Positions 1 through 64,000 of a stretch of DNA of 64,000 nt are shown piece after piece. The stretch covers positions 224,001 through 288,000 of the forward strand of contig CAWBVY010000004.1 of assembly GCA_963792415.1 (NCBI GenBank), read 5' to 3'. The DNA comes from Candidatus Deferrimicrobiaceae bacterium (GTDB lineage Bacteria > Desulfobacterota > Deferrimicrobia > Deferrimicrobiales > Deferrimicrobiaceae). Both the position numbers and the translations under genes were made by a program. The stretch's first letter is position 1. Each line of letters starts with the position of its first letter. The notes beneath the pieces were generated by a model. It ran no database searches and was not told the DNA's origin. It saw only the letters and a program-made list of their open reading frames with translations.

Positions 1-1
1 A

Positions 2-694
2 CAGCGGCTCGCGGCGTGGCTCACGAAGATCTCCCGGCTCGAGCAGGTCGCGTCGCGCGCGGAACGGCGGGGGCTGCCCGCCTTCGTCTTCCTCTCGCTG
101 GCGGCGAAGGGGAAGGAAGGGGCGGAGGCGCTCTCGACGGAGAAGGCCGCGCAGAAATTCTTCAAGGCGTTGCTCGCCGAATGGAAGGTGTCGCGACCCG
201 ACGTGACGAACGCGGGGTTCTCGTTCGACCCGGACCCCGATTCCGACGTCGAGGGGGTGCGGGCGCGCCTCTCGTGGAAGCGGGGCGGGCTGCCGATGGA
301 TTGCCTCGTGGGCCGGCACCTTATGGAGTCGCCCGACCTTCGGGAAGCGGGATCGCTCTCCGCGCAGATCGTGGAGACGCTGCCGCCGCCGTACCGGCTG
401 GAAGGGGAGGGGAGCTTTCCCGAGGCCGACGGACCCCTGTGCCTGCTGGGACAGGTGCTGGACGCCGCGAAGAAGGGGCAGACGATCCAGCGGTACAAAG
501 GCCTGGGCGAGATGAACCCCGACCAGCTGTGGGAGACGGCGATGAACCCCGAGTCGCGCGAGCTGCTGCGCGTTGAGCTGGGGGACGAGACCGACGCCGA
601 CGAGATCTTCTCCCGGCTGATGGGCGACCAGGTCGAGCCGCGCCGCGAATTCATCGAGCAGAACGCGCTGAACGTCTCGTCCCTGGATATCTGA
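2..694 (+). CDS. gyrB: DNA gyrase subunit B, C-terminal part (5' truncated by window)
   Basis: C-terminal motif [21 protein letters not shown]...[25 protein letters not shown]. Frame 2 is open from the window start. Confidence 0.97.
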
Positions 695-1045
695 TCCGGC
701 GGCCTGCGGACGTTCGTCCGGCCGCGTTCTCCGGGCGCCGACGGAGCCGGCACGGAAATCCCACCGCGGGAGCGGCCTCTGGCGGACCAGCGATGAATCC
801 GGGTCCGTACCGGAAGAGATCCGTTGCCGAGAGTGCACGTTCGGCCCACACCCGGTATCATCCTCCCGCGATTCCGGCCGAAAGGAAAATCCCCTCGTTC
901 CGCAGGTCAAAGAACGGGGACCGGGCGCGTCGTGCAGGCGTCCAGCGCGGTTCCCGGGCCGGGACAACATCAGGACAAATGCAAATAAATTCATAAAAAC
1001 AACAACTTGTAGTTTATTAACGGGGGGTTCCGACGGGGAGTATCG

Positions 1046-1110
1046 TTGACTTGACACGTTATGAAAGAGCATGACAATATGTGACATATTTTGACCTGGA
1101 TTGAGAGAAT
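1046..1110 (+). promoter_or_regulatory. sigma70 promoter overlapped by a phased 10-bp repeat operator (DeoR-type)
   Basis: TTGACA at 1051-1056. TGA(C/A/G) recurs at 1052, 1062, 1072, 1082, 1092 and 1102. Palindrome AATATGT-G-ACATATT at 1076-1090. Confidence 0.7.
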
Positions 1111-1915
1111 CTATTTGGACCTCAATGGCGAAAAGATCGATCTGATCCCGGCTCGGCGCCGCAGCATGATATTGGAACTGATCCGACAGCAAACTTCCGT
1201 CTCGGTGCAGGAGTTGGCGCAAAATGTCGGGATCTCCCTCTCTACTGCCCGGCGGGACCTGGATGCGCTGAGCAGGCTGGGATTCATCGAACGCAGTTAC
1301 GGCGGGGCGATATTACCTCTGGCCCTGGGCACCGCCGCCGAGCTGGACCTCGGAATTTCCGCGCATTTTTCCCACGAGGAAAAGAAGGCGATCGGCCGCG
1401 TGGCGGCCGAACTCCTGCTCGACCGGCAGACCGTTCTTTTCGATTCCGGTTCCACGGTAATGGAAATTGCGCGGCGGGTTGTGGAAAAGGGGCTTCGGCT
1501 GACCGCCGTGACCAATGACGTGAAAATGGCGGGGTTGTTCGCCAGGTCGACGGCGATTCAGGTCGTCGTCCTGGGAGGCACGATGCGGCCCGGCTCTCCC
1601 ACACTGGTTGGCGAACCGGGGCTGGGTTTTCTCAAATCCCTCCACGTCGACGTTTCCTTCATCGGCATTCACGCGGTCAAGGGCGCCAGGCTCTGCGAGA
1701 CGACGATCGATCTCGCCGTGTTGAAGCGCGGTATGCTGGATGCGGCAGAGTACGGAGTCCTAGTGGCGGATGCCGGCAAGTTCGGCGCCACGGCGTTCTG
1801 TGACGTCTGCGACGTAAGCAAGTTGGATGAAATCATCACCGACAGCCGCCTTGAGGCGCCGAGGCGGAAGGAGCTCGAGGATCTGGGGGTCAAGCTTCGG
1901 ATCGCTTCCGGATAA
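1091..1915 (+). CDS. DeoR/GlpR family transcriptional regulator (true start possibly TTG 1115)
   Basis: HTH ...SVQELAQNVGISLSTARRDLDAL...IERSYGGA and sensor-domain motifs EEKKAIG, LFDSGST, ADAGKFG. Confidence 0.95.
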   Translation: MTWIERIYLDLNGEKIDLIPARRRSMILELIRQQTSVSVQELAQNVGISLSTARRDLDALSRLGFIERSYGGAILPLALGTAAELDLGISAHFSHEEKKAIGRVAAELLLDRQTVLFDSGSTVMEIARRVVEKGLRLTAVTNDVKMAGLFARSTAIQVVVLGGTMRPGSPTLVGEPGLGFLKSLHVDVSFIGIHAVKGARLCETTIDLAVLKRGMLDAAEYGVLVADAGKFGATAFCDVCDVSKLDEIITDSRLEAPRRKELEDLGVKLRIASG

Positions 1916-1934
1916 TAAGGAGGAGGAGGAGAAC

Positions 1935-2966
1935 ATGAAAAGCAGGCGAGTAAAAAAACCAGGAGGTGTTCAGATGGGTCGATCCAGAAAAGCCGTGGGA
2001 TTGCTGCTTGCGTCTCTCGTATTGGGAGGGCTGATCGCAACAGGCGCCATCGCGGCGTCCGACTACCCGACCAAGTCGATCGCCGTTCTTCAAGGGTTTA
2101 AGCCTGGCGGGGGAAGCGATGCGCTGGCTACGCTGACGCAGCCCTTCCTGGAGAAGATCCTTGGCAAGAGCTTCGTGAATCAGTACATCCCCGGAGCGAC
2201 GGGCGCCATCGCGTGGACGCAGCTTTCGAAGTCGACGCGGCCCGACGGGTACACCGTCTCGATCACCAACACGCCGATGCTGATGACCAATTACATCATG
2301 AATCCTGAGATTACCTACAATATCAACGAGTTGACCCCTATCGCCAACGTGGTAACCGACCCGGGCATTATCGTCGTCGGCAAGGACAGCCCGTACAAAA
2401 CGATCCAGGAATTTCTGGCGGCCGTAAAGAAGAGTCCCGGCATGATCACCGTGGGAAATTCCGGCATCGGCGGTGACGATTTCTTCACGACGCTGATCTT
2501 CGAAAAGGCGAGCGGGCTCAAGTTCCAGATGGTCCCGTTCCAGGGCGACGGCCCCTCCTGGCAGGCGGCCATGGGGGGAAAGATCGACGCAAGCTTCAAC
2601 AATCTCGGGATCACGTTCCCGCAGATCAAGGCCGGCAACCTGCGCGCCCTGGCGCTCTTCGCCGAGAAACGCGATCCGAACATCCCGGACGTTCCCACGA
2701 TGAAGGAACTCGGCTACGACGTCGTCTCCGGCTCTTCGCGCGGCTACAGCGCCCCGAAGGGGATTCCCGCCGAGGCCCGCGACACGCTGATCAAGGCGTT
2801 CGCCAAGATGGCGGAAGATCCGGCCTTCAAGAAAGCGGCTGCCGATCGGGCGCTGCCCATCGACATGAAACTCGGCGATGCCTACACCGACTACCTGCAG
2901 AAGCAGGAGAAGACCTTCGGCAAGATCTGGGACGAGGTCAAGAGCCAGTACCAGGGCAAGAAGTAA
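1935..2966 (+). CDS. tctC: Tripartite tricarboxylate transporter substrate-binding protein (TctC/Bug family); alternative start 1974
   Basis: YPTKSI, PGGGSD, PGATGAIA, PDGYT, PDVPTMKELG motifs plus signal peptide. Confidence 0.93.
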   Translation: MKSRRVKKPGGVQMGRSRKAVGLLLASLVLGGLIATGAIAASDYPTKSIAVLQGFKPGGGSDALATLTQPFLEKILGKSFVNQYIPGATGAIAWTQLSKSTRPDGYTVSITNTPMLMTNYIMNPEITYNINELTPIANVVTDPGIIVVGKDSPYKTIQEFLAAVKKSPGMITVGNSGIGGDDFFTTLIFEKASGLKFQMVPFQGDGPSWQAAMGGKIDASFNNLGITFPQIKAGNLRALALFAEKRDPNIPDVPTMKELGYDVVSGSSRGYSAPKGIPAEARDTLIKAFAKMAEDPAFKKAAADRALPIDMKLGDAYTDYLQKQEKTFGKIWDEVKSQYQGKK

Positions 2967-2977
2967 GGCGGCATGTC

Positions 2978-3008
2978 CCGGAGCGGGGGCGTTCGGCTCC
3001 CGCTCCGG
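2978..3008 (+). other. Intergenic stem-loop after tctC (mRNA stabiliser or partial terminator)
   Basis: CCGGAGCGGGGG...CTCCCGCTCCGG inverted repeat. Confidence 0.5.
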
Positions 3009-3029
3009 AACCCCCAGGAGAGAATACGA

Positions 3030-3482
3030 ATGAATCGCCTGGCCCCGTATCTTCTGTTCGCCGGAGCCGTTGACTCCCTGGCGGTCGTCTTTTACGTAAA
3101 CACCCTCAGAATGCCGAAGGCGGCGTATCAGATGCCGCGCATCCTGATCGCCCTGGTGCTCCTGCTGTCGGTGCTCATGATCGTCGAGCAGCTCCTCCTG
3201 ATGCGGAAAACCCCCTCCGCGGAAAACGGCAACGACATTCCCGTGGAAATCAGCCCCATCCGGATCGGCGTGTTCGTATCCCTGATCCTCGCGTACGTCC
3301 TGACCATCGTGCCCCTGGGGTATTTCATCGCGACGCCGGTGTTCCTGATCGGATCCCTCCTTTTTCTCAGATCGACGAAGATGCACTGGATATTGGCGAT
3401 CGCGGTCGGTTTTACGGGATTCGTCTACCTGCTGTTCGTGCTTTTTCTGCACATGCCGGTACCCATGGGCCTGCTGGGCTAG
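3030..3482 (+). CDS. tctB: TTT small membrane subunit TctB
   Basis: About 4 TM helices, LGYFIATPVF and LF..FL.MPVP.G tail; lies between tctC and tctA. Confidence 0.88.
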   Translation: MNRLAPYLLFAGAVDSLAVVFYVNTLRMPKAAYQMPRILIALVLLLSVLMIVEQLLLMRKTPSAENGNDIPVEISPIRIGVFVSLILAYVLTIVPLGYFIATPVFLIGSLLFLRSTKMHWILAIAVGFTGFVYLLFVLFLHMPVPMGLLG

Positions 3483-3499
3483 GATATGGAGATTTCCCC

Positions 3500-5023
3500 G
3501 TGATTTTCGACGCCGTCCTCACCGGCTTGACGGGAGTGATGTCGCCGCTCAACCTCCTGCTCATCGCGGGTGGAACGGCGATCGGTATCTTCGTGGGGGC
3601 GATGCCCGGCCTTTCGGCGACGATGGCGATCGCGCTCCTGCTTCCGCTGACCTTCCCGCTTCCCCCGGCATCGGGTTTAAGCATGCTCGCTTCCCTCTAC
3701 ATGGGAGCCATGTACGGCGGGTCGATCGCGGCCATCCTGCTTCGGACCCCGGGAACCCCGGCGGCAGCTGCCACCGTGCTCGACGGATATCCGATGGCCC
3801 GGAACGGGCAGGCGGGAAAAGCGCTGGGCGTGTCCCTGGTCGCGTCGTTCATCGGGGGCCTGATCAGCAGTATCGGGCTGCTGACCGTCGCGCCGGTGCT
3901 TGGCAAGATCGCGCTGGAGTTCGGCCCCGTGGAGCTTTTCGCCGTAGCCGTGCTCGGACTCACGATCATCGCGTCCCTTTCCCGCGGCTCCACGATTCTC
4001 GGACTGATCTCGGGTGTGCTGGGTGCCCTCTTCGCCATGGTCGGGATGGACAACATCACCGGCGTGCCCCGGTTCACCTTCGGGAACATCAACCTGTTCA
4101 GCGGGATTTCCTTCGTCGTGGCGTTGATCGGCCTGTTCTCCATTCCACAGGCGATCCGGCTGATCGAAAGGAAGGAGGACGCGAAGCGGGAGCTGGTGGT
4201 CAACAGAATCACCGATAAGATGCTGCCGACGTGGAAGGAGTTCAAAGGGATGGCCGTGACCATCGTCCGCTCGTCTTTCATCGGGCTTGTCGTCGGCCTG
4301 ATCCCCGGAACCGGCGGCGACACCGCATGCTGGTTCGGCTATAACGAAGCGAAACGCTTCTCGAAACACAAAGAGAAGTTCGGAACCGGCATTCCGGAGG
4401 GGGTTGCTGCCGCGGAAGCCGCGAACAACGCGGTGGTCGGCGGCGCGCTGATCCCGACCATCTCGTTGGGGATCCCGGGCAGCTCCTCCACGGCAGTCCT
4501 CATGGGCGGCCTGATGGTGCACGGGATCATGCCCGGCCCGTCGCTGATGTCCGAATATGCCGACGTGACCTACACGTTGATCTGGGCGGTGGTTCTTTCC
4601 AATTTCGCGATGCTTTTCCTGGGGTTGCTCTTGACGCGCATGAGCATCTCCGTTACCCGGGTCAAGGACAGAATCATGGCCCCCCTGATCATCGTCCTGT
4701 GCGTGATCGGCTCCTTTTCCATCAACAACAATATATTCGACGTAATCCTGATGTTCGCTTTCGGGATTCTCGGGTACGTCATGGACAAGCTGAAGATTCC
4801 CACGGCGCCGATGGTGGTCGGACTGATTCTCGGGGACATGTTCAATGTAACCCTCCACCAATCGCTTTTGATCAGTCACGGCAGTTGGGCCGTTTTCGCA
4901 AAGAACCCCATCTCGGCAACGCTCCTTGCGATAGCGTTCTTATCCCTTCTGCAGTCCACACCGTTGTTTTCCTGGGTTCGCAAATACGGTTTCGCCAAGA
5001 ACGGGAGGTCTTCCATTGAGTGA
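3500..5023 (+). CDS. tctA: TTT large membrane subunit TctA
   Basis: GAMPGLSATMAIALLLP, YMGAMYGGSI.AIL.RTPGTP, DGYPMA, AEAANNA, LGIPGS motifs. Confidence 0.96.
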   Translation: MIFDAVLTGLTGVMSPLNLLLIAGGTAIGIFVGAMPGLSATMAIALLLPLTFPLPPASGLSMLASLYMGAMYGGSIAAILLRTPGTPAAAATVLDGYPMARNGQAGKALGVSLVASFIGGLISSIGLLTVAPVLGKIALEFGPVELFAVAVLGLTIIASLSRGSTILGLISGVLGALFAMVGMDNITGVPRFTFGNINLFSGISFVVALIGLFSIPQAIRLIERKEDAKRELVVNRITDKMLPTWKEFKGMAVTIVRSSFIGLVVGLIPGTGGDTACWFGYNEAKRFSKHKEKFGTGIPEGVAAAEAANNAVVGGALIPTISLGIPGSSSTAVLMGGLMVHGIMPGPSLMSEYADVTYTLIWAVVLSNFAMLFLGLLLTRMSISVTRVKDRIMAPLIIVLCVIGSFSINNNIFDVILMFAFGILGYVMDKLKIPTAPMVVGLILGDMFNVTLHQSLLISHGSWAVFAKNPISATLLAIAFLSLLQSTPLFSWVRKYGFAKNGRSSIE

Positions 5024-6122
5024 AATGAACATTGCAACGGCGATGACGGGGCTGGTTTCCTATCCGAACGGAGATATCAGGCTCACCGAGGTACCGGTCC
5101 CCAGGCTCGGCGAAAACCCGTTCTCCCCGCGGGACGTCCTGTGCGAGGTCGCGTACTGCGGCATCTGTGGAAGCGACATCCACAAGTGGCTTGACGAGAA
5201 AAAAGGGAATATGAAACACGTTCCCAAGGCCGTAGTCGGAGGACACGAAATCGTCTCCGTCGTGCGCGAAGTCGGAAAGAAGGTTACCCGCTTCCGGCCC
5301 GGCGACCGGGTGGTGCACGAGATCGTGACCTTCTACTGCGGTGAATGTCCGGCGTGTCTTGAGGGACGCTTCAACATCTGCAACAAGATTCCGCCGATGG
5401 AGGGGCGCGCGCACTTCATGACGGGCGGCGGTTTCGCCAAATATGTGATGTGGCCGGAGCAGCAACTCCACAAGCTGCCGGACTCCATCGGGAGCAAGGA
5501 AGCCGTGCTGATGGAACCGACGGCGGGAAGCATCCACAGCATCATCACCCGGATGGGCGTCAAGGCCGGGGAATCGGTCGCCATCCTTGGCCCCGGTGCG
5601 CGCGGGCTGCTTCTGCTGCAGGTCTGTCTGGCCATCGGGGCCGGCCCCATCGTCATGACCGGCCTCACGCGGGACGAGTCGTTTCGCCTGGCGATGGCGA
5701 GGAAACTGGGGGCCGACCGGATCGTCAATGTGGAAAAGGAGGATATCCGGGACGTCGTCCGGGAAATGACCAACGGGATCGGCGTGGACGTTGTGTTGGA
5801 AAACACCGGCTCGGTCGCCCCGATCGAGGAATCGCTCGATATCGTCCGCAAGGGCGGGAGGGTCCTGTGGGCCGGCGGCGGGATCCGGGGCGGAATCGTC
5901 GCGCCGGTGGACACGTACAAGATCATCGTCAAGGAGATCGATGTAAAAGGAGAGATCTCGCAGATTCCCTACGACTGGAAAACGGCGATCCATCTGGTTT
6001 CCGCCGGGAAAGTCGATCTGAAATCGCTCGTGACCCACGAGTTCCCGCTCCCGGACTGGAAGAAAGGGTTCGATCTTGCCGCCACGAGTCCGGAGTGCCT
6101 GCGCGTGGCGCTGAAGCCGTGA
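5016..6122 (+). CDS. Zn-dependent medium-chain dehydrogenase (sorbitol/threonine DH-like)
   Basis: CGICGSD, GHE, structural Zn CGECPAC...C, Rossmann GPGARG. SD GGGAGG 7 nt before TTG 5016. Confidence 0.92.
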   Translation: MSEMNIATAMTGLVSYPNGDIRLTEVPVPRLGENPFSPRDVLCEVAYCGICGSDIHKWLDEKKGNMKHVPKAVVGGHEIVSVVREVGKKVTRFRPGDRVVHEIVTFYCGECPACLEGRFNICNKIPPMEGRAHFMTGGGFAKYVMWPEQQLHKLPDSIGSKEAVLMEPTAGSIHSIITRMGVKAGESVAILGPGARGLLLLQVCLAIGAGPIVMTGLTRDESFRLAMARKLGADRIVNVEKEDIRDVVREMTNGIGVDVVLENTGSVAPIEESLDIVRKGGRVLWAGGGIRGGIVAPVDTYKIIVKEIDVKGEISQIPYDWKTAIHLVSAGKVDLKSLVTHEFPLPDWKKGFDLAATSPECLRVALKP

Positions 6123-6142
6123 GCGGAAGGAGCGACGTCCCG

Positions 6143-7411
6143 ATGAACGTCTTCAACGAGCTTCTCGACCACATACCCGTTCCCCGGATGGTCCGCGCCC
6201 GGCAGAGCTACGAGCGTCCGGTCCTGGCAAACCCCGAAGAGGAGTTCCGCACGCGCCTCCGCGGCAGCGGCGTCCTTTCTGCGATCCGGAAGGGGATGAC
6301 GATCGCGATCGCCGTGGGCAGCCGCGGCATCAGCAACCAGCCGCTCGTCGTGCGTGCCCTGGTGGCGGAGCTCAAAGGGGCGGGCGCGCAGCCGTTCCTC
6401 GTTCCGGCCATGGGATCCCACGGCGGCGCCACCGCCGAAGGGCAGAAGGCGATGCTCGAGGGGTTGGGCTTCGGCGAGGAGTGCGTCGGCGCCCCCATCC
6501 GGGCGACGATGGAGACGGTGGAGCTGGGATCCGCGGGGCCGGATCTTCCGGCGCACATCGACCGGATCGCCCACGCGGCGGACGGCATCGTCCTCGTCAA
6601 CCGCATCAAGCCGCACGTCGCATTTCGGGGCCCGTATGAAAGCGGTCTGGCCAAGATGATCACGATCGGGCTCGGGAAACAGAGAGGGGCCGAGATCTGC
6701 CACGACCTGGGGTTCGGAAAGATGGCCGAGCATATCCCCGCCATCGCCCGTACGATGCTCGCCCAGACCAAGATCCTTTTTGCCGTTGGGCTGCTGGAAA
6801 ATGCCTACCATGAAACCGCCCGGATCGAGGTGATTCCGGCGGCGGAGATCCTCGAGCGGGAGCCTGCCCTCCAGGAGGATGCAAAGCGGCTTTCGCCGCG
6901 GCTCGCGTTCGACCGTCTGGATGTGCTGGTGATGGACGAAATCGGGAAGGACATCAGCGGAACCGGTTTCGACACCAACGTGGCGGGCCGGTACCACACG
7001 CCGTACATCAGCGGCGGGCCGCAGATCACACGACTGGTCGTGCTGGACCTGACCGACAAGAGCCATGGGAACGGCAACGGCCTGGGAATCGTCGACTTCA
7101 CCACAAGGCGCGTGCTCGAGAAATTCCGCTTTGACCAAACCTATCCCAACGCGCTTACCTCGACGGTCCCCGCGAGCGTTAAGATCCCGATGGTGCTGGA
7201 AAGCGACCGTCATGCGTTCCAGGCCGCCATCCGGACCACCAACCTCGTCCGCAAGGAAGAGGTGCGTCTGGTGCGCATCAAGAACACGATCGATATGGAC
7301 GAGATCGAGATCTCGGAAAACCTGGTGGAGGAAGCACGCGGAAATCGCTCCCTCCAGGTGATCTCGGATGCGTTCACCCTGCCGTTCGATGCCAAGGGGA
7401 ATCTTCTTTGA
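6143..7411 (+). CDS. LarA (lactate racemase) superfamily / nickel-pincer-type isomerase homologue (DUF2088-like)
   Basis: IAIAVGSRGI, PAMGSHGGATAEGQ, NRIKPH..F.GPYESGLAKM..IGLGKQRGA, IGKDISGTGFDTNV.GR. ATG 6143 with SD AAGGAG. Confidence 0.8.
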   Translation: MNVFNELLDHIPVPRMVRARQSYERPVLANPEEEFRTRLRGSGVLSAIRKGMTIAIAVGSRGISNQPLVVRALVAELKGAGAQPFLVPAMGSHGGATAEGQKAMLEGLGFGEECVGAPIRATMETVELGSAGPDLPAHIDRIAHAADGIVLVNRIKPHVAFRGPYESGLAKMITIGLGKQRGAEICHDLGFGKMAEHIPAIARTMLAQTKILFAVGLLENAYHETARIEVIPAAEILEREPALQEDAKRLSPRLAFDRLDVLVMDEIGKDISGTGFDTNVAGRYHTPYISGGPQITRLVVLDLTDKSHGNGNGLGIVDFTTRRVLEKFRFDQTYPNALTSTVPASVKIPMVLESDRHAFQAAIRTTNLVRKEEVRLVRIKNTIDMDEIEISENLVEEARGNRSLQVISDAFTLPFDAKGNLL

Positions 7412-7494
7412 GCCGGAGAGGCGTCGTCGGAAGGAACTCCGGTGAATGACATTGCCCCATCGCCTTCCCAATTCATTCCAATGAAGGGTTGCGT

Positions 7495-8484
7495 ATGACG
7501 CGTCCCGTTCTGGGCGTGACCATCGGTGATCCGGCGGGCGTAGGGCCCGAGATCTGCATCAAGGCGCTGACCCGGAAGGAAGTCGTCGAGATCTGCCGTC
7601 CCGTGTTCTACGGCGATGAAGGGGTGCTGCGGCGTGCGATGAAGGTCGTGCCCACGCCGGTGGAACTGCACCGGATCGGACAGGCGGCGGAGTTCCGGGA
7701 CGGGGTCATGAATGTGATCTCCCTCGACAATATGCCGGACAACTGGGAGTACGGAAGAGTCCAGGCCGCGTGCGGCAGGGCGGCGTTCGAGTACATCGTC
7801 CGGGCAGTGGAGGACGCCAAGGAGAGGAAGATCGCGGGAGTGGTCACCGGGCCGATCAACAAGGAATCGATGAACTTGGCCGGGATGAACTACGCGGGAA
7901 TGACCGAAGTCTTCGCGGAACTGACCGGGACAAAGGATTACTCGATGATGCTGACGGGTGGACCGCTGAAGGTGATCCATGTCTCGACGCACCTCTCGAT
8001 GCGCGAAGCCGTCGAACGGGTCAGGAAGGAGAGGGTTCTGCGGGTCATTCGCCTCGCTGACGCGAGCCTCCGGGACTTGGGGTACGCGCGTCGCCGGATC
8101 GCCGTGGCGGGACTGAACCCGCATTCCGGCGAGAACGGCCTGTTCGGCACCGAGGAGGCGCAGGAAGTGGTCCCGGCCATCGAGGCGGCGAAGGGGGAAG
8201 GGCTGGACGTTACCGGGCCGGTGCCTCCCGACACGGTCTTCATGAAAGCGGCGACGGGAATGTTCGACATCGTCGTGGCCATGTACCACGATCAGGGGCA
8301 CATTCCGTTGAAGCTCCTCGATTTCATGGGAGGGGTGAACGTTACGGTCGGCATACCGATCCTCCGTACCTCCGTCGACCACGGCACGGCATTCGATATC
8401 GCCGGCAAGGGCACCGCCGACGAGACGAGCATGGTCAAGGCCATCGAGCTGTGTGTCCAGTTCGCCCTCAACCGGAGAAAGTAG
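7495..8484 (+). CDS. pdxA2: PdxA-family dehydrogenase; PdxA2-type (4-phospho-tetronate dehydrogenase) by context
   Basis: GDPAGVGPE, GLNPHSGENGLFG.EE, GPVPPDT, AMYHDQGHIP.K, RTSVDHGTAFDIAGKG. Co-located with a DUF1537 kinase, and a second housekeeping pdxA lies at 62614. Confidence 0.88.
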   Translation: MTRPVLGVTIGDPAGVGPEICIKALTRKEVVEICRPVFYGDEGVLRRAMKVVPTPVELHRIGQAAEFRDGVMNVISLDNMPDNWEYGRVQAACGRAAFEYIVRAVEDAKERKIAGVVTGPINKESMNLAGMNYAGMTEVFAELTGTKDYSMMLTGGPLKVIHVSTHLSMREAVERVRKERVLRVIRLADASLRDLGYARRRIAVAGLNPHSGENGLFGTEEAQEVVPAIEAAKGEGLDVTGPVPPDTVFMKAATGMFDIVVAMYHDQGHIPLKLLDFMGGVNVTVGIPILRTSVDHGTAFDIAGKGTADETSMVKAIELCVQFALNRRK

Positions 8485-8514
8485 CGGCATTCCCATCCGC
8501 GCGGAGAAAACAAA

Positions 8515-10221
8515 ATGACGACACGGAAAACGGATGAAAAAGGGAAATCCCCGCGGATACCTTCCGATGAGAAGATTTCCCGCAGCCGGGACCTGACGGA
8601 AGGGATCGACCGTGCGGCGCATCGGGCGCTGCTTTACTCCCTGGGCCTCTCCCGGGAGGACTTGAAGCGCCCCTTCATCGCGGTGGCCAATTCCTGGAAC
8701 GAGATCGTCCCCGGCTGCGTTCCGCAGAGGCAGGTCGCCGACGCGGTGAAGCAGGGGATCCGGGCCGCCGGGGCGATCCCCTTCGAGTTCAACACGATCG
8801 GCGTCTGTGACGGGATGGCCCAGGGGCACGTCGGGATGAGTTTTTCCCTGCCCAGCCGGGAGGTCATCGCCGACTCGGCGGAGATCATGCTGGAAGCGCA
8901 CCGCTTCGACGGCGCGGTCTTCCTGACCTCGTGCGACAAGATCACCCCCGGCATGCTGATGGCGATGTTCCGGGTCAACATACCGTCGATCATCGTCGCA
9001 CCGGGCACGATGGCGCCCGGGGAGTACAAGGGGGAGAAGCTCACCACCTCCGTGATCCGCGAGTTCGTCGGGCGGTGCCAGACCGGAATCCTCTCGGAAG
9101 AGGAACTTGCGGAGGTCGAGCGCGTCGCGTGTCCGACGCTCGGGAGCTGCGCCATGATGGGCACGGCCAACACCATGGCCTGCCTTTGTGAAGTTCTCGG
9201 GCTGGCGTTCCCCGCATCGGCGACCATGCCGGCGTCCTCCAGCGAGAAGCTGCGCGAAGGGATTATTGTCGGGAAGCGGATCGTAGAGCTGGTGAATCAG
9301 GATGTGAAGCCCCTGGATCTGGTAGACCGGGAAACGTTTATCGACGCCGTCAAGTTCGTCCTGGCGGTGGGCGGTTCCACCAATGCCACCCTGCATATCC
9401 CGACACTGGCCGCGGAGGCGGGGTACGAATTGAATCTCGCCGATATGGAAGCCCTCTGCGATAAGATCCCGTACGTTTCCCGGATCAACCCGTCCGGGAA
9501 ACAGACGATGGCCGATTTTCACCGTGCCGGGGGAGTGAGCGCCGTCTTCGCTTCCCTGGGCGATGCCCATTTCCACCTCGACCGGAGGAGCGTCACAGGA
9601 AAGACGCTGCGGGAGATCGCCGACGCCGCGCCGTGGACCGACAAGGAGATGATCCGTCCCGCGTCGGAGCCGATTTCGCCCATGGGGGCCCTCAAGGTGC
9701 TGCGCGGGAACCTCGCGCCGGGAGGAGCCGTCTGCAAGCGGTCCGGCGCCGTCAAGAACATGTGGCGCCACTCCGGGCCCGCCCGTGTCTTCCACTCGAT
9801 GGAGGAGGCGGTCAAGGTCGTGGAGGACGGGAGGATCGAGCCGGGCTCGGTGATCGTGATCCGCTACGAGGGCCCGGTGGGCGGGCCGGGGATGCGGGAG
9901 ATGCACCTCATCACGTCCATCCTGGCCGGATCGGGTCTGGCGGAAAGCACGGCGCTGGTCACCGACGGCCGCTTTTCGGGATCCACCCGCGGGCCCTGCA
10001 TCGGCCACGTGACGCCCGAGGCGGCCCTCGGCGGACCGATCGCATTCGTGCGGGACGGCGACACGATTTCGATCGATCTGTACGAGGGGAAGCTGGAGTT
10101 GGCGCTGAGCGACGACGAGATCGGACGCCGGCGGGCGGGGTGGCAGCCGGTCGTCCGGCCGCATCGCGGCGTATTGGGCTCCTTCGCCGACAAGCATCGC
10201 CGGGCGGCGATGGAACGGTGA
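8515..10221 (+). CDS. IlvD/Edd family Fe-S dehydratase (probable sugar-acid dehydratase)
   Basis: [60 protein letters not shown]. Confidence 0.93.
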
Positions 10222-10261
10222 CCCGCTGCCTGCGGGACAAGGGAAACCAGGCGAAGACCGG

Positions 10262-11587
10262 ATGAGAAAAGACGCTTTCAAGGTCATCGTCATCGCCGAC
10301 GATCTCACAGGGGCCAACGATACCGGAGTCCAGATCGTGAAACGCGGCCACGAGACGGTTACCGTCGTGGACCCCACCCTGATGGGAGACACGCTGGCGA
10401 ACGGGATCGTGCTGGATACCGAGTCGCGCACGCTGCCGGTGGAGGAGGCCCGGGCTGCGATGCGCGATGCGGCGCGCGCGTTGGGCAGTCGCCCGAACGC
10501 CCTTCTCTACAAGAAGATCGATTCCACGTTGCGAGGGCATATCGGCGCGGAGCTCGGTGCTCTGATACGGGAACTCGAACCGGATCGGGTGGTTTGCGCG
10601 CCGGCATATCCGAAAAACGGACGAACGACGCGAAACGGGATCCACTTCCTGCACGGAGTTCCGATCGACCGCACCGAGGTGGCAGGTGACCCGAGAAACC
10701 CTGTGGACACGGCCAGCTTGCCTGCCATGCTGGCGAAAGATGGCGGGCCACGCTTCCTCCATGTCGATCTGGGCGTGCTTCGGTCCGGGCAGGCCGCCAG
10801 CCTGGCGGCGGAACGCTTCCTCAGTTTCGATTGTGAGGAGCAGGAGGATCTGCGGCGGATCGTTCGGGCCGTGGGAGAAACCGGAAAAAGGGTTCTCTGG
10901 TGCGGGTCCGCGGGATTGGCCGAAGTGCTCCTGGAGGAGGTGCTCCCGCCCGGCAAGGGGAAAGACGAACGCGGCGGTTCCATCGGTCGTAAGCCGTCAA
11001 CAGGGCCGGCAGGCGGAATCGGCAGTGGCGGGCCGGTCCTTTCCGTTATCGGAAGCATGAGCAGCGTCAGCCGGCGTCAGCTCGAGAGGGCGATCGCTTC
11101 CACCTCGGCGCACGCCGTTCGCCTTCATCCGCAGGCGCTTGTGGACTCCCCCTCCCGGGAGCGCGGCCGCATCGTCCGCGAGCTTGAGGATCGGATGACG
11201 CGGACGGACCACCTGATTCTCACCTCCCTCGGGACGGAGGCAGATCCCCGACCGGCCGGATTTTCGGGAGGCCAACATCTTCAGGACGAGATTCCCGGGC
11301 GGATTGCAGGGTGTCTCGCCGATGCGACCGCCGGGTTTGTCCAAAGGAACCGCATCGCCGGAATGTTCCTTGCCGGAGGGGATACCGCCGTCCACGTACT
11401 CCGGGCCGTTGGTGCGCGGGGACTGCGGCTGGGATCCGAGCTCGAGGCCGGGGTACCGGCCTCCAGGCTTATCGGCGGGATCCTCGATGGCCTGCCGGTG
11501 GTGACCAAGGCGGGGGCCTTCGGCGACGAGGAGACCTTGGTGCGGTCGGCCCGTTACCTCGCGATGCAGCCTCGTGAAGGAACATGA
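10262..11587 (+). CDS. Four-carbon acid sugar kinase (DUF1537, DtnK/DenK-like)
   Basis: IADDLTGANDTG, YKKIDSTLRG, PAYP.NGRT, GGDTA, VTKAGAFG. Confidence 0.93.
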   Translation: MRKDAFKVIVIADDLTGANDTGVQIVKRGHETVTVVDPTLMGDTLANGIVLDTESRTLPVEEARAAMRDAARALGSRPNALLYKKIDSTLRGHIGAELGALIRELEPDRVVCAPAYPKNGRTTRNGIHFLHGVPIDRTEVAGDPRNPVDTASLPAMLAKDGGPRFLHVDLGVLRSGQAASLAAERFLSFDCEEQEDLRRIVRAVGETGKRVLWCGSAGLAEVLLEEVLPPGKGKDERGGSIGRKPSTGPAGGIGSGGPVLSVIGSMSSVSRRQLERAIASTSAHAVRLHPQALVDSPSRERGRIVRELEDRMTRTDHLILTSLGTEADPRPAGFSGGQHLQDEIPGRIAGCLADATAGFVQRNRIAGMFLAGGDTAVHVLRAVGARGLRLGSELEAGVPASRLIGGILDGLPVVTKAGAFGDEETLVRSARYLAMQPREGT

Positions 11588-12522
11588 ACCCTCGAATCTT
11601 ACAAACCGGAAGTCTCTCTCCCTACTTCGATGCGGCTCTGCTGGAACGGTTCGAGGTCTATCCGCTATGGAAGCAGGACGATCCGGCCAGCTACCTCGCA
11701 CGGCATGGCCGTGCCATCGAAGGCGTGGCCACCTTGGCTCCGGTGGGCGCCTCGACCGGGCTGATCGAAGCGCTGCCTGCCCTGAAGGTCATTTCCTGCC
11801 GGGGAATCGGGTTCGACAAGATCGACCTCGACGGCGCCCGTCGACGGGGGATCCAGGTGAGCGGCACTCCCGGCGTGCTGACCGACTGCGTCGCGGACCT
11901 TGCGTTCGGCCTGTTGATCGACGTGGCACGGCACATTTCCGCATCGGACCGCTTCCTCCGGGCTGGCTCCTGGATGGCGGGAAAGTACCGGCTGACCACT
12001 CATGTCAGCGGCAAGAGGCTGGGCATCGTGGGGCTGGGGGAAATCGGACGCGCAGTCGCGAAACGGGCTGCCGGCTTCGCCATGGAAGTCCGATACACCG
12101 ACCGGCAACCGATCGAAGAGGTTCCCTTCAGGTATGAACCCACGTTGAACGGACTTTCCCGGTGGGCCGAATTTCTGCTGGTCGCGGTCCCCGGAGGAGC
12201 TGCCACGCGTCACCTGATTTCATCGTCCGTTCTCGACGCGCTCGGTCCCGACGGGTTTCTCGTCAATATCTCGCGGGGCACGGTGGTGGATCAGGACGCC
12301 TTGGTCCGGGCGCTCGCCGCCGGCGCCGTCGCCGGCGCCGCTCTGGACGTTTTTGCCGACGAGCCCAACGTGCCGGAGGAGTTGCTTCGCATGGACAACG
12401 TCGTGCTTACGCCACACATCGGCAGCGGCACGGTCGAGACACGCAAAGCGATGGAGGATCTCGTGCTGGCGAATCTCGAAGCCTTTTTCAAGACCGGCAA
12501 AGTCTTGACGCCGGCGTTCTGA
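11584..12522 (+). CDS. D-isomer 2-hydroxyacid dehydrogenase (glyoxylate/hydroxypyruvate reductase-like)
   Basis: GIVGLGEIG, VNISRGTVVD, AALDVFADEP, LTPHIGS. Confidence 0.94.
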   Translation: MNPRILQTGSLSPYFDAALLERFEVYPLWKQDDPASYLARHGRAIEGVATLAPVGASTGLIEALPALKVISCRGIGFDKIDLDGARRRGIQVSGTPGVLTDCVADLAFGLLIDVARHISASDRFLRAGSWMAGKYRLTTHVSGKRLGIVGLGEIGRAVAKRAAGFAMEVRYTDRQPIEEVPFRYEPTLNGLSRWAEFLLVAVPGGAATRHLISSSVLDALGPDGFLVNISRGTVVDQDALVRALAAGAVAGAALDVFADEPNVPEELLRMDNVVLTPHIGSGTVETRKAMEDLVLANLEAFFKTGKVLTPAF

Positions 12523-12540
12523 GCCACGGGATACGCTGAA

Positions 12541-13278
12541 ATGAATGTTCCTTCAGGAGTTGTCGGGAAACTCCTGCCGACCGGCAGACTGCGCGCAGCG
12601 ATCAACCTCGGCAATCCGGTTCTTGCCAGGCGGGATCCGGAAAGCGCTTCTCCCGTTGGGGTATCGATCGATCTTGCTGATAATTTCGCGAAACGGCTTG
12701 GCGTGGACATCGAGTTCGTCCTGTTCGATTCCGCCGGCAAATCCGTGGAGGCCGTCACCCGGGAAGAAGCGGACATCGGTTTTTTTGCCGTGGATCCATT
12801 GCGCGGACAAGGGATCGCGTTTACCGCTCCCTATCTGCTGATCGAAGGGTGCTACCTGGTCCGGCAAGACTCGAAAATCCAATCCAACGGGGAAGTGGAC
12901 CGCCCGGAGCATCGGGTCGTCGTGGGAAAAGGCAGCGCCTACGATCTTTTCCTTACCCGGGAACTGCACCACGCTCAAATTGTCAGGGCGGCAACCTCTC
13001 CTGCCGTCGTGGATCTCTTTGTCGAACAAACCATGGAGATCGCTGCGGGCGTAAAACAACAGCTTGAAGCCGGTGCCCGAAGATTCCCGGGCTTGAGGCT
13101 GTTGCCAGGGGGATTCATGGTCATTCAGCAGGCCATGGGACTGCCGAAAGGCCGGGGAGCGGAAGCTGCGGCACTGCTCGGCAAATACGTCGAGGAAATG
13201 AAAGTGAGCGGCTTTGTCGCCCAAGCGCTTGCCCGTCATGGGATCCAGGGTGCTTCGGTGGCACCAACGGCCGAATGA
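12541..13278 (+). CDS. Periplasmic-binding-protein fold protein (SBP_bac_3/PBPb-like), no signal peptide
   Basis: PTGRLRAAINLGNPVLA, GVSIDLA, FTAPYLLIEG.YLV, GSAYDLFLTR. Confidence 0.8.
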   Translation: MNVPSGVVGKLLPTGRLRAAINLGNPVLARRDPESASPVGVSIDLADNFAKRLGVDIEFVLFDSAGKSVEAVTREEADIGFFAVDPLRGQGIAFTAPYLLIEGCYLVRQDSKIQSNGEVDRPEHRVVVGKGSAYDLFLTRELHHAQIVRAATSPAVVDLFVEQTMEIAAGVKQQLEAGARRFPGLRLLPGGFMVIQQAMGLPKGRGAEAAALLGKYVEEMKVSGFVAQALARHGIQGASVAPTAE

Positions 13279-13608
13279 AGAGGTCGGGAAAGCAGCCCCC
13301 CCGGGCTCGCCTGTCGGGAATTGCGCGGCCGGACGCCTCCCCGCGTTCGTGAAGCCACACAGCAACACACAGATGCCTTTTAAATTCAACAACATATAGG
13401 CTATCGGCTTTCCGGTGCGCGACCGGTTTGTCTCCCGTTCGAATGGGCGTAAAATATTTGCAGGAGCCGGTTCGGCACCCGCGGCCGAGCCCGCGGAGAA
13501 AGGGGGGGATCCGGCGGTCCGGAGAGAGCGGTTCCGGCGAGCGGCCGTCCGGTTCCGGAGGGGAGGAACATAGGCCGGGTTCAGGAACCCGGGGACAGGG
13601 GGTTCGAC

Positions 13609-14094
13609 ATGTTGAAGAAAAATCCGTTTTCCCTTGCGAAGACGGAACCCGCATCCGCGCTTTCCCCGTTCGAGGAGTTCGAGCGGCGGTTCGAGGATTT
13701 CTTCCGCCGGCCCTTCTCGCTGATGGAGGCGCCCTGGTCGATGCGGTGGCCGGTGCTTGCCGGAGAGGTTTCTCCGGTGGTGGACATTTACGAGGAAGGC
13801 GACGACATCGTAGTGAAGGCGGAGATCCCGGGGATGAAGAAGGAGGAGATCCACGTCGACATCAACGAGAAGACCGTGACCGTATCAGGCGAGAAGAAGA
13901 AGGAGGAGAAGGTCGAGAGGAAGAACTACGTCCATCTCGAGCGCACCTACGGTTCCTTCGCGCGCACCTTCGCCCTTCCCGCGGAGGTGCAGACGCCCAA
14001 GGCCCGGGCGACGTTCAAGGACGGGATTCTTGAGCTCCGGGTGCCAAAGACCGCGGAGGCGGCGAGTCGAACCCGGAAGGTGCCGATCGAATGA
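13609..14094 (+). CDS. Hsp20/alpha-crystallin small heat-shock protein
   Basis: P.VDIYE, KAEIPGMKKEEI, ERTYGSFARTFALP, ATFKDGILELRVPK. Confidence 0.96.
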   Translation: MLKKNPFSLAKTEPASALSPFEEFERRFEDFFRRPFSLMEAPWSMRWPVLAGEVSPVVDIYEEGDDIVVKAEIPGMKKEEIHVDINEKTVTVSGEKKKEEKVERKNYVHLERTYGSFARTFALPAEVQTPKARATFKDGILELRVPKTAEAASRTRKVPIE

Positions 14095-14109
14095 TGGGGG
14101 TCCGCGAGG

Positions 14110-14140
14110 AGGGGCAAGGAGAACGCACCTTGCCCCTTTC
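14110..14140 (+). terminator. Hairpin after hsp20 (possible terminator or REP-like)
   Basis: AGGGGCAAGG-agaacgca-CCTTGCCCCT followed by TT. Confidence 0.5.
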
Positions 14141-14178
14141 GGTTCTCCTCTCCAGCGGTTTCCACGGAGGGTGACGCC

Positions 14179-14685
14179 ATGATGACGCCCCGATACGAAC
14201 CCGCCAGCCGCAAGAACGTCGATCGCACGAGAGACCCCTACATCCCCCGGAAAGGCCCCCACGAAGTCGGGGTGTGTCCGGATTGCCACGCCATCAGCCG
14301 GAAGAAACGCTGGTACGTGAACGAGGCGGAGTACGCCTCCCTCGCGCGATCCGGCGCGGTCCCCCGCCGGTGCCCGGCGTGCCGGAAGATCGCGGACGGA
14401 TTCCCTTCCGGCGTGGTGACCCTGCGCGGGAAGTTCCTGCAGACCCACCGCGACGGGATCCTCGCGATCGTCCGCAACGAGGAACGTCGAGCCCGTGAGA
14501 GCAAGCCTCTCGAGCGGATCATGGAAATCCGGGAGGGGGACGAGCGAGTCGAGATTCTGACCACGGACGGGAAACTCGCCCAGCGCATCGGGCGGGAGAT
14601 CCGGAAGGCGTGCCACGGTACTGCGTCCTACAAGTGGTCCGAGGACGCCAGCCTCCTCCGGGTGAACTGGGCACGGGAGATCTGA
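14179..14685 (+). CDS. BCAM0308-family Zn-ribbon protein (NMD3-like fold suspected)
   Basis: DPY...CPDCHA....RW...CPACRKI.D.FP.GVVTL.G, PLERIM, TTDGKLAQRIG...W. Confidence 0.8.
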   Translation: MMTPRYEPASRKNVDRTRDPYIPRKGPHEVGVCPDCHAISRKKRWYVNEAEYASLARSGAVPRRCPACRKIADGFPSGVVTLRGKFLQTHRDGILAIVRNEERRARESKPLERIMEIREGDERVEILTTDGKLAQRIGREIRKACHGTASYKWSEDASLLRVNWAREI

Positions 14686-14781
14686 CGCGGAATCCCCGGG
14701 TCCGCGGTGCCCTCGCAAATGTCCTTTCCGCAATTGTGCGAGAATGAACTCGGTACGCCAGCATGTTCCACGGAGGTGGTA

Positions 14782-15486
14782 ATGGATTCCAATGCGCGGA
14801 CAACGTCGACCCCGGCGTCGGCGATCACGCTGGAAAAGGCTTCCTTCTTCCCGAGGGTCTACGGGTGGATGGCGCTCGGGCTGCTCGTGTCGGCCGTCGC
14901 GTCGTTCGCGCTCCTGTCGTCCCCCGCGGCGATGAAGTTCGTCTTCGGGTCGAAGGTGGTCTTCTTCGGCCTCATCCTCGGGGAGCTCGGGCTGGTCTTC
15001 TACCTGAGCTCGCGGGTGATGGCGATGTCGCCGGCGGCGGCGAAGGGGGCGTTCCTCGTATTCGCGGGGCTGAACGGCGTCACGCTTGCGTCCATCTTCC
15101 TTCTCTATACGGCGGGGTCGATCGCTTCGACGTTCATGGTGTCGGCGGCGACGTTCGGAGCGATGAGCGCGTACGGCATGGCGACGAAGCGGGACCTGAC
15201 GGGGTTCGGCAGCTTCGTCGTCATGGGTCTCTTCGGGGTCGTCATCGCGTCGGTGGTGAACCTCTTCCTCAAAAGCGAGGCGGTCTACTGGGTCACCACC
15301 TACATCGGGGTCCTGGTCTTCGTCGGGCTTTCCGCCTACGACACCTGGAAGCTGAAGCGGATGGCGGAAACCACGGGGCACGGCGAAGCGCTCGCCAATC
15401 TTTCGATCCTCGGAGCGCTGATTCTATACCTGGATTTCGTCAACCTCTTCCTGATGCTCCTGCGGTTGCTGGGAAAGAGGAGGTAG
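14782..15486 (+). CDS. Bax inhibitor-1/YccA (YbhL-like) membrane protein
   Basis: VYGWMALGL, YTAGSIASTF, TKRDL, AYDTWKLK, GALILYLDFVNLF. Confidence 0.94.
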   Translation: MDSNARTTSTPASAITLEKASFFPRVYGWMALGLLVSAVASFALLSSPAAMKFVFGSKVVFFGLILGELGLVFYLSSRVMAMSPAAAKGAFLVFAGLNGVTLASIFLLYTAGSIASTFMVSAATFGAMSAYGMATKRDLTGFGSFVVMGLFGVVIASVVNLFLKSEAVYWVTTYIGVLVFVGLSAYDTWKLKRMAETTGHGEALANLSILGALILYLDFVNLFLMLLRLLGKRR

Positions 15487-15527
15487 GGCCCCGAGACGTC
15501 CGTTTCCCGGGGCCCTGCACGGCCCCC

Positions 15528-15938
15528 TTACTTTGCGCCGAGGGCTTTCGCCGCTTTCCCGACGTCCTTTGGCTTGACCCACAGGATCGCCCCGTACCGG
15601 CTTCCGCCGCCGGCGACCGCGTCGAGGGCGGTTATGTTCACCCCCGCGTCCGCCAGCTTCGACACGATCCCTGCGATCGCCCCCTTGCGGTCCCGTCCCT
15701 GGGCGAGGAAAGCCGTATTCTTCGTCACCGCGAGCCCGATCTTCCTAGCCGCCTTCCGGAAAGCCGGACCGTTCTTGGGGACGAAATCGACCTGGGCGCC
15801 GCGCCCCCGGGGGAAGCCGGTGAAGAAGAGGAGATCGATCCCTTCGCCGCGAAGCGCCGTGAGGATCCTCGCCCCTTCGCCGGTCTTGTTCGGCACCTGT
15901 GCCTTGAAATAGTCGACCTTGCGGATGATGTCGGCCAT
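15528..15938 (-). CDS. Tandem ACT-domain protein
   Basis: VPNKTGEGARIL..L...GIDL and DRKGAIA.I..KLADAGVNITA repeats; SD AGGAGG. Confidence 0.78.
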   Translation of the reverse strand: MADIIRKVDYFKAQVPNKTGEGARILTALRGEGIDLLFFTGFPRGRGAQVDFVPKNGPAFRKAARKIGLAVTKNTAFLAQGRDRKGAIAGIVSKLADAGVNITALDAVAGGGSRYGAILWVKPKDVGKAAKALGAK

Positions 15939-16152
15939 GGTCCCTCCTTGGCGTCCCGCGTAGGGGCGCGTCTGCGTTGTCAGAACATTTGAAACATCAT
16001 TCTACAATTTACATCTTACATCAAGGGATTGGACCCCCCCGATGGAATTTCATCCCCGGGGCAGGAGGATCGATCCGGCAGAACCGTTGACCCACCAACA
16101 CGCAAACCATTTTTCGGACGACGGATGCCCTGACGCGAATGTCGTCATGGCA

Positions 16153-16180
16153 TTGTGGAACCCCCCGGATGAATTATAAT
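16153..16180 (+). promoter_or_regulatory. sigma70 promoter for the ABC transporter operon
   Basis: TTGTGG-N16-TATAAT. Confidence 0.55.
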
Positions 16181-16371
16181 GCCGGGAAGGAGCCGCGTCC
16201 CGTGCTTACCGCACAAATGGTGTTTTGAGGATTTTCCACGGCAGAGAGGGATTATCCCCCTGTTTTATATGGCAATAAGGAAGCGGATCGTATTATTATG
16301 GTCTCCTTGGCCTTATGACCGGAATGCGGAGCCCTTCCCGGGACCGTAAAATAAAACATCGAGGCGGGAGA

Positions 16372-17139
16372 GTGGGGGGGCGGTTGGGCGGCGACTACAT
16401 ATTGGAAACGCGCGGCCTCTCCAAGGAGTTCAGCGGCTTCGTCGCGGTCAACGACGTTAGCCTGAACGTGAAAAGAGGTTCCATTCACGCGCTGATCGGC
16501 CCGAACGGGGCCGGCAAGACGACGGTCTTCAACCTGATCACGAAATTCCTCCCCCCCAGCGGCGGCAGGATCCTGTTCAACGGCATCGACATCACCCGGG
16601 AAAAACCGGCGCAGACCGCGCGCCGCGGCGTGATCCGTTCGTTCCAGATCTCCGCGGTGTTTCCGCACCTGACGGTCCTGGAAAACGTCCGCATCGGTCT
16701 TCAGCGCAGCCTCGGCACCTCGTTTCATTTCTGGAAGCCGGAAAAAACGTTGAATGTCCTGAACGACCGCGCCATGGAGCTGCTGGAAGCGGTGGACCTC
16801 GCGCCCTTCGCATCCGTGACCACGGTCGAGCTCCCCTACGGGCGCAAGCGGGCACTGGAAATCGCCACGACGCTTGCGATGAATCCGGAACTGATGCTTC
16901 TGGACGAACCGACGCAAGGGATGGGCCACGAGGATGTCGGACGGATCGTGGAACTGATCCGAAAGGTTTCCGCCAACCGCACCGTCCTGATGGTGGAACA
17001 CAATCTTTCGGTCGTTGCGAACCTTTCGGACACCATCACGGTGATGCAACGGGGTTCGATCCTTGCCGAAGGGCCCTACACCGAGGTCTCGAAAAATCCC
17101 CAGGTGCTCGAAGCCTACGTCGGGACGACCGATGAATAG
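16372..17139 (+). CDS. livG: Branched-chain amino acid-type ABC ATPase (LivG-like); start uncertain (16372 or 16384)
   Basis: GPNGAGKTT, RSFQIS, LPYGRKRALE, LLDEPTQG, MVEH. Confidence 0.92.
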   Translation: MGGRLGGDYILETRGLSKEFSGFVAVNDVSLNVKRGSIHALIGPNGAGKTTVFNLITKFLPPSGGRILFNGIDITREKPAQTARRGVIRSFQISAVFPHLTVLENVRIGLQRSLGTSFHFWKPEKTLNVLNDRAMELLEAVDLAPFASVTTVELPYGRKRALEIATTLAMNPELMLLDEPTQGMGHEDVGRIVELIRKVSANRTVLMVEHNLSVVANLSDTITVMQRGSILAEGPYTEVSKNPQVLEAYVGTTDE

Positions 17140-17884
17140 CGGAGCGGAACCCGCCGTGGACACCGTCAGCGCCTTCACACCGCGCTTCGAATACCTGCGG
17201 GTCACGGATCTGCACGCCTTCTACGGGGAGTCCCATATCCTTCACGGGATCGATTTCACGGTGAACCGCGGCGAGCTGGTCACGCTGCTGGGGCGCAACG
17301 GCGCCGGGCGCACCACAACGCTGAAGGCGATCCTCGGGCTGGTGGGGAGGCGCACCGGGTCGATCATGATCAACGGGAGAGAGGGGATCGACCTTCCGAC
17401 GCACAAGATCGCCCACCTGGGCATCGGCTACTGTCCGGAGGAGCGCGGGATCTACGCCAGCCTTTCCCTGGAGGAGAACCTGCTCCTGCCCCCGATCGTG
17501 TCCAGCAGCGGCATGGCCCTCAAGGAAATCTATGAAATGTTCCCCCAGCTGGCGGAGCGGAAGAACATCCAGGGCAGCCGGTTGTCGGGCGGGGAGCAGC
17601 AGATGCTCGCGATGGCCCGGATCCTGCGCACCGGGGCCACCCTGCTTCTGCTGGACGAGATCACGGAAGGGCTGGCGCCCGTCATCGTGCAGACGCTCGG
17701 CCGGGTCATCCGGGAGCTGAAGGAGAAGGGTCTCACCATCGTCATGGTGGAGCAGAATTTCCGTTTTGCCGCGCAGCTGGCGGACCGCCACTACGTGATG
17801 GAGCACGGGCGGATCGTGGAGATGGTGAAGAAGGAGGATCTGGCGTCCCGGATCGGGAAACTGCACGAGTACCTCGGCGTCTAA
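17132..17884 (+). CDS. livF: Branched-chain amino acid-type ABC ATPase (LivF-like)
   Basis: YGESHILHG, GRNGAGRTT, PEERGI, LSGGEQQMLA, LLDEITEGLAP, VEQN. Confidence 0.94.
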   Translation: MNSGAEPAVDTVSAFTPRFEYLRVTDLHAFYGESHILHGIDFTVNRGELVTLLGRNGAGRTTTLKAILGLVGRRTGSIMINGREGIDLPTHKIAHLGIGYCPEERGIYASLSLEENLLLPPIVSSSGMALKEIYEMFPQLAERKNIQGSRLSGGEQQMLAMARILRTGATLLLLDEITEGLAPVIVQTLGRVIRELKEKGLTIVMVEQNFRFAAQLADRHYVMEHGRIVEMVKKEDLASRIGKLHEYLGV

Positions 17885-17912
17885 CACCCAACCGAAAAAG
17901 GAGGACGAAAAA

Positions 17913-19133
17913 ATGAAACGGAAACTGCTGAGCGCACTGATTTGCGCCGCCCTGATGCTTCACGTCGGCGCGACCGCCGGGGCCGCGACAAAGGTCTCGG
18001 ACGGCGTGGTGAAGATCGGCGTTCTGACCGACATGTCGGGGACATACTCCGACCTGGCCGGGCCCGGGTCGCTGATCGCGGTGCAGATGGCCGTCGAGGA
18101 CTTTATCGCGAAGAAAAAACCGGACTTCAAGATCGAGGTGATCTCGGCGGACCACCAGAACAAGGGGGACATCGCGGCGATCAAGGCGCGCGAATGGATC
18201 GACACGGAGAAGGTGGACGTGATCGTCGACCTGGTGACGACCTCCACCGCGCTGGCGGTCATGAAGGTGGGGAAGGAGAAGAACCGGATCACGCTGGTTT
18301 CGGGCGCCGCCTCCACGCCGATCACCAACGAGCAGTGCACGGACGTCAACGTGCACTGGACCTACGACACGTACGCGCTGGCCGTGGGGACGGGGAAGGC
18401 GGTCGTGAAGCAGGGAGGGAAGACCTGGTTCTTCCTGACCGCCGATTACGCGTTCGGGAAGTCGCTGGAGAAGAACACCAGCGAAGTGGTCGTCAAGGAA
18501 GGCGGCAAAGTGCTGGGGCACGTGCTGCACCCGTTCCCGGCCCAGGATTTCTCCTCGTTCCTGCTGCAGGCACAATCCTCGGGCGCCCAGGTGATCGGGC
18601 TGGCCAACGCCGGCAACGACACCATCAACGCCATCAAGCAGGCGTCCGAGTTCGGCATCACGCCGAAGCAGTCGCTCGCCGGGTTGCTGATGTTCATCAC
18701 GGACGTGCACAGCCTGGGGCTGAAGACCACCCAGGGCATGTACCTCACCACCGGCTTCTACTGGGACCGGAACGACGAGACCCGGGCATGGTCGAAGCGC
18801 TTCTACGAGAAGAAGAGCCGGCAGCCCACCATGGTCCAGGCGGGGGACTACTCGGCGGTGACCCACTACCTCGAGGCGATCAAGGCGGCCGGCACCGACG
18901 ACACGCAGGCCGTGATGGCCAAGATGAAGGCGACGCCGATCAACGACTTCTTCGCCAAGAACGGCCAGATCCGCGTCGATGGCCGCATGGTGCACGACAT
19001 GTACCTGGCCCAGGTGAAGAAGCCGGAGGAGTCGAAGTACGCGTGGGACTACTACAACATCCGGCAGGTGATCCCGGCGGACCAGGCGTTCATGCCGTTG
19101 TCCGAGAGCGTATGCCCTCTCGTTAAGAAGTAA
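17913..19133 (+). CDS. Liv-type ABC substrate-binding protein (Peripla_BP_6)
   Basis: Signal peptide, VKIGVLTDMSG.Y, SADHQNK, TADYAFG, LANAG.DT, IRVDGRMVHDMYL. Confidence 0.93.
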   Translation: MKRKLLSALICAALMLHVGATAGAATKVSDGVVKIGVLTDMSGTYSDLAGPGSLIAVQMAVEDFIAKKKPDFKIEVISADHQNKGDIAAIKAREWIDTEKVDVIVDLVTTSTALAVMKVGKEKNRITLVSGAASTPITNEQCTDVNVHWTYDTYALAVGTGKAVVKQGGKTWFFLTADYAFGKSLEKNTSEVVVKEGGKVLGHVLHPFPAQDFSSFLLQAQSSGAQVIGLANAGNDTINAIKQASEFGITPKQSLAGLLMFITDVHSLGLKTTQGMYLTTGFYWDRNDETRAWSKRFYEKKSRQPTMVQAGDYSAVTHYLEAIKAAGTDDTQAVMAKMKATPINDFFAKNGQIRVDGRMVHDMYLAQVKKPEESKYAWDYYNIRQVIPADQAFMPLSESVCPLVKK

Positions 19134-19143
19134 GGAGGACCGC

Positions 19144-19181
19144 GCGCGGGGCGGAAGGCTGACTTTCCGCCCCGCGTTTTT
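19144..19181 (+). terminator. Intrinsic terminator or stabilising hairpin after the SBP gene
   Basis: GCGCGGGGCGGAAGG-ctga-CTTTCCGCCCCGCGT plus TTTT. Confidence 0.75.
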
Positions 19182-19225
19182 GCGGGGAGATCCGCGCAGA
19201 CAACCAGTGGGAGGAGAGCGTTTCC

Positions 19226-20194
19226 GTGACCGGGATCTTCGGCATCTCGATACAGGGCCTTCTCGGCCAGCTGCTGGTCGGCCTGCTCAACGGCTCCTTC
19301 TACGCCATCCTCAGCCTCGGGCTGGCGATCATCTTCGGCCTTCTCAACATCATCAACTTCGCCCACGGCGCCCAGTACATGATGGGCGCGTTCCTGGCCT
19401 GGATCGGGATGCGGTATCTCGGTGTCACCTACTGGTGGGCGCTGCTCCTCTCGCCGCTGCTGGTCGGGGCGTTCGGCATGCTCCTGGAGCGCGGCATGCT
19501 GAAGCGGCTCTACAAGCTGGACCACCTCTACGGGCTGCTCCTCACGTTCGGCCTGGCGCTGATCATCGAAGGCCTCTTCCGGTACCGGTTCGGCATATCG
19601 GGCGAAAGCTACCCGGTGACCGAACTGCTGGCGGGCGGGAAGAATCTCGGCTTCATGTTCCTGCCGAAGTACCGGGTTTGGGTCGTGGTGGCGTCGCTGG
19701 TCGTCTGCTTCGCGACGTGGTACGTCATCGAGCGGACCAAGCTGGGGTCCTATCTGCGGGCCGGCACGGAAAATCCGCAGCTTCTGCAGGCGTTCGGGGT
19801 CAACGTGCCGCTGATGATCACGCTGACCTACGGGTACGGCGTGGCGCTGGCCGCGTTCGCCGGCGTCCTGGCGGCGCCGATCTTCAACGTGAACCCGGTG
19901 ATGGGTTCGAATCTCATCATCGTCGTGTTCGCGGTCGTGGTGGTCGGCGGCATGGGCTCGATCATGGGCTCCATCGTGACCGGCCTCGGCCTCGGGCTGA
20001 TCGAGGGAATCGTCAAGTCCGGGATGATCGCCAACCTGCTCAGCAATGTGTTCGATTCGGTGCCCGTGGCGCGATCCCTCGTCTATCCGGTCAAGCTGCT
20101 CTTCTCCCCCGAGGCGTCGGCGGTGACCATCTTCGTGATCATGGCCATCGTCCTGCTGGTGCGGCCGGCGGGCCTCTTCGGCAGGGAGCGGTAG
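19226..20194 (+). CDS. livH: Liv-type ABC permease (LivH-like)
   Basis: GLLNGSFYAILSLGL, IINFAHGAQYM, GGMGSI.G, RPAGLFG. Confidence 0.93.
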   Translation: MTGIFGISIQGLLGQLLVGLLNGSFYAILSLGLAIIFGLLNIINFAHGAQYMMGAFLAWIGMRYLGVTYWWALLLSPLLVGAFGMLLERGMLKRLYKLDHLYGLLLTFGLALIIEGLFRYRFGISGESYPVTELLAGGKNLGFMFLPKYRVWVVVASLVVCFATWYVIERTKLGSYLRAGTENPQLLQAFGVNVPLMITLTYGYGVALAAFAGVLAAPIFNVNPVMGSNLIIVVFAVVVVGGMGSIMGSIVTGLGLGLIEGIVKSGMIANLLSNVFDSVPVARSLVYPVKLLFSPEASAVTIFVIMAIVLLVRPAGLFGRER

Positions 20195-20197
20195 GTC

Positions 20198-21202
20198 ATG
20201 CCCCGGCTCAAAATGAATGCGGTTGCCTGGGGGGTGCTCGCCGTGTTGGGCGTCGCGGCCCCCTTCCTCGTGTATCCGGTGTTCGCGATGAAGATCCTCT
20301 GTTTCGCACTGTTCGCGTGCGCGTTCAACCTGCTCCTGGGCTACTCCGGCCTCCTCTCCTTCGGGCACGCGGCGTTCCTCGGCACCGCCGGGTACGTCAC
20401 GGGCCACACCGTCAAGGCCCTCGGGTTCCCACCGGAGGTCGGCATCCTCGCAGGCACCGCGACGGCCGCGGTGCTCGGGTACGTCGTCGGCAGCCTGGCG
20501 ATACGGCGCTCGGGGATCTACTTCGCGATGATCACGTTGGCCCTGGCGCAGATGGTGTACTTCATGTGTCTGCAGATGCCCTTCACGGGAGGGGAGGACG
20601 GGCTGCAGGGGGTGCCTCGCGGGAAGCTTTTCGGCGCGATCGACCTGATGCAGCCCCTGTACATGTACTACTTCGTGTTCGGGATCTTCATGGTGGGGTT
20701 CCTGGTCATCTACCGGACGATCCATTCCCCGTTCGGCCAGGTGCTCAAGGCGATCCGGGAGAACGAGCCGAGGGCGATCTCCCTCGGTTACGACGTGGAG
20801 AAATATAAACTGACCGCGTTCGTGCTCTCGGCGGCCCTTTCGGGCCTGGCGGGGGCGACCAAGACCCTGGTCTTCCAGCTGGCGTCTCTCACCGATGTGC
20901 ACTGGCACATGTCGGGGGAAGTGGTGCTGATGACCCTGCTGGGCGGGATGGGGACGGTATTCGGGCCCGTCGTCGGCGCGATCGTCGTGGTCAGCCTGCA
21001 GAACTACGGCGCGAATATCGGCCAATGGGTGATCGTGATCACCGGTACGATCTTCGTCATCTGCGTGCTGGCGTTCCGCCGGGGGATCGTGGGCGAGATC
21101 GCGGCGCTGTTCAAGGAGGTCTCTCCCGCCGTTGCAGGAGGGGGGGGGCCGGATCAGCCCGAGCCGCGGAAACCCGCGGCCCGGACCCCGGGCGTCACCT
21201 GA
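20198..21202 (+). CDS. livM: Liv-type ABC permease (LivM-like)
   Basis: FNLLLGYSGLLSFGHAAF, GIYFAMITLA, TGGEDG, SPFGQVLKAIRENE.RA. Confidence 0.93.
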   Translation: MPRLKMNAVAWGVLAVLGVAAPFLVYPVFAMKILCFALFACAFNLLLGYSGLLSFGHAAFLGTAGYVTGHTVKALGFPPEVGILAGTATAAVLGYVVGSLAIRRSGIYFAMITLALAQMVYFMCLQMPFTGGEDGLQGVPRGKLFGAIDLMQPLYMYYFVFGIFMVGFLVIYRTIHSPFGQVLKAIRENEPRAISLGYDVEKYKLTAFVLSAALSGLAGATKTLVFQLASLTDVHWHMSGEVVLMTLLGGMGTVFGPVVGAIVVVSLQNYGANIGQWVIVITGTIFVICVLAFRRGIVGEIAALFKEVSPAVAGGGGPDQPEPRKPAARTPGVT

Positions 21203-21268
21203 TCGGCGTACCCGACGAGGGTCTCCCGGAACCTCCCGGTCGTCCGTTCTGCCTCCGTTCGATCCGCT

Positions 21269-22654
21269 TTACCACTCCGCGCGACGGTGTTCCGCGTGGC
21301 GGGGAGACGGCTTGCTCGCTCCGAATCCCGGAGTCCACTTCGAATCGCGACGCGAGCGGCCCGGGCGGCCGTCGGGACGCGTGCCGGAGGCGTCGTGCTT
21401 TCTCCGGGGGTTCGGCACGTTGTTGGGGTGCGCCGCCGCGCCGTGCGCCTGCCGCGGGTCGAGGTTCGTCGGTGTCCCGGCGCCGTACCCGGAGCGGTAC
21501 GGATGGTCCTCCACCACCGGAAGGTGTTTGCGGATGAGCCGCTCGATATCGGCGAGGAAGGGGCGCTCGTCGACGGAGCAGAACGACAGCGCGATCCCGG
21601 AGGCGCCGGCCCGCCCCGTGCGCCCGATCCGGTGGACGTAGCTTTCCGGCTCGTTGGGGAGGTCGAAGTTGACCACGTGCGACAGGTCGACGATGTCGAG
21701 GCCCCGGGCGGCGATGTCCGTCGCCACGAGCACTCTCGTCACGCCCCGCTTGAAGCTCGCCAGCGCCTTCTCTCGCGCGTTCTGCGACTTGTTTCCGTGG
21801 ATCGCCTCGGCCCGGACCGCGTACCGCTCGAGCTGCCTGGTGACCGCATCGGCCCCGTGCTTGGTGCGCGTGAAGACGAGCGCGTTCTTGATGGAAGGTC
21901 CGTCCAGCAGGTGCTTGAGGAGCTTGATCTTTTCGGATTTCTCGACGTAGTGGATCCGCTGCTCCACGGCCTCGGCGGGAGTCGCAACCGGGGTCACGGC
22001 CACCCGGATCGGATCGCGGAGGATCGTGTCCGCCAGCCCCTGGATCTCCCTCGGCATCGTCGCCGAGAAAAAGAGGGTCTGCCGCTTCGCGGGCAGCTGG
22101 TCGATGACGCGCCGGATGTCGTGGATGAAGCCCATGTCCAGCATCCGGTCGGCCTCGTCGAGGACGAACGTCTCGACGTTCTTGAGCTGCACGAGTCCCT
22201 GGGACATCAGGTCGAGGAGACGCCCGGGCGTGGCGACGAGGATGTCGATCCCCCGCCGGAGCGCCTGCGACTGGGGCCCCTGGTTGACGCCGCCGAAGAC
22301 GATGGCGTGCTTGAGGGGCGTGTACCGGCCGTACTCGCCGAAGCTCGCGGCGATCTGGGAAGCCAGTTCCCGCGTCGGCGTCAGCACGAGGACGCGGATG
22401 GGACGGCGTCCGGTCCCCCTCCACGGGGTACCCTGGAGGCGGTGGAGGATCGGAAGGGCGAAGGCGGCCGTCTTTCCGGTGCCGGTCTGCGCGCAGCCGA
22501 TCAGGTCCTTCCCCTCGAGCACGATGGGGATCGCCTTCTCCTGGATGGGGGTGGGTACGGTGTACTTCTTCTCCGCGACGGCGCGGAGGATCTCGGGGCG
22601 GAGCCCGAACGCTTCAAACGACATGTTCTCTTCGAGCGGTTTCTGTTCCTGCAT
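21269..22654 (-). CDS. rhlE: DEAD-box RNA helicase, RhlE-like (start 22654; alternatives 22663 and 22624)
   Basis: Q motif [63 protein letters not shown]. Confidence 0.93.
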
Positions 22655-22839
22655 GTTCTGCACTTCTCCTTAGAGTTTTTTCACCAAGCACAAGCCGGTG
22701 GGCGGGACAGTGTGCCCGTCCGATCTTCCGCACGGTGAAATCTCGGGAGAAGCTGGATGACCCGGCCGGGGTGCCGGGTAGCTCCTTCGAAAGGACCCTT
22801 GGGGGAGAGGATTGCGTCTGGGATATTTGAACTGACGAC

Positions 22840-22868
22840 ACCATACCACCTTGGCGCCGGATCCGCAA
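22840..22868 (-). promoter_or_regulatory. sigma70 promoter for the helicase, implying a leader of about 180 nt
   Basis: Minus strand TTGCGG-N17-TATGGT with extended -10 TG. Confidence 0.65.
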
Positions 22869-23004
22869 GCGATCTCTTTCGGGGGATTTCCGGCCCGGAG
22901 CGACTCCCCCCCCCCCCCTTCCCTCCGGAATCGTTCGGTCCCCGCCGGCAATCCTATGGTCGGACGCCGCGGAAGAGAACGGTGCCCGGGACGGGGACAG
23001 GCAC

Positions 23005-23799
23005 GTGACAAGCTGGTGGGAACTATTCCTGATCGTATGGGGGGGCGCCGCCGCAGGGATGGCGGTGTTGCACATCGTCCAGCGGATCCGTCGCGACGCC
23101 GGGATCGTCGACGTTGGGTGGGCGGCCGGCGTCGGGCTTTCGGCCCTCTTTTACGCCATCGTCTCCGGCGGGGATCCGGTCCGCCGCGCGGTACTGGCGG
23201 TCCTCGGCGGGGTCTGGGGGTTCCGCCTGGCCGGGTACCTCCTCGTCGACCGGGTGTTGCGCGACCGCGAGGACGGGCGGTACGCCGCGATGCGGGAAGC
23301 GTGGGGGGAGCGCGCGCAGCGCAACCTCTTCCTCTTCTTCCAGGCGCAGGCGTTCTGGGTCGCCCTTTTCTCGCTGCCGTTCCTGGGGGTCGCCGCGAAC
23401 GGGGCCCCCTTCCCGGGGCCGATCGATGTCGCCGGGATCGCCGTCTGGCTCCTCTCGGTGGCGGGCGAGGGGGTGGCCGACGCGCAGCTCTCCAGGCACC
23501 GGCGCGACCCCGGAAACCGGGGGAAGACGTGCCGGTCCGGGCTGTGGCGCTACTCCCGGCACCCGAACTACTTCTTCGAGTGGCTCCACTGGTTCGCCTA
23601 TGTGCTGCTGGCGTGGGGATCGCCGTGGGCGGCCCTCTCGTGGCCGGGCCCCGTGGTGATGCTCCTCTTCCTGTACAAGGTCACCGGGATCCCCTACACC
23701 GAGCGGCAGGCCCTCAGGAGCCGCGGCGACGACTACCGCCGGTACCAGGAGGAGACGAGCGCCTTCTTCCCGTGGTTCCCGAAGGAGAGGGAGCCGTGA
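23005..23799 (+). CDS. DUF1295 / steroid 5-alpha-reductase-like membrane protein
   Basis: DAGIVDVGW, EDGRY, AD.QL, GLWRYSRHPNYFFEW, TGIP.TE. Confidence 0.92.
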   Translation: MTSWWELFLIVWGGAAAGMAVLHIVQRIRRDAGIVDVGWAAGVGLSALFYAIVSGGDPVRRAVLAVLGGVWGFRLAGYLLVDRVLRDREDGRYAAMREAWGERAQRNLFLFFQAQAFWVALFSLPFLGVAANGAPFPGPIDVAGIAVWLLSVAGEGVADAQLSRHRRDPGNRGKTCRSGLWRYSRHPNYFFEWLHWFAYVLLAWGSPWAALSWPGPVVMLLFLYKVTGIPYTERQALRSRGDDYRRYQEETSAFFPWFPKEREP

Positions 23800-24830
23800 G
23801 CCTGGGGGCGACGCTCGCCGAGCGGGGATATCTCCCCGATTCCGTGGTCCGCTACGGCATCCGGCGCCTCGACCGGAAACGGCTTCGGGCCGAGGACCGG
23901 GGGAGCCCGGAGCGGAACCGGGAGGCGGTGCGGGAGTTCGCGGCGCGCCTCGCGGAGAGTCCCCTCGCGCTCCACACGCGGGAGGCGAACGAGCAGCATT
24001 ACGAGCTTCCGCCCGCGTTCTTCGCCCGGGTGCTCGGTCCCCGGATGAAGTACAGCGGCTGCTACTGGCCGGCCGGCGTCTCCACGCTCGGCGCGGCCGA
24101 AGAGGCGATGCTGGACCTCACCTGCCGGCGGGCGGGGATCGCGGACGGGATGGAGGTGCTCGAGCTCGGTTGCGGCTGGGGGTCGCTGACGCTCTGGATC
24201 GCCGAGAGGTACCCGCGGTGCCGTGTCGTCGCCGTCTCGAACTCCTCCCCCCAGCGGCTCCACATCGAGGCGGCCGCGGCGGCCCGGGGAATCCGCAATG
24301 TGGAGGTTCGCACCGCAGACATGAACGACTTCGACCCGGGGCGCCGCTTCGACCGGGTCGTCTCGGTCGAGATGTTCGAGCACATGCGGAACTGGCCGCT
24401 CCTGATGCGCCGCATCGCATCGTGGCTGGACGACGGGGGGAAGCTGTTCGTCCACATCTTCTCGCACGCGCGCCTCCCGTACCTGTACGAGCCCGACGGG
24501 GACGACGACTGGATGGGGCGGTACTTCTTCACCGGGGGGATGATGCCGTCGGACGACCTCCTCCTGCGCTTCCAGGAACACCTCTCCGTGGAGGACCACT
24601 GGGTCGTCGACGGGACCCATTACGAGAAGACGGCCGACGCGTGGCTGGGGAACCTGGACCGCGCGCGGGACGAGCTCCTGCCGGTCCTCGCGTCCGTTTA
24701 CGGGGAGAGGAACGCACCCCTGTGGTTCCGGCGGTGGAGGATCTTCTTCCTGGCGTGCTCGGAATTGTGGGGGTACGACGGCGGCCGGGAGTGGGTCGTC
24801 TCCCACTACCGATTCGGCAGGAGAAGCTGA
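23796..24830 (+). CDS. SAM-dependent methyltransferase, CFA-synthase/coclaurine-NMT-like family
   Basis: ANEQHYELP, MKYSGC, LELGCGWGSL, SVEMFEHMRN, WM.RYFFTGGMMPS. GTGA overlap with the upstream gene. Confidence 0.92.
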   Translation: MSLGATLAERGYLPDSVVRYGIRRLDRKRLRAEDRGSPERNREAVREFAARLAESPLALHTREANEQHYELPPAFFARVLGPRMKYSGCYWPAGVSTLGAAEEAMLDLTCRRAGIADGMEVLELGCGWGSLTLWIAERYPRCRVVAVSNSSPQRLHIEAAAAARGIRNVEVRTADMNDFDPGRRFDRVVSVEMFEHMRNWPLLMRRIASWLDDGGKLFVHIFSHARLPYLYEPDGDDDWMGRYFFTGGMMPSDDLLLRFQEHLSVEDHWVVDGTHYEKTADAWLGNLDRARDELLPVLASVYGERNAPLWFRRWRIFFLACSELWGYDGGREWVVSHYRFGRRS

Positions 24831-25342
24831 CCCGGACCTTCCACCCGCTCGGAGAGCCGCACAAGGAGCGGCACCGACGCCGCCCAGACCACGGCCAGCA
24901 ACACCAGCCCGAAACGGATCCCCCCCGGGAACGACAATGCCCCCAGGCGTGCGCCGGCATAGTAGGCTCCGGGGCCCGCCACCGCGCCGAGAACCGCGGA
25001 GAGCGCGGTCTTTCCCCGCAGGAACCGCATCGACACCGTCACCGCGGCGCCGAAGTTCGGCCACAGGGCGAAAAGCCACAAGGGGGGAAGTGGCGCCGGG
25101 ACCGCGTCCCGCGCCGGGGCGGTGGCGCCGATCGCGGAAAGCGCCGTTTCGACGAGCAGCCCCAGGACGGCCGCGGCGGCCAGGAGGAGCGCCTGCCTCT
25201 TTCGATTTTCCGAGAGGGCAAGATGGAGCGTCACCGCGGCGGCCACCACGGCGGGACCAAGGAAGAACCTTCCGTTCGCGGCCCCGAGGACGCAGGCGAA
25301 CCATCCGGCCTGGAATGCGACGAGGTTCACGAGAAGGCGCAT
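24806..25342 (-). CDS. DUF2878 membrane protein
   Basis: N..AFQ.GWFACVLG, PPLWL.ALW..F, G..AGP.AYYAG.RLGA. Confidence 0.85.
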   Translation of the reverse strand: MRLLVNLVAFQAGWFACVLGAANGRFFLGPAVVAAAVTLHLALSENRKRQALLLAAAAVLGLLVETALSAIGATAPARDAVPAPLPPLWLFALWPNFGAAVTVSMRFLRGKTALSAVLGAVAGPGAYYAGARLGALSFPGGIRFGLVLLAVVWAASVPLLVRLSERVEGPGQLLLPNR

Positions 25343-25366
25343 CGCCGTCGGCCGGGGAAGAACGGG

Positions 25367-26653
25367 TCAGTCCGCGGGAAGCGGGGGAAGGAGAGGCGCC
25401 TCCCGCCACCGCGGGCGGGAAAAGAGCATCTGCACGTCCCCGTTGTACCGCTCCCGGAACGACCCCTCGCAATAGGAGAGGTAATACTCCCATGACCGCG
25501 CGAACGGGTCGGGAAATCCTTGCTTCCGCACCTCGCGCAGGCGCGCCCGGAACCGTTCCCGCCACCTCTTGAGCGTCTCCGCGTAGTGCGGCGTGATGTC
25601 CTCGAGGTGGACCAGCCGCAGGTCGGTCCCCTTCGCCGCCGCCGCCGCGATGGCCGTCACCGAGGGGATGAAGGTTCCCGGGAAGATGTGCCGCTTGATG
25701 AAGTCCACCGTCCGGACATGGCGGTCGTACAGGTCGTCGCGGATCGTGATCGCCTGCAGGAGCAGCAGCCCGTCGGGTGCGAGCCGGTCCGCGCACGCCT
25801 TCATGAAGACCGGGAGATACGGTGCGCCCACCGCCTCGATCATCTCGACCGAAACGACCCGGTCGAAGGTTCCTTCCGCATCCCGGTAATCCTGGAGGCG
25901 GATCTCCACCCGGTCGGCGAGCCCCGTCTCCGCTACCCGCCGCGTCGCCTCCTCGTATTGCGCCCGGGACACGGTGATGCCGACGACCCGGCAGCCGTAG
26001 TTCGATGCGGCGTGGAGCGCGAATCCTCCCCACCCGCACCCGACCTCGAGGACCCGGTGGGCGGGCTTGAGGCGCAGCTTCCGGGCGATCCGGTCGAACT
26101 TGGCGATCGACGCCTCCTCGAGCGTGGCGTCGGCCCGCTCGAAGATCGCGCACGAGTACGCCATCGTGGGGTCGAGGAAGAGCCGGTAGAAATCGTTTCC
26201 CAGATCGTAATGCTGCGCGACGTTGCGACGGCTCCCGGCCCGGGTGTTCCGGCGGAGGCCGTGTGCCGCGCGGTATGCCCACCCGAGGAACCGGGCGGCG
26301 CCCGACTCCATCCCGGAGAGCGCCTCCTCGTTGCGGGCCATGATCCGCACCAGCGCCACGAGGTCGTCGCACGCCCAGTCGCCGTCCGCATACGATTCGC
26401 CCGCCCCCACGCTTCCCCCGAGGACCGCCCGCCGGTAGAAGGAGGGGTTGCGGACGGTCACGGCCGCCCGGACGGGGAAATCCGGTGTGTTCCGGCCGAA
26501 CGTCCCGGCCCAACCCCCGTCGGACACCGCGATCTCCCCTTCGCGGATCCCGTCAAGCGTCCGTGCGAGAAGGTCCCGGCAGACGGCGTCCAGCCGCGGA
26601 ATCTTCCGGACCGACGCGGGGGACAGTGCGGTTTCCGCATACGATTTCGTCAT
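25367..26653 (-). CDS. cfa: Cyclopropane-fatty-acyl-phospholipid synthase family methyltransferase (UfaM-like)
   Basis: GAGESY..G.W, NT..GSRRN...HYDLGNDFY, M.YSCA, LEVGCGWGG, SVEMIEAVG, DFI..HIFPG, W.YYL.YCEG.F. Confidence 0.92.
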   Translation of the reverse strand: MTKSYAETALSPASVRKIPRLDAVCRDLLARTLDGIREGEIAVSDGGWAGTFGRNTPDFPVRAAVTVRNPSFYRRAVLGGSVGAGESYADGDWACDDLVALVRIMARNEEALSGMESGAARFLGWAYRAAHGLRRNTRAGSRRNVAQHYDLGNDFYRLFLDPTMAYSCAIFERADATLEEASIAKFDRIARKLRLKPAHRVLEVGCGWGGFALHAASNYGCRVVGITVSRAQYEEATRRVAETGLADRVEIRLQDYRDAEGTFDRVVSVEMIEAVGAPYLPVFMKACADRLAPDGLLLLQAITIRDDLYDRHVRTVDFIKRHIFPGTFIPSVTAIAAAAAKGTDLRLVHLEDITPHYAETLKRWRERFRARLREVRKQGFPDPFARSWEYYLSYCEGSFRERYNGDVQMLFSRPRWREAPLLPPLPAD

Positions 26654-26697
26654 GCGCACCCTTTCCGGATCCCGGGGAACCTTTTGTCTGGCGTACT

Positions 26698-27441
26698 TTA
26701 AGGATGGTCGTGGAAGGGGGCTCGTTTCAAGGTGAGGCGAAGCGCCTGCCAGTGGATCGCCGCGACGACCTTCGCGGTCATGAAGGGGTGGCGCAGCAGG
26801 GCAGCGCGGAGGGACCGGGGGGTGATCTCCTCCCGGGAGAGCGCGAGGGTCGCGTCGAACAGGCGCGTTCCCCGCTCGAAGTTCGTCATGTGGACGTGGA
26901 TCTCCCGGCCCGGGTCCCGGAAGCGCCACTCGTACCGCAGGTCCATCGGCATGAACGGGGAGACGTGGAACGCCTTTTCGAAGGAGAAGAACCGCCACGG
27001 CGGTTTCCCTTCCCCCTCCCGGGAAGGGAGGACGTAGAGGTGCCGTTCCTTCCACGGCGTGTTGCTCACGTCGGCCACGAACGTCTCGACGGCCTCGCCG
27101 GCCGGGTCGAAGCAGTAGAAGAAGCTCACCGGGTTGAAGCAGTGCCCGAAGTAGCGCAGGTGGGTGAGGAGCCGGACCGGCCCCGCCGGCCGTTTCCCGG
27201 TCTTCCCCTCCACGAGGTCCCGGACCGCCGTGTCGAGGGGGACCGACGGGTCGCCGAACTGGTCGGAACGCCGGAAGACCGCCGGGGTCCGCCCTTCCAC
27301 GGAGAAGAGCCGCGACCCCTCGAAGATGCGCGGGAGCTCGGCGAGGTCGAGGTACACGAAGAAGAGCTGGTACCGGAACGCGTTCGCGACGGGGGCGAAC
27401 CGGCGGTGGCGCACCCACCCGCGGTAGAGGGCGCTGTTCAC
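26698..27441 (-). CDS. DUF1365 family protein (UfaO-like)
   Basis: SALYRG.VRHRR..P, LLTHLRYFG..FNPVSF.YC, VSNTPW.ERH.Y, K.FHVSPFM, IHWQALRL. GTG start overlaps the upstream stop. Confidence 0.92.
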   Translation of the reverse strand: MNSALYRGWVRHRRFAPVANAFRYQLFFVYLDLAELPRIFEGSRLFSVEGRTPAVFRRSDQFGDPSVPLDTAVRDLVEGKTGKRPAGPVRLLTHLRYFGHCFNPVSFFYCFDPAGEAVETFVADVSNTPWKERHLYVLPSREGEGKPPWRFFSFEKAFHVSPFMPMDLRYEWRFRDPGREIHVHMTNFERGTRLFDATLALSREEITPRSLRAALLRHPFMTAKVVAAIHWQALRLTLKRAPFHDHP

Positions 27442-28688
27442 GAGGGAAGATCCATGCCGAGGGCGCGCGTCACGGCGAGGGCGCTGTTGACGCCGTCCTC
27501 GTGGAACCCGTACCCCCAGTACGCCCCGCAGAACCAGGTGCGGCGGACGCCGTTGATCTCGCCCCACCGGGACTGTGCGGCGAGCGCCTCCGCGGTGTAG
27601 ACGGGGTGGTGGTAGACCGTCCGGTAGAGTACGCGCGACGGGTCGACCGCCTCCTCCCGGTTCAGGGTGACGAGGAACTCCTCGGGGGCCCGGTACCCCT
27701 GCAGGATGCTCATGTCGTACGTGACGACGGCGCGCCCGCCCCGTCCCGGGAGCCGGTGGAAGTTCCATGCGGCCCACGCCTTCCGCCGCTTCGGCAACAG
27801 GGATGCGTCGGTGTGCAGCAGCGTGTCGTTCTCCTGGTACGGGATCGCGCCGAGGATCGCCTTCTCCGCCGCGCCCGGGTCGGAGAGGAGCGCGAGCGCC
27901 TGGTCGCTGTGCGTCGCCACCACCACCTGGTCGAAGGAGCGGGTTTCACCCCCCGCCAGATGAACGTCGACGCCGTCTTCCCGGCGGCGGATCGACGCGA
28001 CCTCGGCGTCCGTCGCGATCCGGTCGCGGAACGTCGCGGTCATCGGCTCCAGGTACCCACGCGATCCCCCTTCGATCACGCGCCACCCGGGCTGGCCCTC
28101 CTGCTCGAGAAAGCGGTGGTTCGCGAAGAAGCGGACGAAAAACCGCAGGGGGACGTTCCGGAACCGCTCCGGGTCGGCCGACCAGATCGCCGCCCCCATG
28201 GGGATCAGGAACTCCTCGATGAAGGCGGTCGAATATCCCCCTTGCCCGAGATACTCCCCGAGGGTGGTCTCGTAACCGGTCCCCGCGAGGATCGCGGGCA
28301 TCTCCCTGCGGAAGCGGAGGGCGTCCCGGAGCATCCGCCAGAAGGCGGGCCGGAACAGGTTCCTGCGCTGGGCGAAGAGGGTGCCGAACGTCGACGGGCA
28401 ATACTCCAGCCCGGTCCCCTCGCACTTGACCGAGAAACTCATCGTCGCCTCCTTCGTCCCCACCCCGAGGATCGAAAGGATCCGCGTGAAGTTCGGGTAC
28501 GTCTCCCGGTTGTGGACGATGAACCCGGTGTCGACGGGCCAGGTGCGGCCCCCGGCGGGGGCGTCGACCGTGTTCGTGTGACCGCCGACGCGGGAATCCT
28601 TTTCGAACACGGAGACCTCGTGCTCCCGCGACAGGGTCCACGCGGCGACGAGCCCGGAAACTCCCGCGCCCACGACGGCGATCCTCAT
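27438..28688 (-). CDS. NAD(P)/FAD-dependent oxidoreductase (COG2907, UfaD-like)
   Basis: IAVVGAGVSGL, GGHTNT, VDTGFIVHN..TYPNF, MSFSV, ATHSDQAL, CGAYWGYGFHEDG. Confidence 0.92.
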   Translation of the reverse strand: MRIAVVGAGVSGLVAAWTLSREHEVSVFEKDSRVGGHTNTVDAPAGGRTWPVDTGFIVHNRETYPNFTRILSILGVGTKEATMSFSVKCEGTGLEYCPSTFGTLFAQRRNLFRPAFWRMLRDALRFRREMPAILAGTGYETTLGEYLGQGGYSTAFIEEFLIPMGAAIWSADPERFRNVPLRFFVRFFANHRFLEQEGQPGWRVIEGGSRGYLEPMTATFRDRIATDAEVASIRRREDGVDVHLAGGETRSFDQVVVATHSDQALALLSDPGAAEKAILGAIPYQENDTLLHTDASLLPKRRKAWAAWNFHRLPGRGGRAVVTYDMSILQGYRAPEEFLVTLNREEAVDPSRVLYRTVYHHPVYTAEALAAQSRWGEINGVRRTWFCGAYWGYGFHEDGVNSALAVTRALGMDLPS

Positions 28689-28719
28689 GGCCGGCCTTCC
28701 TGGCGCGCGTCTCCTCCGG

Positions 28720-29700
28720 TCATCGATCCCCCTTCGCGCCGTCGAGCCGCCGGCCCTCCGCGAGGACGGCCTCCGGTACCGGCGCGAGGTCCCGGACGAT
28801 CCCGAGGAGCGCGAGAGCCTGGAGAATGTAGAAAGTGGCGTCCACCTCCCACCAGTAGAACCCCTGCCGCGCCGAGACGGCGTACCGGTGGTGGTTGTTG
28901 TGCCACCCCTCCCCCAGCGTCAGGACCGCCAGCGCCGCGTTGTTCCGGCTGTCGTCCCCCGTCGGGAACCGCTGCGAGCCGATCATGTGGTCGAGGGAGT
29001 TGATCGTCGAGGTCGCGTGGAAGAGCACCGTCGTGGAGAGGAAGAAGCCCCAGACGAGCATCTGGAGGCCGCTGGTCCCGAGGTGGGGGGCGCGGACCGA
29101 GAGAATCGCCCCCGCCCCGTAGAGGCCCGTCGCCAGCAGGACCGGGACGAGGGTGTCGAACCGGTCGAGGAAGCGCAGCTCGGGGAAGCGGGCGAAGTCG
29201 CCGACCAGGTCGAGCCGGGGGCGGAAGTTCCGCGTGGAGAGGATCCACCCGACGTGGCTCCACCAGAACCCTTGCCGCCGGGGGGAGTGGATGTCCTCCT
29301 CCGTGTCCGAGTACCGGTGGTGGTGGCGGTGATGCCCCGCCCACCACAGCGGACCGCGCTGGACCGCCGTGCTCCCCAGGACCGCAAAGATGAGCTGGAC
29401 GGGCCGGGAGAGCCGGTAGGCGTTGTGGCAGAAGTAGCGGTGGTAGATCCCGGTGACGGCGAACATCCGGACGAGGTAGAGGGCGACGGCCGTCCAGACG
29501 GCGACGGGACTCCATCCGACGACGAAAATGCCCAGGCAGGCCAGATGCAGCGCGAGGAACGGGACGACGCGGAATCCGTCGAGGCGCTTTTCGGAGACGG
29601 AGACGATCTCCTCCGCTCCGGCCCAGGAGTCGAACCACCGGGCGAAGGAGAGCAGGACGTGTCGCACGCCGCCTCCCTTAGCGGTTTTCCGGTCCGCCAC
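28720..29700 (-). CDS. Acyl-CoA/acyl-lipid (delta-9-type) membrane desaturase
   Basis: Three His boxes YHRYFCH, HHRHHH and GEGWHNNHH, plus GFWWSHVGW. Confidence 0.93.
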   Translation of the reverse strand: MADRKTAKGGGVRHVLLSFARWFDSWAGAEEIVSVSEKRLDGFRVVPFLALHLACLGIFVVGWSPVAVWTAVALYLVRMFAVTGIYHRYFCHNAYRLSRPVQLIFAVLGSTAVQRGPLWWAGHHRHHHRYSDTEEDIHSPRRQGFWWSHVGWILSTRNFRPRLDLVGDFARFPELRFLDRFDTLVPVLLATGLYGAGAILSVRAPHLGTSGLQMLVWGFFLSTTVLFHATSTINSLDHMIGSQRFPTGDDSRNNAALAVLTLGEGWHNNHHRYAVSARQGFYWWEVDATFYILQALALLGIVRDLAPVPEAVLAEGRRLDGAKGDR

Positions 29701-30133
29701 GGCTACGTTTCTCCATAAAGTTCCCGAACGCCGCCCGGATCGCCCCGACCCGGCGGCGGTTGACGCCGAGATCCCAGTACCCCTTCCGCGATGCGGAGCG
29801 GACGTGGATCACCCCGGCGGCCTCGTCGATCCGGAATTCCACGTCGTCCACGAACCCGAGGAGCGATCGGAACTCCGCCCGGACTTCCATCCCGGAAGAG
29901 TCTGTGACGACGGCGCGGGGGAAGGAGCGCACGGCCGCTTCGATCCCCGCCCGGGCCTCCGCTGCCGTCCCGGCGAACGGGATCGGGTCGACCCGGCGGT
30001 CCGGATCGGGGTCATGGCTCGACACGCAATTGGGGGACGACGGGCAGGGCGGAAGATCGGCATCCCCGGCCCCGGCGGCCGAGACGAGGAGGGACATGCC
30101 CGGAACGAGAAGGAAGATCAGCAGGGTCCGCAT
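29678..30133 (-). CDS. DUF1499 family protein
   Basis: CPSSPNCVSS, GFVDDVEF, IHVRSASRKGYWDLGVNRRR. Confidence 0.9.
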   Translation of the reverse strand: MRTLLIFLLVPGMSLLVSAAGAGDADLPPCPSSPNCVSSHDPDPDRRVDPIPFAGTAAEARAGIEAAVRSFPRAVVTDSSGMEVRAEFRSLLGFVDDVEFRIDEAAGVIHVRSASRKGYWDLGVNRRRVGAIRAAFGNFMEKRSRGGPENR

Positions 30134-30258
30134 GGAGATATTACATCATGCTTCCCTCCCGGCGGCCAATGGGGACCTCCGGCTCGCTTCGTCGGGACGC
30201 TCGCATCGAGCGGCATTCGCGGGACGCCCTTGTCGAACCCGGGTGCGGTGCGCCGGGG

Positions 30259-30270
30259 TATAATCCCGAC
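30259..30270 (+). promoter_or_regulatory. -10 box immediately before the start codon (leaderless transcript candidate)
   Basis: TATAAT at 30259-30264, then 6 nt, then ATG 30271; no SD. Confidence 0.6.
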
Positions 30271-31050
30271 ATGGACGAATTCACCCATCGGGAGGTGCCG
30301 CGTCTCGGCCGACGGCTCTTCCGCCTCGGCCTTTCCGGCTCCTTCAACCTCGACGCGGCGGGGTGCCGCGAAGCGCTCGAGCGCGTTCAATACGTCTTCT
30401 GGTCCCCCCGGATGAAATCGCTGACCCCCGCGCTCCGCGATGCCCTCGCGCGGGACCGCGACCGGTACGTCGTCTCCGCCGGTCCCCTTTTCGGGTATTT
30501 CCCCGGCGCCGTCCGACGCGCGGCCGAGGCGGCGCTGCGGACCCTTGGCGTCGATTCCCTGGACGTCTTCCAGCTCTACTGGCTCGGGAAGATGTCCGCG
30601 TTCACCTCCTCGGTCCAGGAAGAGATGTACCGGCTTCGGGAAGAGGGGAAGGTCCGCGCGCTGGGGGTCTCGATCCACGACCGGCCGCGGGCCGGGGAAC
30701 TGGCGGGGGAGTCGATCCTCGACCTTCTGATGATCCGTTACAACGCCGCGCACACCGGCGCCGAGGTGGAGATCTTCCCGCACCTGGCCCGTCGCCGTCC
30801 CACCGTGGTCGCCTACACCGCGACGGCGTGGCGGAAGCTGCTTCGCGCTCCCGGCGGCTGGAAAGGAAAGGTTCCGACGGCGGGCGACTGCTACCGGTTC
30901 TGCCTCGCGAGTCCGCACGTCGACGTGGTGCTCACCGGCCCACGGAGCGTGGCCGAGCTTCGGGAGAACCTGGCGGCCGTCGACCGCGGACCGCTCTCCC
31001 CCGCCGAGATCGAGGAGATGCGCGCGTTCGGGCGCGCGGTCCACAGGTAG
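30271..31050 (+). CDS. Aldo/keto reductase-fold protein, atypical (catalytic tetrad not evident)
   Basis: ALRTLGVDSLDVFQL, EEGKVRALGVSIH, IRYNAAH.GAE.EIFP, YRFCL..P.VDVVLTG...ELRENL. Confidence 0.82.
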   Translation: MDEFTHREVPRLGRRLFRLGLSGSFNLDAAGCREALERVQYVFWSPRMKSLTPALRDALARDRDRYVVSAGPLFGYFPGAVRRAAEAALRTLGVDSLDVFQLYWLGKMSAFTSSVQEEMYRLREEGKVRALGVSIHDRPRAGELAGESILDLLMIRYNAAHTGAEVEIFPHLARRRPTVVAYTATAWRKLLRAPGGWKGKVPTAGDCYRFCLASPHVDVVLTGPRSVAELRENLAAVDRGPLSPAEIEEMRAFGRAVHR

Positions 31051-31121
31051 AGCGGGACGCTGCACGAATGACGGCGGCGGCGCGCGTGCACGCCCGCCGA
31101 TCAAGGAAGGAGGGACGCACG

Positions 31122-32309
31122 ATGCGATCCAGGACGACCCGCAGGGATTTCCTCCGGATGATGGGGGCGGCGGCCGGTGTCGCGGCGGGCGCGGCGCTGC
31201 CCGGGATCCCGCCGAACGCGTCGGGAGCGACGAGCCCGGGCCCGGGCGTGCCCGAACAGCGGCCGCTGGGGAAGACCGGATTTACGGTCGGGACCGTGGG
31301 GTTCGGCGCGATGACGACCCGCGACCCGGAAGTGATCCGGTTCGCCGTCGAGCGGGGCGTGGATTACGTCGATACGGCGGACTGCTATATGGGGGGCGAG
31401 AACGAGCGGATCGTCGGGAGGGCGCTGGCCGGCCTCCGGGACAAGGTGGTCCTGGCGACCAAGGTCCACATCGCCGCGGTGGACCAGATGATCCGGTCCG
31501 CGGAGAACAGCCTGCGCTCCCTCAAGGTGGACGTGATCGACATTCTCCAGCTCCACGGGATCAGCACCGAAGACGAAGTGACCGACGGGCGGGCCCTTGA
31601 GGCGCTACGGAAGCTGATCGACCAGGGGAAGGTCCGCGCGGCGGGGGTCACGACCCACAGCGGGCAGGAAACCGTCCTGCGCGCCGTGGCGAAACACGGG
31701 TTCTACAAGACGGTCCTCGTTGCGTACAACTTCCGCTCCGACACGGGCGTCGCGGCGACGGTGAAGGAGGCCCTCGGGATGAGCCAGGGGCTCTCGAACA
31801 CGATCCGGGCGGTCGCAGAATCCGGAATCGGCGTGATCGCGATGAAAACCCAGGCCGGGGGATACGCGTCGCCCCCGGGGGGATTCAGCCCGCACCAGGC
31901 GGCGCTCGCCTGGGTCCTCGCCAACCCCGGCGTGGTAACGACGATCCCGAGCATGACGAGCTACGCCCAGGTCGAGGAGAACCTCGGGGCGCGCGGCAAG
32001 CGGTTCGCGCTCGCCGACCGGATCGCCCTCGGCCGGTTCGCGCTCGAGATCGGGGACCGTCACTGCGGCCTGTGCGGCGCGTGCGGCGGCGTCTGCCCCC
32101 GCGGCGTGGAGGTCCCGAGCGTACTGCGGGCGCTGACGTACCTCGAGGGGTACCGGGAGGAGGATCTGGCGCGCTCCGCCTACGGTTCCCTCCCGCCGGG
32201 CCGGAACGCCGCCGCCTGCGGGGAGTGCGCGGCGTGCCTCGTCGCGTGCCGGCTGCGGCTGCCGGTGGGGCGGCTCGCGCGAAGAGCCCACGGGCGGCTT
32301 GCCGGATGA
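31122..32309 (+). CDS. Tat-signal aldo/keto reductase with C-terminal 4Fe-4S dicluster
   Basis: TRRDFL Tat motif, DTADCY, LATK, LQLHG, CGLCGACGGVCP and CGECAACLVAC. Confidence 0.9.
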   Translation: MRSRTTRRDFLRMMGAAAGVAAGAALPGIPPNASGATSPGPGVPEQRPLGKTGFTVGTVGFGAMTTRDPEVIRFAVERGVDYVDTADCYMGGENERIVGRALAGLRDKVVLATKVHIAAVDQMIRSAENSLRSLKVDVIDILQLHGISTEDEVTDGRALEALRKLIDQGKVRAAGVTTHSGQETVLRAVAKHGFYKTVLVAYNFRSDTGVAATVKEALGMSQGLSNTIRAVAESGIGVIAMKTQAGGYASPPGGFSPHQAALAWVLANPGVVTTIPSMTSYAQVEENLGARGKRFALADRIALGRFALEIGDRHCGLCGACGGVCPRGVEVPSVLRALTYLEGYREEDLARSAYGSLPPGRNAAACGECAACLVACRLRLPVGRLARRAHGRLAG

Positions 32310-33199
32310 AGACGGTCCTCCTTGCGGCGCTGCTGCTCCTCGCGATCGCCGTTTCCCCGGCCGGGGCGGCGGATTCGGGGGATCCCGTCCTCGGGGCAAT
32401 CGCGGCGAAAGGGGAGTGGAAGCTCCTCGAGCCCGTGCGGTCTTTCGGCCCCGACAACCTTTACGAGGAGATCGACGGCGAAGCCGAGCTGGTGCTCCCG
32501 TACGGGATGGTACGTATGACGGTCGCCGTCCTCGGCAGGACGGCGAGACCCGGTTCCGAGGTGCGACTGGAGATGTACCGGATGGCCTCTCCCCGGGACG
32601 CCTACGGGATCTGGTCCCAGTACCGGTACCCGGACCAGGAGGTTCTCCCGATTCCTCCCACGGAGGCGATCGTCTCGGACACCTCGGCCGACTTCTTCCG
32701 GGGCGAGACGTTCGTGCGCATCCGTTCGAAGCCCGGAGACGGATCCCGGAGCGAGGTGGTCGGGATCTCCTCGGAGATCGTCGCGCTTCTTGCAGGCAGC
32801 GGCTCTCCGCCGGAGGAGGCGAGGGCGCTCTCCGACCTGCAGGGGAGGGTCTCCGGATCGATCCTCTACCAGAAACGGGCGATGCTGGGCTACGAATGCC
32901 TGGCCCCGGGGTTCGAGGCGAAGTTCTCCACCGCCTCCTCCTCCGGCCACTATCTGCTCCTGCCGCCAGCGGCGGACGGCGGCGCCGGGCGGAAGGCGCG
33001 CCTCGCACGGGAGCTTCCGGCGTACCGGGAGGTGCATCCGAACTTGTTCAACGCACGGATCCCATCCGGCAACGTATGGATGACCGCGGAGGGCGGATGC
33101 GTCCTCGCTGTTGCCGGGAAGATCCCCCGGGATCAGGCCGAGCCGCTCCTTTCCTCCTTCGCGCGGCGGGTGCGGGGCACCTGCCGCGCCGCCCCTTGA
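32306..33199 (+). CDS. Secreted protein, DUF6599-like
   Basis: Signal peptide MKTVLLAALLLLAIAVSPAGA; FGPDNLYEEIDGEAEL..PYG and EMYRM.SP.DAYGI.S. ATGA overlap with the upstream gene. Confidence 0.7.
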   Translation: MKTVLLAALLLLAIAVSPAGAADSGDPVLGAIAAKGEWKLLEPVRSFGPDNLYEEIDGEAELVLPYGMVRMTVAVLGRTARPGSEVRLEMYRMASPRDAYGIWSQYRYPDQEVLPIPPTEAIVSDTSADFFRGETFVRIRSKPGDGSRSEVVGISSEIVALLAGSGSPPEEARALSDLQGRVSGSILYQKRAMLGYECLAPGFEAKFSTASSSGHYLLLPPAADGGAGRKARLARELPAYREVHPNLFNARIPSGNVWMTAEGGCVLAVAGKIPRDQAEPLLSSFARRVRGTCRAAP

Positions 33200-33225
33200 A
33201 TCCCGGCTTCCGGAAAGGAGCGCAG

Positions 33226-33768
33226 ATGCCGATTCGATCCGTCTTCATGGCCTTTGCCGCACTCGGCTCGATCCTCGTCCTCGCGGGCTGCCACTGGTGG
33301 GGCAGGTCGACCGCGCCCCCCCTGGCGGTGGTCCCGAGCGTCGATCTCTCGCGGTACGCCGGGACGTGGTACGAGATCGCGAAGTATCCGAACCGGTTCC
33401 AGCGGGGGTGCGTCGGCGCCACGGCGGAGTACACCCTTTCGCCGGACGGGAAGCGGGTCGAGGTGGTGAACCGGTGCCGGGAGATCGATACCGGGAAAGC
33501 GCGGTCGGTCCGCGGGAAAGCGCGGGTGGTCGATCCGACGACGAACGCGAAACTCTCGGTCACCTTCTTCTGGCCGTTCTCGGGCGACTACTGGATCCTC
33601 GCGCTGGGGGAGGAGTACGAATACGCGTTCGTCGGCACCCCCGACCGGAAATACCTCTGGTTCCTGGCACGTACGCCGACGATCGGGGACGACCTGTATG
33701 GACACCTCGTCGATCTTGCGCGCGCGCGGGGATTCGACCCGGCCCGGATCGAGAGGTCGGAGCGGTGA
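33226..33768 (+). CDS. blc: Bacterial lipocalin lipoprotein (Blc-like)
   Basis: Lipobox LAGC, VDLSRYAGTWYEIA, AKL.VTFFWPF.GDYW, YLW.L.RTP. Confidence 0.92.
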   Translation: MPIRSVFMAFAALGSILVLAGCHWWGRSTAPPLAVVPSVDLSRYAGTWYEIAKYPNRFQRGCVGATAEYTLSPDGKRVEVVNRCREIDTGKARSVRGKARVVDPTTNAKLSVTFFWPFSGDYWILALGEEYEYAFVGTPDRKYLWFLARTPTIGDDLYGHLVDLARARGFDPARIERSER

Positions 33769-33805
33769 ACGGGCTCCCGGGTCGGCGCGATCGGGGGGCC
33801 GCGGG

Positions 33806-34285
33806 GTGACGCCGTCCGTATTGCGGGAAGTGCAGCGTCTGCCGATCTCCGTCCCGGAGGCGTGGACCTTCTTCTCCGATCCCCGGAACCTTCCCCGGAT
33901 CACGCCCCCCTCGCTCGGGCTCGAGGTGACGTCGGACCTCCCCGGGAAGATGTACCCAGGCATGATCATCACGTACAACGTCCGCCCGATTCCGTGGGTC
34001 CGGGTGGGGTGGGTCACGGAGATCACCCACGTGCGGGAGCCGTCGCTGTTCGTGGACGAGCAGCGGTTCGGGCCGTACCGGTTCTGGCACCACGAGCACC
34101 ACTTTCGCAAGGTCGAAGGGGGGGTGGAGATGGAGGACCTGGTCCACTACGCCCTTCCGCTGGGAACGATCGGGAGCCTGTTCGGCGGTCCCCCGGTGCG
34201 GCGCCGGCTCGCGGAGATCTTCGCCTTCCGTCGCCGGTTTCTCGAAAGGGAATTTGGCCCCGGGATCCACGGACCGCGGGGGTAA
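33806..34285 (+). CDS. SRPBCC/START-like family protein
   Basis: AW.FFSDPRNL..ITPP, W.TEITHV, FVDEQRFGPY.FWHHEH.F, IF.FR. Confidence 0.88.
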   Translation: MTPSVLREVQRLPISVPEAWTFFSDPRNLPRITPPSLGLEVTSDLPGKMYPGMIITYNVRPIPWVRVGWVTEITHVREPSLFVDEQRFGPYRFWHHEHHFRKVEGGVEMEDLVHYALPLGTIGSLFGGPPVRRRLAEIFAFRRRFLEREFGPGIHGPRG

Positions 34286-34294
34286 AGACGAGGG

Positions 34295-35272
34295 CTACCC
34301 TCCCACCCGGGACATCCCCAGGGGGCGCTTTCCGGGGTCGTCGGAGCAGAGCCGGTGTCTGTCCGGCTTGAACCGGACGATCCCCAGGAGCGCCTTTTCC
34401 AATCCCGGCGCCCCGCCTTCCCGAAGCAGCGGCTTCAGATCCACCTCCTCCCGCGAGAACAGGCATCCTCTCGCCATTCCGGAGGCGGTGACCCGGATCC
34501 GGTTGCAATCGCCGCAGAAATGGCCGGAGATGGGGGTGATGACCCCGATGGTGCCCGCCGCCCCCCGGATCCGGTAATCCTTCGCCGGCCCCGCCAGCTC
34601 CCCGCGATCCATCTCTTCGAACGGGTACTGTTTTCCAATCCGGTCGAGAATCTCCTTGCCCGGCACCACGTGGGAGCGCCACTCTCCCTCCTCCGTGCCG
34701 GACGGCATGAATTCGATGAAGCGGACGGTGTACGCCTTGTCCAGGGTGAGGGCCGCGAAATCGACAACCTCGTGGTCGTTGACTCCCCGCATCACCACCA
34801 TGTTCAACTTGATGGGAAAGCCGGCGCGCTCCGCCGCGTCGATCCCGGCGAGAACCCGGGGCAAGTCGCCCCCGCGGGTGATCCGCCGGAAGTTCCGAGG
34901 ATCGAGGGAGTCGATGCTGATGTTGAGGCGCTGGACGCCGGCACGCTTCATCGGCTCCGCCATTTCTTCCAGCAGGAGCCCGTTGGTGGTGAGGACGAGC
35001 TGGCGCAACCCGGGGATCCCGGCCAGGCGGGAGAGGAAGCCGAGGACCTCTTTCCTGAGCAGCGGTTCGCCGCCCGTCACCCGGATCTTTTCGATCCCGA
35101 GGGATACGGCCGTCCGCGCGATGAGAAACAGTTCCTCGTAGGTGAGGATCTCCCCGTGGGGAAGCAGAGGGACTCCGGCCTCCGGCATGCAGTACCGGCA
35201 CCGCAGGTTGCACCGGTCGGTGACGGAGACCCGCAGGTAGTTGATCTTCCTGCCGTGGGCGTCGATCATCAT
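34295..35272 (-). CDS. moaA: GTP 3',8-cyclase (start may be up to 35284)
   Basis: YLRVSVTDRCNLRCRYCMP, TGGEPLLR, RFIEFMP, FCGDCNRIR, C-terminal MSRVGG. Confidence 0.96.
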   Translation of the reverse strand: MMIDAHGRKINYLRVSVTDRCNLRCRYCMPEAGVPLLPHGEILTYEELFLIARTAVSLGIEKIRVTGGEPLLRKEVLGFLSRLAGIPGLRQLVLTTNGLLLEEMAEPMKRAGVQRLNISIDSLDPRNFRRITRGGDLPRVLAGIDAAERAGFPIKLNMVVMRGVNDHEVVDFAALTLDKAYTVRFIEFMPSGTEEGEWRSHVVPGKEILDRIGKQYPFEEMDRGELAGPAKDYRIRGAAGTIGVITPISGHFCGDCNRIRVTASGMARGCLFSREEVDLKPLLREGGAPGLEKALLGIVRFKPDRHRLCSDDPGKRPLGMSRVGG

Positions 35273-35330
35273 GGCGCCCATCATTATGCACCATCCGCGC
35301 CCGGGGACCCGTTCCGCCGGCAAATAATTT

Positions 35331-35362
35331 TTGACAACCGTTATATAGATAATAATATAGCG
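35331..35362 (+). promoter_or_regulatory. sigma70 promoter overlapped by a ModE operator
   Basis: TTGACA at 35331-35336 and TAATAT at 35353-35358. Palindrome CGTTATAT-N8-ATATAGCG (35339-35362) matches the ModE box, and modE lies in the downstream operon. Confidence 0.85.
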
Positions 35363-35433
35363 CTGTCCGCAAGGAGGTTCCGCCGTTGGTCACGGCGGCC
35401 TAGATCGCCTGCAAGGGAAAGGGGAGCGGGAAA

Positions 35434-36261
35434 ATGAGAAGACTCCTTCGACTTCACGGAACGACCCTGGTCGCCATCCTGCTGGTCATGACGGCCCTTC
35501 CGGCCCGCGCGGAGGAGCGGCTCCGAATGTCCACGACGACCTCCACGGAGAACTCCGGCCTCCTCTCCGTGCTGCTCCCCCCGTTCGAAAAGGAGTGCGA
35601 CTGCCAGGTCGACGTGGTCGCCGTCGGAACCGGAAAAGCGCTGAAGCTTGGTGAAGCGGGCGACGTCGACGTCGTATTCGTCCACGCGCGGAAGCTCGAG
35701 GACAGGTTCGTGGCGAACGGCTTCGGCGTGAACCGTCGTGACGTGATGTACAACGACTTCGTCCTTGTAGGGCCGCCGGACGACCCTGCGGGCGTCGGGA
35801 AGACGCGAAGCGCGACGGAGGCGTTCCGGGCGATTTCAATGAAGGGGAGCCCTTTCATCTCCCGCGGCGACGAATCGGGGACCCACCAGAAGGAGAAGGA
35901 GATCTGGGCGTCCGCCGGGATCGTCCCGAAGGGCGCCTGGTACGTCGAGGCGGGGCAGGGGATGGGGGAGGTCCTGACGATGGCCACGCAGAAGCGCGGG
36001 TATGCCCTCTCCGACCGCGGCACATACATCGCGTTTCGGAAAAAAACCGACCTCGTCGTGCTCCGGCACGGGGATGCCAACCTGTGGAACCCGTACGGGA
36101 TCATCGCCGTCAACCCGAAGAAATTTCCCCACGCGAAATACGGCCTCGCCATGAAGCTCATCGATTTCGTCACGGGGCCGGAGGGCCGGTCCCTCATCTC
36201 GGGGTACAAGGTGGGCGGCGAGCAGCTCTTCTTCGTCGCCGGGGAGGGGAAGAAAAATTAA
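35434..36261 (+). CDS. tupA: Tungstate ABC transporter substrate-binding protein
   Basis: TTTSTENSGLL, VGTGKAL, MYNDFV..GP..DPA, SRGDESGTH, GQGMG, DRGTY. Confidence 0.94.
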   Translation: MRRLLRLHGTTLVAILLVMTALPARAEERLRMSTTTSTENSGLLSVLLPPFEKECDCQVDVVAVGTGKALKLGEAGDVDVVFVHARKLEDRFVANGFGVNRRDVMYNDFVLVGPPDDPAGVGKTRSATEAFRAISMKGSPFISRGDESGTHQKEKEIWASAGIVPKGAWYVEAGQGMGEVLTMATQKRGYALSDRGTYIAFRKKTDLVVLRHGDANLWNPYGIIAVNPKKFPHAKYGLAMKLIDFVTGPEGRSLISGYKVGGEQLFFVAGEGKKN

Positions 36262-36352
36262 GGCGAAGCCCGGCGGAAAACGCCCTTCCGGCCCCCGACG
36301 ATCGACGCCGCGCGGGGCGGGTGGAGCCGTTTCGATCGCGGCGACCCTCTCG

Positions 36353-37120
36353 ATGCGGCAGGCGGACCGGGCGCCGGTCGGTGGAAACCGGATCGACCTG
36401 CTGGAGGCGATCGACCGGTGCGGGTCGATCAGCGGCGCCGCCCGCGCGGTGGGGATCAGCTACAAGACCGCATGGGACGCAATGGACGCGATCAACAACG
36501 CCGCGGAAAAACCGCTCGTCCTCCGGGCGGCGGGCGGCGTCGGCGGCGGTGGTACAATTCTCACGGAAGCGGGTAAGGAAATGGTCCGCCTGTACCGCGT
36601 CCTGCAGGGGGAGCATCAAAGGTTCCTCGGGCGCCTCGAGGGGCGTCTCGGTGACCTGGGGCGCCTCTACGCCCTGCTCCGGAGGGTAACCATGCGTGTC
36701 AGCGCGAGGAACGTGTTTCTCGGAAAGGTGAAGGAGGTCCGCAAAGGGGCGGTCAGCACGGAGGTCACCCTCGCGCTTCCGGGGGGGGAGACCCTCTGCT
36801 CGGTCATCACGAACGAGAGCGCCGGGGCCCTGGGTCTCAAGCCCGGGTTGGAGGCGTACGCCTTCTTCAAGGCGAGCGCCGTGATCGTCGGGAAGGATCT
36901 CCACAACGCGAAGGTCAGCGCGCGGAACCTTTTGTGCGGGACCGTGGGCCGGGTCGTGCACGGACCGGTGAACGCCGAGGTGTCGGTGTCCCTGGGGGGC
37001 GGGGCCGTGCTCACGGCGATCGTGACCGAGGAGAGCGCGAAATCCCTGAAGTTTGCGCCCGGCGACCACGTCTGCGCGCTGGTCAAGGCTTCCAGCGTGA
37101 TCCTGGGGGTCGACGCGTGA
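36353..37120 (+). CDS. modE: ModE-type molybdate/tungstate-responsive regulator (HTH plus 2 TOBE/Mop); N-terminus likely extends upstream
   Basis: RIDLLEAI..CGSISGAA..VGISYKTAWD, GG.GGGG..LT, two SARN...KAS Mop repeats. Confidence 0.93.
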   Translation: MRQADRAPVGGNRIDLLEAIDRCGSISGAARAVGISYKTAWDAMDAINNAAEKPLVLRAAGGVGGGGTILTEAGKEMVRLYRVLQGEHQRFLGRLEGRLGDLGRLYALLRRVTMRVSARNVFLGKVKEVRKGAVSTEVTLALPGGETLCSVITNESAGALGLKPGLEAYAFFKASAVIVGKDLHNAKVSARNLLCGTVGRVVHGPVNAEVSVSLGGGAVLTAIVTEESAKSLKFAPGDHVCALVKASSVILGVDA

Positions 37121-37167
37121 CCATGCCCGTCAACGAAACGCGGCAGTAGGCGCATCGGGGCCGCTGG

Positions 37168-37854
37168 TTGGATTTCCTCGTTTCCTCCCTCGCCGCGGCC
37201 CTGGGCCTGATCGGGTCGTTCTCCCCCGACGTGGTCGACGCGGTCCGCACCTCCCTGTCGGTCTCCGCGGGGGCGACCGTCTTCGCCGCGCTCTTCGGCG
37301 TCCCGGTGGGCCTTGCCGTCGGCCTTTCCGACTTCCGGTGGAAAGGGTTCGCCGTCACCGCGCTGAACACCCTCATGGCGGTCCCGACGGTGGTGGTGGG
37401 GCTCTTCGTCTACGGGTTCCTGAGCCGGCAAGGACCGCTGGGAGCGCTCGGGCTGCTCTTCACCCCCACGGCGATCGTGATCGGAGGGACATTGCTCGCG
37501 TCCCCGATCGTGGCGAACTACACCCTCGCATCGGTCCGGGGCGCGGACCCGCGGATCCTCCCCACGGCCTTGACACTTGGGGCCGGGCGGTTCCGGGCGG
37601 TCGCCACGCTCGTCGGCGAGATCCGGTTCGGGGTGTTCGCCGCCGTGATCGCCGGCTTCGGGCGGGTCGTAGCGGAGGTCGGCGTCGCGATGATGCTCGG
37701 CGGGAACATCCGCGGATACACGCGAACGATGACGACCGCCATCGCCCTCGAGACCAGCAAGGGGGAATTCTCCTTCGGGATGGCGCTCGGGATCGTCCTC
37801 ATGACCGTTGCGCTGATCGTCAACCTGTTCCTGAGTCTCCTCCAGCGGAGGTAG
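37168..37854 (+). CDS. tupB: Tungstate ABC permease
   Basis: PTVVVGL..Y..LSR.GPLG, AGFGRV.AEVG..MM.GGNI.GYTRTMTTAIALETSKG. Confidence 0.93.
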   Translation: MDFLVSSLAAALGLIGSFSPDVVDAVRTSLSVSAGATVFAALFGVPVGLAVGLSDFRWKGFAVTALNTLMAVPTVVVGLFVYGFLSRQGPLGALGLLFTPTAIVIGGTLLASPIVANYTLASVRGADPRILPTALTLGAGRFRAVATLVGEIRFGVFAAVIAGFGRVVAEVGVAMMLGGNIRGYTRTMTTAIALETSKGEFSFGMALGIVLMTVALIVNLFLSLLQRR

Positions 37855-37858
37855 CCGC

Positions 37859-38533
37859 GTGACGGAACTGTACCGGCTCCGGTCGGTCACCAAGAGGTAC
37901 GGAACGAACGTCGCGGTCGACATCGACTCCCTGACGATCGATTCGGGCCGCCTGTACACCCTTACGGGCGCCAACGGTGCGGGGAAGAGCACGCTCCTGG
38001 GGATCCTCGCGTTCCTGACCCCTCCCACCACCGGGGAAATCCTCTATGCGGGGGAGCGGATCGACTGGAAGAGCGATATCGTGAGGGGACTGCGGCGGAA
38101 GGTCACCCTGCTCCACCAGTCCCCGTACCTCTTCGGGGGAACGGTGTTCCGGAACGTGGCGTACGGGCTTTCGGCAAGGGGTGTCGCGGTCGAAGATACG
38201 CTCCGGGCGGTGGACCGGGCGCTTGGAACGGTCGGCCTCGAAGGGTTCCGCGACCGGGACGCGCGGGAGCTTTCCGGGGGGGAGGCGCAGAGGGTGGCGA
38301 TGGCACGCGCACTGGCGCCGGCCCCCGAGGTTCTCCTCCTCGACGAGCCGCTGGCGAACATCGACCGGGAGACCGCGGTAGTTCTGGAAGCGGTCATTGC
38401 TTCGCTCCCGTCGCGGGGGACCACGGTCGTGATGACCACCCACGCCCCGGACCATCCGGCCCGGCGAAGCAGCGGGTCGATCGTGCTGGACGGGGGGAAG
38501 GTCGCACCCCCCCGCGATCCGATGACGGCCTGA
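37859..38533 (+). CDS. tupC: Tungstate ABC ATPase
   Basis: GANGAGKST, LSGGEAQRVA, LLLDEPLANID, TTH. Confidence 0.88.
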   Translation: MTELYRLRSVTKRYGTNVAVDIDSLTIDSGRLYTLTGANGAGKSTLLGILAFLTPPTTGEILYAGERIDWKSDIVRGLRRKVTLLHQSPYLFGGTVFRNVAYGLSARGVAVEDTLRAVDRALGTVGLEGFRDRDARELSGGEAQRVAMARALAPAPEVLLLDEPLANIDRETAVVLEAVIASLPSRGTTVVMTTHAPDHPARRSSGSIVLDGGKVAPPRDPMTA

Positions 38534-38553
38534 CGAACTGGAGGGAGACGCGC

Positions 38554-39756
38554 ATGCCGACGTATGAAGAAGCGAGGAACATCGTGCTGGAGAGCGTCGC
38601 GCCGGTGGGGGCCGAGCGGGTCGAGACCGGCCGCGCGCTGGGGAGGACCCTCGCGGAAGACGTCGCGGCGCCGTGGCCCCTCCCGTTCTGGGACAACTCC
38701 GCGATGGACGGCTACGCCGTCCGGGCGGACGATTGCCGCGTGCCGGTGCGCCTGAAGATCACCGGGTACATCCCGGCGGGGGGGACCGCGTCGGTCCGCG
38801 TTGAGCCCGGGTGCGCCGTCAAGATCATGACCGGCGCTCCGATCCCCGCCGGCTGCGACGCGGTGATCCCGTTCGAGGAGACCGAGGAGGGGGACGGGCA
38901 CGTCGGCGTGAAAGGGAACGTGACGGTCCGCCAGCACATCCGGTTCTGCGGGGAGGACGTGCGGGAGGGAGACCTTGTCCTTCCGGAAGGGACGCCTCTC
39001 CGCCCGCCGGAGATCAGCATGCTCGCCTCCCTCGGGAAGGCGTTCGTCCCGGTCTATCGGAAAGTCCGGGTCGCGGTGCTCTCCACCGGCGACGAGCTGA
39101 TCGAGCTGGGGGAGCCGCCGTCGCCCGGCATGATCATCAACAGCAACAGCGTGGCGGTCGCCGCCGCCATCCGGGAAACGGGGGCGGAGCCGGTGCTCCT
39201 CGGCATCGCGCGCGACGACCTGTCGAGCCACGCGGAAAAGATTTCGGAGGGGTTGAAGGCGGACGCCCTGGTCACCACCGCGGGAGTGTCCGCGGGCGAC
39301 CGGGACCTGGTGCGGGAGGTGCTGGCGAATACGGGCGTCGCGTCCCGCTTCTTTCGGGTCGACATCAAGCCGGGCGGCCCCACCGCCTTCGGGATGAAGG
39401 ACGGGGTGCCGGTCTTCTCCCTTCCGGGGAACCCGGTGTCAGCCCTGATCACGTTCGAGGCGTTCGTCCGGCCCGCGCTCCTCCGGATGATGGGGCGGAA
39501 GAAGGTGGTGCGCCCCCTGGTCAAGGCGACCCTCACAGGGCAGGTGCGGAAAAAAGCGGGGAAGGTGAACTTCCTTCGGGTAGGGATCGAGGTCCGGGGA
39601 GGCGAATATTTCGCCTCCTCCTCCGGGGACCAGAACACGGGGATCCTCAGGACGATGGTTCTCGCCGACGCCCTTGCGGTTCTTCCGGCCGACAAGACCT
39701 CCTTCGCCGCGGGAGAAACGGTGGACGTCTTCCTGCTCGGGGAAACGCTCCAATGA
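38554..39756 (+). CDS. moeA: Molybdopterin molybdenum/tungsten insertase (gephyrin-like)
   Basis: NSAMDGYA, IMTGAPIPAG.DAV, STGDEL, GVSAGD.D, LPGNPVS. Confidence 0.95.
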   Translation: MPTYEEARNIVLESVAPVGAERVETGRALGRTLAEDVAAPWPLPFWDNSAMDGYAVRADDCRVPVRLKITGYIPAGGTASVRVEPGCAVKIMTGAPIPAGCDAVIPFEETEEGDGHVGVKGNVTVRQHIRFCGEDVREGDLVLPEGTPLRPPEISMLASLGKAFVPVYRKVRVAVLSTGDELIELGEPPSPGMIINSNSVAVAAAIRETGAEPVLLGIARDDLSSHAEKISEGLKADALVTTAGVSAGDRDLVREVLANTGVASRFFRVDIKPGGPTAFGMKDGVPVFSLPGNPVSALITFEAFVRPALLRMMGRKKVVRPLVKATLTGQVRKKAGKVNFLRVGIEVRGGEYFASSSGDQNTGILRTMVLADALAVLPADKTSFAAGETVDVFLLGETLQ

Positions 39757-39799
39757 ATTCCGGGGCGTGTGAACCGTTCGATGGCCGTGAGATAATCGT

Positions 39800-40276
39800 T
39801 TGCCGGGGGTCGCGCGGTTGAAACCATTCGGAGGAAGCGGATCGGGCGCGCGGGTCGCCGCGGTCTGCATCAGCGAACGGAAGGGGGAGCGGAAGAAGCC
39901 GGTCCCTTCGGTCGCGCTCGTCGCGGACCACGGGGTGCGGGGGGACGCCCACGCCGGGGACGGCCACCGGCAGGTGAGCCTGCTGGCGGCCGAGAGCATC
40001 GAGAAGATGCGGCAAAAGGGGCTTACCGTGTCGGCCGGCGACTTCGCCGAGAACGTGACCACCGAGGGGATCCTTCTGCCGGTGCTTCCGGTGGGGGCGC
40101 GGTTCCGCATCGGGGAGGCGGTCCTCGAGGTGACGCAGATCGGGAAGGAGTGCCACACCCGCTGCGCCATCTACCATCAGGCGGGCGACTGCGTGATGCC
40201 GAGGGAGGGGATCTTTGCCCGGGTCGTCGAGCCCGGCAAGGTCTCTCCGGGGGACGCCATCGAGCGGATCTCCTGA
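39800..40276 (+). CDS. MOSC-domain protein (start uncertain)
   Basis: AVCISERKG..K, GDAHAG..HRQVSLLA.ESI, F.ENV, TQIGKECH..C.I....GDC.MPREGIF. Confidence 0.9.
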   Translation: MPGVARLKPFGGSGSGARVAAVCISERKGERKKPVPSVALVADHGVRGDAHAGDGHRQVSLLAAESIEKMRQKGLTVSAGDFAENVTTEGILLPVLPVGARFRIGEAVLEVTQIGKECHTRCAIYHQAGDCVMPREGIFARVVEPGKVSPGDAIERIS

Positions 40277-40331
40277 GAACGCGGGTCGAATGTTGCCGAA
40301 AGTATGAAACGTAGCGCTTAGGAGTAGGGCA

Positions 40332-40817
40332 ATGCCGTTCAACCATTTCGACGACGGCGGTCGGGCCGTGATGGTGGGTGTGGGGGGGAAGGAGCCGACT
40401 TCCCGCACGGCGGTGGCGCGCGCCACCGTCCTCATGAGGAGGGAGACGGTCGCCGCGATCACGGGCGGCGGCGTGAAGAAGGGAGACGTGCTCGGGATCG
40501 CCCGGATCGCGGGGATCGCCGCCGCGAAGAAGACGTCCGACCTGATCCCGCTGGCGCACCCGATCGCGCTTACCGAAGCGTCGGTCGATTTCGAGGTGGA
40601 CGGGGAGCGGGGAACGGTCGTTGTCACGAGCACCGTGAAGGCGTTCGACCGTACCGGCGCGGAGATGGAGGCGATGGTCTCGGCGTCGGTCGCCGCTCTC
40701 ACGATCTACGACATGTGCAAGGGGGCGGACCGGGGGATCTCGATCGGGGAGGTCTTCCTGCTCTCGAAGGAGGGCGGCAGGAGCGGCGTCTACCGGAGGG
40801 GGGAACCCCGGTCCTGA
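40332..40817 (+). CDS. moaC: Cyclic pyranopterin monophosphate synthase
   Basis: KKGDVL..ARIAGI.AAK.T.DLIPLAH, TGAEMEA, TIYDMCK..D, KEGGRSG. Confidence 0.95.
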   Translation: MPFNHFDDGGRAVMVGVGGKEPTSRTAVARATVLMRRETVAAITGGGVKKGDVLGIARIAGIAAAKKTSDLIPLAHPIALTEASVDFEVDGERGTVVVTSTVKAFDRTGAEMEAMVSASVAALTIYDMCKGADRGISIGEVFLLSKEGGRSGVYRRGEPRS

Positions 40818-41073
40818 AGGGGGGTCGCACGATCCCTCCCGGAGGGGGCCGCTCTTACCGTCAACCCGACGGAAAAATTCGTGCTTGTGTCCCCACCGCA
40901 AAATCTAATACTATTCATATACAATCTGGCATGGAAGCCGATCAGCCGTAATATGCATCTCATTTTCCACAAGGTGCAGGCAATATGCGTGAAGGGGGGT
41001 GTGCGGAACGCGTGTGTGGACGTGATGGGAAACGCTCTTCTGGGACGAAAATCGAACGAAAGGGAGGGTTTCG

Positions 41074-41361
41074 ATGAGACGAGCATTGGTTGTCTTATGC
41101 GCGATGCTTCTTATCGCCGGGCTGGCCGTCGGTTGCGCGACGTCCAACGCGATCGGGAACGCCCGAGCGCAATTGATGAAAGCGAAAGCCGCGGGGGCCG
41201 ACTATTCGGCGCCGAACGAATACTACTCGGCGGAAGCGTACCTCGGGCAAGCGGTTCGACAGGCGGAAAAAGGGGATACCAAGCAGGCCAACATCTTCAC
41301 GAAGCAGTCGTCGGACTATTCCGCCAAGGCGCTGGAGATGGCCAAGGGAGGTGCGAAATGA
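41074..41361 (+). CDS. Small lipoprotein, DUF4398-like
   Basis: Lipobox AVGC; A.AAGA..SAP.EY..AE.YL..A helical motif; ATGA overlap with the ompA-like gene. Confidence 0.78.
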   Translation: MRRALVVLCAMLLIAGLAVGCATSNAIGNARAQLMKAKAAGADYSAPNEYYSAEAYLGQAVRQAEKGDTKQANIFTKQSSDYSAKALEMAKGGAK

Positions 41362-42314
41362 GGAACCGGCATCTCATCCTTCTCGTGTCGATTCTCCTCG
41401 CGACGTTCCTCGTGGCCGGCTGCGGCAGCCACCGCCAGATGACCCAGGGAGAAGCCGACCAGTTCCAAGTCATCTCGACCAAGATCGCCATGGCGGAGAA
41501 TATGACGCCCAGGAGCGCCAAGGAATGCGTGCCCAAGGAACTGGCCTACGCAAAGGCGGAACTGGATAGCGCCCGTCACGAAACGATCGAGTCCTGGGAA
41601 ACTGCTTCAGCGGAAATCGCCAAGGCGGCCAAGGCCGCCGATGATGTCGTTGCCAAGACGGTAGCGTGTCAGCTTCCCACCGTGGATTTTGCGGCGAACC
41701 CGGACACGATTGCCCCCGGACAGTGCTCGACCCTGACGTGGACGATGGAATACGCGAAAGAGGGGTTGTGGGGCGCCGACAAAAAGCCGGAAAAACTCCC
41801 GACGAAAGGGTCCAAGGAAGTGTGCCCCAAGGAAACGACGGATTACCAGGTCGGGGCGAGCGGTCCCGGAGGGACCACGTATGCAGTCGCCACCGTCACG
41901 GTAAAGGCTCCTCCTCGTCCTCCTCCTCCTCCGATGGCCGCAGCGCCGGTGGTGGTTCCCGCCGCCGCTCCCAAGGCGGCCGAGATGGCCCTTCGCGTCA
42001 ACTTCGACACGGACAAATCCGCCATCCGGCCGGCGGACCTCGCGGAGCTGCAGAAGGGGGTCGAGTTCGTGAAGCAGAACCCGGACGCCAAGCTCCACAT
42101 TGTGGGATACACGGACTCCCGTGGAAACGCCAAATACAACCAGAAGCTGTCCGAGAGGAGAGCGGAGGCCGTGAAGAAGTATCTCGAGGGCGAGGTCACC
42201 ATTGCACCCGAGAAGATCACCTCGGAGGGGAGAGGGGAAGCCGATCCCGTCGGGGACAACAAGACGAAGGAAGGCCAGTTCCAGAACCGGAGAGTGGTGA
42301 TTACGATCAAGTAA
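41358..42314 (+). CDS. OmpA-C (peptidoglycan-binding) domain lipoprotein
   Basis: Lipobox VAGC, Pro-rich linker, VNFDTDKS, GYTDSRG...YNQKLSERRA, GRGEADP..DN......NRRV. Confidence 0.9.
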   Translation: MRNRHLILLVSILLATFLVAGCGSHRQMTQGEADQFQVISTKIAMAENMTPRSAKECVPKELAYAKAELDSARHETIESWETASAEIAKAAKAADDVVAKTVACQLPTVDFAANPDTIAPGQCSTLTWTMEYAKEGLWGADKKPEKLPTKGSKEVCPKETTDYQVGASGPGGTTYAVATVTVKAPPRPPPPPMAAAPVVVPAAAPKAAEMALRVNFDTDKSAIRPADLAELQKGVEFVKQNPDAKLHIVGYTDSRGNAKYNQKLSERRAEAVKKYLEGEVTIAPEKITSEGRGEADPVGDNKTKEGQFQNRRVVITIK

Positions 42315-42348
42315 CGAGTAACGGATCGGCGCAACGATCCGGCTGTTT

Positions 42349-42398
42349 CCGGCACGGCGTATTCCAGAGGATGGGAGTGCGCCGTGCCGGTTTTATTT
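42349..42398 (+). terminator. Intrinsic terminator after the ompA-like gene
   Basis: CCGGCACGGCGTATTCC / GGAGTGCGCCGTGCCGG stem followed by TTTTATTT. Confidence 0.8.
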
Positions 42399-42435
42399 CA
42401 TGGAGGAGGCGGGAAGTTCGAGGACACGGACGGGT

Positions 42436-42465
42436 TTCGACCCCTCCGGGGTGAAGGTATATAAT
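42436..42465 (+). promoter_or_regulatory. sigma70 promoter for the small HEH/SAP protein
   Basis: TTCGAC-N18-TATAAT. Confidence 0.5.
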
Positions 42466-42520
42466 GTATGCAAAAGGGGCGAGGCGCGAACAGGGACCTA
42501 CGGGACCGGGGAGGTGCGTC

Positions 42521-42730
42521 ATGCCGACCATGAAGGAGATCCGAGACATCGCGCGGCAGTTGGGAATACGCTCGACCCGGATGGAGAAGGCCGAGCTTAT
42601 CCGGGCCATCCAGCGGGCGGAGGGGAATTTCGACTGCTTCGGGACGGCGGCCGAGGAGGAGTGCAGCCAGGAGGAGTGCCTCTGGCGGGAAGAGTGCTTC
42701 CGGGAGTACGTCGCCGAGGAAATCCGCTGA
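42521..42730 (+). CDS. Small SAP/Rho-N-like helix-extension-helix protein with Cys-rich tail (69 aa)
   Basis: MKEIRDIARQLGI.....KAELIRAIQRAEGNFDCF.......C.Q..CLWR..C; SD GGAGG. Confidence 0.85.
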   Translation: MPTMKEIRDIARQLGIRSTRMEKAELIRAIQRAEGNFDCFGTAAEEECSQEECLWREECFREYVAEEIR

Positions 42731-42767
42731 TCCTCACCGGAAAGGAACCCCGACGCATTTCCAATGA

Positions 42768-42800
42768 TGGGCAAGGGGACGCCGACCTTGCCCGTTTTTT
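42768..42800 (+). terminator. Intrinsic terminator
   Basis: GGGCAAGG-ggacgccga-CCTTGCCC then GTTTTTT. Confidence 0.75.
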
Positions 42801-42824
42801 GCTTGGAACGCCCGGGACCGCAGG

Positions 42825-43448
42825 TCAGGGGGAGGAAACCGTCCGGGCCAGGAGATAGAGGCCAAAGGCAAGGAGAGCGGCCCCCGTCACCCGGTTCGTG
42901 ACTCGCATCGACGGGAGCACGCCGCGGGAAGAGATCCAGCCCACGCCCAGGGAGAGGAGTAGCCACCAGGAAGCCGACCCCAGAAAAACACCGGAGGCCA
43001 GGAGAAGGGCCGTCACCGTCCCGCCCCCGGGGCCGGGAAGGCCGGCGCCGGAGAATACCGCGGCGATGGTGATCATCGTGACGGGGCTGGACAGCGACAG
43101 CAGGAGCGTCGAGGCGTACGCACCCGCGCGCCCATGCCCCGTCGGTTCGGCCGGCCGGTCGACGGGGCGGGAAAAGAGAATTCGCGCGCCGAGGAGGCAA
43201 AGGAAGAACCCGGCGACGGCCCGCAACAGGTGGTGGTGGGTGGAGACGGTCCCGGAGACGATGGACAGACCCAGCGCCGCCGCCAGGGCGTACGTTCCAT
43301 GGGCCGTCGCGGCTCCGAGGCCGGAGAGGAAAGCGGTGGCCCTCCCCGAGGAGATCCCCCGATGGATGCAGAGGAGGCCCACCGGCCCCACCGGCGCGGC
43401 GATCGCCGCGCCGGCGAGAAATCCTTTCGCGATCGCCCCGATGTCCAT
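42825..43448 (-). CDS. LysE family translocator
   Basis: G...G..IAAPVGPVG.LCI, GLGAATA...Y, LS.S.P.T, GVF.GS..WW. Confidence 0.88.
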   Translation of the reverse strand: MDIGAIAKGFLAGAAIAAPVGPVGLLCIHRGISSGRATAFLSGLGAATAHGTYALAAALGLSIVSGTVSTHHHLLRAVAGFFLCLLGARILFSRPVDRPAEPTGHGRAGAYASTLLLSLSSPVTMITIAAVFSGAGLPGPGGGTVTALLLASGVFLGSASWWLLLSLGVGWISSRGVLPSMRVTNRVTGAALLAFGLYLLARTVSSP

Positions 43449-43570
43449 CCCGTCCCCCCACCGTCCTTCACGCCGGCGGTTCCCACCGATCGGCGCCCTT
43501 TCGCCCCGGGCAGAAGGTAGAATATCCTCAATCAGGTCATTCCGGGACACTTCGGATCAGGGGGTACGCC

Positions 43571-44320
43571 ATGCACATGAAGGGAAAGGTTGCCGTGGTC
43601 ACGGGGGCGAGCCGCGGAATCGGGGCGGCGGCCGCGAAGCGCCTCGCGCAGCATGGCGCGGCGGTGGTGGTGAACTATTTTCAGAGCGAGACGGCCGCGG
43701 GGGAAGTGGTCGCGGCGATCCGGGAGATCGGCGGGACGGCGATCGCCATCAAGGCGGACGTCCGGGACGCGTCGCAGTGCGAGGCGATGGCGGACGAGGC
43801 GAAACGGAAGCTCGGGCCGGTCGACGTGCTCGTGCTGAACGCCTCGATCTCCTTCCCCGTCGTCCCCTTCCTCAAGTTCCCGTGGCCCGAGTTCGAGGCG
43901 AAGCTCACCGGGGAGCTCAAGGCCGCCTTCTTCTGCTGCAAGGCGTTCGTGCCGGGGATGGTGGAGCGCCGCAAGGGATCGATCGTCGCGATCAGCAGCG
44001 GGCTCTCCCGGCACCCGGGAGAGGGGTTCTGCGCGCACAGCACAGCGAAGTCCGGTCTTGACGCCTTCGTGAAGTCGCTCGCCCTCGAACTGGGTCCGAG
44101 CGGCATCCGGGTGAACGTGGTCGCCCCGGGGCTCACCTTGACCGACGCGACATCGTTTCTTTCGCAGAAGGACAAGGACGGGACGGCGCAGATGACGCCG
44201 CTGCGGCGGAACGGCCTCCCGGAGGACGTGGCGGGGGCGGTCCTCTTCTTCGCCTCGGAGGAGGCGCGCTTCATCACGGGCGCGTACCTGCCGGTTTCCG
44301 GCGGGATCCAGATGCCATGA
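43571..44320 (+). CDS. Short-chain dehydrogenase/reductase (FabG-like)
   Basis: TGASRGIG, VLVLNA, HSTAK (His in place of the usual Tyr of YxxxK), IRVNVVAPG, ITG..LPV.GG. Confidence 0.92.
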   Translation: MHMKGKVAVVTGASRGIGAAAAKRLAQHGAAVVVNYFQSETAAGEVVAAIREIGGTAIAIKADVRDASQCEAMADEAKRKLGPVDVLVLNASISFPVVPFLKFPWPEFEAKLTGELKAAFFCCKAFVPGMVERRKGSIVAISSGLSRHPGEGFCAHSTAKSGLDAFVKSLALELGPSGIRVNVVAPGLTLTDATSFLSQKDKDGTAQMTPLRRNGLPEDVAGAVLFFASEEARFITGAYLPVSGGIQMP

Positions 44321-45195
44321 AGACGGAAGCGCCCTGGGAAGGTGCGCTTCGGCGCCTCGAAGGGATCCTGGCGCGCGTCGAGGCGCTCCTCGGGAAGCGG
44401 GAGGCGTCCCCGACCGACCCGGCGATCTTCCGGTCCCACCGCGCGTTCCGGTGGGAGCGCGCGGGGGAGAGCGGGCGGATCGTGCCGATCCCGCATCCGC
44501 AAGGGGTGGATCTCGCCGCGCTCGTCGGAATCGACCGTGCGAAGAAGGAGCTGCTCCGGAACACGGAGCAGTTCGTTTCCGGGCGGGGGGCGAACCACGT
44601 TCTCCTGTGGGGGGAGCGCGGCACCGGGAAGTCGTCGTGCGTGAAGGGGCTTCTCCCCGTCTTCGGTCCGCGGGGACTCCGGATCGTCGAGCTCGCCCGG
44701 TGGGACCTGTTCTCCTTCCCGAAGATCGTCGGTCAGCTGCGGGACCTGCCGTTCCGGTTCCTCCTCTACTGCGACGATCTGTCGTTCGACGAGGGGGAGG
44801 CCGACTACCGGGGGCTCAAGACGCTTCTGGACGGCGGCGTGGAGGAGCGCCCGGAGAACGTGCTGATCTACGCCACCTCGAACCGGCGGCACCTGATGCC
44901 CGAGCGCCGGGTCGAGCTGGGCGCGGAGGACGAGATCCACCCGGAAGAGGCGGTCGGGGAGAAGCTCTCTCTCTCCGACCGGTTCGGCCTGCAGCTCGGG
45001 TTCTACCGGTTCGACCAGGAGACGTACCTCGCCGTCGTCGAATCGTACGCGGGGAGGATGCGCCTCCCCGTCGATCCGGAGAGGCTCCGGGAGGACGCGC
45101 TGCGGTGGGCGCTCGCCGCAGGCTCCCGCAGCGGGCGGACGGCAAGGCAGTTCATCGACGACCTCGCGGGCCGCCTCGGGACGCGATCTTCGTGA
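44317..45195 (+). CDS. DUF815 AAA+ ATPase
   Basis: NHVLLWGERGTGKSS, CDDLSF, YATSNRRHLMPE, EKLSLSDRFGL, SGRTARQF. Confidence 0.92.
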   Translation: MKTEAPWEGALRRLEGILARVEALLGKREASPTDPAIFRSHRAFRWERAGESGRIVPIPHPQGVDLAALVGIDRAKKELLRNTEQFVSGRGANHVLLWGERGTGKSSCVKGLLPVFGPRGLRIVELARWDLFSFPKIVGQLRDLPFRFLLYCDDLSFDEGEADYRGLKTLLDGGVEERPENVLIYATSNRRHLMPERRVELGAEDEIHPEEAVGEKLSLSDRFGLQLGFYRFDQETYLAVVESYAGRMRLPVDPERLREDALRWALAAGSRSGRTARQFIDDLAGRLGTRSS

Positions 45196-45267
45196 TCCGT
45201 GGCGTGATCGAGCCGGTTCTCCATCTTCCCATCGCAGGGAAGCCGTGATAAGAAAGAACGGTGACCC

Positions 45268-45321
45268 GGCGATGGAGTTCGCCGTGAACCGCCTCGCCTT
45301 GCGAGGCTGATGACTCCTACC
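45268..45321 (+). ncRNA. Fluoride riboswitch (crcB motif)
   Basis: GGCGATGGAGTTCGCC-GTGAACCGC...GCTGATGACTCCTACC matches the fluoride aptamer consensus and lies directly upstream of crcB. Confidence 0.96.
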
Positions 45322-45349
45322 CGACACCCGTGGGGAAGGAGTTTTTTTT
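45313..45349 (+). terminator. Riboswitch expression-platform terminator
   Basis: ACTCCT-ACCC...GGGG-AAGGAGT then a T-run. The 5' arm overlaps the aptamer pseudoknot, giving a transcriptional ON switch. Confidence 0.85.
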
Positions 45350-45386
45350 ATCCCCTCGACATTTACGGTTCCGGAGGGTTCCACCA

Positions 45387-45761
45387 ATGACCGTCGTTCT
45401 GTATATCGCCCTCTTCGGCGCGCTGGGGTGCCTCGCGCGCTACTTTCTCTCCGGCTGGGTGTACGACCTGATCGGCAGCATGCTGCCGTACGGCACCCTC
45501 GCCGTCAACGCGATCGGCGCGTTCCTGATCGGGCTGGTCATGGAGTTCGGCCTGCGGAGCACCACCGTTTCCCCCGAGCTGCGGATCGGCCTGACGATCG
45601 GCTTCCTCGGCGGTTTCACCACCTTCTCGACCTTCAGCTACGAGACGTTCCGCCTGCTCGAGAGCGCCCAGCTGCCGCAGGCTCTGGGGAACGTTCTCCT
45701 GAGCGTCACCGCCTGCCTGGCGTTCACGTTTCTCGGGATCGTCGCCGCGCGCCACCTGTAA
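45387..45761 (+). CDS. crcB: Fluoride channel FluC/CrcB
   Basis: GALGCLARY, PYGTLAVN..G.F, GFLGGFTTFSTF.YET. Confidence 0.97.
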   Translation: MTVVLYIALFGALGCLARYFLSGWVYDLIGSMLPYGTLAVNAIGAFLIGLVMEFGLRSTTVSPELRIGLTIGFLGGFTTFSTFSYETFRLLESAQLPQALGNVLLSVTACLAFTFLGIVAARHL

Positions 45762-45786
45762 GCAGAGGCCGTATAGGAGGAGGGAG

Positions 45787-46131
45787 ATGCGGAACTTCGT
45801 CGGCGAGAATGTCCTGATGCGGATCTTCATCGGGGAGGGGGACAAGTTCGGCGGCCGCCCCCTGCACGAAGCGCTGGTGGAACTCTTGAGGAAAGATGGA
45901 TTCCACGGCGCGACGGTGCTTCGCGGAGTCGCGGGGTTCGGGGCGCACAGCGTGTACCACACCGAGAAGATTCTCCGCCTGTCGCGCGACCTCCCGATCA
46001 TCGTCGAGGTGGTGGACACGCAGGAGAACGTCGACCGGGTCATGCCGAGACTCGACGAGATGATCGAAGGCGGCATGATCACCCTCGAGAAGATCAAGGT
46101 GATGCGGTACACCCACAGGCATGCGGAGTAG
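45787..46131 (+). CDS. DUF190 (PII-like) protein
   Basis: RIFIGE.D....PL, GATVLRGVAGFG, LS.DLPIIVEVVD; typical crcB neighbour. Confidence 0.92.
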   Translation: MRNFVGENVLMRIFIGEGDKFGGRPLHEALVELLRKDGFHGATVLRGVAGFGAHSVYHTEKILRLSRDLPIIVEVVDTQENVDRVMPRLDEMIEGGMITLEKIKVMRYTHRHAE

Positions 46132-46167
46132 GGGCGAATCGTAGCCTCGCAGGGAGGATTCCCGGGG

Positions 46168-47808
46168 ATGGACCTGTCCGGAACCGTCGCCCGCGTCGGG
46201 GCGATCTGCCGGCGTTTCAGGGTCGACTCCCTGATGCCGCAGCTTGCGGCGTGCGAGGAGCTCCTGGGCGGAGGCGGTCTGGTGGACGTGGCCGTGCTCG
46301 GGCAGTTCAAGGCGGGGAAGAGCTCGTTCCTCAACGGCCTGATCGGCGCCCCCGTCCTTCCGGTCGACGTTCTGCCGTCGACCGCCGTGGTCACCCGGAT
46401 CGGGTATGGCCCAAGGGAGCGGGTCACGGTCCACGACTCCGCGGGGGAGCGGATCGAGGTCCCGCCCCGCAGGCTGGCGGAGTTCGTTACCGAGCGGGGG
46501 AACCCCGCGAACGAAAAGCGGGTGGCGGTGGTCGACGTGGATCTTCCCTCCCTCGCACAGTACGAGGGGATCCGGTTCGTCGACACGCCGGGGATGGGCA
46601 GCGTCTTCGCCCACAACACGCGGGTGTCGAAAGAGTGGATGCCCCGCGTCGGGGCGGTCCTCGTCGCCGTCAGCGTCAACCATCCTCTGTCCGGCGATGA
46701 CCTGCTCCTCCTCAACGACGTGTCCGCCCACACCCCGGAGGCGGTCCTCCTGCTGACGAAGGCGGACCTGTTGTCGGGGGAAGAGCTCGCCTCCGTGATC
46801 GGATTCACCCGGAGCCAGACGACCTCCCGGACGGGGAAGGAGTGGAGGATTTTCCCGGTTTCCAATCGCCCCGGCTTCGAGGGGATGCGCGGGGAAGTGG
46901 CGGAGTACCTGCGGGAGCGGATCGCGGGGCGGCGGGAGGAGGCGTTCGGGGAGATCGCGCGTCACAAGGTCCATGCGCTGGTCGCCGGGTGCCGGAACTA
47001 CCTGCTCCTGGCGGAACGCGCGGCGGAGGCCGCCGATGCCGCCCGGTCCGACCTCGCCGCGGCGATGGCGCGCGAGCGGCGCGACTTCGGCTCCGTGAAG
47101 GGGGAGATCCGGCTCCTCTGCAACCACCTCCAGGCCGAGGTGCGAACCGCTGCAGACGAGCGGTTTTACGCTTACCACGGCGAAGTGACGGCACGGGTAT
47201 CCGCGAATCTCCGGGAGGCGATGGAGGGGTGGGAAGGGCACCTTGGACGGGTGACCCGGGAGTTCGAGGGGTGGCTTGGAGACGCGATGATGGAGGAGAT
47301 GGGGGCGATCTCCCTGCACGGCGAAGGGCATCTCGCGGGGTTTCTCTTCAGGGCGCAGGCGAGCGTCGAGCGGTCGGTGCGGGCCTTCGCGGACCGGCTG
47401 GCGAGGGAGATCGAGCGCGCCCTCGGGATCCGATTCGACGGGGCCCGGTTCGATCCGCGGGTCGAAGAGCCGGCCCACCCCGACGTCCGCCTCTCCCCCA
47501 CGTTCGACACCCATTTCGAACTGCTCTGGTTCCTCGTTCCGATGGGGCTCTTCCGGCCGCTGGTCCGCAGGCATTTCCTGCGCAGGGTCCCGTGGGAGGT
47601 CGAGAAGAACCTCTCCCGCGTGGCGGCCCAGTGGGCCGACGCCGTGGCCGCTTCGATCGACGGTCTGTTCCGGGACGCGACGACGTTTCTCGAGCGCGAG
47701 GTCGAAACCATTGCGGGGCTGGTTGGCGAAGCCGACGCGGGGACCCGGCGCGAGGAGATCCGGGCCGCGCTTCAGGAGCTTTCCGCCCTCGAATCTGCGG
47801 TATCCTGA
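46168..47808 (+). CDS. Bacterial dynamin-like GTPase
   Basis: G1 GQFKAGKSS, G2 LPSTAV, G3 DTPG, G4 TKAD, long helical C-terminus. Confidence 0.88.
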   Translation: MDLSGTVARVGAICRRFRVDSLMPQLAACEELLGGGGLVDVAVLGQFKAGKSSFLNGLIGAPVLPVDVLPSTAVVTRIGYGPRERVTVHDSAGERIEVPPRRLAEFVTERGNPANEKRVAVVDVDLPSLAQYEGIRFVDTPGMGSVFAHNTRVSKEWMPRVGAVLVAVSVNHPLSGDDLLLLNDVSAHTPEAVLLLTKADLLSGEELASVIGFTRSQTTSRTGKEWRIFPVSNRPGFEGMRGEVAEYLRERIAGRREEAFGEIARHKVHALVAGCRNYLLLAERAAEAADAARSDLAAAMARERRDFGSVKGEIRLLCNHLQAEVRTAADERFYAYHGEVTARVSANLREAMEGWEGHLGRVTREFEGWLGDAMMEEMGAISLHGEGHLAGFLFRAQASVERSVRAFADRLAREIERALGIRFDGARFDPRVEEPAHPDVRLSPTFDTHFELLWFLVPMGLFRPLVRRHFLRRVPWEVEKNLSRVAAQWADAVAASIDGLFRDATTFLEREVETIAGLVGEADAGTRREEIRAALQELSALESAVS

Positions 47809-47847
47809 TAACTTGATGGACGACACCAGACCACAAGGAGGATTCCA

Positions 47848-49518
47848 GTGCGCTCAGACGTCATAAAGAAGGGATTCGAGCGGGCGCCCCACCGCAGCCT
47901 GTTGAAGGCCACCGGCGTCACCGACGCCGACATGGGGAAGCCGTTCATCGCCATCTGCAACTCGTTCGTCGAGATCATCCCCGGCCACGTGCACCTGAAC
48001 CGGGTCGGACGGTACGTGAAGGAGTGCATCCGGGAGGCGGGCGGCGTCGCCTTCGAGTTCAACACGATCGGCGTGGACGACGGGATCGCCATGGGGCACA
48101 GCGGGATGCTCTACTCCCTTCCGTCGCGCGAGATCATCGCGGATTCCGTCGAGACGATGCTCAAGGCCCACTGCTTCGACGGGATGATCTGCATCCCGAA
48201 CTGCGACAAGATCGTCCCCGGCATGCTGATGGCGGCGATGCGGTGCAACATCCCGACGATCTTCGTCTCCGGCGGGCCGATGAAGGCGGGGGTGACGAAG
48301 GAAGGGCGGGTCGTAGACCTCATCACCGTCTTCGAGGGGGTGGGGGCGCACAAGCTCGGGAACCTCTCCGACGAGGGGCTCAAGGAGCTCGAGGACACCG
48401 GGTGCCCCACCTGCGGAAGCTGCTCCGGCATGTTCACGGCGAACTCGATGAACTGCCTGTGCGAGGCGCTCGGGATGGCGCTTCCGGGGAACGGGTCGGT
48501 GCTCGCGGTCGACACGAAACGGGATGAACTTTACCGCGCGGCGGCGTTCCGCCTGATGGACATGGTGCGCAAGGACGTGAAGCCGCGCGACATCGCGACG
48601 CTCGACGCCTTCGACAACGCGCTGGCGCTCGACATGGCGATGGGCGGCTCCACGAACACGATCCTCCACACCCTGGCGATCGCCCATGAAGCGGGGGTCC
48701 CGTTCGACCTGGCGCGGATCGACGCGATCTCCCGGAAGACGCCCACGCTGTGCAAGGTGTCGCCGTCGTCCCAGTACCACATGGAGGACGTGGACCGCGC
48801 GGGGGGGATCACGGCGATCCTTTCGGAGCTGTTCAAGGTGCCGGGGCTCATGAAGCGGGGCTGCCTCACCGTGACGGGGAAGACCCTCGAGGAGAACGTG
48901 GCAAAGGCGGGGTCGCAGGACCCGGCGGTCATCCGGCCCCTTTCCGACGCGTACAGCAAGGAAGGGGGGCTCGCGGTCCTCTACGGTAACCTCGCGACCG
49001 AAGGCGCGGTCGTCAAGGCCGCCGGGGTCGATCCGAAGATGCTCGTCTTCGAGGGGTCCGCCGTGATCTTCGAGTCGCAGGACGAGGCGTGCGAGGGGAT
49101 CCTCGCGGGGAAGGTGAAGGGGGGCGACTTCGTCGTCATCCGGTACGAAGGGCCCAAAGGCGGACCCGGGATGCAGGAGATGCTCGCGCCGACGTCGTAC
49201 ATCATGGGCGAGGGGCTCGGCGACAAGGTGGCGATGGTCACCGACGGGCGCTTCTCCGGGGGGACGCGCGGGGCGGTCATCGGGCACGTCTCCCCCGAGG
49301 CGGCCGCCGGGGGGACGATCGCCCTGGTCCGGAACGGGGACCGGATCCGCCTCGACATCCCGGCGCGGAAGCTGGAACTGGTGGTCCCGGAAGCGGAACT
49401 TGCCGAACGGCGCGCGAAATGGCGTCTTCCCGCCAAGGTGAAATCAACGGGTTCTCTCGGGAAGTACGCCGCGATGGCGACCAGCGCGAGCACCGGCGCG
49501 ATCCTGAGATGGGGATGA
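47848..49518 (+). CDS. ilvD: Dihydroxy-acid dehydratase
   Basis: [53 protein letters not shown]. Confidence 0.96.
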
Positions 49519-49654
49519 TCCCGTATCGCAAACGGTGAACCGGGAAGAATCCCGGAACCGACTGAAGAAAGGAGGAGAAAACGGCGATAAGCACGGGAAA
49601 TACGCCCTCTTCGTGCCAGTCTTTCGGCCGGGGAAAGAAAAGGGGGATGTCCGG

Positions 49655-50620
49655 ATGAATCGTGGGGCGCGGATCGTTACGGTTCTATTGGCTCTGGTGG
49701 CACTGTCGCTTTCCTCGTGCGGAGGTGGCGGGGGAGGGGGGAGCAGCGCGTCCCCCTACACCGGACTGGCCACCCCCGCCGTGATCACCACGTCCAACGC
49801 CGACGACATCGCAAGGCAGGCGTTCCAGGGAGGCGACCTCGGGGCGAACGTGACCCTCGCCCCGGCACATTCCGACATGGCGTCCCCGATGGCGGCGAGG
49901 CCGGCCGCCCTTACCCTCGTTCAGATTCTGACGAAAGCATCCACCGCCGCGCTCCTGGCCCCATCCTCCGCCCCGGCGCCGGCGCCGGCGCCGCGGGCGG
50001 TCGTCACGATCGATAATACCGAAACGGACGGGATGGGTGGAAGCGCCCGTTTCATTTTGTCTGTGAACGATGAGACGGGAGCGTTCACCGGGACGATCGT
50101 GTTCACGAACTTCCACGGGGATGGCGGCGGCGCGATCAACGGAACCGTTGCCGTGTCGGGCGTCGTCTACAGTGACGACTATATCGAGATCCACATCGAC
50201 TTCCGATCGGTCAGGGTCGTGGACGGCACGACCGACGTCACCGCCCAAGGCGCCGTGTACCTCACCTCCGGAACCGGCGGGGGACAAGCAACCCTCAACC
50301 TCTGCTTCACCGACAACGGGACCGGGAAAGGCGTCTTGCTTTCGGACTACACGGTGGCCGTGACGGACCTCGGGGGCGCCACCGATGTCCGGGTGTCCGG
50401 ACGCATCTACCTGCACGATTACGGGTACGTGGACGTCTGGACGGAGGCGCCGTTCCTCTATCCGGCCCTGTCCACCCAGCCGACGAGCGGGGCCATCACG
50501 CTGACAGGGGACAACAACTGCCGGGCGAGATTGACCGTGGTGGATGCGGCCACGTACACGGTCGAGCTCGACGCCGACGGGAATGGATCGTACGAATGGT
50601 CCGTCACCCACAGCTGGTAG
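49655..50620 (+). CDS. Hypothetical beta-rich surface lipoprotein
   Basis: Lipobox LSSC followed by poly-Gly tether; Thr/Gly/Val-rich beta strands; C-terminal DADGNG. Confidence 0.75.
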   Translation: MNRGARIVTVLLALVALSLSSCGGGGGGGSSASPYTGLATPAVITTSNADDIARQAFQGGDLGANVTLAPAHSDMASPMAARPAALTLVQILTKASTAALLAPSSAPAPAPAPRAVVTIDNTETDGMGGSARFILSVNDETGAFTGTIVFTNFHGDGGGAINGTVAVSGVVYSDDYIEIHIDFRSVRVVDGTTDVTAQGAVYLTSGTGGGQATLNLCFTDNGTGKGVLLSDYTVAVTDLGGATDVRVSGRIYLHDYGYVDVWTEAPFLYPALSTQPTSGAITLTGDNNCRARLTVVDAATYTVELDADGNGSYEWSVTHSW

Positions 50621-50741
50621 CCCGACGGCGAAAGCGATAACGATGGGCTGATCCCGTCGAAGATTTCGCCCCCGTGGAGGGGGGCCGGAGGCGGCGCGCT
50701 CCGGCCCCTCCCGGGCCCCTTCGGAACCATTCATAACCGTC

Positions 50742-50793
50742 CGTATTTATTATATATTCCTTGACACGACGATCCCGACAACTGTGATAGAAT
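50742..50793 (+). promoter_or_regulatory. gyrA promoter
   Basis: AT-rich UP-like tract, TTGACA at 50761-50766, extended -10 TGaTAGAAT at 50785-50793. Confidence 0.65.
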
Positions 50794-50869
50794 GACTCAT
50801 TTGCACGGATAGGCGCGCGGCGATCCCGCCGCATCGATCCGGATCCTTCGAAGGAGCACCCGAATCCCC

Positions 50870-53302
50870 ATGGACCTGTTCCAGAAGCAGGCACAGCCCC
50901 GCGCCATCCAGGACGAGATGCGCCAGAGCTACCTCGACTACGCGATGAGCGTGATCGTGGGGCGCGCGCTTCCCGACGTCCGCGACGGGCTGAAACCCGT
51001 CCAGCGCCGCATCCTCTTCGCCATGCACGAGCTTGGGAACGAGTACGGAAAGCCGTACAAGAAGTCCGCCCGCATCGTCGGCGACGTGATCGGTAAATAT
51101 CACCCGCACGGCGACAACGCGGTGTACGACGCCCTCGTGCGGATGGTGCAGGAGTTCTCGCTGCGGTACCCCCTGATCGACGGGCAGGGGAACTTCGGTT
51201 CGGTGGACGGCGACTCGGCCGCGGCGATGCGGTACACCGAGGTCCGGATGGCGAAGGTGGCGGGGGAACTGCTGTCGGATCTCGACAAGGAAACGGTCGA
51301 GACGCTCCCCAACTACGACGGCTCGCTCCAGGAGCCGCGCGTCCTTCCGTCCCGCGTTCCCAACCTGCTGGTGAACGGGAGCGCGGGGATCGCCGTCGGG
51401 ATGGCGACTTCCATCCCGCCCCACAACCTCGGCGAGGTGATCGGCGCCCTGCTCGCCCTGATCGGCAACCCCGACATCACGGTCGACGAGCTGATGGAGC
51501 ACGTCCCGGCGCCCGATTTCCCCACCGGCGGGATCCTCTACGGTCTCGACGGGGTGCGCGAGGCGTACCGCACGGGGCGCGGCAGCGTCCAGATCCGCGC
51601 GCGGGCCTTCATCGAGAAGGCGAAGAAGGGGGACCGGGAGTCGATCGTCGTCACCGAGATCCCGTACCAGGTGAACAAGTCCCGCCTCATCGAGCGGATG
51701 GCGGAGCTGGTGCGGAACAAGGAGATCGAGGAGATCTCGGACCTGCGGGACGAGTCCGACCGCGACGGGATGCGCGTGGTCGTGGAACTGAAGAAGGACG
51801 CGGTCGCCGAGGTCGTCCTCAACAACCTGTACAAGCAGACCCAGATGCAGACCTCCTTCGGCGTGCAGCTGCTGGCGATCGTCCAGAACCGGCCGCGGAC
51901 GATGAACCTCAAGGAGCTCCTCGAGGAGTTCCTCGCCTTCCGGAAGGAGGTCGTCACCCGGCGGACCCTCTTCCTGCTGCGGAAGGCGGAGGCCCGGGAG
52001 CACATCCTGCTCGGGCTTTCGATCGCCCTCGACCACATCGACGCGGTCATCCGGCTGATCCGGGCCTCGAAGGACCCGAAGGAGGCGAAGGAAGGCCTCG
52101 TGGCGAAGTTCGGCCTGTCGGAGATCCAGGCCCAGGCGATCCTCGACATGCGGCTGCAGCGGCTGACCGGGCTGGAGCGCGAGAAGATCCTGCAGGAGCT
52201 GAAGGAGGTTCGCGCGGAGATCGCCCGGCTGAAAAAGATCCTCGGCGAGGAGTCGGAGCTTCTGCGCGTGATCGGGCAGGAGTTCCGCGAGATCCGGGAC
52301 GCCTACGGGGACGCCCGCCGCTCCGAGATCCAGCGCGAGACGAAGGACCTGCGGCTCGAGGACCTGATCGTGGACGAGGAGATGGTGGTCACCGTCTCCC
52401 ACACGGGGTACATCAAGCGGAATCCGATCAGCCTCTACCGGACGCAGCGGCGCGGGGGGCGCGGGAAGGTCGGCATGGGGATGAAGGAGGAGGATTTCGT
52501 CTCGATGCTCTTCGTCGCCTCGATGCACACGTACGTCCTCTTCTTCTCGAACCAGGGGAAGGTGTACTGGCTGAAGGTCCACGAATTGCCGGAGGCGGGG
52601 CGCGCCTCGAAGGGGCGGGCCATCGTGAACCTCCTGTCCCTCTCCCCCGGCGAGGAGATCGCGTCGATCCTCCCCGTCCGGGAGTTCACGGAGGGGAAGT
52701 TCGTGATGACGGCGACGGCGCTCGGGGTCATCAAGAAGACGGACCTCATGGAGTACTCCCGGCCGCGCGCGGGCGGCATCATCGCCATGGGTCTGAACGA
52801 GGGGGACCGGCTGATCGCGACGGCACTCACCACGGGGCAGGACGAGGTGTCCCTCTCCACCCGCCAGGGGATGTCGATCCGCTTCCACGAGGAGGACGTC
52901 CGGTCGATGGGCCGCGCGGCGGTGGGGGTGCGCGGCATCGACCTCGAGGAGGGGGACGTCGCCGTGGGGATGGAGATCCTGAAGCCCCAGGGGACGCTCC
53001 TTTCCGTGACGGAGCACGGGTACGGGAAGCGCACGGCGGTCGAGGAGTACCGGAGCCAGTCGCGGGGCGGCAAGGGCGTGATCGCCCTGAAGGTGACGGG
53101 GAAGACCGGCCGCGTGGTCGGGGTCAGCCAGGTCGCCGAAACGGACGAGGTGATGCTGGTCACCGACGGCGGGAAGATCATCCGGCTCGGGATGGGCGAT
53201 CTGCGGGTGATCGGGAGGAACACGCAGGGCGTCCGCCTGATCGGACTCGGCGAGAAGGAAAGGGTCGTCTCGATCGCGCGCCTGGCGGAGAAGGAAGAGT
53301 GA
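50870..53302 (+). CDS. gyrA: DNA gyrase subunit A
   Basis: [38 protein letters not shown] catalytic Tyr, GyrA-box QRRGGRG. Confidence 0.99.
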
Positions 53303-53305
53303 GCG

Positions 53306-54091
53306 GTGGCGGGGGCGTGGAGGATCGGGCTCCTGTGCGGGGCGCTGCTTCTTTCGGCGGCGTGCGCGGACCCGGCCCGGGAGCGGTTCGAGCGGGCGGA
53401 GAAGGAACTCCTTTCGCAGAAGATGGAGGCGGCCCTCGCCGACTACCGGGTCATCGCCCGGGACCATCCCCAGTCGCGGGTTGCCCCGGCCGCCCTGCTG
53501 CGCCAGGGGGACCTCTACGGCGGCTACTTCCGGAACTTCCCCGCGGCGCTCGAGGCGTACGAATCCCTCGTGTACAACTACCCGAGGGCGCCCGAGGTGC
53601 CGCGCGCGCTGCTGCGGACCGCGGAGATCCACCTGCTGCAGTACTTCGACCCCTCCTCGGCGGCCGCGGATCTGGAGCGGATCCGGAAGACGTTCCCGCG
53701 GTTCGAGGGGGAGGACGAGGTGCTCTTCCTCCTCGCGCGGGCGTATGGCGCCGCGGGGGAGGACGAGCGGCAGGAGGCGGCGCTCGCCGAACTGATCGAG
53801 CAATTTCCCAATTCGAACCGCGCGGCCGAGGGGCGATGGATGCTGGCGTACGCGCTCTTCGGGCAGCGCCGGTACGCCGACGCGGGCCGGGAGTTCCGCA
53901 AGCTTCTGTATCTTTCGACGGAGCGCGAGTCCACGGCCCAGGCGCGCTGGGGGGTGGCGCAGTCGCTCGAGGGGATGGGGGACCTCGAGGGCGCGATCTC
54001 CCAGTACGAGGCGATGCTGGAAGACGCGGACAACCCGGAGTACGTGACGGAGAAGATCGAGCGGCTCAAGGCCCGCCTCCGGAAGCCGTGA
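53306..54091 (+). CDS. TPR-repeat lipoprotein (BamD/YfiO-like)
   Basis: Lipobox SAAC; repeated Y..L...YP...A..A TPR units. Confidence 0.82.
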   Translation: MAGAWRIGLLCGALLLSAACADPARERFERAEKELLSQKMEAALADYRVIARDHPQSRVAPAALLRQGDLYGGYFRNFPAALEAYESLVYNYPRAPEVPRALLRTAEIHLLQYFDPSSAAADLERIRKTFPRFEGEDEVLFLLARAYGAAGEDERQEAALAELIEQFPNSNRAAEGRWMLAYALFGQRRYADAGREFRKLLYLSTERESTAQARWGVAQSLEGMGDLEGAISQYEAMLEDADNPEYVTEKIERLKARLRKP

Positions 54092-54116
54092 TCGCTCCGG
54101 AACGGTACGGGAGGCG

Positions 54117-55133
54117 GTGAGCGTGGAGAGAAAGGAGTCGGTCGCCGTCGTCGGGGCGGGGTCGTGGGGGACGGCGTTCGCCGCGATGCTCGCCGGGCGG
54201 CACGAATCGGTCACTCTGTGGGCGCACGAGACGGAGGTGTTCGCCGACCTCCGGGATCGGCGGGAAAACCGTGCCTTCCTGCCGGGGGTCGCCCTCCCCT
54301 CGGCGATCCGGCCGACGATCGACCTCGCGGGTGCGGTTTCCGGGAAGACCGTGGTGGTCTTCGCCGTTCCGTCCCAGCACCTGCGGGAGGTGGCGGCGCG
54401 GACGACGGCGCACCTGTCCCCCGACGCTTGCCTCGTCTCCCTGGCCAAGGGGGTCGAGAACGGAACGCTGAAGCGGATGACGGAGGTGCTCGCCGAGGCG
54501 TCCCCGGAGCACGCCCTCCGCGTCGCGGCCCTTTCCGGCCCGACCTTCGCCCGCGAGGTGGCGGAAGGGAAGCCGACGGGAGCGACGGTGGCGGCGCGCG
54601 ACCTCTCCGTCGCGCGGAGGCTGCAGCACGCGCTGTCCGGTTCCCGATTCCGCCTCTACGCCGACGACGACGTGACGGGGATCGAGATCGGCGGGGCGTT
54701 GAAAAACGTGATGGCGATCGCGGCGGGGATGGCCGACGGGCTGGGGTTCGGCCACAACGCGCGGGCGCTCCTCATCTCCCGGGGGCTCGCCGAGATCTCC
54801 CGGCTGGGCGTCCACCTCGGTGCGCACCCGCAGACGTTCGCGGGGCTGGCGGGGATGGGGGACCTGGTCCTCACCTGCACCGGCGACCTCTCCCGGAACC
54901 GGACCGTCGGGGTGCGCGTGGGGTCCGGCGAGAGGATCGCCGACATCCTCCCGGGGATGACGATGGTGGCCGAGGGAGTCCGTACGGCGGTCTCCGCCGT
55001 GGAGCTGTCGCGCCGCACGGGGGTGCCGATGCCGATCTCGGAGCAGGTGCACCGCATTCTCCACGAGGGGAAGGACGTCCGGGAGGCGGTGAGCGAGCTC
55101 TTTTCCCGGGCGCTGAAGCGGGAGAAGGAGTAG
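54117..55133 (+). CDS. gpsA: NAD(P)H-dependent glycerol-3-phosphate dehydrogenase
   Basis: [47 protein letters not shown]. Confidence 0.97.
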
Positions 55134-55140
55134 GAGCGCG

Positions 55141-56070
55141 ATGCGGAAGGAAGTGCCGGCCCTCAAGGCGGAGATCGGGAAACTGCTTTCGGAGCGCAAC
55201 GCAATCCTGCTGGCGCACAATTACCAGCGGGACGAGGTGCAGGAGATCGCGGACATCACGGGCGACTCGCTGGGGCTCTCGCAGGAGGCGGCGAAGACGA
55301 ACGCGGATGTGATCGTCTTCTGCGGCGTCCACTTCATGGCCGAGAGCGCCGCGATCCTGTCCCCGGGGAAGACCGTGCTGCTGCCGCGCGAGGACGCGGG
55401 GTGCCCGATGGCGGACATGATCACCGGACCCGACCTCGCGGCGTACCGGGAAGCGCATCCCGGCGCCGTCGTCGTGACGTACGTCAACTCCTCCGCGGAG
55501 GTGAAGGCCCTCTCCGACGTCTGCTGCACCTCGGGCAACGCGGTGAACGTGGTGAAGTCGGTCCCGGCGGGGAAGGAGATCTACATGGTCCCCGACCGGA
55601 ACCTCGCGCAGTGGGTGGCGAAGGTGTCGGGCCGCCCGCTCACCTGGTGGGACGGCTACTGCCCGACCCACGAGCGGCTGACCGTCGACGCCACGGTGAG
55701 GGCGAAGGAGGCCCACCCGGACGCCGTGCTCGTGGTCCACCCCGAGTGCCCGCCCGAGGTGGTGGCGATGGCGGACGCGGTCCTCTCCACGGCGGGGATG
55801 TACGCCTGGTGCCGGCGCTCCCCGGCGAAGGAGTTCATCGTCGGGACGGAGATGGGGATCCTCTACCGGCTCCGGAAGGAGAACCCGGGAAAGCGGTTCC
55901 ACACCGCCTCGCGCGCCCTCCTGTGCCCGAACATGAAGCTCACGACGCTCGAGGACGTGCGGGACGCGCTCGTCTCCCTCTCGCCCGTGATCACGGTGCC
56001 CGAAGAGGTGCGGGTCCGTGCGAAGGCGGCCCTCGACGCGATGCTCGCCGTTCCCCGCGACGCCGCGTAG
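55141..56070 (+). CDS. nadA: Quinolinate synthase
   Basis: [40 protein letters not shown]. Confidence 0.97.
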
Positions 56071-56096
56071 ATCACCCCCGGACCTTCGTCCCCGGA

Positions 56097-59000
56097 ATGC
56101 ACCAGACCCTCCCGAGGCTCTCCTTCGAGCACGTCGCCCTCGCCCTCGCGAAGCGCGGAACCTCCCCCTGCGTCCAGTGGATGCGACTCCCGCCCGGGGC
56201 GAGGTCGTTCCTCGCCGCCCGTCTCTTCGAGCGTCTCGGCCGCACGCTCCTGTACCTGTGCGCCGGCGAGAAGGAAGCGGAGGAGGCGACCCGGGAACTG
56301 ACCGCCTATCTCGGACCCGACGCGGTCCTCCCGTTCCCTTCCATCGAGGCGACGCCGTACGAGCCGGTTCCCCCGCACCTCCCCTCGGTCCACGACCGGA
56401 TGCGGGCGCTCCACCGGCTTCTTTCCGGACCCCCCGCCGTGGTCGTCGCCCCGATCGCGGCGGCGGCGGAGAAGACGCTCCCCCCCGAGGCCTTCGTCGA
56501 GGCGGTAGCCGGGGTATCCCCGGGGGATACGCTCGACGTCGACGCGTTCACGGCGCGCCTCGTGACCCTCGGCTACGCCCGCCTTCCCGCGGCGGCCGAC
56601 CCGGGGGATTTCGCGGTGCGCGGGGGGATCGTCGACGTCTACAGCCCGGCCCATCCGCTCCCGGCGAGGATCCTGCTGGACGGCGACGCCGTCGAGTCGG
56701 TGCGGTGGTTCCACCCGTCGACGCAGCGAACGGTGGCGGCGGGAGCGCGGGCGGACGGAGAACCCGGGCACGGGGAGCGACTCGTGATTCTTCCATGCTC
56801 CCAGGTGATCACGCGCGACGATTACCTTACGGCGGCGTGTGACGGGAGCCCCGCTGATTCCGAAGACATGGAGCAGGCCCCCAAAAGGGGGCACGCCCCC
56901 AAGAGGGGGCACGCCTCAAGGCCATATGCCTGGCAGGAGGCCTTTCGGCATGGGATCCGGTTCCACGGCGCGGACGCCCTTCTGCCGCGCCTCTACGGTC
57001 ACGCCGCCCCGGTCTTTTCGTACCTTCCCGCGGACGCCCTCGTCGTGGTGGTCGACTCCGTGGAGTGCGTCGCCGCCGCCCGGAACGCCTTCGAGGAGGC
57101 GGAGGAGAGGTACTCCCTCGCGGGGGAGGAAGAGGGGTCCCCCGCGCCGTCGGAGCTGGTCGTGCCGGAAGCCGAGCTGGTTGCCGCGCTCTCCTGCGTC
57201 CCGATGCTCGCCTTCGACGGGATCGAGGTTCCCCCCTTCGGGCGCAAGGAGCCGCTGCGGGGGGACGCGGGGGTGGAGGGGAACGAGGAGATCCGTCGAA
57301 GCACCGCAACCGCCTCCTCGGAGGGGCTCCTCTACCCGCTGGCCGAGGAGGCGAAGGCGTGGTGGAAGCGGGGCGACCGGTTCATCGTCAGTTCCCTCTC
57401 CCCGTCGCAGGTCGACCGGATGGAGGATTTCCTCTCCCGGTACGCCGTTCCCCTTTCCCGCGTCGACTCGCTGCGCGAGGCGCTGTCCCGGAACCAGGGG
57501 GTCTTCCTGTGCGGGTCGGAGGTCACCCGGGGGTTCCGGGCGCCGGAGCTTCGCGCGGCGATCGTCACCGAGAGCGAGATCTTCGGGGAGAAGGCCCGGG
57601 CGCGCCGCCCCCGGAGGGAGCGGATCGCCGTCCCCGAGGAGTTCTCGCTCGCGGACCTGCGCGTGAACGACCCGGCGGTCCACGTGGATCACGGGATCGG
57701 GATCTACCGCGGCCTGCTGCGCCGGGTGGCCGCCGGGACCGAGGGGGACTACCTCGTCCTCGAGTACGCGGGGGGCGATCGGCTGTTCGTCCCCGTGGAG
57801 AAGATGTCCAGGGTGCAGCGGTACGTGGCGTCGGAGCAGGGGCGCGCGCAGCTGTCGCGCCTGGGGGGTACGGCGTGGCAGCGCGCCAAGCGGAAGGTGC
57901 GGGACGATCTGCTCGCGATGGCGCAGGAGCTGGTGGACCTGCAGGCGAAGCGCCAGCTGGCCGAGAAGGCTCCCGTTTCGCCGCCCGACGCGGTCTTCCG
58001 GGAATTCGAGGCTTCGTTCCCCCACGAGGAGACGTCAGACCAGGAGCAGGTGATCCGCGAGGTGCTGTCGGACCTCTCTTCCCCCCGCCCGATGGACCGG
58101 CTCGTCTGCGGAGACGTGGGGTACGGCAAGACCGAGGTGGCGATCCGCGCGGCGTTCCAGGTGGTGATGTCCGGGAAGCAGGCGGCGGTTCTGGTTCCGA
58201 CGACCCTCCTGGCCGAGCAGCATTACCAGACGTTCACCCGCCGCCTCGCGGGGTACCCCGTGCGGGTGGCGAACCTGTCGCGGTTCGGCACCCGCAAGGA
58301 CCAGGCGGCGGTGGTGAAGGGGGTGGCGAACGGCACGGTCGACGTCGTCGTCGGCACGCACCGGCTCCTGCAGAGGGACGTGACGTTCCGGGACCTCGGG
58401 CTCGTGGTGATCGACGAGGAGCAGCGGTTCGGAGTGGCGCACAAGGAACGGTTGAAGAGGATGCGCGCCGCGGTCGACGTGCTGACGCTGTCGGCCACTC
58501 CGATCCCGCGCACGCTGCACATGGCGTTCTCCGGGATCCGGGATGTGAGCCTGATCGCCACCCCCCCCGAGGACCGGCTCTCGATCCGCACCTTCGTCGT
58601 CCCCTTCTCGGGGGAGACGATCCGCGAGGCGGTGGATCGGGAGATCCGCCGGGGCGGGCAGGTCTTCTTCGTCCACAACCGGGTGCAGACCCTCCCCGCG
58701 ATGGAGCGGTACCTGCGCGAGCTGCTCCCCGACGCCCGGATCGCCGTAGGGCACGGGCAGATGGACGAGGAGACCCTTTCCGTCGCGATGGACGATTTCG
58801 CGTCGCGCCGCGCCGACATCCTCCTGTGCACCGCGATCATCGAGGCCGGGCTGGACCTGCCCAACGCGAACACGATTCTCGTGAACCTCGCCCACCGGTT
58901 CGGGCTGGCCCAGCTGTACCAGCTCCGGGGCCGCGTGGGCCGCGACCGCCACCGGGCGTACGCCTACTTCGTCGTCCCGAAAGACGTGGCTCTTACCCGG

Positions 59001-59660
59001 GACGCCACACGGCGGCTTGCCGTGCTCGAGGAGCTCACCGAACTCGGCTCGGGGTTCCGGATCGCCTCCCACGACCTCGAGATCCGGGGCGCGGGGAACC
59101 TTCTCGGGAAGGACCAGTCGGGACAGATCCACCAGGTGGGGTTCGAGCTGTACACGCAGCTGCTCTCCGAGACGGTGGCGGAGATCTCGGGGAAGATCTC
59201 CTCGCAGGAGGAGGAGCCGGAACTGGAGCTTCGCGTCCCGGCGTTCCTCCCGGATGACTACATCGAGGAGGCCGGGGAGCGCCTGGAGTTCTATCGGAAG
59301 CTGTCGTCGGCGAAGACCGTGGACGCCGCGGACGAGATCGAGATGGCGCTGCTGGACCGGTTCGGCCGGCTTCCCGTTCCCGCACGCGCGCTGTGCGACC
59401 TGGCGCGGATGCGAGCCGGGATGCGCTCCGCGGGAGTGGCGGAGCTCAAGCGCGGGGACGGCTCCCTGTTCCTCACCCTTGCCGCCCATTCCCCGTTCGA
59501 CCGGGCGATACTGGTTTCCTGGGTGACGCGGGAACGGAAGACCTTCTCCTTCGTCCGCGGGGAGATCCTCGCGATGCGCCTTCCGGGTCAGGATCCCGCG
59601 GAGGTCCTGGCGGCGGCGAAAAACCTGTTGAGCCGGTTCGGCACCGGCAGTACGATGTAG
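56097..59660 (+). CDS. mfd: Transcription-repair coupling factor
   Basis: RGGIVDVY, VH.DHGIG.Y, CGDVGYGKTEVA, DEEQRFGV, SATPIPRTL, QLRGRVGR, TRCF domain. Confidence 0.97.
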   Translation: MHQTLPRLSFEHVALALAKRGTSPCVQWMRLPPGARSFLAARLFERLGRTLLYLCAGEKEAEEATRELTAYLGPDAVLPFPSIEATPYEPVPPHLPSVHDRMRALHRLLSGPPAVVVAPIAAAAEKTLPPEAFVEAVAGVSPGDTLDVDAFTARLVTLGYARLPAAADPGDFAVRGGIVDVYSPAHPLPARILLDGDAVESVRWFHPSTQRTVAAGARADGEPGHGERLVILPCSQVITRDDYLTAACDGSPADSEDMEQAPKRGHAPKRGHASRPYAWQEAFRHGIRFHGADALLPRLYGHAAPVFSYLPADALVVVVDSVECVAAARNAFEEAEERYSLAGEEEGSPAPSELVVPEAELVAALSCVPMLAFDGIEVPPFGRKEPLRGDAGVEGNEEIRRSTATASSEGLLYPLAEEAKAWWKRGDRFIVSSLSPSQVDRMEDFLSRYAVPLSRVDSLREALSRNQGVFLCGSEVTRGFRAPELRAAIVTESEIFGEKARARRPRRERIAVPEEFSLADLRVNDPAVHVDHGIGIYRGLLRRVAAGTEGDYLVLEYAGGDRLFVPVEKMSRVQRYVASEQGRAQLSRLGGTAWQRAKRKVRDDLLAMAQELVDLQAKRQLAEKAPVSPPDAVFREFEASFPHEETSDQEQVIREVLSDLSSPRPMDRLVCGDVGYGKTEVAIRAAFQVVMSGKQAAVLVPTTLLAEQHYQTFTRRLAGYPVRVANLSRFGTRKDQAAVVKGVANGTVDVVVGTHRLLQRDVTFRDLGLVVIDEEQRFGVAHKERLKRMRAAVDVLTLSATPIPRTLHMAFSGIRDVSLIATPPEDRLSIRTFVVPFSGETIREAVDREIRRGGQVFFVHNRVQTLPAMERYLRELLPDARIAVGHGQMDEETLSVAMDDFASRRADILLCTAIIEAGLDLPNANTILVNLAHRFGLAQLYQLRGRVGRDRHRAYAYFVVPKDVALTRDATRRLAVLEELTELGSGFRIASHDLEIRGAGNLLGKDQSGQIHQVGFELYTQLLSETVAEISGKISSQEEEPELELRVPAFLPDDYIEEAGERLEFYRKLSSAKTVDAADEIEMALLDRFGRLPVPARALCDLARMRAGMRSAGVAELKRGDGSLFLTLAAHSPFDRAILVSWVTRERKTFSFVRGEILAMRLPGQDPAEVLAAAKNLLSRFGTGSTM
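56877..56922. repeat. Tandem 18-bp palindromic repeat inside mfd
   Basis: GCCCCCAAAAGGGGGCAC GCCCCCAAGAGGGGGCAC GCCTCAAGGC, encoding APKRGH APKRGH ASR. Confidence 0.85.
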
Positions 59661-59707
59661 TATTGGGTCGGGTTCCTTCGAAATTTTTCACCAAGGAGAG
59701 CTGCTCC

Positions 59708-60628
59708 ATGCGGAAGATGCCGGTTCTGTTCGTGATTTTCACGTTCGTCGCATCCGCCTGCGGGAGCGCCCCGGGGAACGGACCGCAGGGAAAGGTTCTC
59801 GCCGTAGTGGACGGGGAGCCTCTCACGGAGGCGACCCTCATGAAAGAGGTGGAGAACCTTCCCCCCTACGTGCGGCCGATCCTCGAAACCGCAGCGGGCA
59901 GGGCGCAGTTTCTCGAGAGCGTCATCACCCGCAACCTGCTGATGCGAGAGGCGTTGCGGCGCGGGATCGACCGCCGCCCCGAGGTGGCCGACCGGATCGG
60001 CATGGCGCGCAAGTCGATCGTCCTAGAGGCGCTGCTTCGCGACGTGGCCGAAAAGGCCCCCGGGCTTTCCGACGACACGCTTCGCAAGATCTACGACGAG
60101 AACCCCGCCTTGCACCAGGTCGGGGAGCGGGTGAGGGTGAGCCACATGCTCTTCCGGGACAAGGCCCGCGCGCTTGAGATTTTTCATCGCGCGAAGGCGG
60201 GGGAGCCGTTCGAATCGCTGATGAAGGAGGTCGCGGCCGGCGACGGCGAGGTCGCCGTGGACCTCGGGGAGATCGAGCGCGGGAACTTCGTGAAGGAATT
60301 CGAGGCGGCGGCCTTCGCCACCGAACCCGGCGAGGTGACGGGTCCCGTCAAGACCACGTACGGGTACCATGTGATCAAGGTGTACGCGAAATCACCCGCG
60401 GGCACCATTTCGTTCGAGGAGATGAAGCCGAAACTCCTCGCCGAGCAGCGGGAGCAGGCGCAGCGGGACGCCTTCGAGGGGTTGATCGCAGGCTTGAGGA
60501 AACAGGCGACGGTGCGCGTCCTCTACAAGCCGGAGGGGCCTCCGGTCTCCACGGGGGCGCAGGCGCCGGGAACGACGTCGGACGCCCCGAAGGCCGTTGA
60601 ACCGGCCCAGCCGTCGCAGGGGAAGTGA
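59708..60628 (+). CDS. PpiC-type peptidyl-prolyl isomerase lipoprotein (PrsA-like)
   Basis: Lipobox ASAC, VLAVVDGEP, RVSHML, DLG......VKEFEAAAF, PVKTTYGYHVIKV. Confidence 0.9.
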   Translation: MRKMPVLFVIFTFVASACGSAPGNGPQGKVLAVVDGEPLTEATLMKEVENLPPYVRPILETAAGRAQFLESVITRNLLMREALRRGIDRRPEVADRIGMARKSIVLEALLRDVAEKAPGLSDDTLRKIYDENPALHQVGERVRVSHMLFRDKARALEIFHRAKAGEPFESLMKEVAAGDGEVAVDLGEIERGNFVKEFEAAAFATEPGEVTGPVKTTYGYHVIKVYAKSPAGTISFEEMKPKLLAEQREQAQRDAFEGLIAGLRKQATVRVLYKPEGPPVSTGAQAPGTTSDAPKAVEPAQPSQGK

Positions 60629-60644
60629 TTCCCGGGGGACGCTC

Positions 60645-61616
60645 CTGATTCTTTCGAAGAGAAAACCAGGAGCGTCCACTGCCCATGCCGTCGCCCGGTT
60701 CGCGCTGGTTGCCGCGTTGCTGTGGGCATGTTCTCCCGCACCGTCGAACCGGTCCGATGCCGAGGTCGTCGTCGCCGAGGTGGACGGCGCACCCGTCGTC
60801 CTGAAGGACGTCAAGAACGAGATTCTGTCGATGCGCGGGTACACGCCGTCCCTCGAGGCCCGGGGCCCCTCCCGCGGAGAGGTTTCCGAGGCGGTCCGGC
60901 GGGCGATCGAGCGGACCGTTGTCCTGCGCGAGGGGCGGCGACGGGGGGTCACGCTTCCCGCGGGATCCCTCGAGGAAGAGGTGATGCGGTTCCGGGCGGA
61001 CTTCCCGCCGGGGGGACTCGAGAAGGCGCTACTTCAGGCGGGGATGGAACCCGACGCGTGGCGGGAGCAGCTCCGGAGTTCCCTCCTGTACCGGCGGTCG
61101 GCCGACGCCATTGCGGCGGCCGGGGCGACGGTGACCCCGCAGGAGGTGGAGGAGGAGTTCCGGAAGGAACGGAATCCCGCGACGGTCCCGGAGAGGATCC
61201 GCGTGCGGCAATATCTCTTCGATTCGGCGGAGCGCGCCGCCGTCGCGCGGGAGAAGCTGCAGGCCGGGAGGCTCGTCGGCGGGGTCGCCGGAGATCCTTC
61301 CGTCGAGGGGGTCGACCTCGGGTTCTTCCGCCGCGACGAACTCCCCCCGGAAATTCCGGCCGGAGTGTTCGACCTTCCGGAGGGCGGCGTCAGCGAGCCG
61401 GTTCCCGGGGAAGACGTGACGAGCCTGTTCCGGGTCACGCGGAGGGAAGCGGCCGGGGAGCAGACGCTGGGCAGCGAAGAGGCGCGGATCCGGGAGTCGA
61501 TTCTTGCGCCCCGGAGGGAGGCGGCGTTCCGCCGGTGGCTGGCGCAGGCTACGGCGGGGGCGAGGGTCAAGGTGCACGCGGAACTGCTGCAAAAACTGGT
61601 GGAGGAGAAACCTTGA
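60645..61616 (+). CDS. SurA/PpiC-like foldase lipoprotein (start uncertain; CTG 60645 proposed)
   Basis: Lipobox LWAC, VVAEVDGAPV, PERIRVRQ, DLGFF...ELPP...VF.L..G.VSEPV. Confidence 0.8.
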   Translation: MILSKRKPGASTAHAVARFALVAALLWACSPAPSNRSDAEVVVAEVDGAPVVLKDVKNEILSMRGYTPSLEARGPSRGEVSEAVRRAIERTVVLREGRRRGVTLPAGSLEEEVMRFRADFPPGGLEKALLQAGMEPDAWREQLRSSLLYRRSADAIAAAGATVTPQEVEEEFRKERNPATVPERIRVRQYLFDSAERAAVAREKLQAGRLVGGVAGDPSVEGVDLGFFRRDELPPEIPAGVFDLPEGGVSEPVPGEDVTSLFRVTRREAAGEQTLGSEEARIRESILAPRREAAFRRWLAQATAGARVKVHAELLQKLVEEKP

Positions 61617-62587
61617 GGAGAACGGGAGCGATCATCGCGGCGGCCGCAGCGGCGCTGCTTCTTTACGCGGGGACGGCGTTCCCCCGCGTGATCGACGGCG
61701 TCGTCGCGCTGGTGAACGAGGAGCCGGTCACTTTTTCCGAGGTGCGGGAGGCGGTGTCGGAAGGGATGGGAATCCCGGCGGGGGAAGCGGATGCGGTCCT
61801 GCGCGAGGAGCGCGACAACCGCACGGTGCTGCGCTGGATCGAGGGCCTCGTCGATTCCGTCCTGGTGCGCAAGGAACTGGAGAAACAGGGCCAGCCGATC
61901 CTGGAAACGGAGATCGACAAGGCCGTCGAATCCGTCCGGAAGGCGAACGGCCTGAACGAGGCGCAGTTCAGCGAACTGCTCGCGAAGGAGGGGATCACCC
62001 TTCCCGCGTACCGCCGCCGCATCCGGTGGCAGATGGAGCGCGGCGCGATCGTCCGGGCGCGCAAGTACAAGGAGGTCCAGGTCACGGAAAGCGAGGTGCG
62101 GGACTACTTCCATGAGAACCGGGAGCGGTTCCTGGTCGGCGTGAAGGTCCGGCTCGAGACCCTCTTCTTCCCGATCGCCTCCTCGCCGTCCGCGGCCCTC
62201 GACACCGCGCAGGCGCGGATCGCCGTGCAGCAGGCGGCCGAGGCGATCCGGGCGGGAGGCACCTTTGCCGAGGCGGAGGCGTTGGTTCGCGGGACGTTTC
62301 CCATGGTTCAGTTCCACGCCGCCGGCTTCGTGACGACCGAGGATCTTCTCCCGGAGCTGCAGCGGGAGGTTCGACGCCTGCGGGCCGGGGAAGCATCCCC
62401 GCCGTTCTCCACCGAGGCGGGGGCATATCTGGTGCGGGTCGTCGAGCGCCAGGGGGGGGCGCCCGGCGATTTCTCCGCAGTGAAGGACGCGTTGACCGAG
62501 GAACTCACCGACCGCCGCAGCGAGAAGGCGTTTTCCGACATCCTCTTGGAGCTGAGGCGGTCGGCCTCGATCGACGTACGTCTCTGA
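61613..62587 (+). CDS. surA: SurA-like periplasmic chaperone/PPIase
   Basis: IDGVVALVNEEPVT.SEV, SurA_N helices, parvulin-like domain; precedes pdxA as in surA-pdxA operons. Confidence 0.8.
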   Translation: MRRTGAIIAAAAAALLLYAGTAFPRVIDGVVALVNEEPVTFSEVREAVSEGMGIPAGEADAVLREERDNRTVLRWIEGLVDSVLVRKELEKQGQPILETEIDKAVESVRKANGLNEAQFSELLAKEGITLPAYRRRIRWQMERGAIVRARKYKEVQVTESEVRDYFHENRERFLVGVKVRLETLFFPIASSPSAALDTAQARIAVQQAAEAIRAGGTFAEAEALVRGTFPMVQFHAAGFVTTEDLLPELQREVRRLRAGEASPPFSTEAGAYLVRVVERQGGAPGDFSAVKDALTEELTDRRSEKAFSDILLELRRSASIDVRL

Positions 62588-62613
62588 CCCGCCCTCCGGC
62601 AGGGGAACCCTCC

Positions 62614-63597
62614 ATGCTCCCGAAGATCGCCATCACGATGGGGGACCCCGCGGGGATCGGCCCGGAGGTCGCCGTCCTCGCCCACGCGCGGGAGGAGCTC
62701 TGCTCCCGGTGCCGCCCGGTGGTGTACGGCGACCCGGCGATCCTCCGGCGCGCGATACGTGCGACGGGCGTGTCCCTCGCGATCGCAGGGGAAGGCGAGG
62801 AACCGGGACCCGGGCGGATCGTCGTCGCGGCCCGCTCCTCCCTCGACCCGGGCCAGGTTCCGTACGGACGCCCCTCCCTCCCCGGCTCCGTCGCGATGGC
62901 CGGGTACATCCGATCCGCGACGCGGGACGTTCTCTCCGGCAGGGCCGCGGCGATCGTCACCTGCCCGATCACGAAGGAAGGGTTGAAGGCGGCGGGCGTC
63001 CCGTTCCCCGGCCACACCGAGTTCCTCGCCCACCTGTGCGGCGGCGCCGACGTGGTGATGATGCTCGCGGGCGACCGGCTGCGCGTCGCCCTGGTCACGA
63101 TCCACGTCGGATTGCGCCGCGCCCTGGAACTTCTCTCTCCCCCGCTCATCGAAAGGACCGTGCGGATCACCGACGCTTTCTTCCGTAAGTACATGGGGAC
63201 CCCCTCGCCGCGGATCGCCGTGGCGGCGCTGAACCCCCACGCGGGCGAAGGGGGGATGTTCGGCGACGACGAGACGACGCTCATCGCGCCCGCGATCTCG
63301 GCCTGCCGGGGCGCGGGGATCGACGCCTCGGGCCCGTTCCCTCCCGACACGATCTTTTTCCGCGCGTACCGGGGGGAGTTCGACGTCGTCGTCGCGATGA
63401 CGCACGATCACGGCCTCATCCCCCTGAAGCTCGTCCACTTCGACGACGGGGTGAACGTGACGATGGGCCTGCCGATCCTCCGGACCTCGGTGGACCACGG
63501 CACCGCCTACGACATCGCCGGAAAGGGGACCGCGAACCCCGCGAGCCTGCTGGCCGCCGTCCGGATGGCCGCGTCGATGGTGGGGATGGCGTCATGA
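62614..63597 (+). CDS. pdxA: 4-hydroxythreonine-4-phosphate dehydrogenase
   Basis: TMGDPAGIGPE, FPGHTEFLA, LNPHAGEGG.FG.DE, HDHGLIP.K, RTSVDHGTAYDIAGKG. Confidence 0.94.
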   Translation: MLPKIAITMGDPAGIGPEVAVLAHAREELCSRCRPVVYGDPAILRRAIRATGVSLAIAGEGEEPGPGRIVVAARSSLDPGQVPYGRPSLPGSVAMAGYIRSATRDVLSGRAAAIVTCPITKEGLKAAGVPFPGHTEFLAHLCGGADVVMMLAGDRLRVALVTIHVGLRRALELLSPPLIERTVRITDAFFRKYMGTPSPRIAVAALNPHAGEGGMFGDDETTLIAPAISACRGAGIDASGPFPPDTIFFRAYRGEFDVVVAMTHDHGLIPLKLVHFDDGVNVTMGLPILRTSVDHGTAYDIAGKGTANPASLLAAVRMAASMVGMAS

Positions 63598-63634
63598 ATC
63601 AGGTACCGTAGACACAGGGCGCCCCAACACGAGA

Positions 63635-63750
63635 GGGTCCGGCTGCGCCGCCTCGGAGCGGGGGCTCCGTTCGTGGCTCGCCGTGCGGTGAACCTGCACG
63701 GCTGCGCTTTACCTCACTGCGCCCCCCTCCTGCGGCGACTCCGCCGAAGG
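63635..63750. repeat. Long imperfect palindromic element (REP/MITE-like or structured RNA)
   Basis: Nested stems CGGC/GCCG, CGCCGC/GCGGCG, GGAG/CTCC, GGGGGC/GCCCCC, GCCGTGC/GCACGGC. Confidence 0.6.
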
Positions 63751-63835
63751 GGTAATCCCGGAGGCCCTCCGGCTTCCTGGATCGGATTGGATACCTTGCC
63801 GTAAATATGATTGGAGCGACTGAGGAGAAGTGGCC

Positions 63836-64000
63836 GTGGCCCTGGACCGGATCATCGTGCGCGGCGCCCGCGCGCACAACCTGAAGAACATCGACGTCGA
63901 GATCCCCCGCGACCGGCTCGTCGTGATCACCGGGGTCTCGGGCTCCGGGAAGTCGTCGCTCGCCTTCGACACGATCTACGCCGAGGGGCAGCGGCGGTAC
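63836..64000 (+). CDS. uvrA: Excinuclease ABC subunit A, N-terminus (3' truncated by window; absent from the ORF track)
   Basis: GTG start after SD GAGGAG; translates [55 protein letters not shown]. Confidence 0.97.

Follow-up and report, generated by a model that had tools for sequence, protein, structure and literature searches.

The stretch of DNA analysed here (64,000 nucleotides, hereafter the window) contains an operon that seems to have been acquired horizontally and that may serve the use of small sugar acids, most likely C4 tetronates, with a LarA homologue acting as C2 epimerase. Our confidence in this reading is evenly balanced. Between gyrB and hsp20 lies a variable slot, filled here by a block of ~12 kb that holds these genes. 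In five congeners without the cluster, DNA homology stops near positions 690-696 and restarts at 13379-13449, and the distance between the gyrB-side and hsp20-side anchors varies from about 8 to 78 kb. The GC content of the island is 0.60-0.66 versus about 0.67-0.72 across most of the remaining window. An earlier note on this DNA had described a tight same-strand run at 1091-13278, and this was confirmed by ORFs together with Pfam and NCBIfam families: the ORF listing gives 11 genes on the plus strand, separated by gaps of -8 to +77 nt. The features are as follows.

700..13380, no strand: accessory island bounded by the 3' end of gyrB and by hsp20
1051..1078, plus strand: promoter-like site upstream of deoR, TTGACA-16-GACAAT, 10/12 matches (a consensus match only; 5 sites found versus 2.0 expected)
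1091..1915, plus strand: DeoR-family regulator (Pfam HTH_DeoR and DeoRC)
1935..2966, plus strand: TctC periplasmic binding protein of a tripartite tricarboxylate-type transporter (PF03401, 162 bits)
2973..3482, plus strand: TctB small membrane subunit (PF07331, 55 bits)
3500..5023, plus strand: TctA large membrane subunit (PF01970, 525 bits)
5016..6122, plus strand: Zn-dependent medium-chain dehydrogenase, polyol / threonine-dehydrogenase type (ADH_N and ADH_zinc_N)
6143..7411, plus strand: LarA homologue, P0001 (NF052515, 522 bits, cut-off 400)
7489..8484, plus strand: PdxA2-type beta-decarboxylating dehydrogenase (PF04166, 371 bits)
8515..10221, plus strand: IlvD/Edd-family Fe-S dehydratase, second copy (ILVD_EDD_N and ILV_EDD_C; TIGR00110 661 bits, cut-off 618)
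10262..11587, plus strand: DUF1537 four-carbon acid-sugar kinase family protein (SBD_N and NBD_C)
11584..12522, plus strand: D-isomer 2-hydroxyacid dehydrogenase, glyoxylate/hydroxypyruvate/2-ketoaldonate reductase type (2-Hacid_dh and 2-Hacid_dh_C)
12541..13278, plus strand: weak SBP_bac_3-like ORF (43 bits, Pfam)

Some gene starts admit alternatives: deoR may begin with TTG at 1091 or at 1115, the tctC ORF opens at 1827 or at 1935, where the ATG is preceded by GGAGGAGGAGGAG, and the ORF of the LarA homologue starts at 5450 or 6143 and ends at 7411. The 2-hydroxyacid dehydrogenase gene overlaps the kinase gene by 4 nt at the kinase stop codon. The best NCBIfam matches of the regulator are of GlpR, AgaR and YgbI type, each below cut-off. 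At the other end of the run, the SBP gene that had earlier been counted in the set is present as a weak ORF but falls outside the conserved set, being found in 0 of 58 related loci; nor was it found in the three close relatives (L003, L005 and L060) whose contigs extend well beyond the 2-hydroxyacid dehydrogenase gene.

The LarA homologue is assigned by NF052515 to the NCBIfam family "nickel pincer cofactor-dependent isomerase, group 22", a large and uncharacterised group of nickel-cofactor enzymes to whose function the operon is a good lead. Its match to Pfam Lar_N is weak (27.4 bits, cut-off 23.3), and phmmer with P0001 matched no LarA structure. Alignment to canonical LarAs with hhalign gave 95% probability (E 2.6e-8) and placed R61, H93, H158, K171 and H187 on canonical R75/H108/H174/K184/H200, all five being invariant across 24 homologues; group 22 has Ser in place of the canonical Asp72, and the C-terminal LarA residues were left unaligned in P0001. 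By this profile alignment the protein retains the His/His/Lys/His catalytic set of racemases and epimerases. The genome carries LarB, LarC and LarE, which score 289, 413 and 312 bits, in each case above cut-off, and lar biosynthesis genes adjoin the group-22 gene in three of the six cultured-strain loci with a gene table (a seventh record, Niallia, was left out for its unusable table), namely larB-larC-larE in Loktanella, larE-larB-larC in Paenibacillus and the LarC gene in Sulfitobacter. Published LarA homologues epimerise C2 of 4-deoxy-threonate/erythronate and of gluconate/mannonate (available text of PMC11770544), and group 22 has no substrate assigned in the available portions of the main texts of PMC7583248 and PMC11770544.

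The kinase and PdxA of the cluster look like the tetronate pair, their nearest relatives in sequence being D-threonate enzymes. The best model of the DUF1537 kinase, the sole copy recovered from the genome with the cluster kinase as query, is D-threonate kinase with 275 bits (cut-off 450), followed by 3-oxo-tetronate kinase with 120 bits. The cluster PdxA scores 314 and 313 bits with the D-threonate 4-phosphate dehydrogenase/PdxA2 structures 6e85 and 2hi1, 190 bits with E. coli PdxA, and 354 bits on NF002891, under the equivalog cut-off of 583. Both proteins fall below the curated cut-offs (275 versus 450 and 354 versus 583), and their substrates may differ from D-threonate. Separate pdxA and ilvD copies had also been claimed for this window, and they were found at 62614-63597, downstream of two SurA-like PPIase genes, and at 47848-49518. 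This PdxA shares 46% identity with the cluster copy and reaches 283 bits on NF002891 versus 354 for the latter; the other IlvD is also 46% identical to its counterpart and reaches 828 bits on TIGR00110. Scores and context suggest that these second copies are the housekeeping ones.

For the remaining enzymes the roles in the operon are inferred. NCBIfam places the Zn-dehydrogenase nearest to L-threonine 3-dehydrogenase (204 bits), followed by scyllo-inosose 3-dehydrogenase (186 bits), with neither cut-off reached; among structures it comes closest to 5vm2, sorbitol dehydrogenase and threonine dehydrogenases. The cluster dehydratase is closer to true dihydroxy-acid dehydratases (438 bits) than to L-arabinonate dehydratase (309 bits) among solved structures; C140, C206, C212 and S488 are invariant, and position 98 is Cys in the cluster, L006 and L008 copies and Asp in the other IlvD of the window. 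For the 2-hydroxyacid dehydrogenase, the nearest structures are hydroxyphenylpyruvate reductases and glyoxylate/hydroxypyruvate reductases.

Every substrate and every reaction of the operon is inferred, and together they give one scheme. The substrate would be imported by TctCBA, and the group-22 enzyme would act as an NPN-dependent C2 epimerase, for example between D-erythronate and D-threonate, letting a single kinase/dehydrogenase pair handle more than one stereoisomer. The DUF1537 kinase would then phosphorylate the terminal hydroxyl and the PdxA2-type enzyme would oxidise C3 and decarboxylate, giving dihydroxyacetone phosphate and CO2. The Zn-dehydrogenase has long been a fixed partner of this LarA clade; its probable task is to oxidise a secondary hydroxyl on those acids, although with tetronates it would seem to duplicate PdxA2. 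The IlvD-type dehydratase probably works with the 2-hydroxyacid dehydrogenase, either in a second, non-phosphorylative side branch or on isomers that the kinase cannot take. The known kinase/PdxA2 route works without any of the extra enzymes, a point against this scheme.

That the gene set is kept together elsewhere could be established: PdxA2 matches of at least 76% identity adjoin the LarA homologue in nine of the 58 related loci, one of them in a Spirochaetota MAG (L006) that has the window order, TctCBA-ZnDH-LarA-PdxA-IlvD-kinase, with proteins 56-87% identical, the 2-hydroxyacid dehydrogenase gene being missing from this copy. Within the genus, the group-22 gene was found in three of 27 other genomes. 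No description of the operon was found in a literature search, in agreement with the claim that it was undescribed, nor any paper joining a LarA homologue to DUF1537/PdxA2. In 15 of the 58 loci a homologue of the Zn-dehydrogenase (73-98% identical) is encoded immediately 5' of the LarA homologue. In six loci, from Bacillota and Spirochaetota, this pair stands on its own, so that its reaction needs neither kinase nor PdxA. The pair is an older two-gene module, which makes the cluster a mosaic and not a single, indivisible invention. It is conceivable, but unlikely, that the island joins two unrelated modules, Zn-dehydrogenase-LarA and PdxA2-dehydratase-kinase, which share only a promoter and perhaps a transporter and form no single pathway. 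Besides the solitary pairs, the regulator speaks for this, as it differs between copies (DeoR in the window, GntR in L006), and in the relative L004 LarA is next to a remnant of the transporter/dehydrogenase junction with the rest of the cluster missing. Against two unrelated modules stand the constant gene order across phyla and two more, differently built clusters that unite group 22 with DUF1537 kinases. One is on a plasmid of the cultured Rubrobacter indicoceani, a unit of only three overlapping genes, kinase-PdxA-LarA (group 22); the other, in the desulfobacterial MAGs L023-L025, brings together OtnC-like, OiaK-like kinase, TRAP, ZnDH, SDR and LarA genes. Group 22 thus meets DUF1537 kinases in three independent architectures, a recurrence that speaks for the scheme above. 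The Rubrobacter unit gives independent support to the earlier idea of a C2 epimerase widening the kinase/PdxA2 range.

A pentonate, hexonate or uronate-derived acid is a possible, though doubtful, true substrate. LarA would then resemble GntE in being an aldonate 2-epimerase, the Zn-dehydrogenase would oxidise the penultimate carbon, the IlvD-type enzyme would dehydrate the aldonate, and kinase/PdxA2 would take a longer substrate or a C4 breakdown product. The solved Bug/TctC proteins nearest to the cluster TctC score at most 138 bits and their ligands are uninformative. This TctC is 61% identical to that of Loktanella and 76-79% identical to those of type C loci, which have neither kinase nor PdxA, and this favours a C5/C6 substrate. 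Type C loci carry IlvD/Edd, split UxaA-type, FAH and DHDPS genes, families found in the published non-phosphorylative pentonate routes (available text of PMC6336799). C5/C6 sugar acids are suggested by many of the other settings of group 22. Its genes adjoin uxaC in Paenibacillus and in Treponema-type loci, GH28 and Gfo/Idh/MocA genes on pHV3 of Haloferax volcanii, and, in Loktanella and Sulfitobacter, genes of the altronate-dehydratase family and for L-arabinonate dehydratase. Taken together, the neighbours of group 22 elsewhere (UxaC, UxaA/GarD-type and IlvD/Edd dehydratases, FAH and DHDPS families, an enolase-superfamily dehydratase and GH28) belong to sugar-acid metabolism, which also fits the main reading. 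Related kinase/decarboxylase pairs take C5/C6 acids, according to the available part of PMC12994016. However, the cluster kinase and PdxA are nearest to C4-specific D-threonate enzymes, Pfam revealed in the window neither a gene to handle a tetrulose/pentulose phosphate product nor an aldolase or kinase of KDG type, and the Rubrobacter unit manages with kinase, PdxA and LarA.

TctC-family transporters classically import di- and tricarboxylates, which would suit tartrate, a pentarate or a hexarate as substrate. LarA would then epimerise the tartrate or aldarate and the IlvD-type enzyme would dehydrate it; we consider this reading very improbable. Type C loci do contain a YcgM-like FAH protein above the NCBIfam cut-off (230 versus 201 bits) and a galactarate-dehydratase-like protein, and tartrate and arabinarate are among the acids that characterised LarA homologues epimerise (PMC11770544, available text). 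But the DUF1537 kinase requires a free terminal hydroxyl, which aldarates do not have, PdxA2-type enzymes act on phosphorylated substrates, and by Pfam the window cluster has neither a decarboxylase nor a semialdehyde dehydrogenase of the kind usual in aldarate routes.

One of the closest known systems is the DtnK/DenK and PdxA2 pathway for D-threonate and D-erythronate, reportedly described for the DUF1537 kinase family by Zhang et al. in PNAS in 2016. Both unite a DUF1537 kinase, a PdxA2-type dehydrogenase, DeoR and an acid transporter in one operon, and both cluster proteins are nearest to D-threonate enzymes. Unlike that system, the cluster has kinase and PdxA scores under the equivalog cut-offs, has its pdxA and kinase genes parted by the dehydratase gene, and adds a TTT transporter, LarA group 22, the Zn-dehydrogenase, the IlvD-type dehydratase and the 2-hydroxyacid dehydrogenase. 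With the non-phosphorylative pentonate routes (Watanabe 2019, PMC6336799, as far as available) it shares an IlvD/Edd-family dehydratase, which there acts on aldonates, and the type C loci bear their UxaA-type, FAH and DHDPS partners, but the window is without every downstream enzyme and has in the cluster a dehydratase closer to the true dihydroxy-acid dehydratases. The OtnK/OtnC and Ltn3D routes for C4-C6 acids (Watanabe 2026, PMC12994016; ApnO, PMC13753588; both in their available parts) are alike in that C2/C3 stereochemistry decides the entry enzyme and that they end by kinase and decarboxylation in a ketose phosphate; they differ in that an SDR, a beta-hydroxyacid dehydrogenase or ApnO serves for entry and that the decarboxylase is of class II aldolase type, and a LarA homologue is not mentioned in that available text (0 occurrences in PMC13753588). 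Compared with the LarA superfamily of NPN-dependent 2-hydroxyacid racemases and epimerases (Desguin 2020, PMC7583248; Urdiain-Arraiza 2024, PMC11770544; available portions), P0001 keeps the Arg/His/His/Lys/His catalytic and cofactor-binding positions, and lar cofactor genes occur in the genome and next to group 22 in three cultured strains, but it is very divergent (no phmmer structure match, Lar_N 27 bits, Asp72 replaced by Ser). Finally, GntE, the D-gluconate/D-mannonate 2-epimerase, belongs to LarA groups 19/20 and has a hexonate dehydratase and a kinase as partners, whereas those of P0001 are DUF1537/PdxA2; like P0001 it is a LarA-family enzyme inside a sugar-acid catabolic cluster, where one epimer would be made usable for the downstream enzymes.

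The cluster at 1091-13278 consists of eleven ORFs on the + strand, with gaps between neighbours of -8 to +77 nt. The earlier note had read this stretch as a single same-strand gene run, and Pfam and NCBIfam searches bore out the families it named. The last ORF, a weak match to a substrate-binding protein (SBP), was conserved in none of the 58 related loci described below. A scan for terminators gave no excess above chance. The features are, in order:

1091-13278, + strand, the whole cluster
+ strand, DeoR regulator (Pfam/NCBIfam)
+ strand, TctC, TctB and TctA, together a tripartite tricarboxylate transporter, TTT (Pfam)
+ strand, Zn-dependent medium-chain dehydrogenase; best models L-threonine 3-dehydrogenase and scyllo-inosose 3-dehydrogenase, neither of which reaches its cut-off
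6143-7411, + strand, LarA homologue; NF052515 at 522 bits (cut-off 400), Lar_N weak at 27.4 bits (cut-off 23.3)
+ strand, PdxA protein (Pfam/NCBIfam)
+ strand, IlvD/Edd dehydratase; IlvD equivalog TIGR00110, 661 vs 618 bits
+ strand, DUF1537 kinase; SBD_N 193 bits, NBD_C 105 bits
+ strand, D-2-hydroxyacid dehydrogenase (Pfam/NCBIfam)
+ strand, weak SBP_bac_3 ORF (Pfam)

The separate pdxA and ilvD copies that had been noticed elsewhere in the window were also found, the PdxA at 62614-63597 behind two SurA-like genes and the IlvD at 47848-49518 (828 bits on TIGR00110), each of them 46% identical to its counterpart in the cluster.

The kinase of the cluster matched solved DUF1537 proteins and had the D-threonate kinase (DtnK) model NF047819 as its top NCBIfam hit, at 275 bits and so below the cut-off of 450, with the 3-oxo-tetronate kinase model reaching only 120 bits. 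Similarly, the PdxA protein scored 354 bits on NF002891, the equivalog for PdxA2 (D-threonate 4-phosphate dehydrogenase), below its cut-off of 583, and it matched the solved PdxA2 structures at 313-314 bits versus 190 bits for E. coli PdxA. The dehydratase carries both ILVD_EDD domains (394 and 230 bits) and scores higher against true dihydroxy-acid dehydratases (DHAD, 438 bits) than against L-arabinonate dehydratase (309 bits). Residues C140, C206, C212 and S488 are invariant in a four-sequence alignment, and we take the cysteines to be the Fe-S cluster ligands and the serine to be catalytic. Residue 98 is a Cys in this enzyme and in the copies of two related loci (L006 and L008), and an Asp in the other IlvD of the window. 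The 2-hydroxyacid dehydrogenase resembles glyoxylate/hydroxypyruvate and 2-ketoaldonate reductases, and TctC had no informative relative among solved structures that would point to its ligand. Genes for FAH, DHDPS, HpcH or aldehyde dehydrogenase were not found at 1-16 kb of the window, and the cluster holds none of the enzymes by which we recognise a non-phosphorylative sugar-acid route (a 2-keto-3-deoxy-acid dehydratase, an aldolase, or a 4-dehydrogenase plus hydrolase). A side branch formed by the dehydratase and the 2-hydroxyacid dehydrogenase, one of the proposals of the earlier note, is chemically possible, because L-threonate can be dehydrated by a DHAD-type enzyme according to PMC10079672.

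The LarA homologue belongs to the class defined by NF052515, 'nickel pincer cofactor-dependent isomerase, group 22' (group 22 in what follows). A phmmer search against PDB sequences matched no LarA structure, and the protein must therefore be a very distant member of the superfamily. The group-22 family profile found a single and insignificant match in the PDB, Mar2 (E 1.1), and a homologue queried in the ESM Atlas retrieved nothing beyond its own DUF362/Lar_N family. When the family profile was aligned by hhalign to ten canonical LarA proteins from the genomes analysed here, the relationship was recovered with 95% probability (E 2.6e-8). Among the residues invariant in 24 group-22 homologues are S60, R61, H93, H158, K171 and H187, and the last five of these align to the canonical invariant R75, H109, H173, K183 and H199. 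We take these positions to be the cofactor-phosphate arginine, the two catalytic histidines, the cofactor-tethering lysine and the nickel-binding histidine of lactate racemase, presumably equivalent in the reference numbering of LarA to the catalytic H108 and H174, K184 (cofactor tether) and H200 (nickel), with Q295 and K298 as the C-terminal residues of that numbering. Within the N-terminal S-D-x-T-R cofactor-phosphate motif, R61 falls on R75 but an invariant Ser60 is at the position of Asp72. The alignment ends at residue 264 and leaves the C-terminal half of the protein unaligned. The genome encodes LarB, LarC and LarE, all above cut-off, although its two canonical LarA genes could also explain their presence. 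LarC was found in three of five other carrier genomes, some of which are MAGs, and the two lacking it also encode canonical LarAs and may be incomplete. We take the protein to be a real nickel pincer (NPN) enzyme, presumably equipped with the whole racemase/epimerase machinery. Inversion of 2-hydroxy acids at C2 is described for characterised LarA homologues in PMC11770544 and PMC7583248, with 4-deoxy-threonate/erythronate and gluconate/mannonate among the substrates.

The cluster is an accessory element. Among 27 other genomes from the genus, 3 were found to have the group-22 gene, and in five congeners without the cluster homology to the window stops at ~690, the 3' end of gyrB, and restarts at ~13380-13450, the two anchors being separated by other DNA whose length differs from one congener to the next. 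The GC content of the island is lower than that of most of the window, and the closest homologue of its kinase in 400 sampled genomes of the phylum is at most 41% identical. One close relative (L004, 6426-11336) has gyrB and hsp20 adjoining and, further downstream, a LarA gene 92% identical to that of the window. Beside this gene 124 nt of the TctA/Zn-dehydrogenase junction remain, and the body of the dehydrogenase and the rest of the operon are missing, a state that could be due to decay, rearrangement or a MAG assembly artefact.

Elsewhere in the window, a fluoride riboswitch (45259-45326, 60.6 bits) immediately precedes crcB (45330-45761) and a DUF190 gene, an ordinary arrangement. The region 23005-30133, with genes for DUF1295, DUF2878, DUF1365, an amine-oxidase-like flavoprotein, a fatty-acid desaturase and DUF1499, is a putative cluster of lipid-modification type. 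A molybdenum cofactor/molybdate block at 34295-40817 includes MoaA, a periplasmic binding protein, a ModE-like TOBE regulator, an ABC ATPase, MoeA, MOSC and MoaC.

Relatives of the LarA protein were collected from 58 loci (31 from species genomes and 27 from metagenome contigs, many of them short), among which four recurrent arrangements could be distinguished. Type A is the gene set of the window, with PdxA2 matches of 76-93% identity beside LarA in 9 loci; the gene set is thus conserved elsewhere, contrary to the outcome that the earlier note would have counted against its pathway. In one of the 9, a Spirochaetota MAG (L006), the order TctCBA, Zn-dehydrogenase, LarA, PdxA, IlvD, kinase is kept, with a GntR regulator and without the 2-hydroxyacid dehydrogenase. 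Type B is a bare pair of Zn-dehydrogenase (73-82% identical) and LarA found in 6 loci of Bacillota and Spirochaetota. Type C (L008, L009, L063 and L065) has a TctC 76-79% identical to that of the window together with a YcgM-like FAH, an IlvD/Edd dehydratase (~40% identical), LarA (69-72%), a second FAH, a DHDPS-family protein, a 2-hydroxyacid dehydrogenase and a UxaA-family dehydratase split into proteins of ~100 and ~390 aa. Type D was found in three desulfobacterial MAGs (L023-L025; ~1300-11300 in L024) and comprises an SDR, GntR, an OtnC-like class II aldolase, an OiaK/OtnK-like DUF1537 kinase, TRAP DctPQM, a Zn-dehydrogenase (in L024 two overlapping ORFs, possibly by frameshift or assembly error), another SDR and a LarA 44% identical to that of the window (507 bits on NF052515). 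Type D is predicted to represent a further kind of kinase/decarboxylase pathway, in which LarA forms the front end.

In a maximum-likelihood tree built from 48 LarA sequences, type C lies next to the clade of type A and L007, and the type B sequences from Bacillota fall into a different clade; the pair of dehydrogenase and LarA thus appears to predate the full set of the window. For the stand-alone pair we tested a role in feeding dihydroxyacetone to a Dak kinase, which gained no support: Dak1 was found in only two of five carrier genomes and not in one assembled as a single contig of 2.6 Mb. The split UxaA form of type C recalls the sulfolactate sulfo-lyase SuyAB. Sulfolactate was accordingly weighed as the substrate of these loci, given the TTT transporter and the SuyAB-like pair, but the IlvD/Edd, FAH and DHDPS genes beside them agree better with sugar acids.

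Other contexts of group 22 include uxaC-LarA pairs, a tandem LarA duplicate and a neighbouring glucuronyl esterase. In a Treponema MAG (L018, 6177-10164), uxaC lies behind TctCBA and is flanked by a pair of group-22 paralogues that share 47% and 55% identity with the protein of the window. A Megasphaera locus (L027, 4328-12307) has a homologue (42% identical, 479 bits) next to a CoA-transferase, a 2-hydroxyacyl-CoA dehydratase, an acyl-CoA dehydrogenase and a D-2-hydroxyacid dehydrogenase, a context suggesting that some members of the group act on compounds other than sugar acids.

Plasmid records searched at the protein level yielded 117 hits, none of which reached 60% identity, and the group-22 genes of cultured strains all pass NF052515 (479-555 bits). 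The most telling cultured carrier is Rubrobacter indicoceani, whose plasmid NZ_CP031116.1 (6667-10260) contains a DUF1537 kinase, a PdxA and a group-22 LarA, overlapping or abutting. The best models were D-threonate kinase for the first (235 bits) and D-threonate 4-phosphate dehydrogenase for the second (361 bits, 51% identical to the PdxA of the window), and the LarA scores 522 bits and is 46% identical to that of the window. Neither the Zn-dehydrogenase nor IlvD is present in this three-gene unit. Its neighbours are lutABC-like lactate utilisation genes in divergent orientation, and the plasmid has another group-22 copy elsewhere.

Three cultured strains, Loktanella salsilacus, Paenibacillus cellulositrophicus and a Sulfitobacter, carry lar biosynthesis genes beside the group-22 gene. 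On the Loktanella plasmid (8995-14544) LarA is followed by larB, larC and larE, with an unannotated protein of 461 aa, which matched no NCBIfam model, encoded between LarA and larB. The Paenibacillus locus (7578-14122) reads uxaC, LarA, the larB, larC and larE genes and then an SDR. Plasmid pSPTER of Sporomusa termitida resembles type C in its gene set, which includes an enolase-superfamily dehydratase. On pHV3 of the model archaeon Haloferax volcanii the gene (374393-375769 of the record), annotated merely as DUF362, has a Gfo/Idh/MocA oxidoreductase on one side and a GH28 glycoside hydrolase on the other. IclR regulators and an ABC transporter are encoded close by, and the locus may represent an undescribed pectin or uronate route.

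The firmest conclusion from these contexts is that group-22 LarA proteins are, by prediction, enzymes of sugar-acid catabolism, and that a subset of them, in three differently built clusters, would work with DUF1537 kinases. The most economical mechanism, already put forward in the earlier note, is that the LarA homologue would act as a C2 epimerase, through which the kinase/PdxA2 exit would take more than one stereoisomer. Our best guess for the substrate is the tetronates, since both the kinase and PdxA come closest to the D-threonate enzymes and the Rubrobacter unit makes do with kinase, PdxA and LarA. The guess is unsafe, since both proteins score below the curated equivalog cut-offs, since TctC is close to that of the type C loci, whose enzyme families match pentonate routes (those published in PMC6336799), and since related kinase/decarboxylase pairs accept C5 and C6 acids according to recent work (PMC12994016). 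A more ambitious reading, which we regard as rather unlikely, is that group-22 LarA and its fixed Zn-dehydrogenase partner would form a stereo-inverting front end, by nickel-pincer hydride shuttling at C2 and oxidation at C3, so that one kinase/PdxA2 exit would serve several or all of the stereoisomers of tetronate, among them the L-threonate that arises when ascorbate is broken down. If true, this would be a stereoconvergent sugar-acid pathway, as yet undescribed, and the first physiological role for group 22, which in the literature searched is among the largest LarA groups without an assigned substrate.

Group 22 comprises at least 7986 clusters at 90% identity (E 1e-10 or better) and extends over bacteria and haloarchaea, with no substrate assigned in the literature searched. 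The locus of the window and the Rubrobacter kinase-PdxA-LarA unit provide a concrete and testable substrate class, the C4 sugar acids, and R. indicoceani, L. salsilacus, P. cellulositrophicus and H. volcanii are practical test organisms. Confirmation of the C2 epimerase would extend nickel-pincer enzymology to sugar-acid catabolism beyond gluconate and show a way in which stereochemical breadth gets added to the DUF1537/PdxA2 pathway, which handles products of ascorbate and sugar oxidation in soils and guts. In the full texts searched, no paper linked a LarA homologue to DUF1537 or PdxA2, although an earlier mention of this context may exist elsewhere, and the 2026 papers on C4-C6 sugar-acid clusters (PMC13753588 checked) made no mention of a LarA homologue. 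The kinase/PdxA2 exit and LarA-type epimerisation are both already known; what is new here is the combination of this exit with LarA, the fixed Zn-dehydrogenase partner and the added dehydratase.
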